A stretch of DNA of 64,000 bases from assembly GCF_037392515.1 (NCBI RefSeq), contig NC_090294.1, forward strand, positions 14,411,038-14,475,037, written 5' to 3'. The first letter of the stretch is position 1. Every line of letters begins with the position of its first letter. A program made the translations under genes and the position numbers. The stretch comes from Haliotis asinina (taxonomy: Eukaryota). Below, piece after piece: positions 1 to 64,000 of this stretch. The notes beneath the pieces are model-generated. The model searched no databases. It saw only the letters and a list, made by a program, of their open reading frames with translations, and had not been told where the DNA came from.

Positions 1-639
1 CGTCTTCTTCAATACGGGATAATTACATGGATTCGTCATAAAACAATCTTTATCAAATTTTTAAAATATTTCACGTGAGGAGAGAATATAACGCCCCTGT
101 TCAGAGGCCAAAATTGTTATATATTATATAAGATACACAATGTTCAGATCATTTCCTATTCACGTATACTGGGACTTTTAATTGTTTTAAGGATATTTCC
201 AAATTTGAACGAGTTTCAAGAATTAATTCTTATCCCTACATGAAGTGCCCAAATCTACTAAAGTTCACCCTTATTACTCCGGTCAAAGGAACAGTGTGCA
301 AGGATTTATGTTCTCAGCTCCTTGAGAAGTCTACATATCAAGCTGATTAGGCGTTAGGAGGCAAACAGCTACATTACCATTTCTTCAAACCTGTAACCCA
401 TTCACTAATTATGGGAAGGGATTTGTCACTTTTATTCGAGGCATAAGAGGTCACAGCTCCAAGCTGCTTGTTGTACATATGTGTTCATTACAAATCAATG
501 ATCTTGAAACACCCCTTTCCGCTGTACAGGCCAGAACGGCTTTGAATGCCACTGTTGGATATGTGGACTATAAGGCGTAATCTCTGAAAATATATAATTT
601 TTCTAGAAACATGTAACTTCGTATTAACTGAAAGGGGAA

Positions 640-845
640 TGAGTGAGTTTTACGCCACACCCAGCAATATTCCAGCTATATGGCAGCGGTTTAAAATAGT
701 CGAGACTGGACCACACAAACCAGTGATCAAAAGCATGAACATCGATTTACGCCACAGGAATATGATGACATGTCAGCGAGGCTCAGCACAAGATCCCATC
801 GATCGCCTCTTACGGCAAGCATTGGTTACTGAAGATCAATCATAA
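640..845 (-). repeat. SINE-like interspersed repeat (core-sharing subfamily), copy a
   Basis: Matches the 18129-18293, 2530-2745, 5912-6125 and 21185-21322 copies. It has the shared core (gatcactgg...gacatgtcagcgaggctc...) and a tail (gagtgagttttacgcc) at the 640-665 end. Confidence 0.5.
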
Positions 846-1759
846 CTCGGATATACACTGAAAAGGAGCCCCAGTGAGCCCCAGTCTAAACCAGTGGAAA
901 TCCACACTTGCTTTATTTAATGTTTGCGCGTTGCAAAACGGGCAGCCAGAAAGAGAGAAAAAAAACAATGTTGTTGGTGTCTGTGATAAGGCGTATTATT
1001 AGTATATTAGTATTATTGATAAGGCGTACATATTACTGTGCGGCGTTAAGCAACATTCGCTCACTCTCGGCCCATAACAAACCATTAATGTCTTCAAAGT
1101 ACACATGTCATTTACAACTCGTTACGTTCCATGACGCTTGAAAGAGTTCCTATATTTTCCCTTGACAAATGGTCTACCCCGACGTAATGTTTAGATAACC
1201 ACCGCGAACAAAAACTAATATCCTGTAATATATCACACCCTTCAAATTTCATCGCTATGGCATTGCCTGGAAACTTTCTAAAACTATTAAGTTCTTATTT
1301 TTTAAATGTAAAAAACAGATCGTTTTCTTGCATGTATGTGACAGTTTCAAGCAGGTGTCAATGCCTTGTCTTCAAATTCTGTCGCTAAGGCGGAACACAT
1401 AAAAATGTATGCCTTCGTTTTTTAAGATATATTACTACCCTTTATTTCTGTATGCGTTTTGCCAAGTTTTAATTTACCGTAAAATGACAAGTTTGAAAGG
1501 AGTAACAATTGTAAGAGAGCTGGTCTACAATTAGAGCATGGTTAACTGTTTTACAGGGCAAGAAGGATGGCGAAGTATGTTGAAGCGCTAACGCCCTTTT
1601 CCTCGCCAACTGTTCGTGTGTGTGTTAGAAGGTCTAAATTCAGTGACTGGCAAAGAACCAACACACTAGGCCAGTATGTGTAATATCTGAACATCTCTCT
1701 ATAGTCGGACATTACTGAAACTTTATTTAGTTCGTGTATTAACCCAATCTGATTGTTTG

Positions 1760-2245
1760 ATAAATGAACACGCAAAGTCCTTTGGGTAATAACAAAAACA
1801 GCAAATTCAATATGTTTCACATGTGAACATGTCAATCAGCAAAAATAGAAAATATGTGTAATAACTAAACAATTCAATGTCTATGTCTCACAAATGAACA
1901 TGTCAATCATTCTGGGTCATAACAGCAAAAATATGAAATTTGTGTAATAACTAAACAGTTCAATGTATTTGTCTCACAAAGGAACATGTCAGTCATTTTG
2001 GGTCAAAACAGCAAGAATAGCAAATTTGTGCAATAACTAAATAATAAAATGTATTTGTCTCACAAATGAACATGTCAACCATTCTGGGTCATAACAGCAA
2101 AAACGGCAAATTTGTGTAATAACTAAACAATTCAGTATATTTGCCTAATACATCAACATGGCAATCATTTTGGGTCATAACAGCAAAAAAACCCGGCAAA
2201 TTTGTGTAATAACTAAACAATTGAATGTATTTGCCTTAATGTATA
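1760..2245. repeat. Tandem satellite, ~87-bp unit x ~5.5
   Basis: Unit tctcacaaatgaacatgtcaatcattctgggtcataacagcaaaaatatgaaatttgtgtaataactaaacagttcaatgtatttg recurs with starts at about 1822, 1893, 1980, 2066 and 2154. Confidence 0.8.
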
Positions 2246-2529
2246 TGTTTATTTGTGTCAATAAAAATTTAACTGACAAACCTGCTGAACAAATAGGCCA
2301 ATTCATAATAATAACAGGCATTTGCTGTGAACATACACATTGTTTGAGAAACTGTCCCACAAAATTTTTTGGGGGTGTATGGAATTGTCATGTAGATGAA
2401 TAAACTATGGTAAGTGTCATAAAATAACGAAACATGGCACCCGGCGGATTCTGGGTGAAAGTAGAGGTCATAGTAAGTTAGGCTATTACGACTGTATAGA
2501 GACCGATGTCATACACCTACAATATTAAT

Positions 2530-2745
2530 GATTGTTGCTGACAGATCCGTGAGGGTCCGGTGTAGAATGGGTCTTCAGCAACCCATGCTTGCCTTGAACG
2601 GCGTCCATGCTTGTCGTTAGAGGCGACTAACGGGATCGGGTGGTCAGACTTGGTTGACACATTTCATCGGTTCCCAATGGCGTAGATCGATGCTCATGTT
2701 GTTGAATATTGGATTGTCTGGGTCAGGTTCGATTATTTACAGACC
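2530..2745 (+). repeat. SINE-like interspersed repeat (core-sharing subfamily), copy b, tail replaced by (CAT)n
   Basis: Head gaggcgactaacggg and core ggttgacacatttcatcg...gatcgatgctcatgttgttgaatattggattgtctgggtcaggttcgattatttacagacc align to the other copies. It runs straight into the CAT microsatellite at 2744-2762. Confidence 0.55.
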
Positions 2746-2762
2746 ATCATCATCATCATCAT
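2744..2762. repeat. (CAT)6 microsatellite
   Basis: catcatcatcatcatcatc. Confidence 0.9.
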
Positions 2763-4687
2763 CTTTATTGGATGCTGAAGTTGGACTATGTTCTGATAAA
2801 GAATACACATATACACAAGTGATACACATACACATATACCTATGCGGTTTCACTCGGCAGTCAAAATGACGAATCTGGTCCAGACAAACCGCATGAAGTG
2901 CAACTTTCCACGTCGTGCGACATTCCATGTCGTCAGGGTATTATTATGCACAAATGAACAAGGTCAATCTAACCACCCGATTCACATTATTCGAAGCTTT
3001 GAAAAGCGTAGGGTATTGAGGACAAATCCCTAACTCGGGATGGGGGTTCGCTCGTCTCACAATCTCTGAACCCCATTATATTTCCACTGCTCACTCCCTT
3101 CTTCAAAAGCCCTAAATGAAGCAAGTCTATATTTCCTCATGTTCTGAATACTCCCAAGTCGCTAGGGCTGGGATGAGTCCGAATTTTCTACCCGGGTACC
3201 CCACCCCCTATTAACCTACCCTACCCGGATACCCGTTACGGTAATTTCTAACATCAAATGTTAAAAAAATAGCAATATATTCTTCAGCTTGAATGCTAAA
3301 ATTTCGATTTTTTCAATATCTTAGCCATGTATTATATTCAAGAGAGGTGGCTATAGATTATGTGTAAATCTTCAAAGGCAACTAATGTTACCTAGATTTT
3401 GACCATGAAGGAGTAACAGATCGTATTGTTTAATTTGTTAGTCACATGATCATACCTGGGCCGGGTATTAAGACGGGTCCAACTATTACCCACGCGTCCC
3501 GAGTAACCGAGCTACCCGTCTCAGACTTACAAGTCACCAAGGTTCCTTGTCAATATGAATAGAATAATCTGTTTCTTTTGAAATGATACATTCAGAGACT
3601 AAGCGATAGGCTAGAGTTCCGCCATAACATAAACTGAAATCTGACGGGTGACTATACCCAGAACCAAATTCAAAACGGTTGTGAAAAATATATCACATTT
3701 ATCACCGAAAATCAGTGATGACACCAGGTGTTCACCAAAAGGGAAAGCATGTGGTTCTGTACCTGTAGCAACCGTTCACAAAATTTGATTAGTTAGAATA
3801 GTGATTGCCTCGCTTCAGTTATGTCTTTGTAACTTCTTATATTTGGGATTACACTTTCTCATTAGAGTACAAAATTTTGTACTTTGGGGGCTAGGTCCAA
3901 TCCGGGATTTGTCCCTTCACCTTCAGAGCGAGACACCTAATCGCCGGTACAGAAATCAGCGATCAAACCCACTCAGCCACCGCAGGACCACAAATATGGA
4001 AAGCTGACACTCATAGTCCAGATCACGAACTTTGGGTAGTCGAGTGTATATTTTGCATGGCTGTCTGGCTGAAAACTATGGATCATGTGTTCGAATCCAG
4101 AATGAAACTCAACCCAAAATGTACCAGAATCTGTACTTGACTTAAATCCCATATATAATATACCATAGGTTTGACTTCTTTTGAAATTGTGTATTTATAC
4201 CACTTTATAGGTTATAATGACATTTATATAAGAATCCATTGGTTATTATGACTTTATGAACAACAGTCCGTCAAGAAAATGACCCCATAATAAATATACA
4301 GGCAATAATGCTATTTGGTCCAAATCCCTTGATGGTAATTACGACCTTACATACCAAAGAGGCTGTTTACTATGATCCCTTGTAGCGAAAACGTATTATG
4401 TAACATTCCCTTTAAAACATTGAAATTGACATTGGTTAACATTGGACGTGTTGTATGCTGCTGTGACATTATACAGAAGGCCTCTGATAACAATATATGA
4501 ATGTCATCATGTGTTGAGGGACTATAGTGTAATGTCACAGTGAACCATGGGGACTGCATGATATGCTATCAATTGAACCATGAAAGACAATAAAATATGC
4601 ATTCATGAATTTAACGGAAGGCCATATCAGTCATCTTGATCCCAAGAGACCACAGTATAAAAGCATGATGAAAACGACTACAAGGGT

Positions 4688-5645
4688 GCACAACACTAAG
4701 GGAAGAATGCAAAACACTAGAGGACAGTATATAACAGTAGGGGGAAGAATATGTAACAAACAGGTAAGAATACATTACACTAGAGGAAAGTACATAACAG
4801 TCGAGGGGAGAATACATAACGCTAAGAGAAAAAATGCAAAACACTAGAGCAAGTACAAAACAGTAGGGGGATAATGCATAACACTAAGGGAAGAATGCAA
4901 AGCACTACAGGAAAGTACATAACAGTAAGGGGGAGAATACATAACACTAAGGGAAGAATGCAAAAACACCAGAGGAATGTACATAACGGTGAGTAGGGGA
5001 GAATATATAACACTGTGGGAAGAATCCATAACACTAAGGGAAGAATGCAAAACAGTACAGGAAAGTACATAACCGTGAGTAGGGGAGAATACATAACACT
5101 AAATGAAGAATGCAAAACACTAGGGGAAAGGACATAACAGTAGGGGGAGAATACATAACACTAGAGGAAATGTGTATATAAATAACACTAAATAAAGAAT
5201 ACATAACACCAAGGGAGGAATGCATAACAATTTAGGAAAATACATAACACTAGATAACATGAGGGAGAAATACACTCTAAGAAAAAATACATTACACCAG
5301 AGAGAGAATATGCAGAATGCATAACACTAGAGGAATAATGCATAACACAGTGGGGGAAATACATAGAATACATAGCACTCGGGAAAGAATACAAAAGACT
5401 AGGGAAAGAATACAAAACACTCGTGGAAATACATTACACTAGGAGAGGTATAGCACCAAGGTGAGAATACAGTACACTAGGGGAAGAATACATAACATCT
5501 GGAAGAAGAATACTCAGCATTTGAGAAGAAAACATAAAGGTAATGGGAAGCTACAGAACATTTGGAATTTAATACGAAACACTAGGGGGAGGAGAATACA
5601 CAACAATATGGGGGGGGGGGGGGAGCATTCATAACACAGTGATGA
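4688..5645. repeat. Minisatellite, ~21-bp degenerate unit with ~63-bp higher-order period, ending in a poly-G run
   Basis: Reiterated gaagaatgcaaaacactagagga / aagtacataacagtaggggga / gaatacataacactaaggg for about 950 bp. G14 lies at 5611-5624. The many overlapping ORFs on both strands here are repeat translations. Confidence 0.85.
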
Positions 5646-5809
5646 GATAAACACACATGAACACAGGGTACACAGGCTCTTGCCATCAAAAAAGAGAGGA
5701 CTTTAAACATCATGAACTGCGTTAACACGGCCAGATGGAAATGTACAATAATGTAATCATGAACTCAGGCATCGACTGAATGGGTCAGAATGGACTTGGT
5801 CACAGTTCT

Positions 5810-6125
5810 AGTTATATCACAACGGTCTGTAAAACCAATTGGGCGTAAGTCAGACAACCCAGTGACTGATATCATGAGCATTGATCGACCTAACTGGAAA
5901 ACGATCACGTGTCCACCAGGTCAGATAGGAAGAAAACCCGATTTCGTTAATCCTTCTTACGACCAACCTATGCTTGTCGCAGGAGATCAACGGGATCTTA
6001 GGGTGAGCCTCGCTGACTTGGTTGACACATGTCATCGTATCCCATTTTGTGCATATGGATACTCATGATGTTGATCACTGGGTTGTCTGATCCAGAGTCG
6101 ATTATGTACAGACTGACACCATATA
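5810..6125. repeat. Head-to-head inverted pair of SINE-like elements (foldback structure)
   Basis: Left arm 5810-5912 is the reverse complement of right arm 6010-6120: cagacaacccagtgactgatatcatgag versus ctcatgatgttgatcactgggttgtctg. The right half (5912-6125) is a full plus-oriented copy, and the left half is a head-truncated minus copy. Confidence 0.6.
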
Positions 6126-6149
6126 GCTAGGGAGCGCTGTCAAACAACA

Positions 6150-6380
6150 AACAATGTAAGAATGACTGAGTGATATGTGAGAGAGTGTGTATGGATTTAC
6201 GTCGTTTTCACCAAACTTACAGCAGTACTACCGACTCCACACAAGCGTTTCACCCATTTCGGCCTTCAGAGACTTAGGAACATTCGTCAAGGGGCTGCCT
6301 TAACTCGGAATTACGGATTATGATGGAACATCAATGTACCTGGGTACCTCCGCAAAATGTCTGAGCTTTCCCGTTCATTC
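6150..6380 (-). repeat. SINE-like copy (related tail gtgaaaacgacgtaaatcc...ctctctcac on the reverse complement)
   Basis: The tail resembles the gcggcgtaaaaccc(a)actcactc 3' ends of the other SINE copies. The minus orientation is inferred from that tail. Confidence 0.3.
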
Positions 6381-6397
6381 ATTCATTCATTCATTCG
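6374..6397. repeat. (CATT)/(TTCA)6 microsatellite
   Basis: cattcattcattcattcattcatt. Confidence 0.9.
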
Positions 6398-6586
6398 CTC
6401 TGCTCGGATAATATATACAGCTCCGTAGCTTGTTACTCTTTAAGCTGCATACACAATGATATTAATCGTGGACAATCCCTGTGAAACTGTCCGTAGAAAC
6501 GCACTTCTGGCTTAATCAATCCCGTGATATGTTTTCAATGAAATATATATGTGTTAAAGTGTCATCGGCTACAAAGGTGAAATATA

Positions 6587-8198
6587 CACCTGGAAATTAA
6601 TCAAGCAACACCCCAATTTTTTCTATTGGAGCAACTTTGAAGTGTTCTGACAATCAAAATATGCCGGGTTGATATAGTTTGACACTTTTTTATTCAACAG
6701 ACGATCTCTGACAAACAACTTAAAGGGAAAAAGTATCAAGACTTTGCTTTATTGCAACGAAATCCAAATTCTTAAAACTGTCTTAAATTCATGAAAAAAT
6801 GGACACAATTTACTATTCATCCACAGACGTTGTTGTCAGGTGTATTAACACAAATGTCACATGGAAAGAAAGAACAGTCATCTGAGAGTCTGCACACCGA
6901 CTTTCATCAATATCTAGTGTGTCCTCCCTGCGCACGCACCACCGATTCCAGACGCCTCCTCATTCCTTGGATGAGTCTCCGGATCTGATTCTGGGGGATC
7001 CTGTTCCACTCCTCATGCAGGGCAGCCGTCAATTCGTTGAGATTATGGACTGGTGGGTCTCTCTGCCTCACACGACGGCCAATAAAGTCCCACAAATGTT
7101 CAATGGGGTTGAGGTCAGGGCTCATGGCAGGCCATGGAATTCTGTCAATTGCATTTTGCCGCAAAAAATCATTTACAGCATGCGCCCTGTGAGGTCTAGC
7201 ATTGTCGTCCATAAATATGGGTCTCGTTGCCAGAGGATGGTTCTCAAAATGAGGTACCACAGCCCTGTCAAGAACCTCCTGTTGGTAACGAACACCGTTA
7301 AGGTTGCCACGGATGGTAATGATATCCAACTTGCAGTTCATGGAAATGCACCCCCATACCATAACGGAACCTCCCCCAAAGGCCACAGTCTCCTGGATGT
7401 TCCGTGGAGCCATTGCTGTGTTCCTCTGCCTCCAGACCCGAGTACGACCGTCCACCATGTGCAGCAAGAACCGGCTCTCATCTGAGAAATGGACCTTCCT
7501 CCAAGAGGCAATGTTCCAGTGCAAACGGTCATTACACCAGGCCAGTCGGGCTGCCTTATGGGCTGGAGACAGTCTGGGTCGCTTGATTGGCCTCCTTGCC
7601 CGGTATCCTGCAGCTTTCAGACGATTCCGAACAGTCCTGTTCGAGATGGGTCTCCCTGGAAGCCACTCCTGTCTCAACCGAGAGCTCGAGTCGAAGGACC
7701 TGCGCCGTACAAGTCTCAGTAAAGCTCTGTCCTCCCGGACTGTGGTCTTCCTGGGTCTTCCTGGTCTAGGCAGGTCTTTAACTTCATTAGTGGCCCGGTA
7801 TTTTTTCAAAAGTTTTGAAATTATGGAATGATGTCGTCCGATTTGAGTCCCGATTTGTCTTAGAGACATACCAGCATTCCTCATGCCGATTATTTGCCAA
7901 CGAGTGGCCTCTGATAATTTCCTACGTGCCATGACATTGAAATGAATGAAAAACCGAATGCAATCGACAACCTGCGCTTGTAAACACCCCAGGGAAAAAG
8001 TGCATTTTTCGAAAGTTGAGGTTAAAGCAATGCACGTGCGCTGTGCAAGCTTCACGCGCGTCATATCAACCCATGAAAAGCTCATGCTGTATGTCAATAC
8101 ATCAAAATTGAATAATCAATCATCAAAATTACTTCGTTAAACTTTGTTAAGTTTTTATGTGTCTTTGAATTTGGTGTTGCTTAATTAATTTCCATATG
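6587..8198 (-). mobile_element. Tc1/mariner-superfamily (Tc1-like, DD34E) DNA transposon, apparently full length (~1.6 kb), flanked by TA target-site duplications
   Basis: 26-bp terminal inverted repeats: cacctggaaattaatcaagcaacacc at 6587-6612 versus the reverse complement of 8173-8198, catatggaaattaattaagcaacacc (24/26 match). TA lies at 6585-6586 and 8199-8200. The element contains an intact transposase ORF. Confidence 0.85.
6907..7932 (-). CDS. Tc1-like transposase, 341 aa, uninterrupted
   Basis: ORF with start MARRKLSEATRWQIIGMRNAGMSLRQIG (paired-like HTH) and a GRPRK AT-hook. The catalytic triad is D in HFSDESRF, D in MDDNARPH and E in NPIEHLW, with 34 residues between the last D and E, which gives DD34E. 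The ORF track extends the frame upstream to 8097, but the first Met matching Tc1 N-termini is at 7932-7930. Confidence 0.85.
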   Translation of the reverse strand: MARRKLSEATRWQIIGMRNAGMSLRQIGTQIGRHHSIISKLLKKYRATNEVKDLPRPGRPRKTTVREDRALLRLVRRRSFDSSSRLRQEWLPGRPISNRTVRNRLKAAGYRARRPIKRPRLSPAHKAARLAWCNDRLHWNIASWRKVHFSDESRFLLHMVDGRTRVWRQRNTAMAPRNIQETVAFGGGSVMVWGCISMNCKLDIITIRGNLNGVRYQQEVLDRAVVPHFENHPLATRPIFMDDNARPHRAHAVNDFLRQNAIDRIPWPAMSPDLNPIEHLWDFIGRRVRQRDPPVHNLNELTAALHEEWNRIPQNQIRRLIQGMRRRLESVVRAQGGHTRY

Positions 8199-11100
8199 TA
8201 TAATTGCAGCAATCGAGGTATCAGTCTTCATAATATTCTTGCTTGAGAGATGTGAGGCGAGGTAAAACGAGATTTTACATGGCGTTCAAGGTAATAAAAA
8301 TAACTAAAACATGCGTGCACAAGTTCTGACAGATGGTATAGTTATTGTTTTGTGTGGTTTCTGCTTTTTATTTTGTTTGTGTTTTGATGTGATGGTGTTG
8401 TAGTGCTAGCCAACCTGTTTCAGACACGACCACTTACGGACCGCCGCCATGTAGAATGAATACTGTTGAGTCTGGTGTAAAACAACAGAGCAACTGTGTT
8501 TTTTCTCATTTGTATGATCAGTGATTAGGGGATAGTTATCATGGGTCACATTTCGTATTATATAACGATATGTTAAATGGGAATAACATTTTAGCGGCAC
8601 GCCTGTTTTGATAGCGCCCCAGAGTTGCCTACCTTGACTGGTTGTTTATCTAGTTAACTTTCGAGTATCGAGAAAGTTTTAAGTGAATGGCGATACAGCC
8701 ACGCTTTGCTCGAATGTTCCCGAGACTGCCAGCATATATGAAAGCTGGTTGTTGTGTTCACGGAATCACACACGGACTTACACTCGGAATTATACTGGAG
8801 TTGTGTGCCCCTGCCTATCATTGCCTGTCCGTCAACATCATCTGACCTGCATTCAAGATTGACACATAACACTTGCATTGTACTAGAAATCTGTATTGTG
8901 ATTCTCCGTAATTTGTTCATTGTTTGCTCATCATATATTATTCAATAGTTTAGACTTGTCTTTGGCATATTTCGCTGGTTCAGTGGGGATTTCTTATACC
9001 TTCTGTCACGGCAATTTATTAACCGTAACAAACAATATCCCTGTCAGGCAGGGTAACAAAAAGTAACATCATTCCACGTCGCGTGATATGACGCTGCCAG
9101 GATCGAACCCCGAGCATCGGTCTGTTGTCCACCATCAAGAGTCGGGGCTTCTTAAAGACACACGTTCACATTTTGACTTCACTAAAATTTGGAACCTGTT
9201 TTCATGCCGAATTGTGCATTTGGAAGATGGGTAACGGGCGTTCCTCCATTTCCATCATATCTGATGTGTTTCTTAGCAACACACTTGATTCGAATTCTTC
9301 GTGTAGGAAGTGAACATCATTCACGTGAGATAGGAATAGATCGGATATATTTTAAACATAAACGCATTTTCAGTACTTCTTGTAAGAGTTCTGCAGCTAA
9401 TCTAACTTCTTCCAACGTGTTAATACAATTATCAGAGATCCTCCCACATTTAGAAGTGTTTATCTTCGCTATCAGATTCGATATCAAAGCTCTGGCAACT
9501 TGTTTTTTTCTCAAGCTATCAGGGAGGCCTAAGAAATTCCAAAAAGCACATGTAAAAGTTGAACATAAAATATGCGTTAATTGTCCAAGCGTTCGACATC
9601 AAATATGAGATTTCATATTCTAACGACCTAGTAAGATTAAAGCATCATCTCTTCCGTCCCGCCAGTTAAAACACTCTCTATAGCTTCGTTTCAAGTCACG
9701 TGATACTTTGTACTTTATGCATCAAATAGCACATCGTAAACTAATGTTGTCAATATGAAAGAGTTCCCGTGGAGCTGAGAGGAGTCTGAAGATGACTTTA
9801 ACATCAGGGCCTAACGCCACATAACACCTTCGCCTTGAGGTACCACCCCCTCCCGCGCTCGGCCGTCGACAATTATTCACAAGGAGCGAAACGGTGAAAA
9901 GAAAATAACGCCATATTACATTGAACACCAACGGGAAACAATGGAGCAAGTAGAGAACGGACCTTCTCACGATTATTACCGGCGATAAAAGCTGAAAAGC
10001 CTCCATCTCAGATTTCCCGTCCTCTCTGCCATTACAATAAAATTATCGATGTTTGGGCTGTCCCCGCCCGGTCGCCCCGTCTGTCCTTCTGCACGTCGCG
10101 TGCCTCTGTCAGCTCGCCCGTCGTAAGTAGGTGGGGCATAGAGTTTTTCGTCCAAAATGGACATAAACGATCAAACGGAGATACGAGATCATGACACAGG
10201 AAGAAGGTTTAGCCCAAATCAACTAAAATGTTTCTTTAATTAGGACTTCAAACGATCAGCTCACGAAATGGTCGAGGACAGATTTAGCCGTGCTGCACGG
10301 GCCTCCCGAAGACAGTTCGTGGACAGATGGCATGTCGTCGCTTGATTTGGCGCACATGTCGCAGAGAGTAACAAAAACACGAACTAGTCCCCACGGTCAT
10401 GCGCACTCATGTGTGCCACATCTTATTGTCTTGCAATTACATTGTCTCTTTCCAGACAGCTTTGGCCGATTTGGGCGCTATTATATTTGTGTACTTAGAA
10501 GGGCATAGGGACATATTTAATTGTGCCGCATGGGGACGGGACATGTTCCAACATGTGTAGATTCCGATCTGACACAACACACACCCACGAAGCTGGCCAT
10601 ACTCCTATGCCGCCGAGACCACGAATATTCAGTTCCAAGAGGAGTCATTGTGGCTGGCGCATTTCAAGGAATATTGTGAGACACTTAAACTTTTGCCTTT
10701 TCGTCAAAATTCAGCACGCGCTTAAGTCAACATTAAAGGAACCGTATTTTCAGTGCAGGAAATATTTGAAAACGTTAAAGAATATTCCCTTTGTCGGAAC
10801 CTTCTAAACTGTATTTAAACCGTTTGGGCACAAACAAACGTTGTTAATAAACCTGGAGACTTTGTCTGTTTTGAAACCATTCCTGAATCCAGTCTCTGAT
10901 GCATAGCACATTCATGATATTAGAACAGTGAAGAATACAGTCTAAATATTTACCTATATGTTTCACCCCGGACCAAATCCTGTTCAAACGTGAGACCATA
11001 ATATCTTCCGACGTAATTCACGTAACACACTTCAAAGAAACAACGGTTCGTCAAAGAACTACCATGGTATTTTCTGCAAACCTCGATGGAATAAGATGCC

Positions 11101-11437
11101 CTATTATTCAATGAGATATATCCCCGAAGATTGCTATAAATGAATGTGCGAATAAATGTTTCAATATTTAAGAAAATGACCAGACTCCGTAAATAATCCA
11201 TAGCTGGACACATTACAGTCCCATGAAATGTATCTTGGGGCGGCAAGTATGATAAACCATCGATTGTATGGTCGCTGGTGCCCAATACAGATCTCTGTTC
11301 GAGATATAGCACTTCTTAGATGAACTTGGTCATTGATGGATTGTGTATAGAAGACCTTGATTTCACAGAGGATGGACCCTGTTGTAGCCTCCAGCTAACC
11401 TGACTTATAATTACCAAGATCACAACTGTTTTATTTA

Positions 11438-11611
11438 TGTATGTATGTATGTATGTATGTATGTATGTATGTATGTATGTATGTATGTATGTATGTATGT
11501 ATGTATGTATGTATGTATGTATGTATGTATGTATGTATGTATGTATTTATTTATTTATTTATGTATTTATTTATTTATTTATTTATTTATTTATTGTTTG
11601 TTTGTTTGTTT
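11438..11611. repeat. Compound microsatellite (ATGT)n-(ATTT)n-(GTTT)n
   Basis: atgtatgt... runs from about 11438 to 11546, then atttattt..., then gtttgttt. The ORFs at 11437-11644 are repeat translations. Confidence 0.9.
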
Positions 11612-11649
11612 CACGCCGTATTAGATAGTATTATAGTGATGTGATCGCG

Positions 11650-11830
11650 GTGTGTACGTCAGTGTAACCCAACTGCGTAGATCAATGTTCAAAGTGTTGA
11701 TCACTGGACTGTCTGGTACATAAAGCCGGAATAAGATAAGCCACAGCTGGAATATTGCTGACATAAACATACATTATCGAGTCAGGATCAGACAGTCCAG
11801 TGACCGGTACTGTGAAACATTATCTTCATG
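11650..11830. repeat. Tail-to-tail inverted pair of SINE-like core fragments
   Basis: 11655-11735 has the plus-oriented core (gttgatcactggactgtctgg...ctggaatattgctgac). 11760-11830 has gatcagacagtccagtgaccgg in the inverted orientation. Confidence 0.4.
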
Positions 11831-11889
11831 GTACAATGACCTCAACGTTACCCACGCCACCACGCTACCCACGTCACACTGACCATTTT

Positions 11890-12068
11890 ACCCAGCCGAG
11901 TCACTAGATCACCTTTCATCACCAGCTTAGTTTGCTTGGATCACATTCACACCCGGGATCCCATTCTGTGGGCTCAAACCTACAGGTGAAGCCCATTTCT
12001 TGTGTCCCCAGCTGCAATATTGCTAGAAACAAACTCAGTCACTGACTTACTCACTCACTCACTCAGCG
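11890..12068 (+). repeat. tRNA-derived SINE copy (3' part well preserved)
   Basis: cccatttcttgtgtcccc...gcaatattgctag...aaactcagtcactgacttactcactcactcactca matches the conserved central block and the (ACTCA)n tail of the other copies. Confidence 0.5.
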
Positions 12069-12332
12069 CATAAACTATATATTGTATTCAGTGTCAGCCC
12101 CTGGATCGGATTAACCATGTATTTCAACAGGAGTATGTTCGGCTTGTTCATTCACAAACTGGACCCTTTAAAACATCCATAGTTTGACGTTATTTCTTGA
12201 ACAAGAATTACCCATGAAGTTAGGATTTGTCCTGAAAAATTATTCATCTACGAACTGCGCAGTAGAAAATATGTTCTGACTTGTTTTTCTTTTTGTTGTT
12301 GTTGTTTTGGGTTTTTTTTTATGCTTTGTTTT

Positions 12333-12362
12333 TTGTTTGTTTGTTTGTTTGTTTGTTTGTGT
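12333..12362. repeat. (GTTT)n microsatellite
   Basis: tttgtttgtttgtttgtttgtttgtttgtg. Confidence 0.85.
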
Positions 12363-12612
12363 GTTTTTCATTCATGATTAATCCATACGGTGTTATTGCT
12401 GTTGACGTATGTTTTGATGTATGCTAGCACCGCGTCTAATCGTCTTTGTCAGTCAATCCCATCTATGCTATTCTTTTGACGTGTCATCGACACGTGTTCT
12501 AATGAAAATGTTTCCAAGGACGAATGGACCCTCAGGACAGCATGCCCGTCTTAAACATGTCCAGGATTGCGTGAATGATGATGACGTCGTGTCGCTCGTG
12601 CTATCAACCACA

Positions 12613-12779
12613 GGACGGTGGGGTAGCTTAGTGTTTGAAACGTTCGCTCGTGACGCCGAAGACCCGGGTTCTATTCCTCACATGATGATATCGCGTGAAG
12701 TCCATTTCTGGTGTCCCCCGATGTGATATTGCGGGAATATTGCTAGAAGCGGCAAAAACGTAAACTCACTCTCTCAGTG
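12613..12779 (+). repeat. tRNA-derived SINE, complete copy
   Basis: A-box-like ggggtagcttagtg and B-box gacccgggttctattcc. Then the conserved ccatttctggtgtcccccg...gatattgcggg/aatattgctag block and the tail aaactcactctctcagtg. The ORF at 12421-12726 is translation of this element. Confidence 0.7.
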
Positions 12780-13585
12780 TCAACCACAAGCGTAACTAAC
12801 CCAAACAATTCCAAACAAAACGGTGAAGAATATTCTCTTTTCTGAAGTTTCTAAACTGTATTTTTGCCGTTTAGGGGCATAAAAAAGAGTTTTTATTCAT
12901 GATATTTTCAGAACAATAGAGAACACATTTTATACACTTACATATGTTGGACACCACATGACACCACAATGCTGGCATACATATATGTTAATTGAGTAAA
13001 CTAAATAAAAATACTTATTGTTTTGTCAGCAACCTACCATACTATTTCGTATAAAATATGAACCTTTATCAAATACATACTTTAAATGAATGTGCGAATA
13101 TAAGTTTTGATATTCAAGAAAATAGGTCAACTATGTATAAATGTGTATGATGCAATTGCAAGCAATTGTGTAATAGCACAACAATCACAGACCACGGCGT
13201 AAAATAACATTTTGAAAACTTTCAGACACGCACATATTTTCGTCGAACAATATGGTTCATTACCATTAGTCCAGCTGGTCATGGAATATGGTAGTCTAAA
13301 ATTTATCCCATTTGAACCGTGTCAGAGCCAAGGAAACAGTACGATTAACCCAGAAAGCTGTTGCTTAATGATCATTCGTCGTCCTTGGCTTTTAAGGTCA
13401 GTCACGATATGGCTGCAATACTGCCGATGTGACGTTAAATGTTAACTCACTCACTTTAAAGGTCACGAACAGCCGGCGTGAAACCTACAAAATATTTATT
13501 TGCTTTCTGTTGTTGTTTTTTTTAAACCAGTCACCTCAAACGGGTTTTTTACATACTTAAAATCAACGGAACAAGAACATACCTC

Positions 13586-13964
13586 TCACGTGAACATGCC
13601 CCTCACATGAAGATGCCCCTCACATGAACATGCCCCTCACATGAACATGCTCCTCACATCAACATGGCCCTTACATGAACATGCCCCTCACATGAATATG
13701 CCCCTCACATGAACATGTCCCTCATATGAAAATGCCCCTCACATGAACATGACCCTTACATGAACATGCCCCTCACATGAACATGCTCCTCACATGAACA
13801 TGTCCCTTACAAGAACGTGCCCCTCACATGAACATGCCCCTCACATGAACATGGCCCTCACATGAACGTGCCCCTCACATGAACATGCCCCTCACATGAA
13901 CATGATCCTCACATGAACATGCCCCTCACATGAACATGTCCCTCACATGAACATGTCCCTCACA
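13586..13964. repeat. Tandem repeat, 17-bp unit (ctcacatgaacatgccc) x ~22
   Basis: Regular 17-bp periodicity with point variants. Each unit contains CACATG. Confidence 0.9.
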
Positions 13965-15218
13965 ATCATACGTTTTTCAAACTCCATTTCTTGGTCTCCA
14001 CCAAGCCCTAGATTTGGCGCAGGATTCATGTTATCTACATAAATGGCCCTTATATGGTTGTGCCACTGAATGTACATCCGTTAATGGATACATTTCGACC
14101 TGACACGACGATTCAATGAAACACCATGTAAAATATCAGATTCAGTCTCAGTTCCAATTTCACCAGATACTCATACCATATTGGCTTATGCTGAATCCGT
14201 TCCGAGATCTGGTAATTTGACTGAGAATTTGTACAGCCGCATACCCTACAAGTTGAAAGCCCTAATGAAACAGTATGCACAGGGGCCTTGATGCAAGGCC
14301 TGGCTGAGGCTCGTACATAGCCTGTCACAGCCAACAGAGGGTTCCTCAATGATACATCAATCAAGTAGACAGGTCCGGCCATTTTAATGGTTCTCTGCGA
14401 CTCCAGGAATCAAGTCGCAGTATGGGCCGTCATCGACGGTCTGTCGAGGTAATGCCAGAGCCATTGTTGGCCATGAGAGTTCATTTGCAGTCTATTAAGC
14501 CTTGCCCAGCTCTGCTGTGGACGGTGTGAACTCTGCCCTGATAGCATGACCTCCGCAATTTTCTGGTCGAGCACATTCATCATTTTTTTCAACAACAATG
14601 GAGCCGGAGGGTAGGCCAGGCTTGTCGGGATGCGGGTATTGTTAGGCTAACTGGGTGTCGACAAACACTGGTGTGGTTTCCTGAACACAAACAGTTGGCG
14701 TGTTTACTGTGTAGAACGGAAGCATATCTGACTGGCGTTTTGGTAAATGTGATGAGGGCTGCTGAAAGTAGATTTGTATGAGCAGATTTCAGATCATTTT
14801 GGAGATGAATAAGTAATGGCTTAGACATGTGAGCTTAATATGAAACATGATACATTCATATGAAAAAATAAATGTAGGCTAATGACAAAACAACGGTCCG
14901 TCTTTTGTTCCTCCTTTGTCGAAAGTATTGAATGGGTTACTTAATGATGTTTACGTATCAATAAAGCTTACTTGGGTTGATATCGGCTGATAATATTCTA
15001 ATCGTCGGCAGTGGGTGATAGTAATAGCATCACACTCGATGAATTACCATGGTAACTACCCATTCATCATAAGTGATTAAAACCTACTCCTTTCAGAAAA
15101 TATACTATATGGAACACCCCGAGTGTCAGTGTATATGAAATTACCTGATGCTGTTTTCTGCTCATCAGCTTCCGTGTACATGAGGTGGGAGCATATATCA
15201 GCAACACGTCTAACAGGT

Positions 15219-15392
15219 GGAAGGTGGGTAGCCTTGGGTAGGTGGTCAAAGCATTCGCTCGTCACAGAAAAGAGTCCAGGTTTGATTCCCCACACGGGTA
15301 CTGGGTGACTAGCCCATTCCCAGTGTCCGCCTCCGGATTATTGCTTGAATGTTCCTAAAATCAGCGTAAATTACGTTTCTCTCACTTTATCA
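15219..15392 (+). repeat. tRNA-derived SINE (subfamily with attgcttgaat...aaaatcagcgtaa tail)
   Basis: Head ggtgggtagccttgggtaggtggtcaaagcattcgctcgtcac and B-box ccaggtttgattcccc. The tail matches the 24601-24756 copy. Confidence 0.6.
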
Positions 15393-15535
15393 AACGTGTT
15401 TTTGTACATTTCGGTCATTCCGACTAACAGAGGTTACATACGGGTCAATATTTGATACGGATTATTGTCCAGGGGTGGATTTGTCCTTGTCGATGTTGTC
15501 GACCGAATATCGTATTTTGGATCGAGACGTATGTT

Positions 15536-15712
15536 AAGAGTGAGTGAGTAGGTGAGTGAGTTGGGGTTTACGCCGCTTTTAGAAATATACCAGCAATACC
15601 ACAGAAGGGGACACCAGAAATAGGTTCCACACACTGGACCATGGGAGAAATCGAACGCGGGTCTTCGACGAGACGAGCGAACGCATTGGCTGCTAGGCTA
15701 ACCCACCGCCCC
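15536..15712 (-). repeat. tRNA-derived SINE, complete copy
   Basis: The reverse complement gives a head with gcctagcagcc and gacccgcgttcgatttc, the core ctggtgtcccc and gtattgctggtatattt, and the tail gcggcgtaaaccccaactcactcacctactcactca. Confidence 0.7.
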
Positions 15713-16092
15713 CGCATGTTAAAACACTTCATAACTAAAAGAAAGAGCATTTGTGTACGCTGTTGTAATGTGACTATAATATTGGCATAAGGACTTGGTA
15801 GTTGTGTTAGAGAGAAGAGCTTCTGTACACCAATACTACCTTCTTCACATTTTTTTTATTAACGTTATCACCGATGTTTATGCCATGTGATGGCTATTGC
15901 GATGTTTTGCAAATCGAATGACTACTTTTTTGTGTTATTACTTCAAATGAAATTTAACACGGACACCAAGTCAAATTAATCCCCTTCCTGGAGTCGTGTA
16001 GTATTCTTATCAAATATTTAGTAGTATGAAGTATCACTGACGTAACCTGAGATGGAAGTAGTCAGATGTCACTTATAGGCCAATCATAATGA

Positions 16093-16566
16093 CACCAAAA
16101 CCTATGTCATTACAGAAGAAAACCTATGTCAATACAGAAGAAACCTGTGTCAATACAAAAGAAAACCTATGTCAATACAGAGGAAAATAAATGTCATAAG
16201 AGAAAACGTACGCCAATACAGAGGGAAAGCTGTGTTAATATAAAGGAAAACGTATGTCAATATAGAAGGAAATCTGTGTCAGTATAAAGGAAAACGTATG
16301 TCAATACACAAGACACCAATGTCAATACAGTGTAAATCTATTTCATAAGAAAATAAAACGCATGTCAATTCAGGAGAAAACCAATGTCAATGCGGTAGAA
16401 AACGATACGGTGGAAAACCTATGTCATTACAGAAGAAAACCAATGTCGTTAGAAAAGAAAACGTATTCAACACAGAATAAAACCACGTCACTGGAGAAGA
16501 AAACCACGTCACTGGAGAAGAAAACCATGTCACTGCAGAAGAAAACCTATGTCATTACAGAAGAAT
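16093..16566. repeat. Tandem repeat, ~22-bp unit (agaagaaaacctatgtcaatac) x ~21
   Basis: A 22-23-bp period throughout. The ORF at 16362-16664 (KKTTSLEKKTTSLEKK...) is repeat translation. Confidence 0.9.
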
Positions 16567-18128
16567 ATTTACGTGGATCAAAACACTCTTGGGGTGAGAA
16601 AAGGTTGATTGCAAAATTAGGAATTCGCTTCTACAAGACCAAACCTTTGTCTCATATTGCCTAATAAATGATATATTTGAATTCATGCAGAAGTAGGTTT
16701 GCTGATTACACAAAAATAGGGTTTATAGGCCAGTTTCACAACGGAGCTTGAAATAACTCTAATCAAACCTACTGGCGAAGTGACACGCGAAGCTGGTTCT
16801 TTTGTTGCTGCATCAGCAACGGGTCACTGGTTTCCCACCATCTCCTAATACATAACCATGGAGGCTGATCTCGAAGCAGGGTCTCCGCTATATGCTCATG
16901 CATAATAGACGACATTATCTGATGCACGATCTCCGTCAGCCTTGCTTTCAGTGTCTATGTGGCTGTCTAAGTAAGATATATGAGATTGTGACCAGGTAAT
17001 GGCGATATTTCATCGAGGCAAAATGGAAAATAATTCCTTCCTTTGTGTTTTCACCATGTATTATTTAGTGCTGTTTTTTTCGTCGTGGATATTGTAGAGA
17101 CAACTGTGGTGAACATTTGAAATTTGATATTGACGTAATAATGACGTTGATTGTTTATTTGGGAAAGTTTGTTCTTGTCAACATACGTGTTTCTTTTGTT
17201 TGGTTGAACTTTTTCATTTTAAAGCATACTCCGCAATGGGGTATGGGTGATTCTGGGACTGTTATGTTGTTCAGAATCGACATCAGCTGGCACCCCTTGG
17301 CCCCGATACACGCAGCCTTGACAGAGAATAGGACTCCCGATAATGCGCTGTCGGACTAACAAGGTCTTTCTGAACATTGTGAAGACTCCCTGTCAGTGTA
17401 GCCTTCCGTTTTAGCAAGACTGTCTGAAGCGCTGTGTTGCTAGCAGCAAACTCCGGAATTCTCCTTGCAGTACAAAGTCGACTGGACTTGACAGGGAAAT
17501 TCATGACTTCCAGAACGTCATGGAATTCCAAAATATTCAACACGTGACCAAAACAGTATTTCACTCTCGACGCTAAAATGGTACCTGGCCAAACCTAAGC
17601 AATCCCGACATGTGGTTATTCCTGGATTACCAGAAAAATGGGGTTGAAATATACCATCCTACCCAATGTTCAGCTTAGACACACCAGAAGTTCGAATTTC
17701 GACGTAGCCACCAAGTTGCAATGACACAAAAGGGGAAAGCTATTAAGTCAAAACAAAGCATGGTGAAAGTAGGCGATAAAGCTGATAGTGTAATATAGTT
17801 TATGAACAAGAAAGTCCTACTGAACTATGCCGAAGTGGGGCGATATGTGTCGACCGAGAGACTGTGAAGATACAGTGGTTACTGGACAGTGATGACCCTT
17901 GCTGTTCGACATAGGGACATATCCCAATAACAGTCAGAAGATTGTCAGCAGCCAATGACAACAATGAAGACCCGGACAACTTTGCACATGAGATGATAAA
18001 CGTGTGACATTTCGGAAGCAAGGTCCCCATATTTGTCGTGTTGTTTTCTGAATCGTGTCAGTTTTAATTGTTTGTTGGGATTTATCTTTTGTTGTTGTTG
18101 TTTTCGTTTTGCTTAACTTTTAATATTC

Positions 18129-18293
18129 CAGTTATATGGCTGCGGTCTGTAAGTAATCGAATGTGGACCAGACAATCCAGTGATCAACATCACGAGAATC
18201 ACTCTCCGCAAATGGGAGGCGATGACATGCCAGCGATCCTGACCATCCAACCCCGTTAGTCGCCTCATGGGTTCTGAAGATAAATTCTAACCG
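18129..18293 (-). repeat. SINE-like interspersed repeat (core-sharing subfamily), copy e
   Basis: ccagttatatggctgcggtctgtaagtaatcgaatgtggaccagacaatccagtgatcaacatcacgag...gatgacatgccagcgatcctgaccatcc...cgttagtcgcctcatgggttctgaagataaattctaaccgg aligns with 640-845. Confidence 0.6.
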
Positions 18294-20220
18294 GCTTCTT
18301 CATGGGTTAAACCTCATTAGTAGTACAGGAACTTCGGTAAAATACACGATTTTCAGACATGGATCGTTTTGTTATTATGGACAGGACATTATTTTCTCGT
18401 AATGTATATATTAATATTGGCATCATTGTCACCATCTTCTTAATGGAAATGTCATCAAAGTTGTACTAGTATCAGTAGTCTTCATCACTTTGTATGGTTT
18501 GACAGGGTAAGGTAGTAGTTAAGTGTTAGTTCGTCACGCCGAGGGCCACGGATTGGTTCTGAACACGGGTATAACCTCACCACTGATACCAGCAGACGTG
18601 ATAGTGTCGCGATAATGCTGAACGTGGTGGCGTACGTGAAAATATAGCATTGCACATTTAAGTGGTAGCGTTGTTAGGGTATAATGAAAACAACAAAACA
18701 TCAACAAATGAACAAACAATGTTATTGCTCTTAGAGATGCAGGTTTTGGGGAAACGGGGTGCTCACTCTTGAGAAAAAATAGGAGGGTGGGGGGTATCAT
18801 GTTTCATTTTCACGAGAGTTTCAATGGTTATTTAAAACAAATTCAGGCCAAACGAGGCGTGAGCACCTCTGCACGGAATATTGTCATTTGAACAGCTCAT
18901 TGTAATGACGTTCGGCCGTTCTGAACCAGACTAATAGGATGCTTCAACCAGACAAAGAACCGAATGACCGTGAGCAAGATGACCATGACTTGTGTAACCA
19001 GATGTCCGCAGTGACGTCATCAACATCACCAGTATTGGTTGGGTCACTGCATCATCAGATTACAGCGTGCTTCGGCATCAGGCCCATTTCGGGACATGTC
19101 ATGAACCCGTGAACATGAACTGAGACGTCTACGTTGTACGAGGAAGGTGAGGTGCTTGCAACGTCGCAACCGGATGCTATCTTGTTTAGAGAATAATCCA
19201 AAAGCATCTCGTATGTAGTTTAGTTTACTCCTCTGTTTATACTCCTAATGTCACACGATTATTTCCAAGAAAACCAGTGTTTAACCTTGTGGATCACGAT
19301 CAAACGTAGGTCAGTATCAAGGAAGATTCAATGTATTGTGATAATGTTTAAACAGGGTTTATAATTAGAAAAGAGTTCAGTAGGTTCAAGGAATGGCATG
19401 AGCAACAAGTAGCATTCATAAAATGTTACTTTAAGACTATTGTCACGCTTTGTCAGAGTCTTGAGTTTCTATCGTCATTAACGACGCAGAAATCACGTTT
19501 ACATTGACAAAGTTTCTAAAGACACAGAAATCATGGTAACATTGACAAAGTTTCTATCGCCGCCCCAACGCCTTGCCATAACAACTCTCAAAACGTTGGG
19601 CATCCTTTCCAAGCAAGGATGAGTTTCACAGCAAAATGAAATTACTTTTAAAAAATACAAGAGGAGGATTTTGTGAAAGATTTTATCTGTACATATTCTA
19701 TTTTGATGAGAACAGTGAGCAGGTAAATGCATCAGTCAGATTCTTGTGAATGTTTTAGCCATATTGCATGGGCATGAGTTCCACCATTAACTATCTGAAT
19801 GAAGATAAGATTCCTACGTTCACACACACATCACTAAACCATAGCCAAAGCAATTATTCCAAACCTTTACCCCGTCTGTCAGAATCCACTTCCACTATCA
19901 GTTTATGGCATAGAATTTTCCTCTTTTCGCTTCATCCTGGTATTTGCTATACCACGTTTTTACGCAAAGTTATTTAATTTATAGTTTTCATAATTCGTTA
20001 TTGTGATTTAGATGGGTCTATCAATGCATGTATGCATGCAAGATTTATAACCTGACAGAATCTGGAACTGTAAATGGTTTAACACCTCATAACAGATGTG
20101 TTTTTTATAACGAGCAAAAGTGAAGGCGCTTTCATGTAACTGGTTCAGTGCTGTATTCACCGTAAACCGCCCAGTGACTGATTGTTCGAAATGTTTGTGA
20201 AAAGTATTAAAGTATGTATA

Positions 20221-20392
20221 ATTTGGTTTGTTTGTTTGTTGGTTTGGTTCTTGGTTGGCTGGTTGGTTCGTTCGTTCGTTTGCTTGCTTGCAGGATTGCT
20301 GGATGGCTGGATGACTGGATGGATGATGATCTGGTTGGTTGGCTAGCTGCCTAGTTGGTTGGTTGGTTGGCAGGTTGATTGGTTGATTTCAT
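20221..20392. repeat. Low-complexity (GGTT)/(GTTC)-rich tract
   Basis: tttggtttgtttgtttgttggtttggttcttggttggctggttggttcgttcgttcgtttgcttgc... Confidence 0.8.
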
Positions 20393-21184
20393 TCTTAGTT
20401 AAGCTTCCAAGGCGTTTTATGGTAGACATGTGGAGGTAAGTTCCAAATTTGATGCATCAATGAAGAGAATGATGCAAGATGCAATCTCCTGTTTTGACTT
20501 ACAATTTACGTTCCCCATTTGTATCATAAACACTTTGCATGTGTTTATGACAAGTTCCACTGATGTGGCAGGATATGCTCACCTTTTCGCCAGCACCTGG
20601 TATCCTGTAATAACATGCTCAGTCATCATATTGTATAGTAACAATCAGTGGATTGTCAGGTCCTGACTCGAAATGATTACAAAGATCGTACAGATGTCAT
20701 ACAGATGCAAATATGTACTCACTAAAAACATGACATAATCACAATTTTACAATCGACTTTCCTTTTAATATAGATTTCTTAAGAATGCTGAGAGGGTTTT
20801 CTGGCCTTTATGTCATTCCTAGTAAGATAAATCAACACTGCCCAAAGAAATGAATAATCGAGTCTAGAGCAGACAATTCAGTGATCACTATTGAGACCAA
20901 CGATCCACTCCGCCAGGGGATGCGCGGACACGGTGTCAACCAAGTTCTCGAATCTAACCAGCTGATGCGTCTCTTTTCATCGGATGGGGCATTTTCTTAC
21001 ATTAAGGAACCGGTACGGACGTTTTTGTAAGAAATACATATGTATGTACCGTGTGTATATTTTCGTTGATTTTCGCTAATCCATATTTGTTACGGCTCAT
21101 TAAATGTAGCATTACCCTGTAAGGGTGTGTTATATGTAGTGTATTTGGAGATTATGTACGTCCATCAGTATTAAAGCGTGAAGG

Positions 21185-21322
21185 TTTACACATGTCATCG
21201 TATCCACTTGCGCAGATAGATACTCATGCTGTTGGTCACTGGATTATCTGGTCCGGACTCGATTATTTATAGACCCCAATATAGATGGAATAAAAACTAA
21301 CTCACTCACTACAAACATGTGA
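21185..21322 (+). repeat. SINE-like interspersed repeat (core-sharing subfamily), copy f, with (ACTCA) tail
   Basis: Core acatgtcatcgtatcc...gatactcatgctgttggtcactggattatctggtccggactcgattatttatagacc, then tail aataaaaactaactcactcactac. Confidence 0.6.
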
Positions 21323-22639
21323 TGTGTTTCGAAATAAGTACCTGCACTTGTAACGGTCGGTAGATCGTTGACATTGTGTGACGTTGCGATTGGGCTCTTC
21401 ACTCTGAGAGCATCGATTCGAATCGCAAATGTTCCGAAACCCCCAAAACTATTGAACCTGTACCACTGAGAAAGTGTAATTCAATGTGGACAATGCATGT
21501 AACATTTACTTAAACTTGTTTGCTGAAACGGCGCAAGCCTTTAACGGACGTCATCTGTTATTCTGTCCGTAATTCTAACCTTCATTTATCATCTAGATCA
21601 GATATACTGATATCCTTACAACAGTTCACATTAATGTGCTTCTTGAGTCACGTGACCCTACTCACTCTCCTAGGAAAGATGGAAAACCCGTAAGATGATA
21701 ACACATCACAGATCGTAAGATAGCCATCTTGTTTCTTAACCGACTCTATGTTCTGTCCGTACTGTTTCTCAGTCCTTCGTACAGCAGTTATATAACAGTA
21801 TTAATACTTCTTCTCGACAAGGTTCTTACCGGCATCAACAGCTAGTAAAACATCTAGCGTGATACATATTCAAGCTGCACACAAACGTTGTTTCTTTCAT
21901 GGGCAGAGATTATAATACGAGTAGGAATCTTTCAGGGCCATGGTGTTTTGTTACTCTGCGTGAATATGATCACTCTGGTATTCTCGAATGTGTTTTGTTG
22001 CCTCAAATAAGGATCTATTTTCAATGTAATTATTACCATTTGTTAGTTCATCATTTTAAAAATCATTTGGAACCTGATATTACATATGATACTGAACAAA
22101 TTTTGAAACGTCAACACAGCAAAATGTTAAAATTAGTTCTTAATGCATATGTAATCTTTTATCAATGTGACATCTTACGTTACGTATTCTATACCACTAA
22201 ACTTAGATATGCTCACCTTTTCTTGGAGTGAATTAGTGAGTATGGTTTAAAGCCACATATAGCGATAATAGAGCAACATCACGGCGGGAACATCCGAAAT
22301 TGGCATTCACACTTTGTACCCATGTGAGAAATTTAACCCGATTCTTCAGGTTGACGAGCGCTGTAACCATTAGGCCATCCTGCGTTCAATCACGAAGGGA
22401 ATTGTTTCTTGGTGAAAGGTTATACATGTTGTACTCTTTCTGTAGTAGTCGATAGTGGCCCTCTAACAACAGGGCTGCCTTTATTAGATACACGTATTCG
22501 TTTCGGTGTGGTACCCTGAAAGAACACGTACGCCTTTATCAGAATCGGTTCAGTGTAGACCAAATGTCTGTCTTTGCGATCATGTAAGGTGGTGCATTTC
22601 TGCACTGATGTATCATCATCCATCATTACAGCATGTGTG

Positions 22640-22856
22640 GTTCACCATCCGTACATCCGTACATCCGTAATATATTAGGCTTTTGCAGAGAGTACATGAG
22701 TGTAGTTTTATGCCGTTATAGCAACATACCAGCAATATCACGACGGCCGGGGGACACCAGAACTGATCATCGCACATTGTACCTATGTGGGGAATCGAAC
22801 CCGGGTCATCGTCGTGACGAGCGAGCGCTTTAACCACTAGACTACCACACTATTCC
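22640..22856 (-). repeat. tRNA-derived SINE, complete copy
   Basis: The reverse complement reads ggtagtctagtggttaaagcgctcgctcgtcacgacgatgacccgggttcgattcccc...gttctggtgtcccccggccgtcgtgatattgctggtatgttgc...aaaactacactcatgtactctctg. The ORFs at 22616-22837 are repeat translation. Confidence 0.75.
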
Positions 22857-23835
22857 TTAAGCTGTACATGCACCACTAATTACAGTGTCCTGCTAGTCAC
22901 TGTTTACATCGCTATGACTATAGTAGTATGAATTATAGTAGTGAAAAAGTGATTATGGTGATAGAGGCGTGTGACTGTAGATCCAGAACAATTCACTACG
23001 TAAGTCTAATGCCGATACTCAATTCTACCTATGAACATGCTCTATTCATGTCAGTGCTAATGGCGAATCCACAGATCAAGCATTTGATACATTCTGAGGG
23101 AAAAAGTAAAAGGAGTTCCTATATATTTTCCAAGGTTTCTTCACAGGCTGTGTATCGAATACCTTGTGAAGGAACCTGGAAATAAGTAAGGGAACACTTG
23201 TGCTTCCTTGTGATCCCTTATTTTCCCCTCGGTATACACAGATGTTGTGGAGCTAAGTATTATTATTTCACGTAAGTCTGATTACAGACTGTATGATCAC
23301 AGCATTGTTTCAACGTGATATTCTGTTCAGCTTGTCATGGAGACGAATATTTAGATATTCTGGCTTAATTAAGGCGGATATTCACTACCGTGTTGATGAG
23401 TGATGAACACAAATTAGATGTTCGATTGAAAAATATTTCAGTGTCTAGTGCAGGTGAGAATATGTATATCATAAATAATATTTTTCATTGAATCACACAT
23501 TTCAAACTCAAGGCATGGTGAGGGGTGGTTTTAGATTAGTAAATAGGCTATCACACTGTTCCTCAATGTGCGGAAGGCTGATATTTGACATATGTGTGTC
23601 ATGAAGATTTATCAGTTGCCACTTATAACACCCGGATATACACGGTTAGAATCAATTTTGAAACATTGTTCATTACACGGAGACTATCGTGTCTTTACGG
23701 TCTTCTGGTGGGGTTAGTCGGATGACTAGGTATAGTGTGGTCACAGATTTTGAAAGGTAAAAGAATCGCCTCCCTTTAGGATACATACCACGTTAGAATT
23801 ACCCAGCCTGCGCATGTGTTTATGATGTTTTTAAA

Positions 23836-24260
23836 AGAGGGCCATGCTTGGCGTTGTACTGTCATGTGGGTTGTATATGCACAAGCCGTTACAGAAACAG
23901 ACAGGATTCCATATACTGTACATCCTGTTGTGGTACCACTGTATACATATGGCCATTGAAAACGAGAGTCATGGTTGGCGTTGTACTGTCGAAGTGGTTG
24001 TATGTGCACAAGCCGTTATAGGAATCGACTGAATTCCATATACTGCACAACCGCTAGTGGTATTTGTATGCACAAACCGTTGTAAACGAGGGCCATGGTT
24101 GGCGTTGTATTGTCGTGTGAGTTGTATGTGCACAAGCTGTTATAGGCACAGACACAATTCCATATACTATACAGCCCGGTAGTTGTATTATCGTACACAC
24201 CTGACCGTTGTAAACGTAGGCCATGACTGCAGTTCTAGCTGGTTGTATTCACATCGTGTA
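23836..24260. repeat. Tandem repeat, ~118-bp unit x ~3.5
   Basis: The unit gagggccatggttggcgttgtactgtcgtgtgggttgtatgtgcacaagccgttataggaacagacagaattccatatactgtacaacccg... restarts at about 23836, 23958, 24083 and 24213. Confidence 0.8.
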
Positions 24261-24600
24261 TAGTACTGAATCAAGTAGTTACATGGGTGATGTTACAGAC
24301 AATAAATGGGGATTAGTAGAACTGTATGAAAGTGTGTGCAACTTTAGTGTTGTATGAAGTATCTACACAGATATACACTGAATGCTGTCAAGGATTATAG
24401 TTTTTGAGTTACGGTATGAAATAACGTTCTTAGTCCCTACTACAAATATTGTCCCTTTTTGTCCAGTGTCGTTTTGGTGCCATGTTCTCAGTATGTTTGA
24501 AGGTCACGACATAATATTTTCTGCATGCAAGATAGCGTAGCTCAAGCAGAGGACCTTCTGCAATAGAGCCTTAATAGGCTCGGTAATACTTTCTACAGAG

Positions 24601-24756
24601 TGGATGAGTGCATTACGCTGATTTTAGCGATATTCAAGCAATGGTACAGTGGTAAACACCAGATTTTGACATATTCCACCATGTGGGGACTCGAACCCGG
24701 ATCTTCGGCGTTACGAGCGAACGCTCTTACCACTAGGCTATCCCACAGTCACCCCA
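24601..24756 (-). repeat. tRNA-derived SINE (same subfamily as 15219-15392)
   Basis: The reverse complement reads gggatagcctagtggtaagagcgttcgctcgtaacgccgaagatccgggttcgagtcccc...ctggtgtttaccactgtaccattgcttgaatatcgctaaaatcagcgtaatgcactca. Confidence 0.7.
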
Positions 24757-25219
24757 GGTCGTACACATCTAAAATGTGGATACGTTGTGTTTCGATTGAC
24801 ACTATGCTTATTCGAAACCTTTGTTTACCTATTCATCTAACTTTCAAGTGTCTTCTTCCGTATGTGAAAAACGTCTAGTCTGCTTCAACTGCTTCAAATT
24901 GACATAAAACGTAAATTGCATAAAATGATACAACAATGGAGGTGACCTTTACTGGTACAGCAGGTTTCTAGGACACCAGGAATAACATCAAGCAGATATG
25001 GAAGAAAAACATTTTAATCATAATCAAACTTTCAATATAAAAACAATATTTTCAGTAATAAATAGTACTTTGACAGAATGATTTGGTTAAATGAAAGAAC
25101 GCACGCGAGATAGTAGAGTATGCTTTGTGATACAGCATCCCGCGTGCGCTGTGCAAGGAAAGATCGGAACCCATACTATGGTCAAACTGTGATGTTGCAG
25201 AGATCATTTGAACAGCAAT

Positions 25220-25293
25220 GACTAGAATAGACACGGCGGGACTAGAATAGGCATGGTGTGACTAGATCAGACATGTCGCGACTAGAACCATGC
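25220..25293. repeat. Short tandem repeat, ~20-bp unit (gactagaatagacacggcgg) x ~4
   Basis: gactagaatagacacggcgggactagaataggcatggtgtgactagatcagacatgtcgcgactagaacc. Confidence 0.7.
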
Positions 25294-26189
25294 AAAACTA
25301 TCGAGCGAATCAGACGCCAATGTCAAAGAAATATTGCCGGCAAAATCAACTAGATTGACTAGAAAATGACTAGAAGTCGGTGGATATTCCGAGAAAAGGA
25401 GAAATTCTTTCGCAGAGAATAAACTTAAAGTGAGGAGGTATGTTTTAAAAATGTACAAAAATAAAACCTACATTGATAAGGTGTCTTTCCACAGCCCTTG
25501 TAATACTTTTTGAGTATTGTATACAGTATGCAGTTAAGTACATAAGAACAGGCGATACTCTATTATGAGATCAAAATGCAATAAGATACGATGTAACATA
25601 ACCACGTAAGACTTGACACTCAATATACAGAATCCATGCCTCCAGCACTTCGGTTTCACCTGAGAAGGGACTTCGGGGTAGGGGACATTAATATCCATAA
25701 ATTATTCGTTAAATGATTATTTTTGCAAGACTTATATATAAAGTATTGTGGCAACAATATGAAACGTGAGAGCAGGGTAAGCATTGGTGGTTCACTCTTT
25801 GAGAGCATTAATGCTGCCTTATTATGCATACATGTATTTTCGTCGGTTTATTCGGGGTTTCGTAGCGACAAATTTATTTTGTGAAATTACTGATTTCGAA
25901 TGCTGAATTTATTTTAATCGTTATATGTACAATTACATATGTGCTCAAATGTCCCCTTCTGTTTTACTCGCTACGAATAAATAAATCTACATCACGCAAG
26001 AACACATCGCAAAACAATTACAATCAGAAACAAAGACACGTGACTGAAGGGTAACGTAAAGACCAACAAAAATAATCTCTTGGGTTTTATGTCATTTGGT
26101 GAGCAAAATGTCCACTGAGCTTTGGGACTAGGAAATGAGTATTTACAATGAGAAAGGGTTACCCTCAGGTATATTTCCCACGAGGCAGG

Positions 26190-26262
26190 GTTATCTCCCA
26201 TGAGACAAAGTTATCTCCCTTGAGACAAAGTTATCTCCCATGAGACAAGTTATCTCCCTTGG
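26190..26262. repeat. Short tandem repeat, ~21-bp unit (gagacaaagttatctcccatga) x ~4
   Basis: gttatctcccatgagacaaagttatctcccttgagacaaagttatctcccatgagacaagttatctccctt. Confidence 0.75.
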
Positions 26263-27099
26263 CAAGACACGAGTAAACAAGAAGTCTGTGAAACAGAGAA
26301 ACACACTCAGGCTAGAGCAAACATCCTGAACGATCACGTTCAGACTAAACAAGGATCACTTCTATGATCACGTGCGAAGTTTTCATGTCCTGTACCAGTC
26401 AGTTTCCTAATGGTCATATTTGCGAGGAAGCCGGTATCATTCCCGACGTATCGAACTTCCTAGAGTGTAGTAGAATTTATTCTCCGGGCAGGAAGCGCTG
26501 TGTCTTGTTTCTTGTGGTCATTTTTCCTCGAATTGTTCGTGGTATGTTAGCACTGATATCGTCTTTGCCCACAATGTGCATAAACCATCCAATTCAATCG
26601 ACGCACACTGCGCTTCCGGTTTAACACTCCGTCCAATCATGTAATGTTGAGGTATTCAGTCCGGACCTACATTGTGAATTCCAACCAATCATTTTGCAGG
26701 AGACACGATGGAGCTGCTGTATGATTGTGAGTTGCACGTGGGCAGAGCGAATGGGTTGACGCTCGTAAAGGGCGACGCTACTATACTGCTCATTCCTGTA
26801 ATGAAAAGACAACTCTTTACTTTACCTTTCTAAATATTATTCATCAGCTCATTTAAAACATTGTATACATTTTATTTGCATTCAATAAAACATTTGAAGA
26901 AGTGAAAACATTTATCAAAAAAAGTTAAAAGTAAAAATTAAAGTTTACAAGAAACAGCGACAAAGCAAGCACAATAAAAGCAGACAACATATACATCGAC
27001 CGAATTTAAGACTAACAATATTCATAAATCATCACATCGAGGTAGGACTTCATCAGAAAAAATGCATTACCACTAAGGACCTTTATATTAAACAATGTC

Positions 27100-28436
27100 T
27101 ACTAACGTGTAAAAGCGGATGTGAAACCCAGCCGCACTGAATGCCGGGAAGGGGAGGGGGCGGACTCGGCGCACGTACGACAGGTGCAAAGGCACTTTTC
27201 TGTTTGACCGCCGTGATCATATTGGCAGGTGAGAAAGAGAAAATCCCGGGGGCACAAGTCCCTGACAGGCCCGAGGGGGCGGAGAACTGATGGGGAGGCG
27301 AGTGAGACGTAGCAACTGCAGAAAATAAAACAAAAAGGAAAAATAAACAAACCGAAAACGGCCAGAACTGGATCCAGCTCCACCCCCTTCCCAACTCTTG
27401 TCACACATATCTGTCAAAACCTACTGACCTTTAGATTTAAAAGAAGAAACGAAAAGACCATTTTTGAAATACAAGAGAGACAGATAGAAATGAAATTAGA
27501 AAGCAAAATAAGAACGGACCGAAGAAATTAAAAACATTCACGAATAAAAAATACAAAAGTCTTACCAGCTCCCAATCTTCCTGCTTCGTCTCTGAGAAAA
27601 TGATCTAAACCTGAAGAAAAAACAAAAAAAAAAATAACAGATCTTGTCTGAATTCTGTTTGTTAATTTAGATTGGGTATGATATCTAGGATGGATGAATT
27701 GATTTGTTTCACGCATGGATGATTCGAGTCATTAGGCTCTGGTACAACTATCGCAGCAGGGTATCAATAAAGAATAAAGAATTGTTTTACTGCCAGAACG
27801 CGTATTAACGGCTCGGTATCCTGCGACAAACGCTTCCATCCGCTGTGTACCCTTGGTAACGGGGTTGCCGCGACATAATGGCGTAGCTTTTGTTACAGTT
27901 AAGCAGAGTCTAAATATTACAGCTATCGGCCAACGTTGTGTTTCCTTTTCGGAAATAAACACAGCGTAGTAAAAGTCACTGTTTAATTCTCCAATAACCG
28001 GCCGTTTCGAGCGGAAATTGAGCTACAATTGTAAATTGATCTTCGCATTATCCTCGCGCCATGTGCGCGTTATGCTAGCTGCCGAGAGTCACATATGATT
28101 ATGAGCAGACGAGTTAGGATTAACGTACTTTCAAGCGACACGAACTCAAGTTGGGCTTAAGATGGCGGCCCATCGATTTCCCGCCAAATGCGATTGAGTT
28201 CAAACCACGTGCGCGAAATGTTCAGTGAGGTCGCAGAGAGGAGCTTGCACATATTCCACGTCTATTTGCTTGTGAATTATCAGTGAACTATAGATTGGAA
28301 TGTCTGAAACGGTGTGTGCATGATTTGTTCATCACGAGGTCCCATGACGCCTTAGCCAGGCTAACAAGTTGTTGATCAACCTATTAGAAGCGAGTCCCGC
28401 GAGATCTCGGAGAAGCTGGCGCTCCGGTCCAACACA
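27100..28436. promoter_or_regulatory. CpG-rich, promoter-like interval (possible bidirectional promoter region)
   Basis: This AT-rich genome has a local CpG excess here. GC boxes gggggcgg lie at about 27155 and 27270. An E2F-like tttcccgcc lies at 28177-28185 and an E-box cacgtg at 28206-28211. Candidate exons on both strands flank the interval. Confidence 0.3.
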
Positions 28437-28556
28437 ATGGATCTCAGCTCCAATCCCTTCACCAAAATCAAGCTTCTTCCCAGTGAATTATGCGGCATTT
28501 GTTTGGCTAAAACAATTAGCGGAGCCGACTACGGTAGTGTTGATTTTCTACTAAAG
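28437..28556 (+). CDS. Candidate first coding exon (40 aa, MDLSSNPFTKIKLLPSELCGICLAKTISGADYGSVDFLLK) ending at an AAG|gtaat donor
   Basis: ATG in a good Kozak context (acacaATGg) and an open frame of 40 codons ending exactly at a canonical donor. It sits immediately downstream of the CpG-rich interval. No downstream exons were identified. Confidence 0.25.
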
Positions 28557-29294
28557 GTAATTTTGCACTTATTGTTACAAAATATTGTGTGTCCACAAAT
28601 ACCATCGGTTCCAAATGATGTATTGTTCCACTGTAGCGAATATAGAGTAGAGTAAACCCCTGGCTTCATTCCTATAGCCAACACAATGCATAATATGACG
28701 GCAAATTTAACCGAGATTGACGGCTGTCTAACGTTTATTCCGAAGTAGCGTTGAGATCATTGATTATAACTGGTCTCAACTCCCACAAGCGCAGAGGTAA
28801 ACATTGGTACGGTCGCACTATTATTGTCCTGTCTCATCGTTGTGGATTTTGAATTCTTCAGGTAGAAATGGGAATTACTCTAAAAATTGTGCCGTTATAT
28901 CGCAGCATTTACCCTTTGCGCTTTAACGTAATGGTATATCAATGTCGGCACAGACATCAATGACAACAATTAAAGGTATTTCGATTCTTGAAAACTGTTA
29001 TGATAGAGCATTTGGTCGTATGACAATTTTCATTTGAAGTTAATCTATAGTCTACATGATCGGGATAAAAACACTACCTTTAATTTTTACAGAAAGAGGA
29101 AACTTCAGAACGTGAATGTAACATAGTGTAACATGATGAATAGGATATGAATAACATGATATCAAGAATTTCAGATCATGCAATAAAGTGCAAAATATTA
29201 TAAACACCAGTGCCACAATGGTTGAAGGATATGAGGTAAGCCAGCAGCAACGAAATGACAATGACGAGGAAGCGTATCTGACGTCACAACTTAC

Positions 29295-29441
29295 CCATAT
29301 TGCCTAGCGCACCAGCACTTCCGTGATACCCGTTCATTCCCGGCGTGCCTGCGTAGCTTCCGCTGTTTGTACTGTGTGGCGTGGATCCGTTGGAACCGTA
29401 ACCACGGGGCGATACGCTAGAACTTTGGCTTCTGTTGTAGC
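29295..29441 (-). CDS. HLH-protein gene, exon C (S/G/Y/N-rich low-complexity region: YNRSQSSSVSPRGYGSNGSTPHSTNSGSYAGTPGMNGYHGSAGALGNM)
   Basis: Acceptor tttcttccag|GC and donor ATGG|gtaagt on the minus strand. The phase (2 nt at the start, 1 nt at the end) is exactly compatible with exon B. Confidence 0.45.
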
Positions 29442-29629
29442 CTGGAAGAAACAGTTAGTTGCAAATGAAGAGGACCAAAGAGCATCAATCAGTTTCCAAT
29501 AAAATTTCCTCATATTTGGAAAAAAAATAAAAGTGGCATTATGAAAATGAAAATCTGATGTTTTCTTTAAGTTCAACGCATTATGAGCATGCAGTGGATC
29601 TGCCACTAGGCTTTAGTAATAAACAAGAC

Positions 29630-29860
29630 AGAGAGTGACGTGGGTTTTACGCCGCATTGAACAGTGTTCCAGTTCCATAATGGTGAGCCAGGTTTATCTG
29701 TCTCAGCCTTTTTACCACTTTGGTGGATCCAAAGGGTAATACCAAAGCAAAAACCATAGTCGGGGCGAACCTAGATTCGAACTACGATCATTGGTTTCTG
29801 GCATCTCTTCACAGAACGCTGAGGCACTTTAGATAACTGGGTCACTCGTATACCATACAC
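29630..29860 (-). repeat. tRNA-derived SINE copy inside the HLH-gene intron
   Basis: The reverse complement has gtagttcgaatctaggttcgcc and the tail ttcaatgcggcgtaaaacccacgtcactctct. Confidence 0.55.
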
Positions 29861-30291
29861 AACATAAGCAGGTGTAGATGACAATAGTACATGCTTTACA
29901 AAGAAGCACAGAAGCTACAAAGGTCGACTACATCCACTTTGCAAAATTGCTGTTCATTATTATCAATAAAATGTGTACATAACATGCATGAACTTTTACT
30001 GAGTCTTTTCCTCGGGAGATTCTAGCCATCAACGTCCATGCGTCTAAACAGCTGTAATTTAGAGACTGCTTTTTAACAATTTATTTTGTTTCGTAAGAAG
30101 CCACATGCACGCATTGTAATGAAATATTCTCAAAATGCTCCAACACATCCATCGCTACATCTATCAACTCAGAAAGACAGTCAAGTATTTCAGGAAGCCA
30201 AGGGAGGCCACTCTGGTTAGAGCAAAGGGAGGCAACTCAGAGGCGATGTAACTAAGAAGGTTGGAGCGTCACCAACCTTCTTCCCACTGAC

Positions 30292-30469
30292 CGGTGACTG
30301 TATCGGCCACGCTGACCGCTAGCTGACCAGGGTAGGTGTTGAATCCGGACATTGGGGATGTGTTGTTCATGGCAGGGGACCTGGGGGCTGGAAGTGATAG
30401 CTGGTTGGGGTTGCGGGGCATACTGTACAGTGCCTCGGCTAGATCCGCGGCACGTTTTAAGATTATTTC
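30292..30469 (-). CDS. HLH-protein gene, exon B (helix 2 and linker: [59 protein letters not shown])
   Basis: Acceptor tctctccag|GAAATA and donor CACCG|gtcagt. The 178 nt are in phase 0 at the start and phase 1 at the end, which joins in frame with exons A and C. Confidence 0.5.
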
Positions 30470-31216
30470 CTGGAGAGACAAAAATACATATATAACAATA
30501 ATCACCAAATAAAAAGCATTGACACTTCACTATATCGCAAAAAATGGACGCTGGTATCTACTGGCTTGACTGACATGCTTTAAGATAAAGTGAAAAGGAA
30601 TTAACATTTCAGAGTAAACTGTTGCACCGATTCATAATTAGGAGAAATGGTCGTTTCTGAAGCTGAACGCAAACGTTGGAAACCAAGTAATATGTAACAT
30701 GATAACATGAGATATATAGTGTCATGTTAACTTTGAATCATGTTAAGAACTTGTGCCCGAATGCCCGTTACTGCCAATGTCTCACATAGCAGTATTCACC
30801 GCCAGGTTCCAACAGAACGGACATAAATGGATTTGATAAAGTTCACAGAGTACCAAAAAATATAATATTTATCCCTTAGATCAAATATCACGAAACACGA
30901 TTTTAAACGCAATAAAACCCAACAACTAAAATCTGCACATCGAAAATAGCTAATCCATTATCACGACGGTGGAGGAACTGGTGAATGCAACACTATAAAC
31001 TCTTCCGCCGATAATTAGAGCAATAAAAGAGAACGGGTTAGTGGCTACCTGCTAACAGATGTTCTCATCCAAAGCTATGACAATTATTGATTGGGTGTAA
31101 CTTTCTGAATTATGTTCAAAGGCACTCGAAAGGTAGCGGTGCATATCATTGTTAGCGGGAGCGAGTTGACGGAGACCAGTGACTAAGAATGATATCATCC
31201 TGAAAACTTGTCTTAC

Positions 31217-31305
31217 TTTGGGAAGTCGCTCAGGGTCCCCGGGATGGCGTGGTACCAATTTCATGAGGCGTTGAAACCCGTAGTCTATCGTTGGTTCTGT
31301 TAACG
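31217..31305 (-). CDS. HLH-protein gene, exon A (helix 1 and loop: [29 protein letters not shown])
   Basis: Strong acceptor ttttcttttcccacag|CG and donor CCCAAA|gtaaga. The joined A+B peptide [38 protein letters not shown] fits the HLH pattern (compare AP-4 INAGFQSLKTLIP...KLSKAAILQQTAEYI and Id CYSRLKELVP...VSKVEILQHVIDYI). Confidence 0.5.
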
Positions 31306-32478
31306 CTGTGGGAAAAGAAAACATAAAATTCAATGCAAAAAATCTTGAAGACTCATTTCTCTGAAAACAAAACAAGAAGCGACGTAACCTGAATTCAGCC
31401 TCCTGATAAACACAGCACCGTGACATGTTACGCATTGTTATATTAATTAATGATGAGCGTGTGGTGTTCGCACAATGACCATGAAAAGGAGAACGGTGTT
31501 GGTTATGGATCTGTACTTAAGTTGCTATTCAGTACGTAATTTCTACTTTAATTCACACTGTTCGTGATATTATCTATGTTATCTGTACCATATGTAATAC
31601 TGTTGGTCAAAAAAGATCCTGTGTTAGACATATGTTGTTCCAGCCATGCGTGTCACGTTCAATCTGGATAGTTCCGCCATCGCGGCTGCAGAACTGGTAC
31701 GGAAGCCATTTTGATTTGACATTTCCCTTCGGAATACTGACTGTCTAACCGCTTGTGTTCACTGACGAGGTCCATGAAGCGTGTCTTTGGTAGAAGTGTT
31801 GGCAACGACAATAGCCAGAGTTCTGGCTTGCAACAATATCATGAGGTAAATATTTCATGAGGAGATACCACTTTAAATGAATAATGCACACACGCAATAT
31901 GGCGCGACGAAGCTGGCATATGTCAAGTTCATTCACGATGGATCCACGCAATACCGTCAATTGACAATTAATCCACAGGAGCCCGCTGTACGCTTCGATG
32001 CGGCATAGCGGTTTACAATGGTGCATAGTTTATGGGAGTATAAAATTATGTAGTCTGTGAATGTCTGCGGTTTGGTTCCTACCTGATATGAATTTACTGG
32101 TAAAACCGTTTTATTAAGAAGCTAAGAGTTCATGACGTCCAATTTTGGCTAATAGTTTTATGGGCGCTCGCGTTTCGCTTGACTGCGTTCTCTCAGAGAT
32201 CACTAGCCAAATTTGAGTCCATATTCGCGGATGACGAAAACAAAATGACAGCTTTTAGTTATCAATGTAATAAGAGGTGACTGTATTTAAGATCGATATC
32301 CCCCTTCTGCCAGTGTTAAACCAAAGCCCCAGTCAGGAAATGGGGAGGTTCCTACGGAGGAAGGATCGGAAACAGCGAGAGTGCCCTTCTCCTAAATTTC
32401 CACACTATCACGACAGCCCCCGACTATTGCCGTTTAAGTGATCGGTAATTTTCGGGATCACTCGTTTAAAGAGACGCT

Positions 32479-32492
32479 TCCTGATTGGCTGT
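32479..32492 (-). promoter_or_regulatory. CCAAT box (NF-Y type, cagccaatcag on the minus strand) about 1.2 kb upstream of the HLH exons
   Basis: Plus-strand cctgattggctg matches the extended NF-Y consensus on the minus strand. Its position and orientation suit a promoter for the minus-strand gene. Confidence 0.25.
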
Positions 32493-35400
32493 TTTCTTCT
32501 CTTGTCTCTTTGACATGCGACTTGGATGAAAAAGTGGTCGGGGATCTATGAGAGGTTAATAACTCTTCATATACGAGTATGGCCAAGCTAATACACTGTT
32601 ATCGATTCGACAAGCCACCAGGGTTTGGGGGAGATCTGGACGCCTTTCATCACCACTGTCGGCGTGAGCAAGATTAGTTCAACGTCATCATTATGAATGA
32701 GAATTTCCCAGAGAGTGAAACCTGCACCTAATATTAGCATATTTGTTTACGGAATTCGTTTCTCTTTATTTGGACATGTATATGATCGAGACAAATTGTA
32801 GAGAACTCAAAACCTCTAATTGATGCATGACCGCGTTATTGGCTTGTCAATACTACAGGAGCGGTTGCGATTTTGACAGCCACTGTTTATTTGCACTGAC
32901 GTTTAGGCAGCACCAAAAAATAGAACCGAAAAACAAACGGTCCATGTTATGTCTTGCTCTATGGTAATATCAGGAAAACCACAAAGAAGACACAGATCCT
33001 CACTCACGATGGCTATGAGTTAGAAAGACCTAAAACTGTTAAATAGCATGTTAAATGAAATTTAAAACACTTTCACAAAAAGAGTTTCTTTTAAATAATG
33101 GCATGTCAGCAAGTACACGTTTAACATGCCTACATATACTAGCAACTCGTCCCTCTCTGAAACGGTAAATAAGCTTACACGATGCTCAGTATCAGCTCGT
33201 CTATCGGAGCTTTCATTTATTAATAATTTTATGGGAAAATAGGATTTGCGATGCCCAACAACTCTGGATCTGTTTCAATGCATACACCCCGTCTATGACT
33301 GTTAGACTAGAACAATTTGTCGCCTTATATTGTCTGACGTGAAATTCATTAATTATGGACGTTTCGCTGGCTCCTTCGGTATAGTCCTGGTTCATTTATG
33401 CACATGCCATTGTACATTGGTGGAGAAAGCTAAGTAATTTATCCCAAGGGGGCTACTGTTAGAAACAATTGATGTTGGTAAAGGGAGAGAGATGGTCCGT
33501 GAGCTGGGATTACTGATAGAGAATTAAAGTAACTGAATGCTATCAGATTGCACCTTCCCTGGAGAAAAGTCTGAAGTGAAAATATGAAGACATACTTGTA
33601 CATTCCATTTAAACACTACAGTGTTAACGAGCTGTCTGGAGAACCCGCCACTTAAGCCCGACTGAGCACCAGTCTCCGCCTTGTTTACATTTTGGTCTTA
33701 TTTCAACATTTCTTGACGATATCGAATAAATCAAAAACAAGCTTCAATGTTGATCTTGTAAAATTTCCCACAAAGTAGGTGTATTTTTTGCAACCGATTT
33801 TAACAAAAATGCAAACATTTTGACAGGTGTGCTAGTAAGAATATTTTTCCGTGTCCTAACACGTGGCTCTTGTTGGAAACAATGGCGAGACATACGCGCA
33901 ACACTCGTCGGAAGTAGGAACTGGTAAACCGGAAATCAAATCCCGCCCACAAAACAAACTGGGAAGCATCCGAGGCGACAAACAGACATACCAGGGACAT
34001 ATCTCTCCTCTTAAAATGACCATTCAAGTTACCGGTACTTTCAACCAGTCCTCAAGAAATAACATTACGGTCAAAAGTTGATACCGCTTTTGTGCTTGAT
34101 AATATGCCTATCAGTATATTCGTGTATATCACATAGAGTTGATACCAGTTCTACCTTGAAAATAAACCTATCATTTATTTCTTTTTCTATTTATAAATAA
34201 AAAATGATGACAGATTTGTTAGTTTTTTTCAAAGATCAAGGTTCAAATTATACCTATCATCAATTTCCTTGTCTATTTGTGTATGACATAATATTAATAA
34301 TAATAGATTTGGGTTTTTTTAAGATCAAGATACAGATTAATTCAACTTGTGAAAATGGTTTTATTTTCTTGTCGTATTCCACTTTGTCAATTTGAAATAT
34401 ATTCAGATGAGATTATTTATCCTTTGATTATCACAACTGTGGGTTGGTTTCTTTCACCCAAAACATTGTCAGGTCTTCACAAATAAGGTTAAAGTGATGC
34501 ATTTGCTGACTGTTCCAAGTGGACAGTTTTAATTATTTCAACCATTGACGCTGTATAATTAATACGTTAAATATGTATCTGCAGATCTCAAGCAAGGCTA
34601 TCGGAACAATCTCGCCTTCTTTCACAAGAAATATCCTCGAAGAACGAGTGTGAAGACATTATGCTTTGATCATTGAAGGCTATACCGATCGATAATGGAA
34701 AACCTGATAAAAAGAGAGAGCAAGAAAATATGTCTGCCTTTAAGCTATTGCACCGACTGACGCGAGTGTTCATGTTGGCATTTATACGACTTTTCATACG
34801 CGTGCTATTTCATGCATAAATAATGTGTAGAATTCAGTATTGTAGCTACATGGGGAGGACTCTACGTGAATATTAATTTGCAGTTTGGAGAAATATGGGA
34901 ATATCACACGCTTATTTGTTTGCTCAGTACATTGATCGAGAAAGTTGGTTCAGTCAAGTGGTGTACATACTGCTGGGCTGTTCTTAACGTGTGCCTCCAA
35001 GATAGTTTTCCTGAAGAAGCGTTTAAAAAAAGTAAAAGCATTCACCCGGGAGACAAACTCGAGGCAATTTCGCGAAGGATGTGTCCATATGTGCACCGTT
35101 CTTAAGATGGTTGCAAAAATATTAAATAAAATGTCACTGTTTTATTTAATATCTTTCTCGTTTTATAGAAATGTAATGTCTTCTTGAACGAATAAATGTA
35201 GATGTTGAAACATATTTCTCATTCAGTTATTGATGGTATACTCTACTTCATCTAGTATCAAGTATATTCTACTTCATCTCAATATTTTGATCATAATGTA
35301 CTGACTGTGTAAATGCATTAGTTCAGTGAGCAATAAATGTGTTTGTAACACTTCGTCATGTCATGCTCTATTAGATATTTCTACCAAACCAAAATAAACA

Positions 35401-35921
35401 GGTTTCTTGAAATATGTTATTTTTGGCTAAATATGTATGTTATATAAAAAAATATTCCCTGTGCCACATGACACAGCTAATAAATGACCTAACACGTCAA
35501 AATATAAAGAGCGTGTTGATAATGAGATACATGTCCTGAAAAAATGTCTGAATCTTGTGTATGTCATCTTGTTGTAACTGCTGTATAACCATGGGTAAAA
35601 TGTAACTCATATACCACTGTTGGTGGTAATAAGGCCTTTGAGTAATAAGAATGATAATGATGACTGTATGTCTGTACTGATACATAAACATTTATACCAA
35701 TGAAAACATAATTGAAGGTTAATTCTAACTGGTTGTGAATTGTGGTATATACGGAAAAACAATGCTATGACGGACAATGTTTTGTTTCTAGGGAACGATG
35801 ATGCCAGTGTGCAGTAATATAAGTAACGTGATATTAACAAAATAAAATATTCATTACATCTGTTAAGAGATATTCCGATATTTACCTGTTGTAGAAGACA
35901 ATATGATACAAAAACAATCTA

Positions 35922-36059
<138 letters not shown>

Positions 36060-38528
36060 CTACAGCAGGTGAAAAAAATGTCGAATAAACATTACGCCAA
36101 TCACATTGCCTTTTATATCTATTATGGAATATGGCATGGTGTACACAGTGTGAACAATGCGTTATAAACTTATTACGGGCGATATAAATCTCTGTTGAAG
36201 ATCGTGTCATGATTTATAATTCTGAACATATGTTTATAACGAAACCTCTACTAAGCAAGGTCTGCGGATATGTTGCTCAATAATATGTTCAAGGATAGTC
36301 GCTCTATGCTTTGTGATCTGAAACTGACGTAATTATCGATGTATAAACTAAAATACGAGATCAATATCAGTTTAACCCTCGAAAGGATGAAATTATGAAA
36401 ATCAAGAATTATATAAAGTTAGGGAACATATTTGGTTTTTCTGAACAGTAAGTCATACAAACGTAAGGACGAATATAATTTATTGGTTTTGTTCAGGAAT
36501 CGGTATTCCAGTCATTCATAATTGTCAGCTGTTTTTGGATACTTAAAATGAACATATATTTTAGAAATTTGAACATGCATACCTCGCCTTTCATGTTTTC
36601 AGCCATTAACAATGAAGGACCCGAGGCAACTTCTGGTATGACTTGAATTAATTATTGATAATTCGAGTGTCAACCTTTTTGTGAATTATAGCCCCAATCC
36701 TACTTTATATTTTCAGCATAGTTGTTAATTATACATCATTTGCTTCCAATGAATACATGATACGAACTATATTGACACGTTAACTATAGAGGAAAGAGCT
36801 CTCAGGTTTCAGTACCATAATTCATTAGATAAAAAAACCGTTTGTGTAAACGGAGATTTCGAAAAAAAATAATGGTATTGTTTAGTTGTTAAGGAAGTAT
36901 TCCCTTTCGTGATTCTTTTAAATACTAACATCAATAATAGGTGCTTTCATGTCATGTCAACAATTCTACATACGGGCATATTTTAAAACAAGGAATTTCT
37001 CTTTTCAACAAATTTGACAAGACATTTGACAAGAATCAGCAAATTTGTATGGTATCGAATATTAGATTTACTTTCAGGGTGTTAATATGCTCTAAATATG
37101 AAAGATTGAGGCAAATTGTACTCAAAGCTAGATCAGTAATTACATGTTACCCTGACTGATAAACTGGTACTAAAGTGTATCAAGACCCTCGTTTCTCTAG
37201 ATGCTTCAATTATTACCAATTAACTCCCTCTAAGTGACCCTGGTCTCTTCTAGGATTTGACTTAATAACTGTTTGAGCCCCTACGCTTTCTCAACGGGAT
37301 GTGTTCCTGCTGCCGTAAGAACATGAGTCGGGGGATGCAATTAAGACGCCAACCTCATCCCGTACCTTGCTGATGCAGATTAATAGTTCTGTTACTCGCT
37401 GCAGTGTCGAGGGAGAGGAAAACATTTGTTTTCTTGTCCCATTCTGATGCCCTGACAGACTTTCAGATGTGTTTAGCGCGATATAAGGCAAGACGCATTG
37501 CCCGTTTCTTCAAGTTGGTTGCAGGAGAGATTGTATCGGTTAAGATATACGGCATCTTTCGTTACTCTAACTCTCGTCATTAACAAATGCTTGATAATTC
37601 AAAGAAAACAATTACGAGGAAAACCTGTATTCCCTGATCGCGCTGGAAATGACAATCATCGCCTGTGGATTTATAGGAAACTGTCGAGTTTTGTGTACGT
37701 AGTATTTTACACATTCATATCTCCCCCTAGTGTTGACAGAAGCCGTATCTCACACGAAACGGGACAACAGAGAGAGGAGGTTTCTATACTGATTTATCTC
37801 AGTCATGTAGTATCAATCTTTTCCATATATTTGGACAAACTGTTTTGAAAATAATGTTTCCGAAAACAATTCTTTGAAATTCCTCTAATGAGTTTCTTTT
37901 TAAAATAGTCTGTCACAAAAAGTGTCAAAGCTGCTTCATATGACGTATACGTGATGGTACGATATGCCTATCAATATTCACCGATGAAACAGTAGGAACC
38001 GTGAATATATGGGCGGATATTGTTTTGTGAGTGCCCAGTTTCTTAAACATATCCCCACACATACTCATGATCTACAACGTTTCGTTCATATATTTTCCGT
38101 AAAGAGGTAATTACCATGTGATAGATCACTTTACTGTAAAGCGTGACAACTATATTGCATGCAGACTGACAACACTGCTGATTGTCATAACGTTTTTGCT
38201 ATGGATGTTTGTGTTGACGGAGTCATACAACCTCATCATAATAGCTGACACAGGATCATAAAAACTAACGACTATGATACTAGTAATTCATTAATAAGTG
38301 TAATTATAACAGCACTAATGGTAGTATTACCGTTGTGGCTCGCTTGTGTTGTTGTGAGTCATGTACACAGCATGTTATTTACAAGTGTCACCCAACAGAG
38401 CCCTAGTGGCGGCCTATCTCGCCCAGCGCTCCCATCACCCAGGCCGTGAATGGATAGCATAATCAGACAGATTTGAAGGGAGTCTTTTATCACGAAGCTA
38501 AAAAGCTGCCATACTGGCCCGGACCAAA

Positions 38529-38849
38529 ATGAATCTAGGCGTTGTGACAGCTTTGATGATTTCAGGAGTGATGAGTTTGTTGGCAATAGCTAGCCCAGTC
38601 TTCTCTCTTCGTCGACGACATGATGAGAAACTGTACGACCAAGTCGTCCGGCTAATGTGTTGCCCCGCTGATGAAGTGAGAATTAACTGTCCCATTACTA
38701 CCGGCGAGATTTTCATTTTAATCAACAAAAATCATTTCGGTATCAGGTGCGAGCTCCTCTTTCCAAAAATGAAGAGCAATTACGGCGAGATCGGCCCTGA
38801 CAGTTGGTCGCCATTGCCGGCAAATTTATTATTTCTGGTATTCAAATGA
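38529..38849 (+). CDS. Candidate small secreted cysteine-containing peptide precursor (106 aa), single-ORF model
   Basis: The N-terminal 25 residues (MNLGVVTALMISGVMSLLAIASPVF) have a signal-peptide character, followed by an RRR basic site and 4 Cys. Kozak context is caaaATGa, and a TAAAAAG lies about 30 nt upstream. There is no poly-A signal and no homology is recognised. Confidence 0.2.
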   Translation: MNLGVVTALMISGVMSLLAIASPVFSLRRRHDEKLYDQVVRLMCCPADEVRINCPITTGEIFILINKNHFGIRCELLFPKMKSNYGEIGPDSWSPLPANLLFLVFK

Positions 38850-41487
38850 GATCTGGCTCTCACAATACGGTATTAATGATTCATGTTGGAAAGGATGTAA
38901 ACTTGGCGGTATTTAAGGCACCGAAACGTTGACAATCCATTTCAGGAACAATGTAGAATAGAGCAATAACCCCCTTATACAAACAGACTGCGAGTCAAAA
39001 CGATTCCTTGACAAACAGATAGCGTTATATTGTGGTGCGGTAAGTGGGCTTTCCATATTGTTGCAAACACAGCTCATTGAAGCTACTTCCTGGTTTCACC
39101 CGAGCTCAAAGAGAACGGTTTAAGTGCCAATGCTTTTGAGTCGGATAAGAATCACAGGCGAGAAATTTCATCATCAAATAGTCGTAAATTCGACAAATCA
39201 GAGTCCCGTGCTCGTAACAGTAAAGTCGTGGACATTAGGATGAGCTATTTTGTTTCAACTTCACAGACCCTGGGTCAATGAATAACGGACAATCTCAAAC
39301 AAAGGATCCCTGTGACTGCACGTGGAGTATTTCGTTGGGTTAACTTCACGTCGTGAATACCTTCATAGGCCAAAGGCCCGAATTCGCTGGGATAAAGAAG
39401 ATATAAAATACGACATGGGCAAAATAAACGACTATGGAGAATCTGATTCATTCAAGGAGTTCTTTGAGCTGGTGATACCTTAAGGTTTGATGGCGAAATG
39501 AAGCAAACGAGTAATGATCCTTTAACATTAAATACTTTTGTAATTTGGGACGAAAATTTATGACAGCGATACCTTGGCTTTAACTTTCTGCTAAATCCTC
39601 TTCTTATTACAAGACCAAATATGATCTTTACGACTTTACAATTAAACCGTTTGAGAATGAACACTATAATTGGAATGTCGATATTTCATGCAAAGTATCA
39701 AACGCGTTGACGTTGTAAAACGTCCCAGCGTGACGTTGATGTACCTTAAAGAAATAACGGCATCCAATGTTTTTGGACATTTTGTAAAATGTTACCCTCA
39801 TTTTGAAATATTAACCAGAAAAGTGTTAATCAGAGCTCTCCTTTCACCTCGGTCTCAAATCCGGGAGAACATCAGCGCGGGGCTAAATCATCCGGGTTCT
39901 TGGCAACAATTTGGTTAACCAAGACAGACCAGTCTGGGTAAACGAGGTTGTATAACACATCAGGAATCAAGACAACCTGTGATGTCAATCACACACGCAT
40001 GTCAAGATGATTCAATCGACACATCCCATGTGAGACTTCATGTCCTCATACATCGTCGTATTGAATAATAATGACAACGATGCTGAAGTTCTACGCCGTA
40101 TACACATCCCCTCGTAAACACCGACTGCCAGCACGTCCCTGGGCACAGTCAACGTCGCACATAATAAAATCCCAAAACCTGCGGATCTAACAGTAACGCT
40201 TGCCATCTATCAGAAATAGATATGACGTTATACCGACTGATTGGGGAGTTGTATCATTATTATCGAGCTTTCACACATGGGGTATGCGTCTCGAGGGATT
40301 TGGGAATAAATGGCGGCTGTCTATTATGTCGGAAGCCGAGCTCAGGGGTCAGGCGAGACGCTCGTTCTGACGGTACCTCGCAGCCAGGCAGTGACGAGGT
40401 GTCGGGGTTGTCCACGGTGCTACCCTAATATCATTCCCCTGTCTTCTCATCCAAGAAAATTGGAAAATATGGCCATATCAAAATCCAGCGAAATTCGATA
40501 CTACGAACACATAACTCAAATTTATCTCACGGGATGTTATATTGAAGATAGTGGTTTTATTCAGCCCCGTCCGGCTTCATAAAAGAGTACAACACTTGTA
40601 GAGAGGACAGTTTCCATAACGCAGTGAGCTTATACTCTACAAAATCCTTAGATATAATAAGAAAACGATGCCTGGGTAATTATGTCATACCTCTGAATAT
40701 TTTAACAATTACATTTCATGGCACCTGTCTTCGACAAAATATCTCTCTCCGGGAAATATATTTTCAAAATCCTTCAGTTTTGTAGAACTCAATATTTTTC
40801 CTACTTGCTTTAATCCGGTTAAAACCAGTCGTAAGGAAAGTAGTAGTTGTTCTGGCCACGGTCCAGTTAAATTAGCATAGAAACCAGACATGGAGCCCTA
40901 TGGGAGCTCTGTAATAGATTCTTGGACTCAATACAATACACATTTAAGGTACAGACCATTTGTAGAGAACAGATATGCCTTTCTATTTCTTTACTGTGGA
41001 ATTACACACACAAATTAAATTCAAAGCGGGTTTTGTTGGAATATAAATGTCCCGTCTGAAAGGTGGTGTTCCTGGAGAGCCCACTCCAGGGATTAATTAG
41101 TGTGGAATGAATGACGTAAGCCACACTGAAGTCTACAATTCTAATCTCTTTAGGACTCTTTGATTTGGCTCTGTCTGGCATTTTGTCCTTATGAATTGCC
41201 GTGGTATAATGATTCGAATTTGACAAGTGCCATTGAAAAATATCCTGCGGTCGAAAAATTGTTAGTGATTTGTCAAGCAAAAGCAAGCACTCTGCAGAAG
41301 ATGGTTGGAAAACTGAAAACGTCCTCGTCGGCGACAACGTTCCTAGGGTGTGGTACAGAGACAACAGAACAACAATGTAGATCAATAATGTTATGTGTCA
41401 TTAAACTAACTGTAAAGTGGTATTTCCACTGTGTAAATAGAGGTTACCAACAACAGATGCATGTATTTAGTGTCAGATGAATACGCG

Positions 41488-41637
41488 TCAGTGGAATGAC
41501 TGAGTATAGCTTTACTCCGCCTTTCGGAATAGTCCTCCAATATCATGACAGGGAACATCAGAAATGGACATTACACATTGCGCCTTCTGCCTTACGAGCG
41601 AACACTTTAACCACTAGGCTACGCCACCGCTATCCCA
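41488..41637 (-). repeat. tRNA-derived SINE copy
   Basis: The reverse complement reads gggatagcggtggcgtagcctagtggttaaagtgttcgctcgtaagg...tccatttctgatgttccc...gatattggagg...tactcagtcattcc. Confidence 0.65.
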
Positions 41638-41813
41638 TATATAACACGCGCATATAAAGCAAGATAACTTTGGTGTTTAAAAGACACTTACATCCCTGTA
41701 TCCTAATTATGTAAACATTGCATCAGTCCATTGCATGTGAGTGCAGTTTTCCTGGCCTACAACGGCTCTAATCCGTCAGTGATTGGACACAACCACAGCA
41801 AAGAAACCACGTC

Positions 41814-41815
<2 letters not shown>

Positions 41816-41882
<67 letters not shown>
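41816..41882. repeat. (CT)33 microsatellite
   Basis: An uninterrupted ctct... run of 67 nt. Confidence 0.95.
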
Positions 41883-41884
<2 letters not shown>

Positions 41885-41969
41885 GACGAACACAAGGCAC
41901 GGTAACAACAATTACCATAGTTTAACGTTGTTTTGGTATGACATGCTTTGGTATCGAACCACTGACCTA

Positions 41970-42230
<261 letters not shown>

Positions 42231-45200
42231 CTACTACCAATCCACTCAGGGATTTTCAGATCACATTGAATGATCTTAAAGAAAGACGAAATTGTTGAAC
42301 TCCTAATTTCCAAAGTATATAAAAAACATATTCATATTTGTTAACTTTTTAGATTTTATTGTTTATTTGGTATTATTTTTCTAAAACATCTGCATGCACA
42401 CAATGCAATCTGGTAGAGGGATACACAGTGTGGACTCTCTCACAACAAAATCCCATTTGAAAGGACAGTATATACAACAGAGCAGGATGAAATATATCAC
42501 TTTAAGACATGCATGACAAGACATTTTGAAGAAAGACATAAAGCTGAGATACAGAAAGTTGATAAAGGTGAATGAACAAAATAATAGCTTATTGCACATA
42601 ATTACTGGCATGCTTGAGGGTTGTTTAGACTTAATAACTGTTACTTTAAGATGTAAGAGTATTTCTAAGTATTTAAATTCACTTACGCCCAAGTTCATTT
42701 CTGGAGGAAACTTCCACTTTGCCCCAAAATACATGAGGAATTTGACCATAGCCACTGGACATGTCTGTCAATGCACAGAAATGGGTCAGGTCAGTATTTG
42801 ACCATTTACTGTTACTGTCTTTTAATCATGTGCAAAAGTGTTTTAATGGCTCAAGGAAAATCCATGTTAGGAAAGAAAAGAAACGGTTTTGCACTCCGAC
42901 AACACCTTCACTTTGAATGCTTTAATCCTTCCTTGAACCATTTTGGTTTTTGTAGAAGTTTCAAAGATGGAAATTAGCATTACCAAATTTCGATCAACAT
43001 ATTGCGATTATTACCAAATTCAATTTTAGTTTGAGAGAATTTGATATCATTTGAAACTTCTGTATTTAACATGATTTAAAGGCAAACAATGCTATATGCA
43101 AAACAAAAGAAACGTGTCGTTACAACTGCAAAACTAAAAATGCTTTTAACCGCAAAAATGTAAAAATATAGATAACTCGTGCATAATATACAACATGGTT
43201 AAATAATTTCACGGTGCTTAAATAATAAACATCTATCGCAATTCGAACATAAGATAGCATGCCGTACATAAAGCATTCAAAACATTTACTTCATATGTTA
43301 TTTATAATTTGGTATTTACTTAAACTAGTAGACAAGTCAATACACCAATCAAACATGGTATCATATCGTAACACTATTTGTTCGAACCATTCAGTATTTT
43401 CAGGTTAATTAGAAATACCCTTTTATCATTAGGAATAATGAGGTTATTTGTTTAATAAACTATCTCATTTGTGTTGTTATTTTTTCCTTTGTTTAAGAAA
43501 CAGTAATCGGACTTATTTGCTATTTGCAATTATCGTGTTGTAGTTATGTTTCGGTTGCTATGAGTAATTAATATTGTTGTCGACTGCCTGACTCTTACAC
43601 TCATTCGTTTATTGTGTACTTATCCGCGTGGATTCCTACGCACTCGAGTGACCCAGCAACTTAGGGAGATGGTGTGAATCGGTTTAAACACTGACGCGAC
43701 AAACGAGCTCTAACAATTATGAAACAGCTTTTGATAACTGAGAGACTACGCGGCTCTGTATGAAATAATTCCAGCAATGACTTTTGGGATGAACCATCAA
43801 AGAACGAACACCACTTTGTGTCCCTCCGGACCCCACGCAGAGAGGCAGGCAACGCCGATGGGGGTAAAGTGCACGTGCGACAAATTACTAATCTTTTGTC
43901 AATTTTGCTCATACTGACATATTAATTTCATGCGAATGAATCCGAACATAAGTCAGAAAATGTAATTGTAATTCAATATGTCGCGAACATTCATCACACC
44001 AAAGTAGATTCAGCGCGCGGACGTGGGAGAAGACAAGCACGCTTATGTTTTTGGTCCTCGAGTTATTCTATTGGTTGTTTGTACACACACGCTGGAGAAA
44101 CCGACAGTGGGCCCGCAGAGAATACACGGGAAGTATCTCTATTGGTGAATAAGGGATTCACATTCCGTGCGAGACTGTTATAAGACACTTTGCCGGGGTA
44201 TTTGGTTGTTAGCGCGGTTTATATTCGAGTGGAATGTGGCAGTGTGGCCACAATAGAATACAAAGACCTGCACATCTCCGGGGACTTTGGTTCGAAATCA
44301 AAAGCAGTTTTGCTGAAAATCGTATAAGTGCAAATATTCTTCATGCAGGGGGGTCTTCCTTCCAAAGGCAACAGAAATTGTTTTCTGAACCTCAAGATCA
44401 ATCAGCTCGTGATAAGTGAACTTTAATTGTGTTTGAAAAAATACAACCGCGATAAGATATTTTAAAAACATGGTTGTCGGCGACTGTTAACAAAATTTGT
44501 TAATCAAATGACGTCATGGCAGTTGTAACCTGTTTCCTCTCACGACCGAAGCACTTCTTCTGATCTTACTTTCATTTGCGCCAATTTCCAGGCGTCAGTT
44601 GGAAACTTAACAAACGGTATTCATTTAGAGACTGTGTTTTTTCCCCTACAACAAGGCACATTTGAAATAACAGGAACTACCAGAAAAAATGTCGGAAGTA
44701 AAGGACAAGGTGAAAATACTCAGCCAGATGGCCAACTCGGACTGGCTAATTAGATAGTTGCAAATTTAATGAAAACTTAGCCCCGCTCTTCACAGTGGAA
44801 CAGGGGAGACTGAAGCAGGGTCTGAGTCGGGCATGCGACATTTCCCGGCAATCCCCCGGCCATGAGATTTGTCGTTTGCTGTCAATCTCGTCTGAGCAGT
44901 GACCTTGACCTTTTGTAAGTATACCCCACAAAGCTTTCAAATATGGAGGAACAGAAGGTAAAGAGTCCCTAAGCTCTTTAAACAATAAGTGTCAAGCATT
45001 ATTTTTGTGTCAAAACCCTCGATTCAATTATAATCGATTGCGCCATTCCAAAAAGGTTAGCCCCACTAGCCTCGCTTTTGTCAATTCGATTTTCAAGCGT
45101 GTGGATGCAATCAGATGAATTCCCGTCCATGCTACCTGGTTTTCCCTTTCACTTAAATAACGTAGTCCCCGTGCCAAGGTCCTTGTCTGATGTCGTGTGC

Positions 45201-48200
45201 GTCAGCGCCGCGTAGTCATCGTCCCAGACCCCAGATGCTTCGAGAAACCAGAAGCAGATGGGACGCTAGAATCTGATTTTGGACAGCTGGAGCCCAGCCA
45301 ATGCTGAATCACGTGTTATTGTCATTCTAATTAAAGCTGTAATCTTCGATACGCTTGTAATTGTAAACTGTAATATGAGCGCGTCTAGAAGAATCTCCGG
45401 GGCAGCAATAATTGCTGACGAAATGAAATTATTCCCTTTAAATTCTACTACACATCGCCGTTACATCATGTGCACGTTCGGCGTTAAGTCCTTTAACTCC
45501 CTCCGATATAGTAGCACGTTAGATAAAATCCCTTAATGTTCCTCAAACGATTGGAAAAGGCCCATGGAGCGATGACCCGGCTTCTTGGCAGTTCTTAATA
45601 TTATTTTTCACCCCATTTTGCTCACCCAACGGTATAATGATAAATTAAAGTTTTAGTGATATTAATGCCCCTTTATGCATCGCAAGCGCTGGAGATGTTA
45701 TTTAAAATGACGTAAGAATAAATTAAGTTTCCATAATCAGTGCTTTAAGTTCCTAATAATGATTTTAATTTCAAATCGAGGGACAAAATGCAAAGCAACT
45801 GATTTCACGGTTCGATATTCTTAGATGGAAAAGTAAGATTACCATCAGCTTTATTTCTATTTTGTGTTGCATTGTTAACAAATTTCAACAGGGAAAACCT
45901 CTTCTTTGTACTCTCTTGCCTTGAAGTGGAAATAACGGTATTTTCAGACATGAAATAAATCCATTATCATTAGTATGGGCAATATCGTGTTGAATAATAA
46001 AATACTTAGTATGCAAGGTGAGCCTTGCCAATATCAATCTAAATCAATTATAAACCAGCGTCGTGTCAAATAATCCAGATATATTCCTCACAAACGATTC
46101 CTTTTCAAACGAGGTGAAGAGTCTACTCCTATATTTTGTACGAAACAGTGGGATAGGTGAGGTGGTTATGGATTCGTCTGACTGGCCGCCATTTAAATAT
46201 ATGTATGACTACTTGTAGACAGAAGAACAAGCCCTAACAGGTGACTGATTACGAATACCTCATTAGCTTATTGGATCTAGATTCCCTGCTGTAATACCCC
46301 ATACCAAGGAAATTAGCCGTGCAAGGTGCCGGACTACTTTGTTGCGGCGTATTGATTTCCGGGGTTGTAATTGGTCAGGTGGGAGTAGCAATCAGCCTTT
46401 AGTCAACACCTCTTCCGCCAGGCTTGTAAGCCTATGCTGCGGAACTATATTTTGATTTCTTAATAGGAATTTGAATGACATCTATCGGGAGTTTTTGTAT
46501 CATAATGCCCGTTAAATGCATAGTAATTGAGCATGAACAGAGTGTTCAATGTTAATTGGTTTTCCATCGATAAATCTGAGTTTTTGAACTTGTTTAAGAA
46601 TTAAAAAGCATGGTTATATTTTTATCGTAAAGAATTATGTTTTATTTATAGCTATAAATTGATGTTTGACGATGTAAATGAAAATGTTCATTTTTGAAGG
46701 TATTATATCGGGTTAATAACGTCAGCTGTTCTCCATCGTTAATCTTTTCAATACTAATCCACAGATTAACACGGTTATGTATACTTTAAATATTCTGTAT
46801 GTATATTTTAAGTACTTGATCTCGTAAGAGGTCAGAATTCTTAACACATTTATTACATACACGTTAATAAATAAACACACAAGTTAATAAATAAATAATA
46901 CTTTTTAGATTGATATGTAAGGTTTTTTTATTTTAGAATTGAATAATGCTGCAATTCAGTTAATGAAATTATGTATACATATTATCGTCTTACCCCCTTC
47001 AGTTGGGTCCAAGCGCCGAGCCCGCCGTCCATGTTTGGAGTTATTGTGTACGAACATGTTATCAGACACAGCTAACAAAGGGCCATCTATCGCAACATTT
47101 GTACAAACAGACACCTGCAAACGAAGTACATGAATATAATTACATGTAGAGACACGTGGTGACAATATACGTTTATATAAGTAACAGTAGTTTTGGTGGC
47201 AGTAGCATCTCAACAGTTGTTAAGAGTAACATTGCTACCAGTAATGATGCAACTAATTATAAATTTTACGAAACTACGTAGTTTATACCATCTAAGATTT
47301 CAGATGCAGCTGTCAGGTATTGGCGAATGTTTTGTATGTTAGGTTACAAATCTAAATATATACGGCAACAACCGCTACCTCTAATAGTACTAGGTGCACT
47401 CATAACAAAACTAATCACGAAAAAGTCAAAGATACGGTGTTGCAGTGATGTCATCAAAACGTTTTCACTGTTTTAAGGTGAAATTATATCAGCATGAACA
47501 AACAACGGATTATCTTCAAAATGCTCAATGCTCACTGCGCAGTGCTCACCATACCAAAATTAAACTAATTCCTGTAATGGTTTTCAAACAATGTTTACAA
47601 AATTTCCGCATAAAGGCGTGTTGAAGCAAATCATATTCCTGTGAATAAAAGCAGAATACTTTTTTAGAGTTTTGCGCTGTTTCATGTCGAGGGAGTTCAA
47701 ATCTATCGACCCGGACCTAAATATCCGACGCGTTGTTTTAAGCCGCGTCGAGATGTTTAAATCCCGATTCAGTCTGCTCAGTCAAGCTTCGCCTAGTTGG
47801 GCTCGTCCTCATTTTCGAAGTGTTTTAGTTAATGAAGTTTTTTACGGTAGTCCAAGTCCCCCATTTAATACCTCTCTCCTAGGTCCCCGCACTTTAATTT
47901 CTACTGCAACCCCGTAAACATCAAGTGATTGACAAGATGATAGTGTTTGTTAAAACGGGACTAGATCTAAAACACTGTGGATTTGTTCCATGCTGTAGAT
48001 CGACTGAACTCAATTGACAATGAAAGGGTGATCATCGCAAAGCAGATTCCCTCAGATAATCGATCCTCGCACATTACGCCTAGCTTTATAAACTTTACAA
48101 AAATGGACGCCTTGACTCACGAACCAATTGGTTTCAGCCAATTCCTTTTTCTCCGGTGCTACATTAGAATCGGGATGCTAACAGTTACCACGGCCAAACA

Positions 48201-50707
48201 AACCCGCTCGACTATTGTGTGTTGTCAATGATCGGAAAATTACGAGCGTGTCCCCAACACAAGTTGCACAAATATAAATTACAAGGCTATAACCCTCCCA
48301 AGCGCCATTTCCTTCCTTCAGCAATAAAGGGAGTTAATCACGAAGCGCTATAATGAAGCTATTGCCCCTCAATGCCTTGTTTGACAGTTATAAACTATCG
48401 CGTATTCGCTAGACAATGAATATTTTATACGTCCATCCAACAACCAAGTTTCCTTTTTTGAGCTGGCCATGTTACAGCTACGTACGCCTCTACTTAATGC
48501 TTGCAAACAATGTGGATTGTGTAAACGAAAGGTTCTGATTTCATCAAACTGTCAAATGTATTTCCCGGATTTCATTGGGATCTACGTGTTTTAGAGAGCA
48601 ATCACTTAATGGTTTATTCACTGCTGACGTCACTCAAATGTTCCCTGCATAAATACAAACATCAACTAATGCTCTCGCGAACAAACTTGAGATCTGTGGA
48701 ATAGAATGTAAATTTCATTCGTGGATTGTGACTGAAATATTGATTTGGTCTACCAGTCCTTGTTGAAGTAGACAACAGACAGTCTTGCAGAGAGTAGATG
48801 TGAATAGCGTATCGCGTATACTAGTCACTGTTAAGTCTGTCAGGCAAAACTAAAAAATCTATACGTCATGGTTGGCATGTCATTTTTTGTTTCCTAACAA
48901 AGATATATTGACGTCATTTCATGTCATTTTAAGAATCGTTACCATGACTACTTCACTAAAGAGTCACACTTGCTGTCACTGAGTGAAAGGCGGTAACTAT
49001 GGCAGTGGAATGATATAGGCATCATAAACTAACACAAATTTTAAAATGCATTTATTAATAAATATATAATTATCATTTGCAATGCGGTCTTTGGACCTAC
49101 CTGGAATCGTCTCATGTCGCGTGGGTTTCCAGCGTTCTTTAAGCAGTTCTGGTTGCATTTCATGAAAAACTTCAAGAAAAATCTGAAATTAAATAAAATT
49201 TCAAATCATTCGATCGTAGACAGTATGTATATCAAATTAACGAAACAATGCCTGCATCTATGTAATAACCTACCCCAAACAGGAACACCATTCCGCGAAG
49301 AAACATATATCCTTTATCTAGAAATGTAAGTCTCCAATATGCCAGTATTAACAAGAAAAGGCTCAAAAAGTCAAATTTTCTAACAGATAGATGAGAGCCT
49401 TCTCTATTCACCTCGTGGCAGGAGATACGATGCGACTGAAGCTACATACTGCCGGGGATGGTTTTGTTTGGGAAAATATTCTAACTTGTCTCTTGAGAGC
49501 TACACAAGCAAATTGATCACTGTTCTATTATACGGACAGACAACGCCGTGCCGTCACAGCAACGGTGTCAGGGGGATGGGAAATGAGGGGGTTTTGCTCC
49601 CCCAACTTGAGATTTACATTGTGCAAATGTTTACTTGGATTAAATTCACCCTGGAATAAAAGTGGCAATTTTGCATATTTGAAAGGTGATCCAATTTTAA
49701 ATGCTATCTGACATAAGCTGGTCTTGGTTTATGGGGGCTTAACGAAGGATTAATAAAGGCTCGTATTGCACTGCGTGAGGTACGGTGATGAAACCACGTT
49801 GAAACCATCATATGGGTTAACGTGTAATCAACGAAGTAACTATCTCCCATAGCGTAAACACATCAACTCGTGGCGGAGGGTTTTTTCAAGATAAATTTTC
49901 ATAGGCCACCGACAAGAGAGTAGCCATGCGTCTCGGATTGGATTGATGGATAATGTATCCGTGTAGCCACTCTGTCATTAGAGCAGCGATTGTAGTCCAG
50001 TGTTTGCCGGTACGCGCCAAAGGGTTCGCAATTTTGATGAGATATGATTAATTGATGAAAAATCATCGTAAATATTTAATGAAGAAGCGAATCGGCTTTG
50101 ATCTGCGCATTACGGGGACCATCAACACAGGCCTACCGCTAGTGATTGCCATCAAATTCAACTACCAATACCGCTTGATATAAATCCGCCCATCCACACT
50201 GAAAGGTTTTTTAAATGTTACAAGGATTTGCAATGAGAGTTGGTCGTGGAAAGGATCTTATTTCAAAGCTGATGCTATTAAGGTATAGTGTGTCAAACCT
50301 CTCAATATGGCTTGGCTTTCTTTATTATGATGTATGGCCAAAGGGAAGCCATGCTAGTACATATGGCATGTCTACATGCTATATAGGCGGGATGTAGGTA
50401 ATGTCAACACGCTGACACGGAACGCGGTGTGACTTGTTGCCTAACCAGCTCAGCATCATCCGACAACAGTTTAGCGGTCCCAGGGCACAAGGGAATTCGC
50501 TAAACAAGTTGCTATTTTTTCCACATATTCAAATCCCCAATGCCCTTAACAGTTTGTTATTTCCACATTAGACGGATTTGATTACACGTGGAAGTTGTAC
50601 ACGTTGTAGTAGCTGTCATCCTCCATCAAACAACAAGTCAACACGACCAACACACCCTTTCACGTCCAATACACTGTGTCATGTTTAACGGTAAAATTTA
50701 ACAGTAT

Positions 50708-50826
50708 ATTTGATCACTCGAGAGAAATTTAAGAATGTATATAAATCATATTTTCTACTGGATTTTCATGTTATCACTCTAGAGAAATTTAAGAATGTAT
50801 ATAAATCATACTTCATTTTGGATTTC
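50708..50826. repeat. Tandem duplication, ~60 bp x 2
   Basis: tgatcactcgagagaaatttaagaatgtatataaatcata...ggattttcatgt is repeated as tatcactctagagaaatttaagaatgtatataaatcata...ggatttccatgt. Confidence 0.85.
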
Positions 50827-52699
50827 CATGTATGAACTGCAATATAATTAACAATGCATTAAACCTTTCAGTTTGTAGGTTAGTATACTGTTATTGTTTA
50901 CATAACGAAGGTACGTCTTAACTCTTAAAGTTTGACATCATTACAACACTATTTTTCAAGATTTAAACGTGATGAAATTGTTAAAATACTTTGTTTGTAT
51001 CACTCTCAATTAAATTATTACACCTGTGAGCCATTTCGTAATCCATCTAAAAGTAAGTTATTTATGGCAAGATTCCGAACACATATTTGCATTCGAATTT
51101 CGTGTTGACAGTAACGCTCTTTAACGTCCACCGAACAGGACACTGAATAATTCACAACTCTTCACAAGCCTCGGGGGACAGGCTCTGGTTGTTAATTACA
51201 ATGGTTAATCAACAAATATATACATACAAGCTGCAAGGTGGAGTGTTGCAGGAGCCTAGTTTACACCTAATTGTTGTTGTCAGTCTCTTGAGAATTGCCT
51301 GTACATTCATACGTCGCAGACCTTTATACGGAATAAGTTCCTCCTTTCAAAAAGCATAAACAATGAACGTTAACAAAAGGAAATATTGCCACAGAGAGAC
51401 GCGTACTAGTTCTAACACTGAGTACAAACAATTCATAATGAATAAAAATATTAATTACCTGCTCCGTTGTTTTAATGTGGTGCATTGAATTTTGATTTTT
51501 TTATATAATTATCTGTATTTAGAAAAGAAACGTTTTCTGAACGCTTTGAATATTTTAGATATGTGCTTCAACCTCACATCAAATAGACGCAATTACTCTG
51601 TCCAATGAAACGTGAGTTTGAAGCTTTTAGTCGCCTATTAATTTGTTTATGGAAAGAAGAGCGGCGTGAAAACTCGGGTTTGTCCGCTGTCTGACCGACT
51701 AATGATGCTTTACATCCGGGGATGACTAAAAGGCTTTCCTATCCACTGATCACGAATGTTTGTTTAGATTTCTAAGAACGCGTACACAATTTGTTTGCAA
51801 AATCGTTTAATTACCAGAGGGAACTTTTGAAATCAAAACTGAAACACCTGTGCATAAACTAACTACACTAAATTGCATTAAAAATCGTTTCAAATCTTCG
51901 AGTAATTACGTGATAAGAATCAAAATCACACTGAAAGAGAGATCAACTTCAGATAAGTGTCACATTGACTTTAATTATAGGCCCACTCAGCTAAACGACG
52001 TAAAGTAATTAAGTATTCTCAATTGTTTATCGATGTTTTTACACAGTGTCGCAAACAAATTGGCCCTAAATAATACATATAAAGAGAATTTATCTAACTC
52101 GGCGAATTTGGGCAGGTTGGTGCCGGATTTGCATCATGGAATCCTTGCTCCAAGTGTGACGGAATCAAAGACACTATTGTTGGGGAATTGAGTAACGCGT
52201 CCCCCTAGGGAGGGACCGGGTGGTCAGCGGAGGGATGGGGGTCAGTTAAACGCCCTAATTGCTGGCATCCATCTGCTGACTAAGTGTTCTCGTGTCGTGA
52301 TTAGGGTAAACAGGTGAAGATGTGTAAGTAGCAGGTTGGGGTATTACATTACGTGTAAAGTTGGGGGGACCCCACGGAGGGATTGCACAATGGTGGCTGG
52401 TGAGCGCATGGGGTCTATCGCATAGTGATATATACAACACAATCGGGGGATGGTATAACAAGCAGATTTGTTACAACAAGGAGTGTGATCTTATCAACAA
52501 ATCAATTGACTCCCAGCATGGTAAGAGATTGCTGACACAACATTTGCCCCATCTCCTGAGGATTCAACCTCACCCCCACGGAGTTGTCGACAAATCGGTC
52601 CCTTGTTGCAAATTAGCCCCTTGAAACAAGAAGGCATTTTACTCATAAACTATTACACTTTTCAACGTAAATGGCAAACCTGTTAACATATATCATTCC

Positions 52700-53110
52700 A
52701 AAGAACTGTGTACACTCGGGTGGAAAAATTACAACTTTAAGATTATACGTGTAAACAAGTATGATACGACAAAAATATCAAACCTTTAAGCGATTGGATT
52801 ATTTTCATAATATACGGTAACTGCGGCAGGATTACACTTATATACGTGTATAATGTGAGCAAATTAGAAAAGTTCAAACGAGTGAATTATTTTCATAACG
52901 TTATCAGGATTATGGTACATACGTGCATAATACGAATTATCAACTTTGAACGATTCAATTACATTCATGTTATACGTAGCTTTGGTATCATTATAAGTAT
53001 ATACGTGTTTAATACGAGCTACTGATAAAGCTTCAAACGATGACATTATTTACATTATATACGGTAACTTTGATATGATTCACGAATTTGTGATGTAAAA
53101 TACGGAGCAT
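52700..53110. repeat. Degenerate tandem satellite, ~75-90-bp unit x ~5
   Basis: Recurring tcaaacgaNtgNattattttcataa(t/c)(a/g)t...acg...tatacgtgtataat... blocks. Confidence 0.6.
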
Positions 53111-54365
53111 GTCTCGAATTGTCCGACTGAACTCACACATCGTAGTGATGTCCTCACGGTGAAAAAGGTTCGCCATATGGGAAGCGTCTTTGCTGAGGCA
53201 GAAACATCCAAAATGGGCTAATTTGCGGGATTCTATTCAAATGGGGGACCCCTGACTTCTGTATCAGCGGGCGAGAGCTGAGAGAATGACTTATGTTACA
53301 AATGTCGGGGTCATATTTAATAAGGCTCTTATCAGAACGCTGGTCAATATTATCAACAATAGCGAAGCCTAGAAGGAGATCCGCCAGACCGTTCCCTGCC
53401 CATTGCAGTGCCATTCTACAGATGCATTAATTTGATTCTCTGAGATCAAGCGCTTCTTCGACATTCATGTGTGTTAGGATGGGGAAAAGATGAAGTGGCA
53501 GAAAGGGGGTGCCCAGGAACTTCAATCACCGGGCCCGCCGTTCAGGGCTGGGGAGAGGGGCTAGGTTAACTAAGGAAGACACATCCTGTCTTCTCGCGGG
53601 TTTATTTTACAGCGTTACGATAGAGTGCGTGTTTGATAGCCTTAGCATCGTTGCTATGAACTTTCATTTCCGTTATTGGATGCTTATCGGGAGACCGTGT
53701 GCTTGATATGTCACAGCGGAAAGAGGAAAGACATTTTTCGTGGAATATTAATGTAATATATCAATTAAAATGTTCTTTTATCGCTTGTAATTGACCGTGA
53801 AACAGACTAGAGATGGTTGAGACGGTCCCTTTGTTTCCAAGCCTAATAACAGTGTTAACGTCAACCGAAATGTTTTGCAGGAAATTGACTGCTACGAATT
53901 GCAACTGGCAAATACGTTAAGCGGGAGGGTTTTTTATAACCCAGGTCACACTTCTGTTATCTGTGAATTATTAATCACCAAACTGTCCGTGCTGCTTCCA
54001 GTCTAGTGAATGAAAACACGAGACTGTGAGCTCAAACTCTCCACACACAAGTCGACAGACGCGGGGTGAAAACACTCCATGTTGTGACTTCACTAGGTCG
54101 ATAAAGTAACACTTCATAAGTATCTGCGGGCTAGGACGCCTACACTAACATATCTCCGTAAAGTGAAATGGAGGACGATCTTGTCAACACTTGAGAGAAA
54201 TGTGGAGACGGAATGGCTTATATGAACTTCCAAATGGGGTATTATTGTATTTTTGTTATTGTTTGGGGTGAGTGATCAATGTGTGACTTTTTGATCACTC
54301 ATTCATTCGGTGTTTTTAGTTTGTAGTATTGTCGTAGAAGGATTAGTAACTGATCAGAAGCAGCA

Positions 54366-54465
54366 AACACCAGCACCAGTAGTAGTAGTAGTAGTAGTAA
54401 TAGTAGTAGTAGTAACACCAGCAATCGCGGCAGCGACAGCAGCAACAGTAGTAGCAGAAGCGGTA
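54366..54465. repeat. Trinucleotide microsatellite, (AGT)n with AGC/CAG variants
   Basis: agtagtagtagtagtagtaatagtagtagtagtaacaccagcaatcgcggcagcgacagcagcaacagtagtagcag. Confidence 0.85.
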
Positions 54466-57400
54466 GGTTGGAGAGAGACCATTAAAAGCATGTTCGTATA
54501 TTGTGATCAGCTGGCTTGTCAATTTCAAAAATAAGATCAGTCATCGTCACAGCCTAATCACTCGTTCATGGTAGTTAATATATAGTGTTGACTATCCGTA
54601 AAAAACAGGATATACTACCAAAAAACCTCATTGTCATCATTATCATTATTATGATTTGATCTGTTACGATTTCGATGTTTACTCACGATTTTCCTTGTGC
54701 AATGTTTTATTTTGGTAAAGTCATAGGGTATTCCACCAACAAAGTGCAGCCAGCCTAGCAATATGGCGCATGTGGTAAAGACAGAATATGGTAAAATTTA
54801 ATACAAAATTCGATATCGCATTCACGAATTTATTGTTGCGGAATTAAGATTGCAATTAGCAAATGGATATGGAAATTGATGGTGCTGACGGTAATACCCG
54901 AATTGTTAACAGAGTAGCAGACACCAACTGGAATTCATAAACTCGGAAATAAATCGTTAGTCGCACGCGAGAGAAATATACAAACCGTCGGGCTACATCA
55001 AACACATTTCATGCAGGCGTTTGTTCATACCCTCCCTTCATAACTACCATCCGCATAGTCACGCCTGAGTGAATACCAGCATCAACAGCTAATATCGTAA
55101 TTTGAAATATGGCTTAATCAGCGAGGACCATATGACAATCACTCTCAGCGTTGGGTTACAAAGGACTGGTGTTGTCATAAAACACTGAGTGACAGGTCCG
55201 TCAGTGGAAATAGACAACAACGGGAGGATGTACATAATATAATTACTGGACAAAGTCTCATCATTGTAATGGTAGCGAGTGTATAAATTTTATTATACTC
55301 CGGTATGAAACGTCGCGATTGTTAATACCGATATCGATTCTCGCTATCTGCATATTGGCTTCCAAGTATTTCGGTATCATTGAAATGAAGGCATACTGGC
55401 ATTGATGCCAATGGCAGGCGGCTGATCGAAGCGACGAAAGCTATTTACTATAAGCTGTCATTGTGTAATTGATTTTAAACGACACTCCATGCTTCCACGA
55501 TCCCATGCATAATTTGCAATGTGTGAAAATACACAATATTGTTCGGCAATTTAGTAAATGTGGTAACAGCGCTCAGCGGCATTAAAACCATCCTGTTTAC
55601 CGTACTGGAAGTCATGTCATTAAAGCTTATCCTCATTTTCGACAAAAGCTCCATGAAAAATGCAAATTTCGTCAACAAACAGAAAAATCGAAAGAAATCT
55701 GTTGCGTTTAACTAATTTGCGATGTCTTAGGAAGTCTAAACCTTCTTGTCCCTGTAAAATTGGTCCCAATTCTCACTGTACGGCGAGAAGGAATCATGTT
55801 ACTAGTCTCTGGAGTACAAGCGGCGGAGCGGCGATAACAAATTACTGCCACATAACATTGTTGTAATAACAGCACTTGGGAATGGCAAAGATATAATTCT
55901 TCTTCCCGTGGTCTCTACAGTAGATAGAACAGAGTCCCCGGGGGCGGGGCTTAAGTAGCACAAATAAGTCGTTTGAGAGCCGGTGATTTACCGAACGGGG
56001 CTGGGCGAACAAGTCGAGAGAGCTATCACTTTGGGCGTTCGGCTATGTAATTGCCTAAGACGTCTTCAGGTGGCCTATGTCGAGGTGAAAATTGAGATTG
56101 TCCGCGCGTGCAGCATCTAAAGTGGTCTTAATGCAATGCCGCCGCGGCAGACAATACAAAACCAGCAATTTAAACACATCTTGGTCAACAAGACTGCTTT
56201 AAAGCCAAGCGGAGTATCAATAGTTTTAAATGATTTCCCGCTATGACTCTAGGATCTCAGACGCGTGACAAGAGGAGCTCAAGCACTATGGGGACCTATC
56301 GCACAGACGGCGAAATGTGAGATGTCTGGCGGCGAAACGAGATAGAAACATTCATTTAAAAGTTTGGTCATACACGTTAATTCAATACTGTAAATACATA
56401 CACCTCGACATTACAAACCCGAGCCGATCATTATGTAAGGAAATATTGAATTATGTCCATAAACCTTTGGAATTCTCCGTCGACAGGGGTCTTTTGTTTG
56501 CCTTAACGACTTCTGAGGATGTATTCTCCAATTTTAATATGGAAGTGTCATTTATTTTCGGAGTGTTTTAAGTGTCTGCTAGCCGAAGACCAGGCAGATG
56601 GTGTGAGTGATTGTCCCACTGAATTTTCACATAAAAGAAACACTTTGCAGAGGCGAGAATGAGAACCAGGAACGGGAGACTGGATAATTTACAGTTATAG
56701 TCCTGCATCTTCTTGGCAGTAAAAGCGCCTGCATCTCCTTGGGCTTAATGTCTTCAAGTGACGTGGCTAGCTAAGGTGCCCTCGCTGTGTCCATATTGAC
56801 GACCAAGACGTTCTGATTGCAAACCAGCAAATTAGTCGAATTAATGAATTAATCAGCTACTATCCCTGATGAAGTGGGAAAATAGGCCGAATTCCCTGAC
56901 CTCTTGCTTGGCGCCGGAAATAAGAGCAAATTAATTCCGTCTACCGACAGCCATCAAATTTAGTGTTGGTTTGTGAGGTAACGTGGGGTCTGAGATATGC
57001 AAAGGGGGGAGGGGATGTTGAAGTCAGAACGGGTGGCGTCAAAAGCACTCGACCGCTGTGAACTAAACAAAAAGGTCCAAGGTTGTTTTTGTTTAACGAC
57101 TCGACACGTTAAGGTGCAAAGTGTCAGGAGTCTCGAATGGCTGGTGAAACGATTCAATAAGGCGGTGGTTCTTGTCGAGAAAGGAGGGGACCCTTGGTTC
57201 TGCTTGTGTATCTAATCTAAGCGTGTGTGGTTCACTTTATAGAGCCTGTGACAGGGACATGATCCTGTATCAAACGAGCAACCTGAGAACTTGATAAACA
57301 AACAGCGGCATTGGTGTCCTAACAGCAGGTATCACCCCGCACCCATACCTCCCTAATTAGGGTCCACCCGGGTCAAATTTTCACAGAGTTGCCATCTCCC

Positions 57401-59188
57401 AGGGAAGCCTGTTTCTTTAAGCTGGCAGTGTTCTAAGCGTGAAATGAATACGTTTCTAGCGTGTTTGCAATTGCTTCCGTCATGTGTGGAGAAACAATAT
57501 ATTACTGCTCGGGTAATACGAAAAGCTGGATCGATAAAACCTGGGTCGCTAGTTGAGGTTGGCAACCAAGTGTGCCCAGCGAATTTCAAACAGTGTATCG
57601 CTTTTACTTGATAGAAACCAACGCGGCATGGTTGGTCTGGTACCACGGGAGTCCAGAAACCCAGGGAATTGGGCCTAGGCACTCGCAGGATTTGTGGATA
57701 AAGTTATCACACACCAAAGCACACTATTCAATAGCATTTTGTCCTCATTACAGTAAGGGGCCCTGTGGGGACGCATTTGATTGGCTAATCTGATCAGCGC
57801 GCGAGTTTGCTTGTTCAATTGCACATTCATTCGCTTGTTGTTGAAGAAGCCCCCGGAGACGATGTAATGCCTTGAGCTCTATGCAAAGTGTTTGTAAATA
57901 CACCGATTATCTTCTTCTACATTCTATCTATCAAAATTTAATCAGTGGAATGCGATTGTAAGAGCACCGGGAGATAAGAACCGACAACTTTAAAGCGCGC
58001 CTGCTAAAGATAAGGGGAGCGGGATGCGCACCGATCACGCAGTATACAAAGTGTAACGCACCCAAACGTTTTCAGAAAACAATGATAATTTTTATCATTA
58101 CGTGTTGCAAATCTATTAGAAAATGTTTAAAATTTCATACTCATCGACGACTGAATTGATTGATTATTTATATCAGTAGATTACCAAAATTGATGGAATC
58201 CGAAATCTTGTCCCATCTTGAGAAATCCCAATGCTGGCAGGTGAGGACAATCATGAATGCTCGGCACACAAAGCCGCAATGATGTCACGAATTCCTTAGA
58301 ACGAGTTCTTTGGAAATAATGCCCATTGTTGACAAGGCACCTTTATATTGCGTTACCAACCAAAACATTAGAATATTAATATCTATGAGTGACAAGGCCA
58401 CTTTTAATAATCAGCGGAAATTGGTTTTGGTCTGTCAGAAAGGATTGTCAAAATTACCTGATTGCCTTACACATGCAAAGCCATCAAAATTCATCAGGAA
58501 CATTAATTTGGCGTGGAAAAAGTCAGTCGTGCGCTTCCTTCCAGAACGAAATTATACTATGTATGGCCGCCTTGTCAACTGACGCCAGACCATACGGTAC
58601 TGGCAATAATCCGCTATCGATCTACGTCATAAATAAATAATAGGCATACGGGAGATGCACATATACAATAAGTGCGGGGACTTTACCCAAAAATGGCACG
58701 AGTTCCCCTGGGAAGTCGGGATAGATTGATTTCTAACACCGTATCTCTAGATGCAGGGACGGCACAAGGGATGGTTATGTTGGACGTTGGGCAATGCGCA
58801 ACAAGGTGGCATGAGTGGTTTCAGGGGTGATAATCTTCTCGACACTGCTCGCCAGTATACAAATAATAAAATGATGAAAAGTCACTTTCAATTTACCTGG
58901 AGATATGTCTTGGTATGAGCTTGATGTTTGAGTAAACTTGCCTAACATTTTCAAAATGCTTTCACATCTCAGAGGAATGTGTCGACTATTAGATTATTCG
59001 AATTACGAAATTATGAAAATGGCATGAAGGTTCATATTCATAAATTTCATTTGACAATTTTCTTCATCGAACCGTTGTTAAGGTTCCAAAAAAATCATGA
59101 AAAAAGATATAAAGATGTACTCTTTCTTTACTACCAATATCACACCTGCTATTTCCTGAGCTTCTATAAATACACAAAGCAGCATACA

Positions 59189-59228
59189 ACCACTACCACT
59201 ACCACTACCGCTGCTGCTGCTACTACTA

Positions 59229-59259
<31 letters not shown>
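59189..59259. repeat. Trinucleotide microsatellite, (ACT)/(ACC)n, the complement of the AGT array at 54.4 kb
   Basis: accactaccactaccactaccgctgctgctgctactactactaccactactactactactactactac. The poly-Thr ORF at 58979-59332 is repeat translation. Confidence 0.85.
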
Positions 59260-62200
59260 ATGTCACCTAACTGCCTTGCATCATGAAGAGAGACGGGAGC
59301 CTACAGGTAATCCCGCAATGTCTGACATATAACTAAAAACGGCTTAAAGCTACGATCACTCTTTCAAAGAAAAGATCATAATTTTAGTCATCATAATAAA
59401 TGTCTATTCTGATGATTACAACTAATATTCCACATAATTATACTGATATAAATCTTACTTTTCTTAAACAAACGTTGACCTAATATGTCCGATAATTCTC
59501 CCGCAGCAACTAATTACAATGGTAGTATCTCCGCAACGACTGTCTGGCGTTAGACGAGGACCTGACACATCTCTTCTCGTTGCCCCCTCCTGTATCAACA
59601 ATGAAATACCTAGGCTGTATACAACTGCGCTGACACCCTTGCTCCCTCACACAGCCTGGACACTTGTCTCTGTTTGTGCTCCTTACCTCGCAAGAGCGCT
59701 CCTAACATTTGATATCCTTTTGTTACAAGGCAATGGAAACCACCTTCCGATCTCTGTACGTCAAGGAAAACAGCTTATCGTCGTTTCCACATCAAACGGT
59801 TTTCTGCGAACCAGAAAATCTGGTCAGGATTATGGCGCGTTGGGTTCCGTTTCTTCAGTTGGGATTACTGATATTTAACTTTATCTAAATATTTTTCTTA
59901 TAACTGAATGTGTTCGTTGCATATATTTTTGATATCTCAGTTCATATTATGTTAACACCAGGTTAGTTTCGTGGTGCGGGTCATTCTGTTTGGGAGGTCC
60001 GTTCTAGTTACTGTTGGTCCAGATGATTCTAATGTATAAAATAAATAGGAAACCCTCTCCAGAGGAGGTGTGCATGTCTCCCTTCACTATGTAACTGTTT
60101 CCATATAAAACATCAACTTTGGATTATCCATACATCATTATAAAGTACGTCCCAAAATTGTGATATTTTTCAGTCTATGAAACAAGTGTTAAGCGGAATA
60201 TTTACAAAACAATAATGCCTAATGTCAACATTTGCCTCCGATAGTTATAAAGCAATTTCCAATGTCTGTTATAATTGCCAGCATCTATTTTTCATTCAAT
60301 TTTCTCAGCATCAATCCTTTCAAAATTAACGAAATTCCAACCGTTTAACAGAAGCCATAATTAATCGATAATATCTTTGGACGTAGCTTTCCCGTCGACT
60401 CGATCTCATCAAAGCTCAGTAAACGGTCTCAAGCTTGAAACAGGACTCAATACATTAAGCTGGAGAACAAACACGTCATGTCGCTAACGGTAAACTGGAG
60501 GAATACAAGAATGAAATGTAAAAGTCAGTTCCCCGTCTACCAGCTGTCTTCCTTTTATGAAATCTAATTTGTCAGTTATTGCATATCTCTTGAAATCGCA
60601 CTGTGAAAGTGCTCTATATTTACCGACATTGGCTTCTAATTGAATGATGTAGCGAGCGCCATTAAGAAGTATCCGTGTCGGGCTGGCAATCGTTGAATGA
60701 TACGCCATTCACTCATGTGCATAGAGTATTAGTCTGTTTATTCGCATTGCTTTCATTCAGCAGTTGGATGCCCACAGTCGATTTCTCGCTAAATTTTTGT
60801 TTCCATGTCCCCAAAATGCAATTTAGTAGCCTAACGCGAGCTATAACTCTAAACTATGGTTTTACTCCGCTTGCCGCCAAGCCCCAATTACACGAACAAA
60901 CGGTAGCATCGCGCTAGAAAAATAGGCTAAATTTTGTTTTATCGTGTATAAACGTAATTTTACCTCCAACACAGTGTCCTTAGCTGCGGGGACTATCACC
61001 AGGAATGAGTACATTTGCATCTTTGGTCTCATATTATCGTTGTCATATGGAGCTAGGACTGCGATCGATATACTGTACCTTTTGGTCGAGACAATTAAAA
61101 ACAAGGCAAACCAGAATCGATACTTTTCTCGCCCTTTAGTTTTCAAAAACATGTTTTTTACCTATATCTGTCATGTTAAAATGGAGCTTTCCTACAACGA
61201 AGGAGATACATATGTTGAAAGTATTGCTGAAACCGAAGACCAAAACAAAATGTATATAGGTAGTTTGGTGTGTCGAGATATAGCAACGATCACCTTTGTA
61301 AGCATTCTCAAGGTAAACTTAAAATCATTAATGTATAACATTATTATGTTTTAACACATTATGCAAGATGATCACAAAGCGTGAGAAGTACACTTTAATA
61401 GTAAACTTTCCTGTCGGGATCTTCACGCGAGATAACAGTTATCTTTTCCAATATAACACGTTTGCTATTTTTCACATTGACAAGACTCAGTAGCATCAGT
61501 AGGTGTGATCTCCGCTTGACGGCAACTCCGCGTCAAGAGGACCATAAATTGTGAAACCTTTGGCAGACGAAACATCTTCCCACAGATTCAAGCTTACTAG
61601 TTCTAGTCTTGAAATATTCATCTCTCGGCTTCCGACTCGATTTTTCCCACTTTCCTGCCCTAGACAAGCTTAACAAAGAAACGCCAATCTCCCTCACAAG
61701 CATCTGGTCTGGCTAATAAATTCATTTGACATTTTAGTCCATATTGGTCGTGGAGGAGACTCTCACCCCAGCGTTCGATCCCACGATGGAATGAGCTCGT
61801 CTGTTAAACTCGGGAGGTTGTCGTGTGATAGCCTTTGCAGCTTGGCGTCGGCTTTTAACATTCAAATGAATATATTTATCCTATCTTCTGAGCTATATTG
61901 TTTCTTTAAACTACTACAAGAAAAGCCAGGAGGTCATAAATAATATGCCTCCTTGATAAAGCAGATGTGTGCTCATGACCAGAGTATATCCTTGGTACGC
62001 ATCATGGACATATTCGGAAAATGTGGCCGTACAACTCTGGACAAATAAGGCTTCATCATTAACGTAACAAAATAAACAGCATGTTTTGCTTGATAGCGTA
62101 TTCCCATGTTCAAATTTGCTCATTTGAATATCATCAAAATACGTGCCTGTGCCAAAGCCCTGTCCAGTTCATAATAGACATACCGTCCTATGAAGGAACG

Positions 62201-64000
62201 CCCGTAAAGAAGGAACTGGCAAAGTAGCATGTTAGAACAAGCTGTGTTCTATACAACCATAGAACACAACCGCATGGTCCTAAATACGCCGACAAACGCC
62301 AATACTCTCAATCCAGGCCCAGGAAAGAGAGAGATACTCTCGATGCCAGCTCGTGATAAAATCACTCGACTTGGTAGCATATAAAATCCTTCCGTGCGCA
62401 AATCAGCCGGCAGATATCTCCCAATAAAGAAATTAGTCTTTCTCTCGGCTGTGGAGGACAATTTAGAAGACAATTACGGAGGTAATGTGATCCGCAACAA
62501 CAGAAATCTTCCTCTGCCTTTGAATTGAGAAGATCTGGTCTTTCTAGTGAGAGTATTATGTGTCAGTGCTTGTCAATCAAGCTATCTAGTCGTCACGGGC
62601 GTTAATTAACGGTTAGAATAGCTCTATATATTAGTTTGCGAGCAACGCGAACAAACCAGCGTGTTCCTCGATAAGGGCCTCTCCGTTCCCTCTATATGCC
62701 CGGTGTGAGCATACTAAACAACAAATGTATCATTCTTATTGGACAGAGGATTGATGTGTATAGTTCTTTTAATAAAGATACAACAGCGTCCAAATGACAA
62801 TGGAACATCATCATGATCATTATTATGATCATTATTAATGTTATGTCAATATCAAGTATGTCGGGGTGGCGCTATGTATCGAAGTGACAAAAACATTGTT
62901 TATAGTCGCGGTGGAAGTATTGGAAGTATCTGTTAAATGTGCATTTCAAAACAGAAAGAAATCCTATCAGCAGATTAACCCCCTAGATCAAATTTCTGTC
63001 GTTAACAAATTAATTCTATCTTAAGCAATAGCTAAAGAACATCACATGTTGGAAATTAGTCCAAGCAGTGTCATTAGCTCCATCGACGCGTCGTCCTGAA
63101 CAACGACTGTTGCTCTGGGTCGACCTTCCCTGGTCACGAATCCCTAGACGCGGCTATGTGATAACAGGACAAATTATCACTTCCACTGGCTCACATCTTA
63201 ATAACCTTTATGGAATACGTTACAATTTCATAAATAGCCACCTCTGGCAGCTCGACCACGCGAGAAGCCCGTGCTGCACGTGGCAGCGCCCGGCCAGAAC
63301 CACCTAACTCCGTCAAGCCGTAGAGCAACGTAAATATTTTCCCCATTAGATAATCAAAGCTCATCGAACGGAGACCATGAGGGTTCTCAAGTGTTTCTCA
63401 AGCCTGTGTTAAGCCGATGCTAAGATGAACTAGTGTTGAAGTGAGCCATCGCTGGGCAATAATCCCTTTCACCATTAGCCTGTCTGCACGGTCTCGTCGT
63501 GTGCCACTCAGTAACTGCCGCATCAAGACAAGATGACCAAATCAAATTTTGTCGAAGCAGTTTACCTTCAAACCGAGATTTGTCCAAGTCTCCAGCCTCT
63601 TGCCTCTCAAAGCAAGAGCGTCCTGTTGCAAGATTACACAGCCAAGAACGCCGATCTCCTGAGTTTAATTCAGTGTTAATGCTTAGAAGGCACGGGGGAG
63701 AAAGCAGATTAGGAACAAGACAACGAGTGCCTTGTTTATTGAAAACCTCGGCTTCGGAGGCAGGTGTGATGTTGGTGGTAAGATGAGGGAAGATGTTATA
63801 GGGCAAGGTACACAGTAGTGATGACGCCTAGCAGTGTTGCACTCATCAAACTTGGATGATGCCAAGCAAAATCAAACTGCAACTGCCGTCAATTCACTTG
63901 TTGGTACAGCAGATAGAGAAGGCTTGCGGAAGGGACAAGGGTGTTACTCGAGAGAACCATATATGTTTAATACATTCGAGTCAGTTTCTATATATGTTGT

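What the first reader, a model, noticed from the sequence alone, without database searches (positions are those of the whole stretch)
6585..8200. Apparently intact, potentially autonomous Tc1-like (DD34E) transposon
The element has 26-bp terminal inverted repeats (24/26 identical) and TA target-site duplications. Its uninterrupted 341-aa transposase retains the HTH, the GRPRK motif and all three catalytic residues at DD34E spacing. Most genomic Tc1 copies are decayed, so an ORF this clean implies recent activity.
Basis: seen in the sequence. Interest (0 to 1): 0.55.

Follow-up and report, generated by a model that had tools for sequence, protein, structure and literature searches.

The report
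Intact Tc1-family transposon in a mollusc
This is a complete, young-looking copy of an ordinary Tc1-type "cut-and-paste" jumping gene in what is probably a mollusc genome; it has every part needed to move itself, but it belongs to a very common and well-understood kind.

Summary
Window 6585-8200 contains a 1,612-bp element on the minus strand, flanked by TA on both sides. It has 26-bp terminal inverted repeats, 23/26 identical rather than the 24/26 reported. One uninterrupted 341-aa ORF (7932-6907) carries a bipartite paired-like HTH, a GRPRK linker and the triad D151/D243/E278, which is DD34E spacing.

Pfam, PDB sequence search and an AlphaFold model all match Tc1-type transposases. The best solved match is the Sleeping Beauty catalytic domain. 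Identity is about 35% to Tc1, 33% to Sleeping Beauty and 27% to Minos.

Relatives at 52-81% identity share the same TA + CA... TIR + 341-aa layout, including copies in the gastropods Littorina and Batillaria. dN/dS between lineages is about 0.05-0.1.

Two other public read sets hold 99.5-99.7% identical copies. One of those contigs stops 3 nt past the element's TA, which suggests several copies in that sample.

The host carries a COE/EBF gene most similar to mollusc genes. The element lies about 19 kb downstream of it.

Verdict: a new member of a known kind, structurally autonomous and recently mobile. Current activity is untested. Low interest.

The parts
6585..6586 (.). TA target-site duplication, at the 3' end of the element in transposase orientation
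   Evidence: Read directly. Relatives L002, L004, L005 and L006 also lose homology at a TA.
6587..6612 (-). 3' terminal inverted repeat, 26 bp. On the + strand it reads CACCTGGAAATTAATCAAGCAACACC.
   Evidence: Relative L002, whose coding region is 74% identical in nucleotides, differs at one base: CACCTGGAAATTAATTAAGCAACACC.
6613..6906 (-). 3' untranslated region (35% GC over the 320 nt downstream of the stop codon, 3' TIR included), with two AATAAA polyadenylation-type signals at 6748-6753 and 6689-6694
   Evidence: That the hexamers act as poly(A) signals is inferred.
6907..7932 (-). Transposase coding sequence: 341 codons plus a TGA stop at 6907-6909, no intron needed, 52% GC
7792..7926 (-). 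First helix-turn-helix of the paired-like DNA-binding domain (aa 3-47)
   Evidence: Pfam HTH_38 E=1.1e-7, HTH_23, HTH_Tnp_Tc3_1. Model helices at 8-19, 24-31 and 35-48.
7747..7761 (-). GRPRK linker motif (aa 58-62) between the two HTH sub-domains
   Evidence: G58 and P60 are invariant in 46 aligned sequences.
7519..7731 (-). Second helix-turn-helix (aa 68-138). It includes the basic stretch RARRPIKRPRL (aa 111-121), a candidate nuclear localisation signal.
   Evidence: Pfam HTH_Tnp_Tc3_2 E=3.1e-16. The fold matches the Tc3 DNA-binding domain 1u78 and the Pax paired domain. The NLS role is inferred.
7060..7494 (-). DDE (RNase H-like) catalytic domain, aa 147-291. Catalytic codons: D151 at 7480-7482, D243 at 7204-7206, E278 at 7099-7101. 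The Tc1-type glycine-rich strip GGGSVMVWGC is at 7348-7377.
   Evidence: Pfam DDE_3 E=2.8e-13. Alignment to SB100X 5cr4 and Tc1. Foldseek TM 0.82 to 5cr4. Coordinates checked.
7933..8172 (-). 5' untranslated region (36% GC over the 266 nt upstream of the ATG, 5' TIR included), presumed to hold the promoter. In-frame upstream ATGs at 8085 and 8064 would give a 392-aa ORF.
   Evidence: The extension is absent from relatives, which start MARR.... The promoter is inferred.
8173..8198 (-). 5' terminal inverted repeat, 26 bp. In element orientation it reads CATATGGAAATTAATTAAGCAACACC.
   Evidence: It is identical in the independent copy L006.
8199..8200 (.). TA target-site duplication, at the 5' end of the element. 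The reconstructed empty site is GGTGAAATA-TA-TAATTGCAGC.

Best explanation
A complete, evolutionarily young copy of a Tc1-family (DD34E) cut-and-paste DNA transposon, inserted at a TA in AT-rich, apparently non-coding DNA of a genome that is probably molluscan.

Mechanism, inferred from the family:
1. The 341-aa transposase is made from the element's own single ORF.
2. Its bipartite paired-like HTH domain binds the roughly 26-bp terminal inverted repeats.
3. Two ends are brought together, and the D151/D243/E278 RNase H-like site cuts both ends.
4. The excised element is joined into a new TA, which is duplicated on repair.

Shown here: all structural parts are present and undamaged, the family is under purifying selection, and near-identical copies exist in other data sets.

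Inferred only: that this copy is still mobile, and where its promoter, poly(A) signal and nuclear localisation signal lie.
For: Anatomy:
- TA | 26-bp TIR | 266-nt 5' UTR | 341-aa ORF | 320-nt 3' UTR with two AATAAA | TIR | TA.

Domains and fold:
- Pfam HTH_38, HTH_Tnp_Tc3_2 and DDE_3.
- SB100X catalytic domain E=1.4e-36, with the D/D/E columns aligned.
- Tc1 35% identity (155 bits), Minos 27%, Impala 29% over a partial copy.
- AlphaFold pLDDT 84.8. Top folds are SB, Mos1, Metnase, and Tc3/Pax for the N-terminus.

Integrity:
- 130/139 conserved columns are kept and all 29 invariant ones.

Family:
- Relatives L002, L004 and L005 (Littorina saxatilis) share the layout TA + TIR starting with CA + 341-aa ORF.
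- The TIR stays conserved where the UTRs have diverged.
- dN/dS is 0.046 against L002 and 0.11 against L004.

Youth and copy number:
- Logan contigs from ERR11733599 (4 differences in 1,489 nt) and ERR4013314 (7 in 1,441) are distinct near-identical copies.
- The ERR4013314 contig ends 3 nt beyond the TA, and those 3 nt differ from the window's flank at one position.
- The L002 contig ends exactly at TIR + TA. This is the pattern expected when an assembly graph branches at the edge of a multi-copy repeat.

Not chance:
- The TIR core is found only at the two ends, with 0 expected.
Against: - No second copy lies in the 64-kb window. Genomic copy number is unknown.
- The 90% protein cluster holds only two sequences, one per sample. 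Copy number may therefore be low, and the other 'copies' could in principle be the same locus in other individuals.
- The two TIRs differ at positions 3-4 from the tip (CATATGG against CACCTGG) and at position 16.
- The 5' version is shared with copy L006, so it is not private decay. Whether the asymmetry affects cleavage is unknown.
- The window copy has a private I284, where the two other copies have L. That family column is L in 27 sequences and I in 18, so the change is probably harmless.
- No expression, excision footprint or empty allele could be examined.
Confidence: 0.85

Rival explanations
1. A structurally intact but no longer mobile copy. The element arrived or last moved recently enough that the ORF has not yet decayed. 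This copy may be crippled by its TIR differences or a missense change, or the family may be silenced by the host, for example through piRNA.
For: - TIR tips differ at positions 3-4, and position 16 of the 3' TIR differs from both its partner and relative L002.
- Private I284.
- Nine departures from columns conserved at 80% or more.
- No second copy in the window.
- A very small protein cluster.
Against: - TIR positions 3-4 vary among otherwise intact relatives: CAta, CAcc, CAaa, CAca.
- The 5' tip is shared by an independent copy.
- All nine departures are conservative, and I/L at 284 is polymorphic across the family.
- All invariant residues are retained.
Confidence: 0.3
2. A domesticated, host-co-opted transposase gene rather than a transposon. 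Some mollusc Tc1-like genes, such as TLEWI, have been proposed as examples.
For: - An intact ORF under purifying selection.
- Possibly low copy number.
- A precedent in bivalves is described in bioRxiv 10.1101/656579.
Against: - Both TIRs and the TA duplications are present. TLEWI lacks TIRs, has introns and is DD36E.
- Relatives sit at unrelated loci with their own TIRs. In Littorina the copy lies inside the span of another gene model.
- Contigs break at element edges.
Confidence: 0.03
3. A member of the separate DD34E/Gambol group or another IS630-Tc1-mariner lineage that merely shares the DD34E spacing, rather than the Tc1 family proper.
For: - DD34E spacing and TA duplications are also found in Gambol (PMC7386202).
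- No Gambol reference sequence could be obtained, so there was no direct comparison.
- The second-D motif, MDDNARPH, looks more mariner-like than the QQDNDPKH of Tc1 and SB.
Against: - Similarity to SB (130 bits) and Tc1 (155 bits, 35% identity) far exceeds that to Mos1 mariner (29 bits).
- Gambol is reported as a clade outside Tc1 + mariner, so a Gambol member should not be this much closer to Tc1/SB than to mariner.
- The Tc1-type GGGSVMVWGC strip and HTH_Tnp_Tc3_2 domain are present.
Confidence: 0.04

Closest known systems
Tc1 of Caenorhabditis elegans (founding DD34E element)
   Same: - Size about 1.6 kb (1,612 bp here).
- TA duplication.
- Short simple TIRs beginning with CA.
- A single transposase of about 341-343 aa with a paired-like HTH, a GRPR-type linker and a DD34E triad.
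- 35% identity over aa 57-341.
   Different: - The TIR sequence is unrelated: CAYMTGGAAATTAAT... against CAGTGCTGGCCAAAAAG... in the Tc1 sequence of PMC7325037 suppl. 5.
- No intron is needed here. The Tc1 reference DNA shows a short intron-like interruption (that Tc1 has an intron is also from my own knowledge).
- The second-D motif is MDDNARPH against QQDNDPKH.
Sleeping Beauty / salmonid-type Tc1-like elements (PDB 5cr4)
   Same: - Best solved-structure match: E=1.4e-36, about 33% identity, TM 0.82.
- D/D/E columns and the GGGS-MxWGC strip align.
- An AT-rich palindrome-like TA target: ATA-TA-TAA here. The SB preference for this kind of target is from my own knowledge.
   Different: SB has long (about 230 bp) IR/DR ends with two transposase-binding sites per end (from my own knowledge). 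Here the TIR core occurs once per end and there are no internal direct repeats.
Minos (Drosophila hydei) and Impala (Fusarium)
   Same: Same superfamily and domain order. 27% identity to Minos over the full length and 29% to Impala over the part present in the reference copy.
   Different: Both are more distant than Tc1 or SB. The Minos reference DNA carries a far longer terminal inverted repeat than the 26 bp found here and needs an intron.
Unnamed 341-aa Tc1-like transposases of gastropods (Littorina saxatilis V1264_002693, Batillaria attramentaria BaRGS_00031779) and of many Logan/ENA/JGI contigs
   Same: - 52-81% identity with the same 341-aa length.
- The same TA + 26-28-bp TIR layout, with TIRs starting with CA.
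- This is the clade the element belongs to.
   Different: - The closest sequence outside its own roughly 99% group is only 81% identical in protein and 74% in DNA.
- It is therefore a distinct sub-family.
- The public records give it only generic labels ('hypothetical protein', 'transposase').
Mos1 / mariner (DD34D)
   Same: Same fold and TA target. Full-length fold matches to Mos1 transpososome structures.
   Different: - Only 29 bits of sequence similarity.
- The third catalytic residue is E, not D.
- The Pfam match is DDE_3 rather than the mariner model.

Membership tests
Tc1/mariner superfamily (IS630-Tc1-mariner) | Insertion at TA with TA target-site duplication | tested here: met
   TA at 6585-6586 and 8199-8200. 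Homology with four related or near-identical copies stops at a TA.
Tc1/mariner superfamily (IS630-Tc1-mariner) | Terminal inverted repeats bounding a single transposase gene | tested here: met
   26-bp TIRs, 23/26 identical. The core motif occurs only at the two ends, with 0 expected by chance.
Tc1/mariner superfamily (IS630-Tc1-mariner) | Transposase with an N-terminal bipartite paired-like HTH and a C-terminal RNase H-like DDE/D domain | tested here: met
   Pfam HTH_38, HTH_Tnp_Tc3_2 and DDE_3 above their cut-offs. The AlphaFold model matches SB, Mos1 and Metnase catalytic domains and the Tc3/Pax DNA-binding domains.
DD34E/Tc1 family | Catalytic triad D, D, E with 34 residues between the second D and E | tested here: met
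   D151, D243 and E278 with spacing 91 and 34. They align to the catalytic columns of SB100X and Tc1. The identity of SB's D153/D244/E279 is from established knowledge.
DD34E/Tc1 family | Groups with Tc1/SB-type transposases rather than mariner, Gambol or other families in a phylogeny | tested here: inconclusive
   Pairwise scores strongly favour Tc1 (155 bits) and SB (130 bits) over Mos1 (29 bits). No formal tree was built, and no Gambol, TR, IC or IT reference sequences could be retrieved.
DD34E/Tc1 family | Tc1-type glycine-rich strip (GGGS-M-WG) between the first and second D | tested here: met
   GGGSVMVWGC at aa 186-195. G186 and G188 are invariant in the family alignment, and the strip aligns to HGGGSIMLWGC of SB and HGGGSVMVWGC of Tc1.
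Autonomous, currently active transposon | Uninterrupted transposase ORF with conserved residues intact | tested here: met
   341 codons with no stop. 130/139 conserved columns kept, with conservative departures only.
Autonomous, currently active transposon | Several near-identical copies at different sites in the genome | tested here: inconclusive
   Two 99.5-99.7% identical copies in other read sets, and a contig break 3 nt past the TA whose 3-nt flank differs at one position. There is no copy elsewhere in the window, and the host assembly could not be searched.
Autonomous, currently active transposon | Demonstrated excision or integration, or insertion polymorphism | not testable with these tools
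   Needs a transposition assay or population resequencing. The searchable collections do not cover the host genome. The TIR scan of metagenome contigs found nothing.
Sleeping Beauty-type IR/DR elements | Long inverted repeats, each with two direct-repeat transposase-binding sites | tested here: not met
   The TIR core occurs once per end. No internal copy was found, allowing 2-4 mismatches.
TLEWI (domesticated-like mollusc Tc1-like genes) | DD36E, no TIRs, spliceosomal introns | tested here: not met
   Here the element is DD34E, has TIRs and has an intron-free ORF. The TLEWI definition is from bioRxiv 10.1101/656579.

The most novel reading that the evidence does not exclude
This copy, or its near-identical siblings, is a naturally active, low-copy Tc1-family transposon currently spreading in a mollusc. 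Only a few naturally active animal Tc1-like elements are known, so it would be a candidate native gene-transfer or insertional-mutagenesis vector for molluscs, which lack such tools.
Probability: 0.4. Interest if true: 0.35.

Novelty: new member of a known kind. Interest (0 to 1): 0.2.

Why it matters
As biology it adds little. Tc1-family elements are among the best-understood eukaryotic transposons. This protein has 43,771 representative relatives at E<=1e-3 and 2,012 at E<=1e-30.

Its practical value is modest but real:
- An undamaged natural Tc1-like element with matching TIRs is a ready-made candidate for a transposition assay.
- If active, it could serve as a transgenesis tool in molluscs.
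- It would also be a marker of recent transposon activity, or of horizontal transfer, in its host.

For annotation, the locus should be masked as a DNA transposon. It should not be called as a host gene, nor as the 392-aa ORF that automatic callers produce.

Tried and rejected
- **Other copies or MITE derivatives in the window.** blastn, tblastn and a TIR motif search found only the element itself.
- **TIR scan of JGI metagenome contigs.** 0 matches.
- **Host identification from run and assembly accessions.** A literature search for ERR4013314, ERR11733599, ERR9287892, ERZ25072293 and ERZ25069866 found no papers.
- **Exact-sequence look-up.** The 341-aa protein is not in the collection.
- **Reference sequences for a full family tree, including Gambol.** The supplements of PMC7731502, PMC7386202 and PMC8533490 gave accession numbers or no usable named sequences. 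Only Tc1, Minos and a partial Impala were recovered, from PMC7325037 suppl. 5, so no formal phylogeny was made.
- **Antisense ORFs inside the CDS.** The 188-aa and 175-aa ORFs are not conserved in relatives and were rejected as chance.
- **Domestication.** Rejected because TIRs and TA duplications are present and relatives sit at unrelated loci.
- **SB-type IR/DR ends.** Rejected.
- **Rfam and tRNA scans of the window.** Nothing found.
Full report
**1. What is in the sequence**

The region 6585-8200 contains a 1,612-bp element (6587-8198) whose gene lies on the minus strand. It is flanked by TA at 6585-6586 and 8199-8200.

In element orientation the ends are:
- 5' end: CATATGGAAATTAATTAAGCAACACC (window 8198-8173)
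- 3' end, read inward from the tip: CACCTGGAAATTAATCAAGCAACACC (6587-6612)

These are 26-bp terminal inverted repeats that match at 23 of 26 positions. With the TA the match is 25/28, and blastn gives 89.3%. The mismatches are at TIR positions 3, 4 and 16.

The repeat is far beyond chance:
- The 21-nt core occurs only at these two places in 64 kb, with none in 100 shuffles.
- Shuffled UTRs never gave better than 19/28, against the observed 23.
- There is no second, internal copy of the binding-site core. The ends are therefore simple Tc1-type TIRs, not Sleeping Beauty-type IR/DR ends.

**2. The gene**

One ORF runs from ATG 7932 to TGA 6909-6907. It has 341 codons, no interruption and no need for an intron. 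It is by far the longest ORF in the window; the next independent one is about 150 aa.

Pfam finds the following, all above curated cut-offs:

| Model | Residues | E-value |
|---|---|---|
| HTH_38 | aa 3-44 | 1.1e-7 |
| HTH_Tnp_Tc3_2 | aa 68-138 | 3.1e-16 |
| DDE_3 | aa 147-291 | 2.8e-13 |

Motifs and catalytic residues:
- GRPRK is at aa 58-62.
- The catalytic residues are D151 (FSDES), D243 (MDDNARPH) and E278 (NPIEHLW). The spacing is 91 and 34 residues, which is DD34E.
- These residues align to the catalytic columns of the Sleeping Beauty catalytic domain (PDB 5cr4, E=1.4e-36) and of Tc1.

An AlphaFold2 model built on 46 aligned sequences has mean pLDDT 84.8. Its best PDB matches are:
- the SB catalytic domain (TM 0.82 normalised on the target)
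- the Mos1 transpososome structures and SETMAR/Metnase
- for the N-terminus, the Pax paired domain and the Tc3 bipartite DNA-binding domain

The untranslated regions:
- The 5' UTR is 266 nt and the 3' UTR is 320 nt. Both are AT-rich (35-36% GC, against 52% in the CDS).
- The 3' UTR has two AATAAA hexamers, at window 6748-6753 and 6689-6694.
- Promoter and poly(A) function are inferred, not shown.

**3. Is the protein undamaged?**

I aligned the protein with 45 relatives of 47-81% identity.
- It holds the majority residue at 130 of the 139 columns that are at least 80% conserved.
- The nine departures are K/R, S/P, S/T, A/R, F/W, I/L, E/D, H/R and H/Q.
- The 29 invariant columns of the 46-sequence alignment, which includes this protein, are M1, G16, G21, G58, P60, T63, L105, H125, W144, S150, E152, R154, G186, G188, D243, N244, A245, P247, R249, W267, S271, H279, W281, G285, M324, R326, R327, G336 and Y341. 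D151 and E278 are conserved in at least 90% of the sequences.

**4. Relatives and what they show**

A word-indexed search found 5,046 significant relatives among the candidates scored. An exhaustive search of cluster representatives found 43,771 at E<=1e-3 and 2,012 at E<=1e-30. This is a very large, common family.

The nearest named relatives are gastropod proteins: Littorina saxatilis at 62% and Batillaria attramentaria at 61%. Many relatives are exactly 341 aa and sit on contigs of about 1.6 kb.

I fetched five related loci:

| Locus | Source | Relation to the window copy | Ends |
|---|---|---|---|
| L002 | Logan ERR9287892 | 81% protein, 74% DNA | Contig ends exactly at ...GGTGTTGCTTAATTAATTTCCAGGTG-TA; its 3' TIR differs from the window's by one base although the UTRs have diverged |
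| L003 | ENA assembly | 81% protein; decayed relative whose 319-aa ORF is cut short | 5' TIR still recognisable; the far end was not examined |
| L004 | 1.8-Mb ENA contig | Same layout | TIR of about 27 bp (…ATGGAAAAAAGTTAGGGAACACCC) + 341-aa ORF + TIR, with TA next to the CA tip at one end; the terminal bases differ at the other |
| L005 | Littorina chromosome | Same layout | TA + CA... TIR of about 27 bp + 341-aa ORF + TIR + TA |

- TIR positions 3-4 vary among these intact relatives (ta, cc, aa, ca). The asymmetry seen in the window copy is therefore not obviously damaging.
- dN/dS is 0.046 between the window copy and L002, and 0.11 against L004, with dS saturated. The transposase has been under strong purifying selection between lineages, as expected for elements that persist by remaining functional.

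**5. Evidence for youth and more than one copy**

Two Logan contigs from different runs carry nearly the same element.

| Contig | Run | Element positions covered | Differences from the window |
|---|---|---|---|
| L001 | ERR11733599 | 70-1558 | 4 |
| L006 | ERR4013314 | 1-1441 | 7 |

- The two contigs also differ from each other at 7 sites.
- Of the 4 coding differences, 3 are synonymous. One, I284 in the window against L284 in both others, is private to the window copy. That column is L in 27 and I in 18 of the relatives.
- L006 contains the 5' TIR, identical to the window's including CATATGG. It stops 3 nt beyond the TA, and those 3 nt (ATA) differ from the window's (TTA) at one position.
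- A contig that ends within a few bases of a repeat boundary is what a de Bruijn assembly produces when several copies with different flanks exist. A single-copy locus, or a filled/empty polymorphism, would be expected to carry the contig about a k-mer length into the flank. This is an inference about the assembler, not a measurement.
- The 90% protein cluster contains only these two sequences, and no second copy lies in the window. Copy number may be low and remains unknown.

**6. Classification**

I used reference DNA from the supplement of Dupeyron et al. 2020 (PMC7325037, file 5).

| Reference | Result |
|---|---|
| C. elegans Tc1 | 35% identity over aa 57-341, 155 bits |
| Minos | 27% identity over the full length, 134 bits |
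| Impala (truncated copy) | 29% identity |
| SB100X catalytic domain | about 33% identity, 130 bits |
| Mos1 mariner | 29 bits |

The Tc1-type glycine strip GGGSVMVWGC is present. The element is thus a separate lineage inside the Tc1 side of the superfamily, about equally far from Tc1 and SB.

The literature recognises a second DD34E group, Gambol, placed outside Tc1 + mariner (PMC7386202). I could not obtain Gambol sequences, so that membership is excluded only by the argument that the protein is far closer to Tc1/SB than to mariner.

It is not a TLEWI-type domesticated gene, which is DD36E, lacks TIRs and has introns (bioRxiv 10.1101/656579).

**7. Genomic context and host**

The window is AT-rich (about 40% GC), largely non-coding eukaryotic DNA.

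A COE/EBF/collier transcription-factor gene lies on the minus strand.
- Exons match at 49163-49074, 47123-46995, 42215-42063, 36059-35883, about 31309-31220, 30472-30302, 29442-29293 and 27247-27173.
- To locate these exons I used a human EBF1 sequence recalled from memory, only as a probe. The exons themselves are the window's own sequence.
- Pfam confirms the COE1_HLH exon, E=6.7e-19.
- The concatenated exons hit molluscs best: Haliotis cracherodii (88%), Liolophura (78%), Pomacea (79%), Elysia (87%), Candidula (87%), Mercenaria (84%) and Patella (82%). None is near 100%.
- The host is therefore most likely a mollusc whose annotation is not in the collection.

The transposon lies about 19 kb downstream of the last matched COE coding exon, in the same orientation. 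It is not inside any detected repeat or exon. The reconstructed target, GGTGAAATA-TA-TAATTGCAGC, is an AT-rich TA site.

**8. Mechanism and verdict**

The best-supported reading is an ordinary Tc1-family cut-and-paste transposon that is structurally autonomous and evolutionarily very young. The steps are inferred from the family's well-studied chemistry:
1. The transposase binds the TIRs through its paired-like domain.
2. The two ends are brought together.
3. The DDE site cleaves both ends.
4. The element integrates at a TA.

What is shown here is that every required part is present and undamaged. Whether this copy still moves is untested; I put that at roughly 0.4.

It is a new member of a known kind and of low general interest. 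It has modest practical interest as a candidate natural vector for molluscs.

Noticed in passing
window 27173-49163, minus strand: Part of a COE/EBF/collier transcription-factor gene. Eight exons were matched, covering roughly aa 192-566 of the human EBF1 probe, i.e. the C-terminal end of the DNA-binding domain, the IPT/TIG and HLH regions, and the C-terminal [25 protein letters not shown] motif. The HLH exon hits Pfam COE1_HLH at E=6.7e-19. The best protein matches are molluscs (Haliotis cracherodii 88%), which gives the likely host phylum. Exons for the N-terminal DNA-binding domain (aa 1-191) were not found in the window.
   Followed up: partly
window 4692-5492: A degenerate minisatellite with a 21-bp unit (AACACTAAGGGAAGAATACAT; higher-order periods of 63 and 125 bp). 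It is strongly purine-skewed on the + strand and lies about 1.1 kb from the transposon. Other tandem arrays are at 1783-2236, 13571-13965, 16084-16568 and 23829-24225.
   Followed up: no
window 666-827, 2607-2745, 5965-6128, 18122-18266, 21183-21275; and 12613-12771, 15554-15711, 22697-22850, 24622-24750: Two families of short (about 100-160 bp) interspersed repeats at 70-82% identity, in both orientations. They look SINE- or MITE-like, are unrelated to the Tc1-like element and were not classified.
   Followed up: no
window 7933-8097 (minus strand; upstream ATGs at 8085 and 8064): The transposase reading frame stays open upstream of the conserved MARR start. Automatic gene callers therefore report a 392-aa protein (P0001, P0121). 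The 51-aa extension is not shared by relatives and is probably not translated as part of the transposase.
   Followed up: partly
window 6919-7485 (+) and 7304-7831 (+): Antisense ORFs of 188 and 175 aa lie inside the transposase CDS. The corresponding frames in three relatives are broken (longest 53-128 aa), so they are chance ORFs.
   Followed up: yes
L005 (Littorina saxatilis CM074565.1, 12294503-12298528): The Littorina relative sits within the span of a large CEMIP/G8-domain gene model, next to a PIF1-helicase (Helitron-like) ORF. This shows that the family inserts within gene spans.
   Followed up: no

Follow-up and report, generated by a model that had tools for sequence, protein, structure and literature searches.

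In the window (the whole stretch of 64,000 nucleotides analysed here), the three minus-strand exons at 29295-31305 almost certainly belong to the single-copy abalone COE (Collier/Olf-1/EBF) gene, where they code for the dimerisation motif and the initial part of the activation domain. COE has been studied extensively as a regulator of neuronal, muscle and immune-cell identity. The gene is already known: the family is well characterised, the abalone gene has been annotated and cloned, and its presence here holds nothing unexpected. The value of the analysis lies mainly in correct annotation, abalone COE already having RefSeq isoform models. In addition, the locus is a clean example of the ancestral COE exon structure with a single helix 2, combined with a terminal exon that is read in two frames.

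Exon structure and extent of the gene

Exons were found by tblastn with homologues, and splice sites and phases were verified for each match. The mouse EBF1 query served as a lead only; the acceptor of the 209-nt alternative exon was placed at 27315 by comparison with Haliotis isoform X2. Eleven coding exons were found in the window, all of them intact and all with canonical splice sites. They are given here in the direction of transcription, with slashes marking exon boundaries and the supporting evidence in brackets.

49101-49182, minus strand: C-terminal part of the COE DNA-binding domain, the most upstream exon in the window; ttcag/A...CAG/gtaggt (100% identical to Haliotis COE residues 186-214 by tblastn; within the Pfam COE1_DBD match)
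46994-47114, minus strand: last exon of the COE DNA-binding domain, 40 residues (tblastn, splice sites, Pfam COE1_DBD)
42687-42764, minus strand: alternative cassette exon in the variable linker between DNA-binding domain and TIG, encoding DMSSGYGQIPHVFWGKVEVSSRNELG; acag/AC...GGC/gtaagt (100% identical by tblastn to the isoforms that carry it)
42072-42202, minus strand: first IPT/TIG exon, ending ...MLVWSE; a tandem acceptor at 42217, 15 nt upstream, adds GFLFP (tblastn, splice sites, Pfam TIG)
35933-36059, minus strand: second IPT/TIG exon, 42 residues (tblastn, splice sites, Pfam TIG)
31217-31305, minus strand: helix 1 and PxxPxxP loop of the COE HLH, 30 residues, followed by a phase-0 intron (COE1_HLH, 3mlp, isoform identity)
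30292-30469, minus strand: the single helix 2 (23 residues) plus the first activation-domain residues, with the next intron in phase 1; second donor at 30277 (COE1_HLH, isoform identity)
29295-29441, minus strand: S/G/Y/N-rich activation-domain exon, encoding YNRSQSSSVSPRGYGSNG...LGNM (tblastn, Haliotis isoforms)
27566-27610, minus strand: 45-nt cassette exon, encoding LDHFLRDEAGRLGA, skipped in some annotated isoforms (tblastn, splice sites, isoforms)
27107-27315, minus strand: 209-nt alternative exon, 70 residues, with a 10-residue block conserved in vertebrate EBF (tblastn, Haliotis isoforms)
26689-26795, minus strand: terminal coding exon, reading (G)MSSIVASPFTSVNPFALPTCNSQSYSSSIVSPAK after 27566-27610 and E (GAA TGA) after the 209-nt exon (splice sites, isoforms)

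The helix 1 exon (89 nt), the helix 2 exon (178 nt) and the activation-domain exon (147 nt) are bounded by cccacag/CG...AAA/gtaaga, ctccag/GA...CCG/gtcagt (acceptor context ctctccag) and cttccag/GC...TGG/gtaagt, respectively. Joined, they form one open frame whose translation agrees letter for letter with the peptide proposed in an earlier note, and re-reading the minus strand over 28900-31600 returned exactly the exon coordinates and phases given there. Both junctions, 31217/30469 and 30292/29441, are used in annotated Haliotis isoforms. The claim of a spliced minus-strand gene at 29295-31305 with AG/GT boundaries and mutually consistent phases is thus borne out, and the observation of three exons carrying the helices and the tail is confirmed; use of the junctions is judged from agreement with annotated isoforms and a single cloned cDNA. 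As a calibration, reading from the letters alone fixed the three exons and their phases exactly, without naming the COE family or the extent of a gene of more than 37 kb.

The exon with helix 1 ends at a codon boundary, which places a phase-0 intron between the two helices, and the exon with helix 2 ends in phase 1, 36 codons past that helix. In the ancestral COE pattern, a phase-0 intron separates helix 1 from helix 2 and the next one, well downstream of helix 2, is in phase 1 (PMC2394523). The intron pattern of abalone COE agrees with this arrangement.

Upstream, the TIG exon 35933-36059 joins 31305 in phase, so that the end of the TIG domain reads ...GRFVYT/ALTEPT, as in EBF1 and in all COE homologues. 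Searched against Pfam, the assembled partial protein shows the canonical order COE1_DBD, TIG, COE1_HLH, and an S/T/P/G-rich tail follows the HLH. COE1_DBD (PF16422) scores 118 bits (cut-off 27) and covers profile positions 170-231 of 231 only, TIG (PF01833) scores 55.4 bits (cut-off 20.9) over positions 1-84 of 84 and is encoded by 42072-42202 plus 35933-36059, and COE1_HLH scores 105 bits. A perfect (CT)x33 microsatellite lies in intronic sequence at 41816-41882, on the downstream side of the first TIG exon and some 190 nt away from it.

Tblastn of 49183-64000 with the mouse EBF1 sequence and with Haliotis residues 1-185 gave chance-level matches only for the N-terminal residues 1-185. Since these residues were not found in the window, the COE gene runs off its right end, and the exons for this N-terminal part, zinc knuckle included, are expected beyond base 64000. 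The zinc-knuckle motif H-x3-C-x2-C-x5-C occurs as HEVMCSRCCDKKSC in Haliotis orthologues whose C-terminal 346-372 residues equal the product of the window. Compared with full-length Haliotis COE, the window is without the first 185 codons. The COE coding exons span 26689-49182, i.e., at least 22.5 kb, and the gene takes up more than 37 kb, which is more than half of the window. The suggestion that the window is a regulatory-gene desert with one small gene does not hold, as COE spans these positions and continues past 64000.

Family assignment of the helix-loop-helix and alternative readings

The peptide joined from the three exons matches the Pfam family COE1_HLH (PF16423) over the full profile (positions 1-44 of 44) with 107.2 bits against a cut-off of 27 (E=3.3e-31). 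With the generic HLH family PF00010, the same peptide reaches 14.9 bits (E=0.023), below the gathering score of 20.7, and assignment to the classical HLH family fails. The only solved structures that match the joined peptide are those of mouse EBF1 (3mlp, E=8.9e-31) and human EBF3 (3n50 and 3muj), with matches to EBF1/EBF3 ranging from E 1e-31 to 1e-21; the 50-residue HLH segment aligns to EBF1 residues 317-366 in 3mlp. In a search of a large protein collection, the joined peptide found COE/collier proteins only, with molluscs at the top (Aplysia 84%, Elysia 83%, Ruditapes 81%).

The loop carries PRHPGDP and hence the PxxPxxP motif, which has been noted in the EBF3 structure (PMC2923972). The proline of LTEPT, which had been taken as a break in helix 1, belongs to the invariant family motif EPTIDYGF and aligns with NEPTIDYGF of EBF1 and EBF3; we see no sign of a broken helix. 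The 64 kb contain only one minus-strand match to helix 2, the sole other match being on the plus strand with E of about 0.5. With one helix 2 and without an H2d duplicate exon, the gene is a non-vertebrate-type COE. A single helix 2 is found in all non-vertebrates (PMC2394523).

Suitable combinations of the exons found here match annotated isoforms of H. cracherodii, H. rufescens, H. asinina and H. rubra residue for residue (0 mismatches over 346-372 residues). This set comprises eight isoform models and the H. asinina cDNA ADQ39028.1 (HasCOE); cloning of the H. asinina COE cDNA and its larval expression have been described by Jackson et al. 2010 (PMC2990012). In RefSeq, the COE proteins of these four species are named transcription factor COE1-like, COE3-like or collier-like. 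A single residue differs from the alternative-exon isoforms of H. cracherodii and H. rufescens, the window having F instead of Y in ...PPHQ(F/Y)SAP.... When the 346-residue partial protein was used as query, the best match was Haliotis cracherodii with 93% identity, and this value falls short of full identity because the linker cassette had been left out of the query. Nucleotide sequence was compared with the Logan contig L001 (DRR299178, 5142 nt), which aligns with introns and exons of window positions 29801-34960 at 80-89% nucleotide identity and, given this level of identity, presumably comes from a related species.

The reading that the locus is a pseudogene or decayed COE copy takes its support from the N-terminal exons, which are missing from the window; that the window stops within a long intron is a simple explanation for this. 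All 11 coding exons are intact with canonical splice sites, and the protein is 100% identical to several Haliotis orthologues whereas the introns differ by about 12-20% from the abalone-like contig. The combination of exon identity with diverged introns indicates strong purifying selection. Moreover, COE is single-copy outside vertebrates (PMC2394523, PMC2990012). Taken together, we regard a decayed copy as very improbable.

The earlier note had described an HLH-type motif without a basic region and had proposed an HLH-only (Id/emc-like) or otherwise atypical member. The motif itself is confirmed, and "atypical" applies, since it is the atypical HLH of COE proteins; the Id/emc-like part did not stand. 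According to that part, the exons would encode an Id/emc-like HLH-only small protein that acts as a dominant negative by tying up class I/II bHLH partners. Id/Extramacrochaetae and abalone COE indeed both have no basic region before helix 1, abalone COE would, like Id/emc, use its helices for protein-protein contact only, and the weak, sub-threshold similarity to PF00010 fits such a protein as well. However, Id/emc proteins are PF00010 members that lack a DNA-binding domain and function as inhibitors, whereas abalone COE fails PF00010 while scoring 107 bits with COE1_HLH, brings a DNA-binding domain of its own and is part of a family whose members bind directly to DNA in dimeric form (PMC2923972). 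The exons upstream are compatible in phase and code for TIG and the COE DNA-binding domain; once they are joined, the product is identical to full-length COE proteins, which in the Haliotis orthologues have 532-594 residues. In addition, the HLH fold of EBF3 is reported to be without significant structural homologues (PMC2923972). The odds of an Id/emc-like protein at this locus are minute.

That the gene encodes a classical bHLH protein with its basic region in an upstream exon, a reading that only the caveat of the earlier note speaks for, is practically inconceivable: no exon of the ERxR type is present, the upstream exons instead encoding IPT/TIG and the COE DNA-binding domain, and the nearest one, 35933-36059, joins in phase as the second half of IPT/TIG.

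Alternative splicing and C-termini

The abalone COE gene contains five variable elements, namely the linker cassette, the tandem acceptors of the first TIG exon, the donor that adds 15 nt, the 45-nt cassette and the frame-shifting 209-nt exon; annotated Haliotis COE isoforms have these splice choices in common with the window. The linker cassette 42687-42764 is present in some annotated Haliotis isoforms and absent in others. Both acceptors of the pair 42202/42217 are used in annotated isoforms, giving proteins with or without GFLFP, and the insert is seen as FLFP/FVFP in proteins of Gigantopelta and Patella. The alternative donor at 30277, 15 nt downstream of 30292, adds QWEEG; other annotated isoforms use it, as does the cDNA cloned from H. 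asinina. Each of these tandem donors is used among the annotated isoforms, with the cloned cDNA taking the distal one, and the read-through GQWEEG is conserved in Aplysia genomic sequence.

The S/G/Y/N-rich low-complexity tail that had been noticed after the HLH proved to be the COE activation domain. Following ...LGNM, the commonest continuation in homologues is GLDHFLRD (13 cases), which corresponds to exon 27566-27610. When the terminal exon 26689-26795 follows this 45-nt cassette, or directly follows 29295-29441, it encodes 35 residues ending SIVSPAK. The 209-nt exon, by comparison, leaves phase 0, the terminal exon then reads GAA TGA, and the protein ends ...HPLLHE. Both reading frames of the terminal exon match annotated Haliotis isoforms. 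Alternative splicing gives isoforms with two different C-termini.

A different 3' end had been suggested in the form of a weak 26-nt terminal exon. The stretch 29052-29077 on the minus strand does translate as claimed (GSVFIPIM*), in phase with the donor at 29295, and no other P[PIV]M-stop peptide exists in the three minus-strand frames of the window. It also loosely echoes the C-terminus of vertebrate EBF, ...G(M/L)(I/V)VPPM. The acceptor, aaaattaaag/, is weak. A regular-expression search of 240 homologues and 21 annotated Haliotis isoforms found neither an ...IPIM ending nor SVFIP, and tblastn of the Aplysia COE locus with the candidate peptide gave chance matches only (E>2), all of which fall outside the corresponding 372-nt intron. 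On the grounds of its weak acceptor and its absence from isoforms, homologues and Aplysia, we rejected this candidate; the real 3' coding exons are 27566-27610, 27107-27315 and 26689-26795. It is very unlikely that 29052-29077 is a real, lineage-specific alternative terminal exon giving a COE isoform that is cut after the first activation-domain exon and ends GSVFIPIM.

Proposed dimerisation, related systems and genomic surroundings

EBF proteins bind DNA as dimers via an N-terminal Rel-like domain with a zinc knuckle, and their HLH serves dimerisation, not DNA binding (PMC2923972). Across the EBF dimer, helix 1 of each chain lies antiparallel to helix 2 of its partner, and the resulting helical bundle is reported to be without significant structural homologues; the TIG domain of EBF contributes further dimer contacts, and the C-terminal part is probably an unstructured transactivation domain (PMC2923972). 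The ancestral H1-L-H2 suffices for homo- and heterodimers of Collier/EBF, and the duplicated helix 2 is a vertebrate addition (PMC2394523). For EBF and Collier, it has been shown that the HLH mediates homodimerisation and that the dimer binds DNA (PMC2394523, PMC2923972).

If the mollusc protein dimerises and binds DNA like its mouse, human and Drosophila counterparts, abalone COE would form a dimer in which helix 1 of one chain lies antiparallel to helix 2 of the other, building a helical bundle, and the TIG domain would help dimerisation by adding interface. The HLH, having no basic region, would make no contact with DNA and would serve dimerisation. Binding to DNA would fall to the N-terminal Rel-like domain and its zinc knuckle, with a coding sequence expected past the window's right end. 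The S/G/Y/N-rich tail would act as a poorly structured transactivation domain. On this basis, we infer that abalone COE may homodimerise through its HLH and bind a palindromic site as a dimer.

The domain order of DNA-binding domain, TIG, HLH and transactivation domain is common to abalone COE and vertebrate EBF1-4 (3MLP, 3N50, 3MUJ). Helix 1 and the loop are near-identical, including the PxxPxxP motif, and the tails share the block SSVSPxGY (SSVSPRGY in abalone; mouse EBF1 was compared) as well as the 10-residue block. In contrast, vertebrate EBF carries a duplicated helix 2 (H2d plus H2a, HLHLH) that arose by exon duplication, whereas abalone has the ancestral single helix 2 (PMC2394523). 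The C-termini also differ, reading ...(I/V)VPPM in vertebrate EBF and ...SIVSPAK or ...HPLLHE in the abalone isoforms. Drosophila Collier/Knot and C. elegans UNC-3 are, like abalone COE, encoded by single-copy invertebrate COE genes, and their homodimers form through the H1-L-H2 motif (PMC2394523). Drosophila COE has lost introns in the TIG and HLH regions (PMC2394523), whereas abalone keeps the ancestral fragmented structure.

Among ORFs of at least 130 residues, we found no further cellular gene in the 26 kb downstream of COE. This region contains an intact minus-strand ORF of 396 residues at 6907-8097 that encodes a Tc1/mariner-type transposase, with Pfam matches to HTH_Tnp_Tc3_2 (61 bits), DDE_3 (50 bits) and an N-terminal HTH_38; among the 2-kb bins of the window, the transposase stretch has the highest G+C content (0.46). 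An A/G-rich minisatellite at 4692-5254 consists of about 26 copies of a 21-nt unit (63-73% matches) with a higher-order period of 63 nt, and it accounts for the strong AT skew of 0.29 in the bin 4001-6000. Further tandem arrays downstream of COE lie at 1837-2233 (86 nt x 4.6), 11432-11594 ((TATG)x41), 13571-13964 (17 nt x 23, 87% matches), 16097-16565 (22 nt x 22) and 23832-24225 (127 nt x 3).
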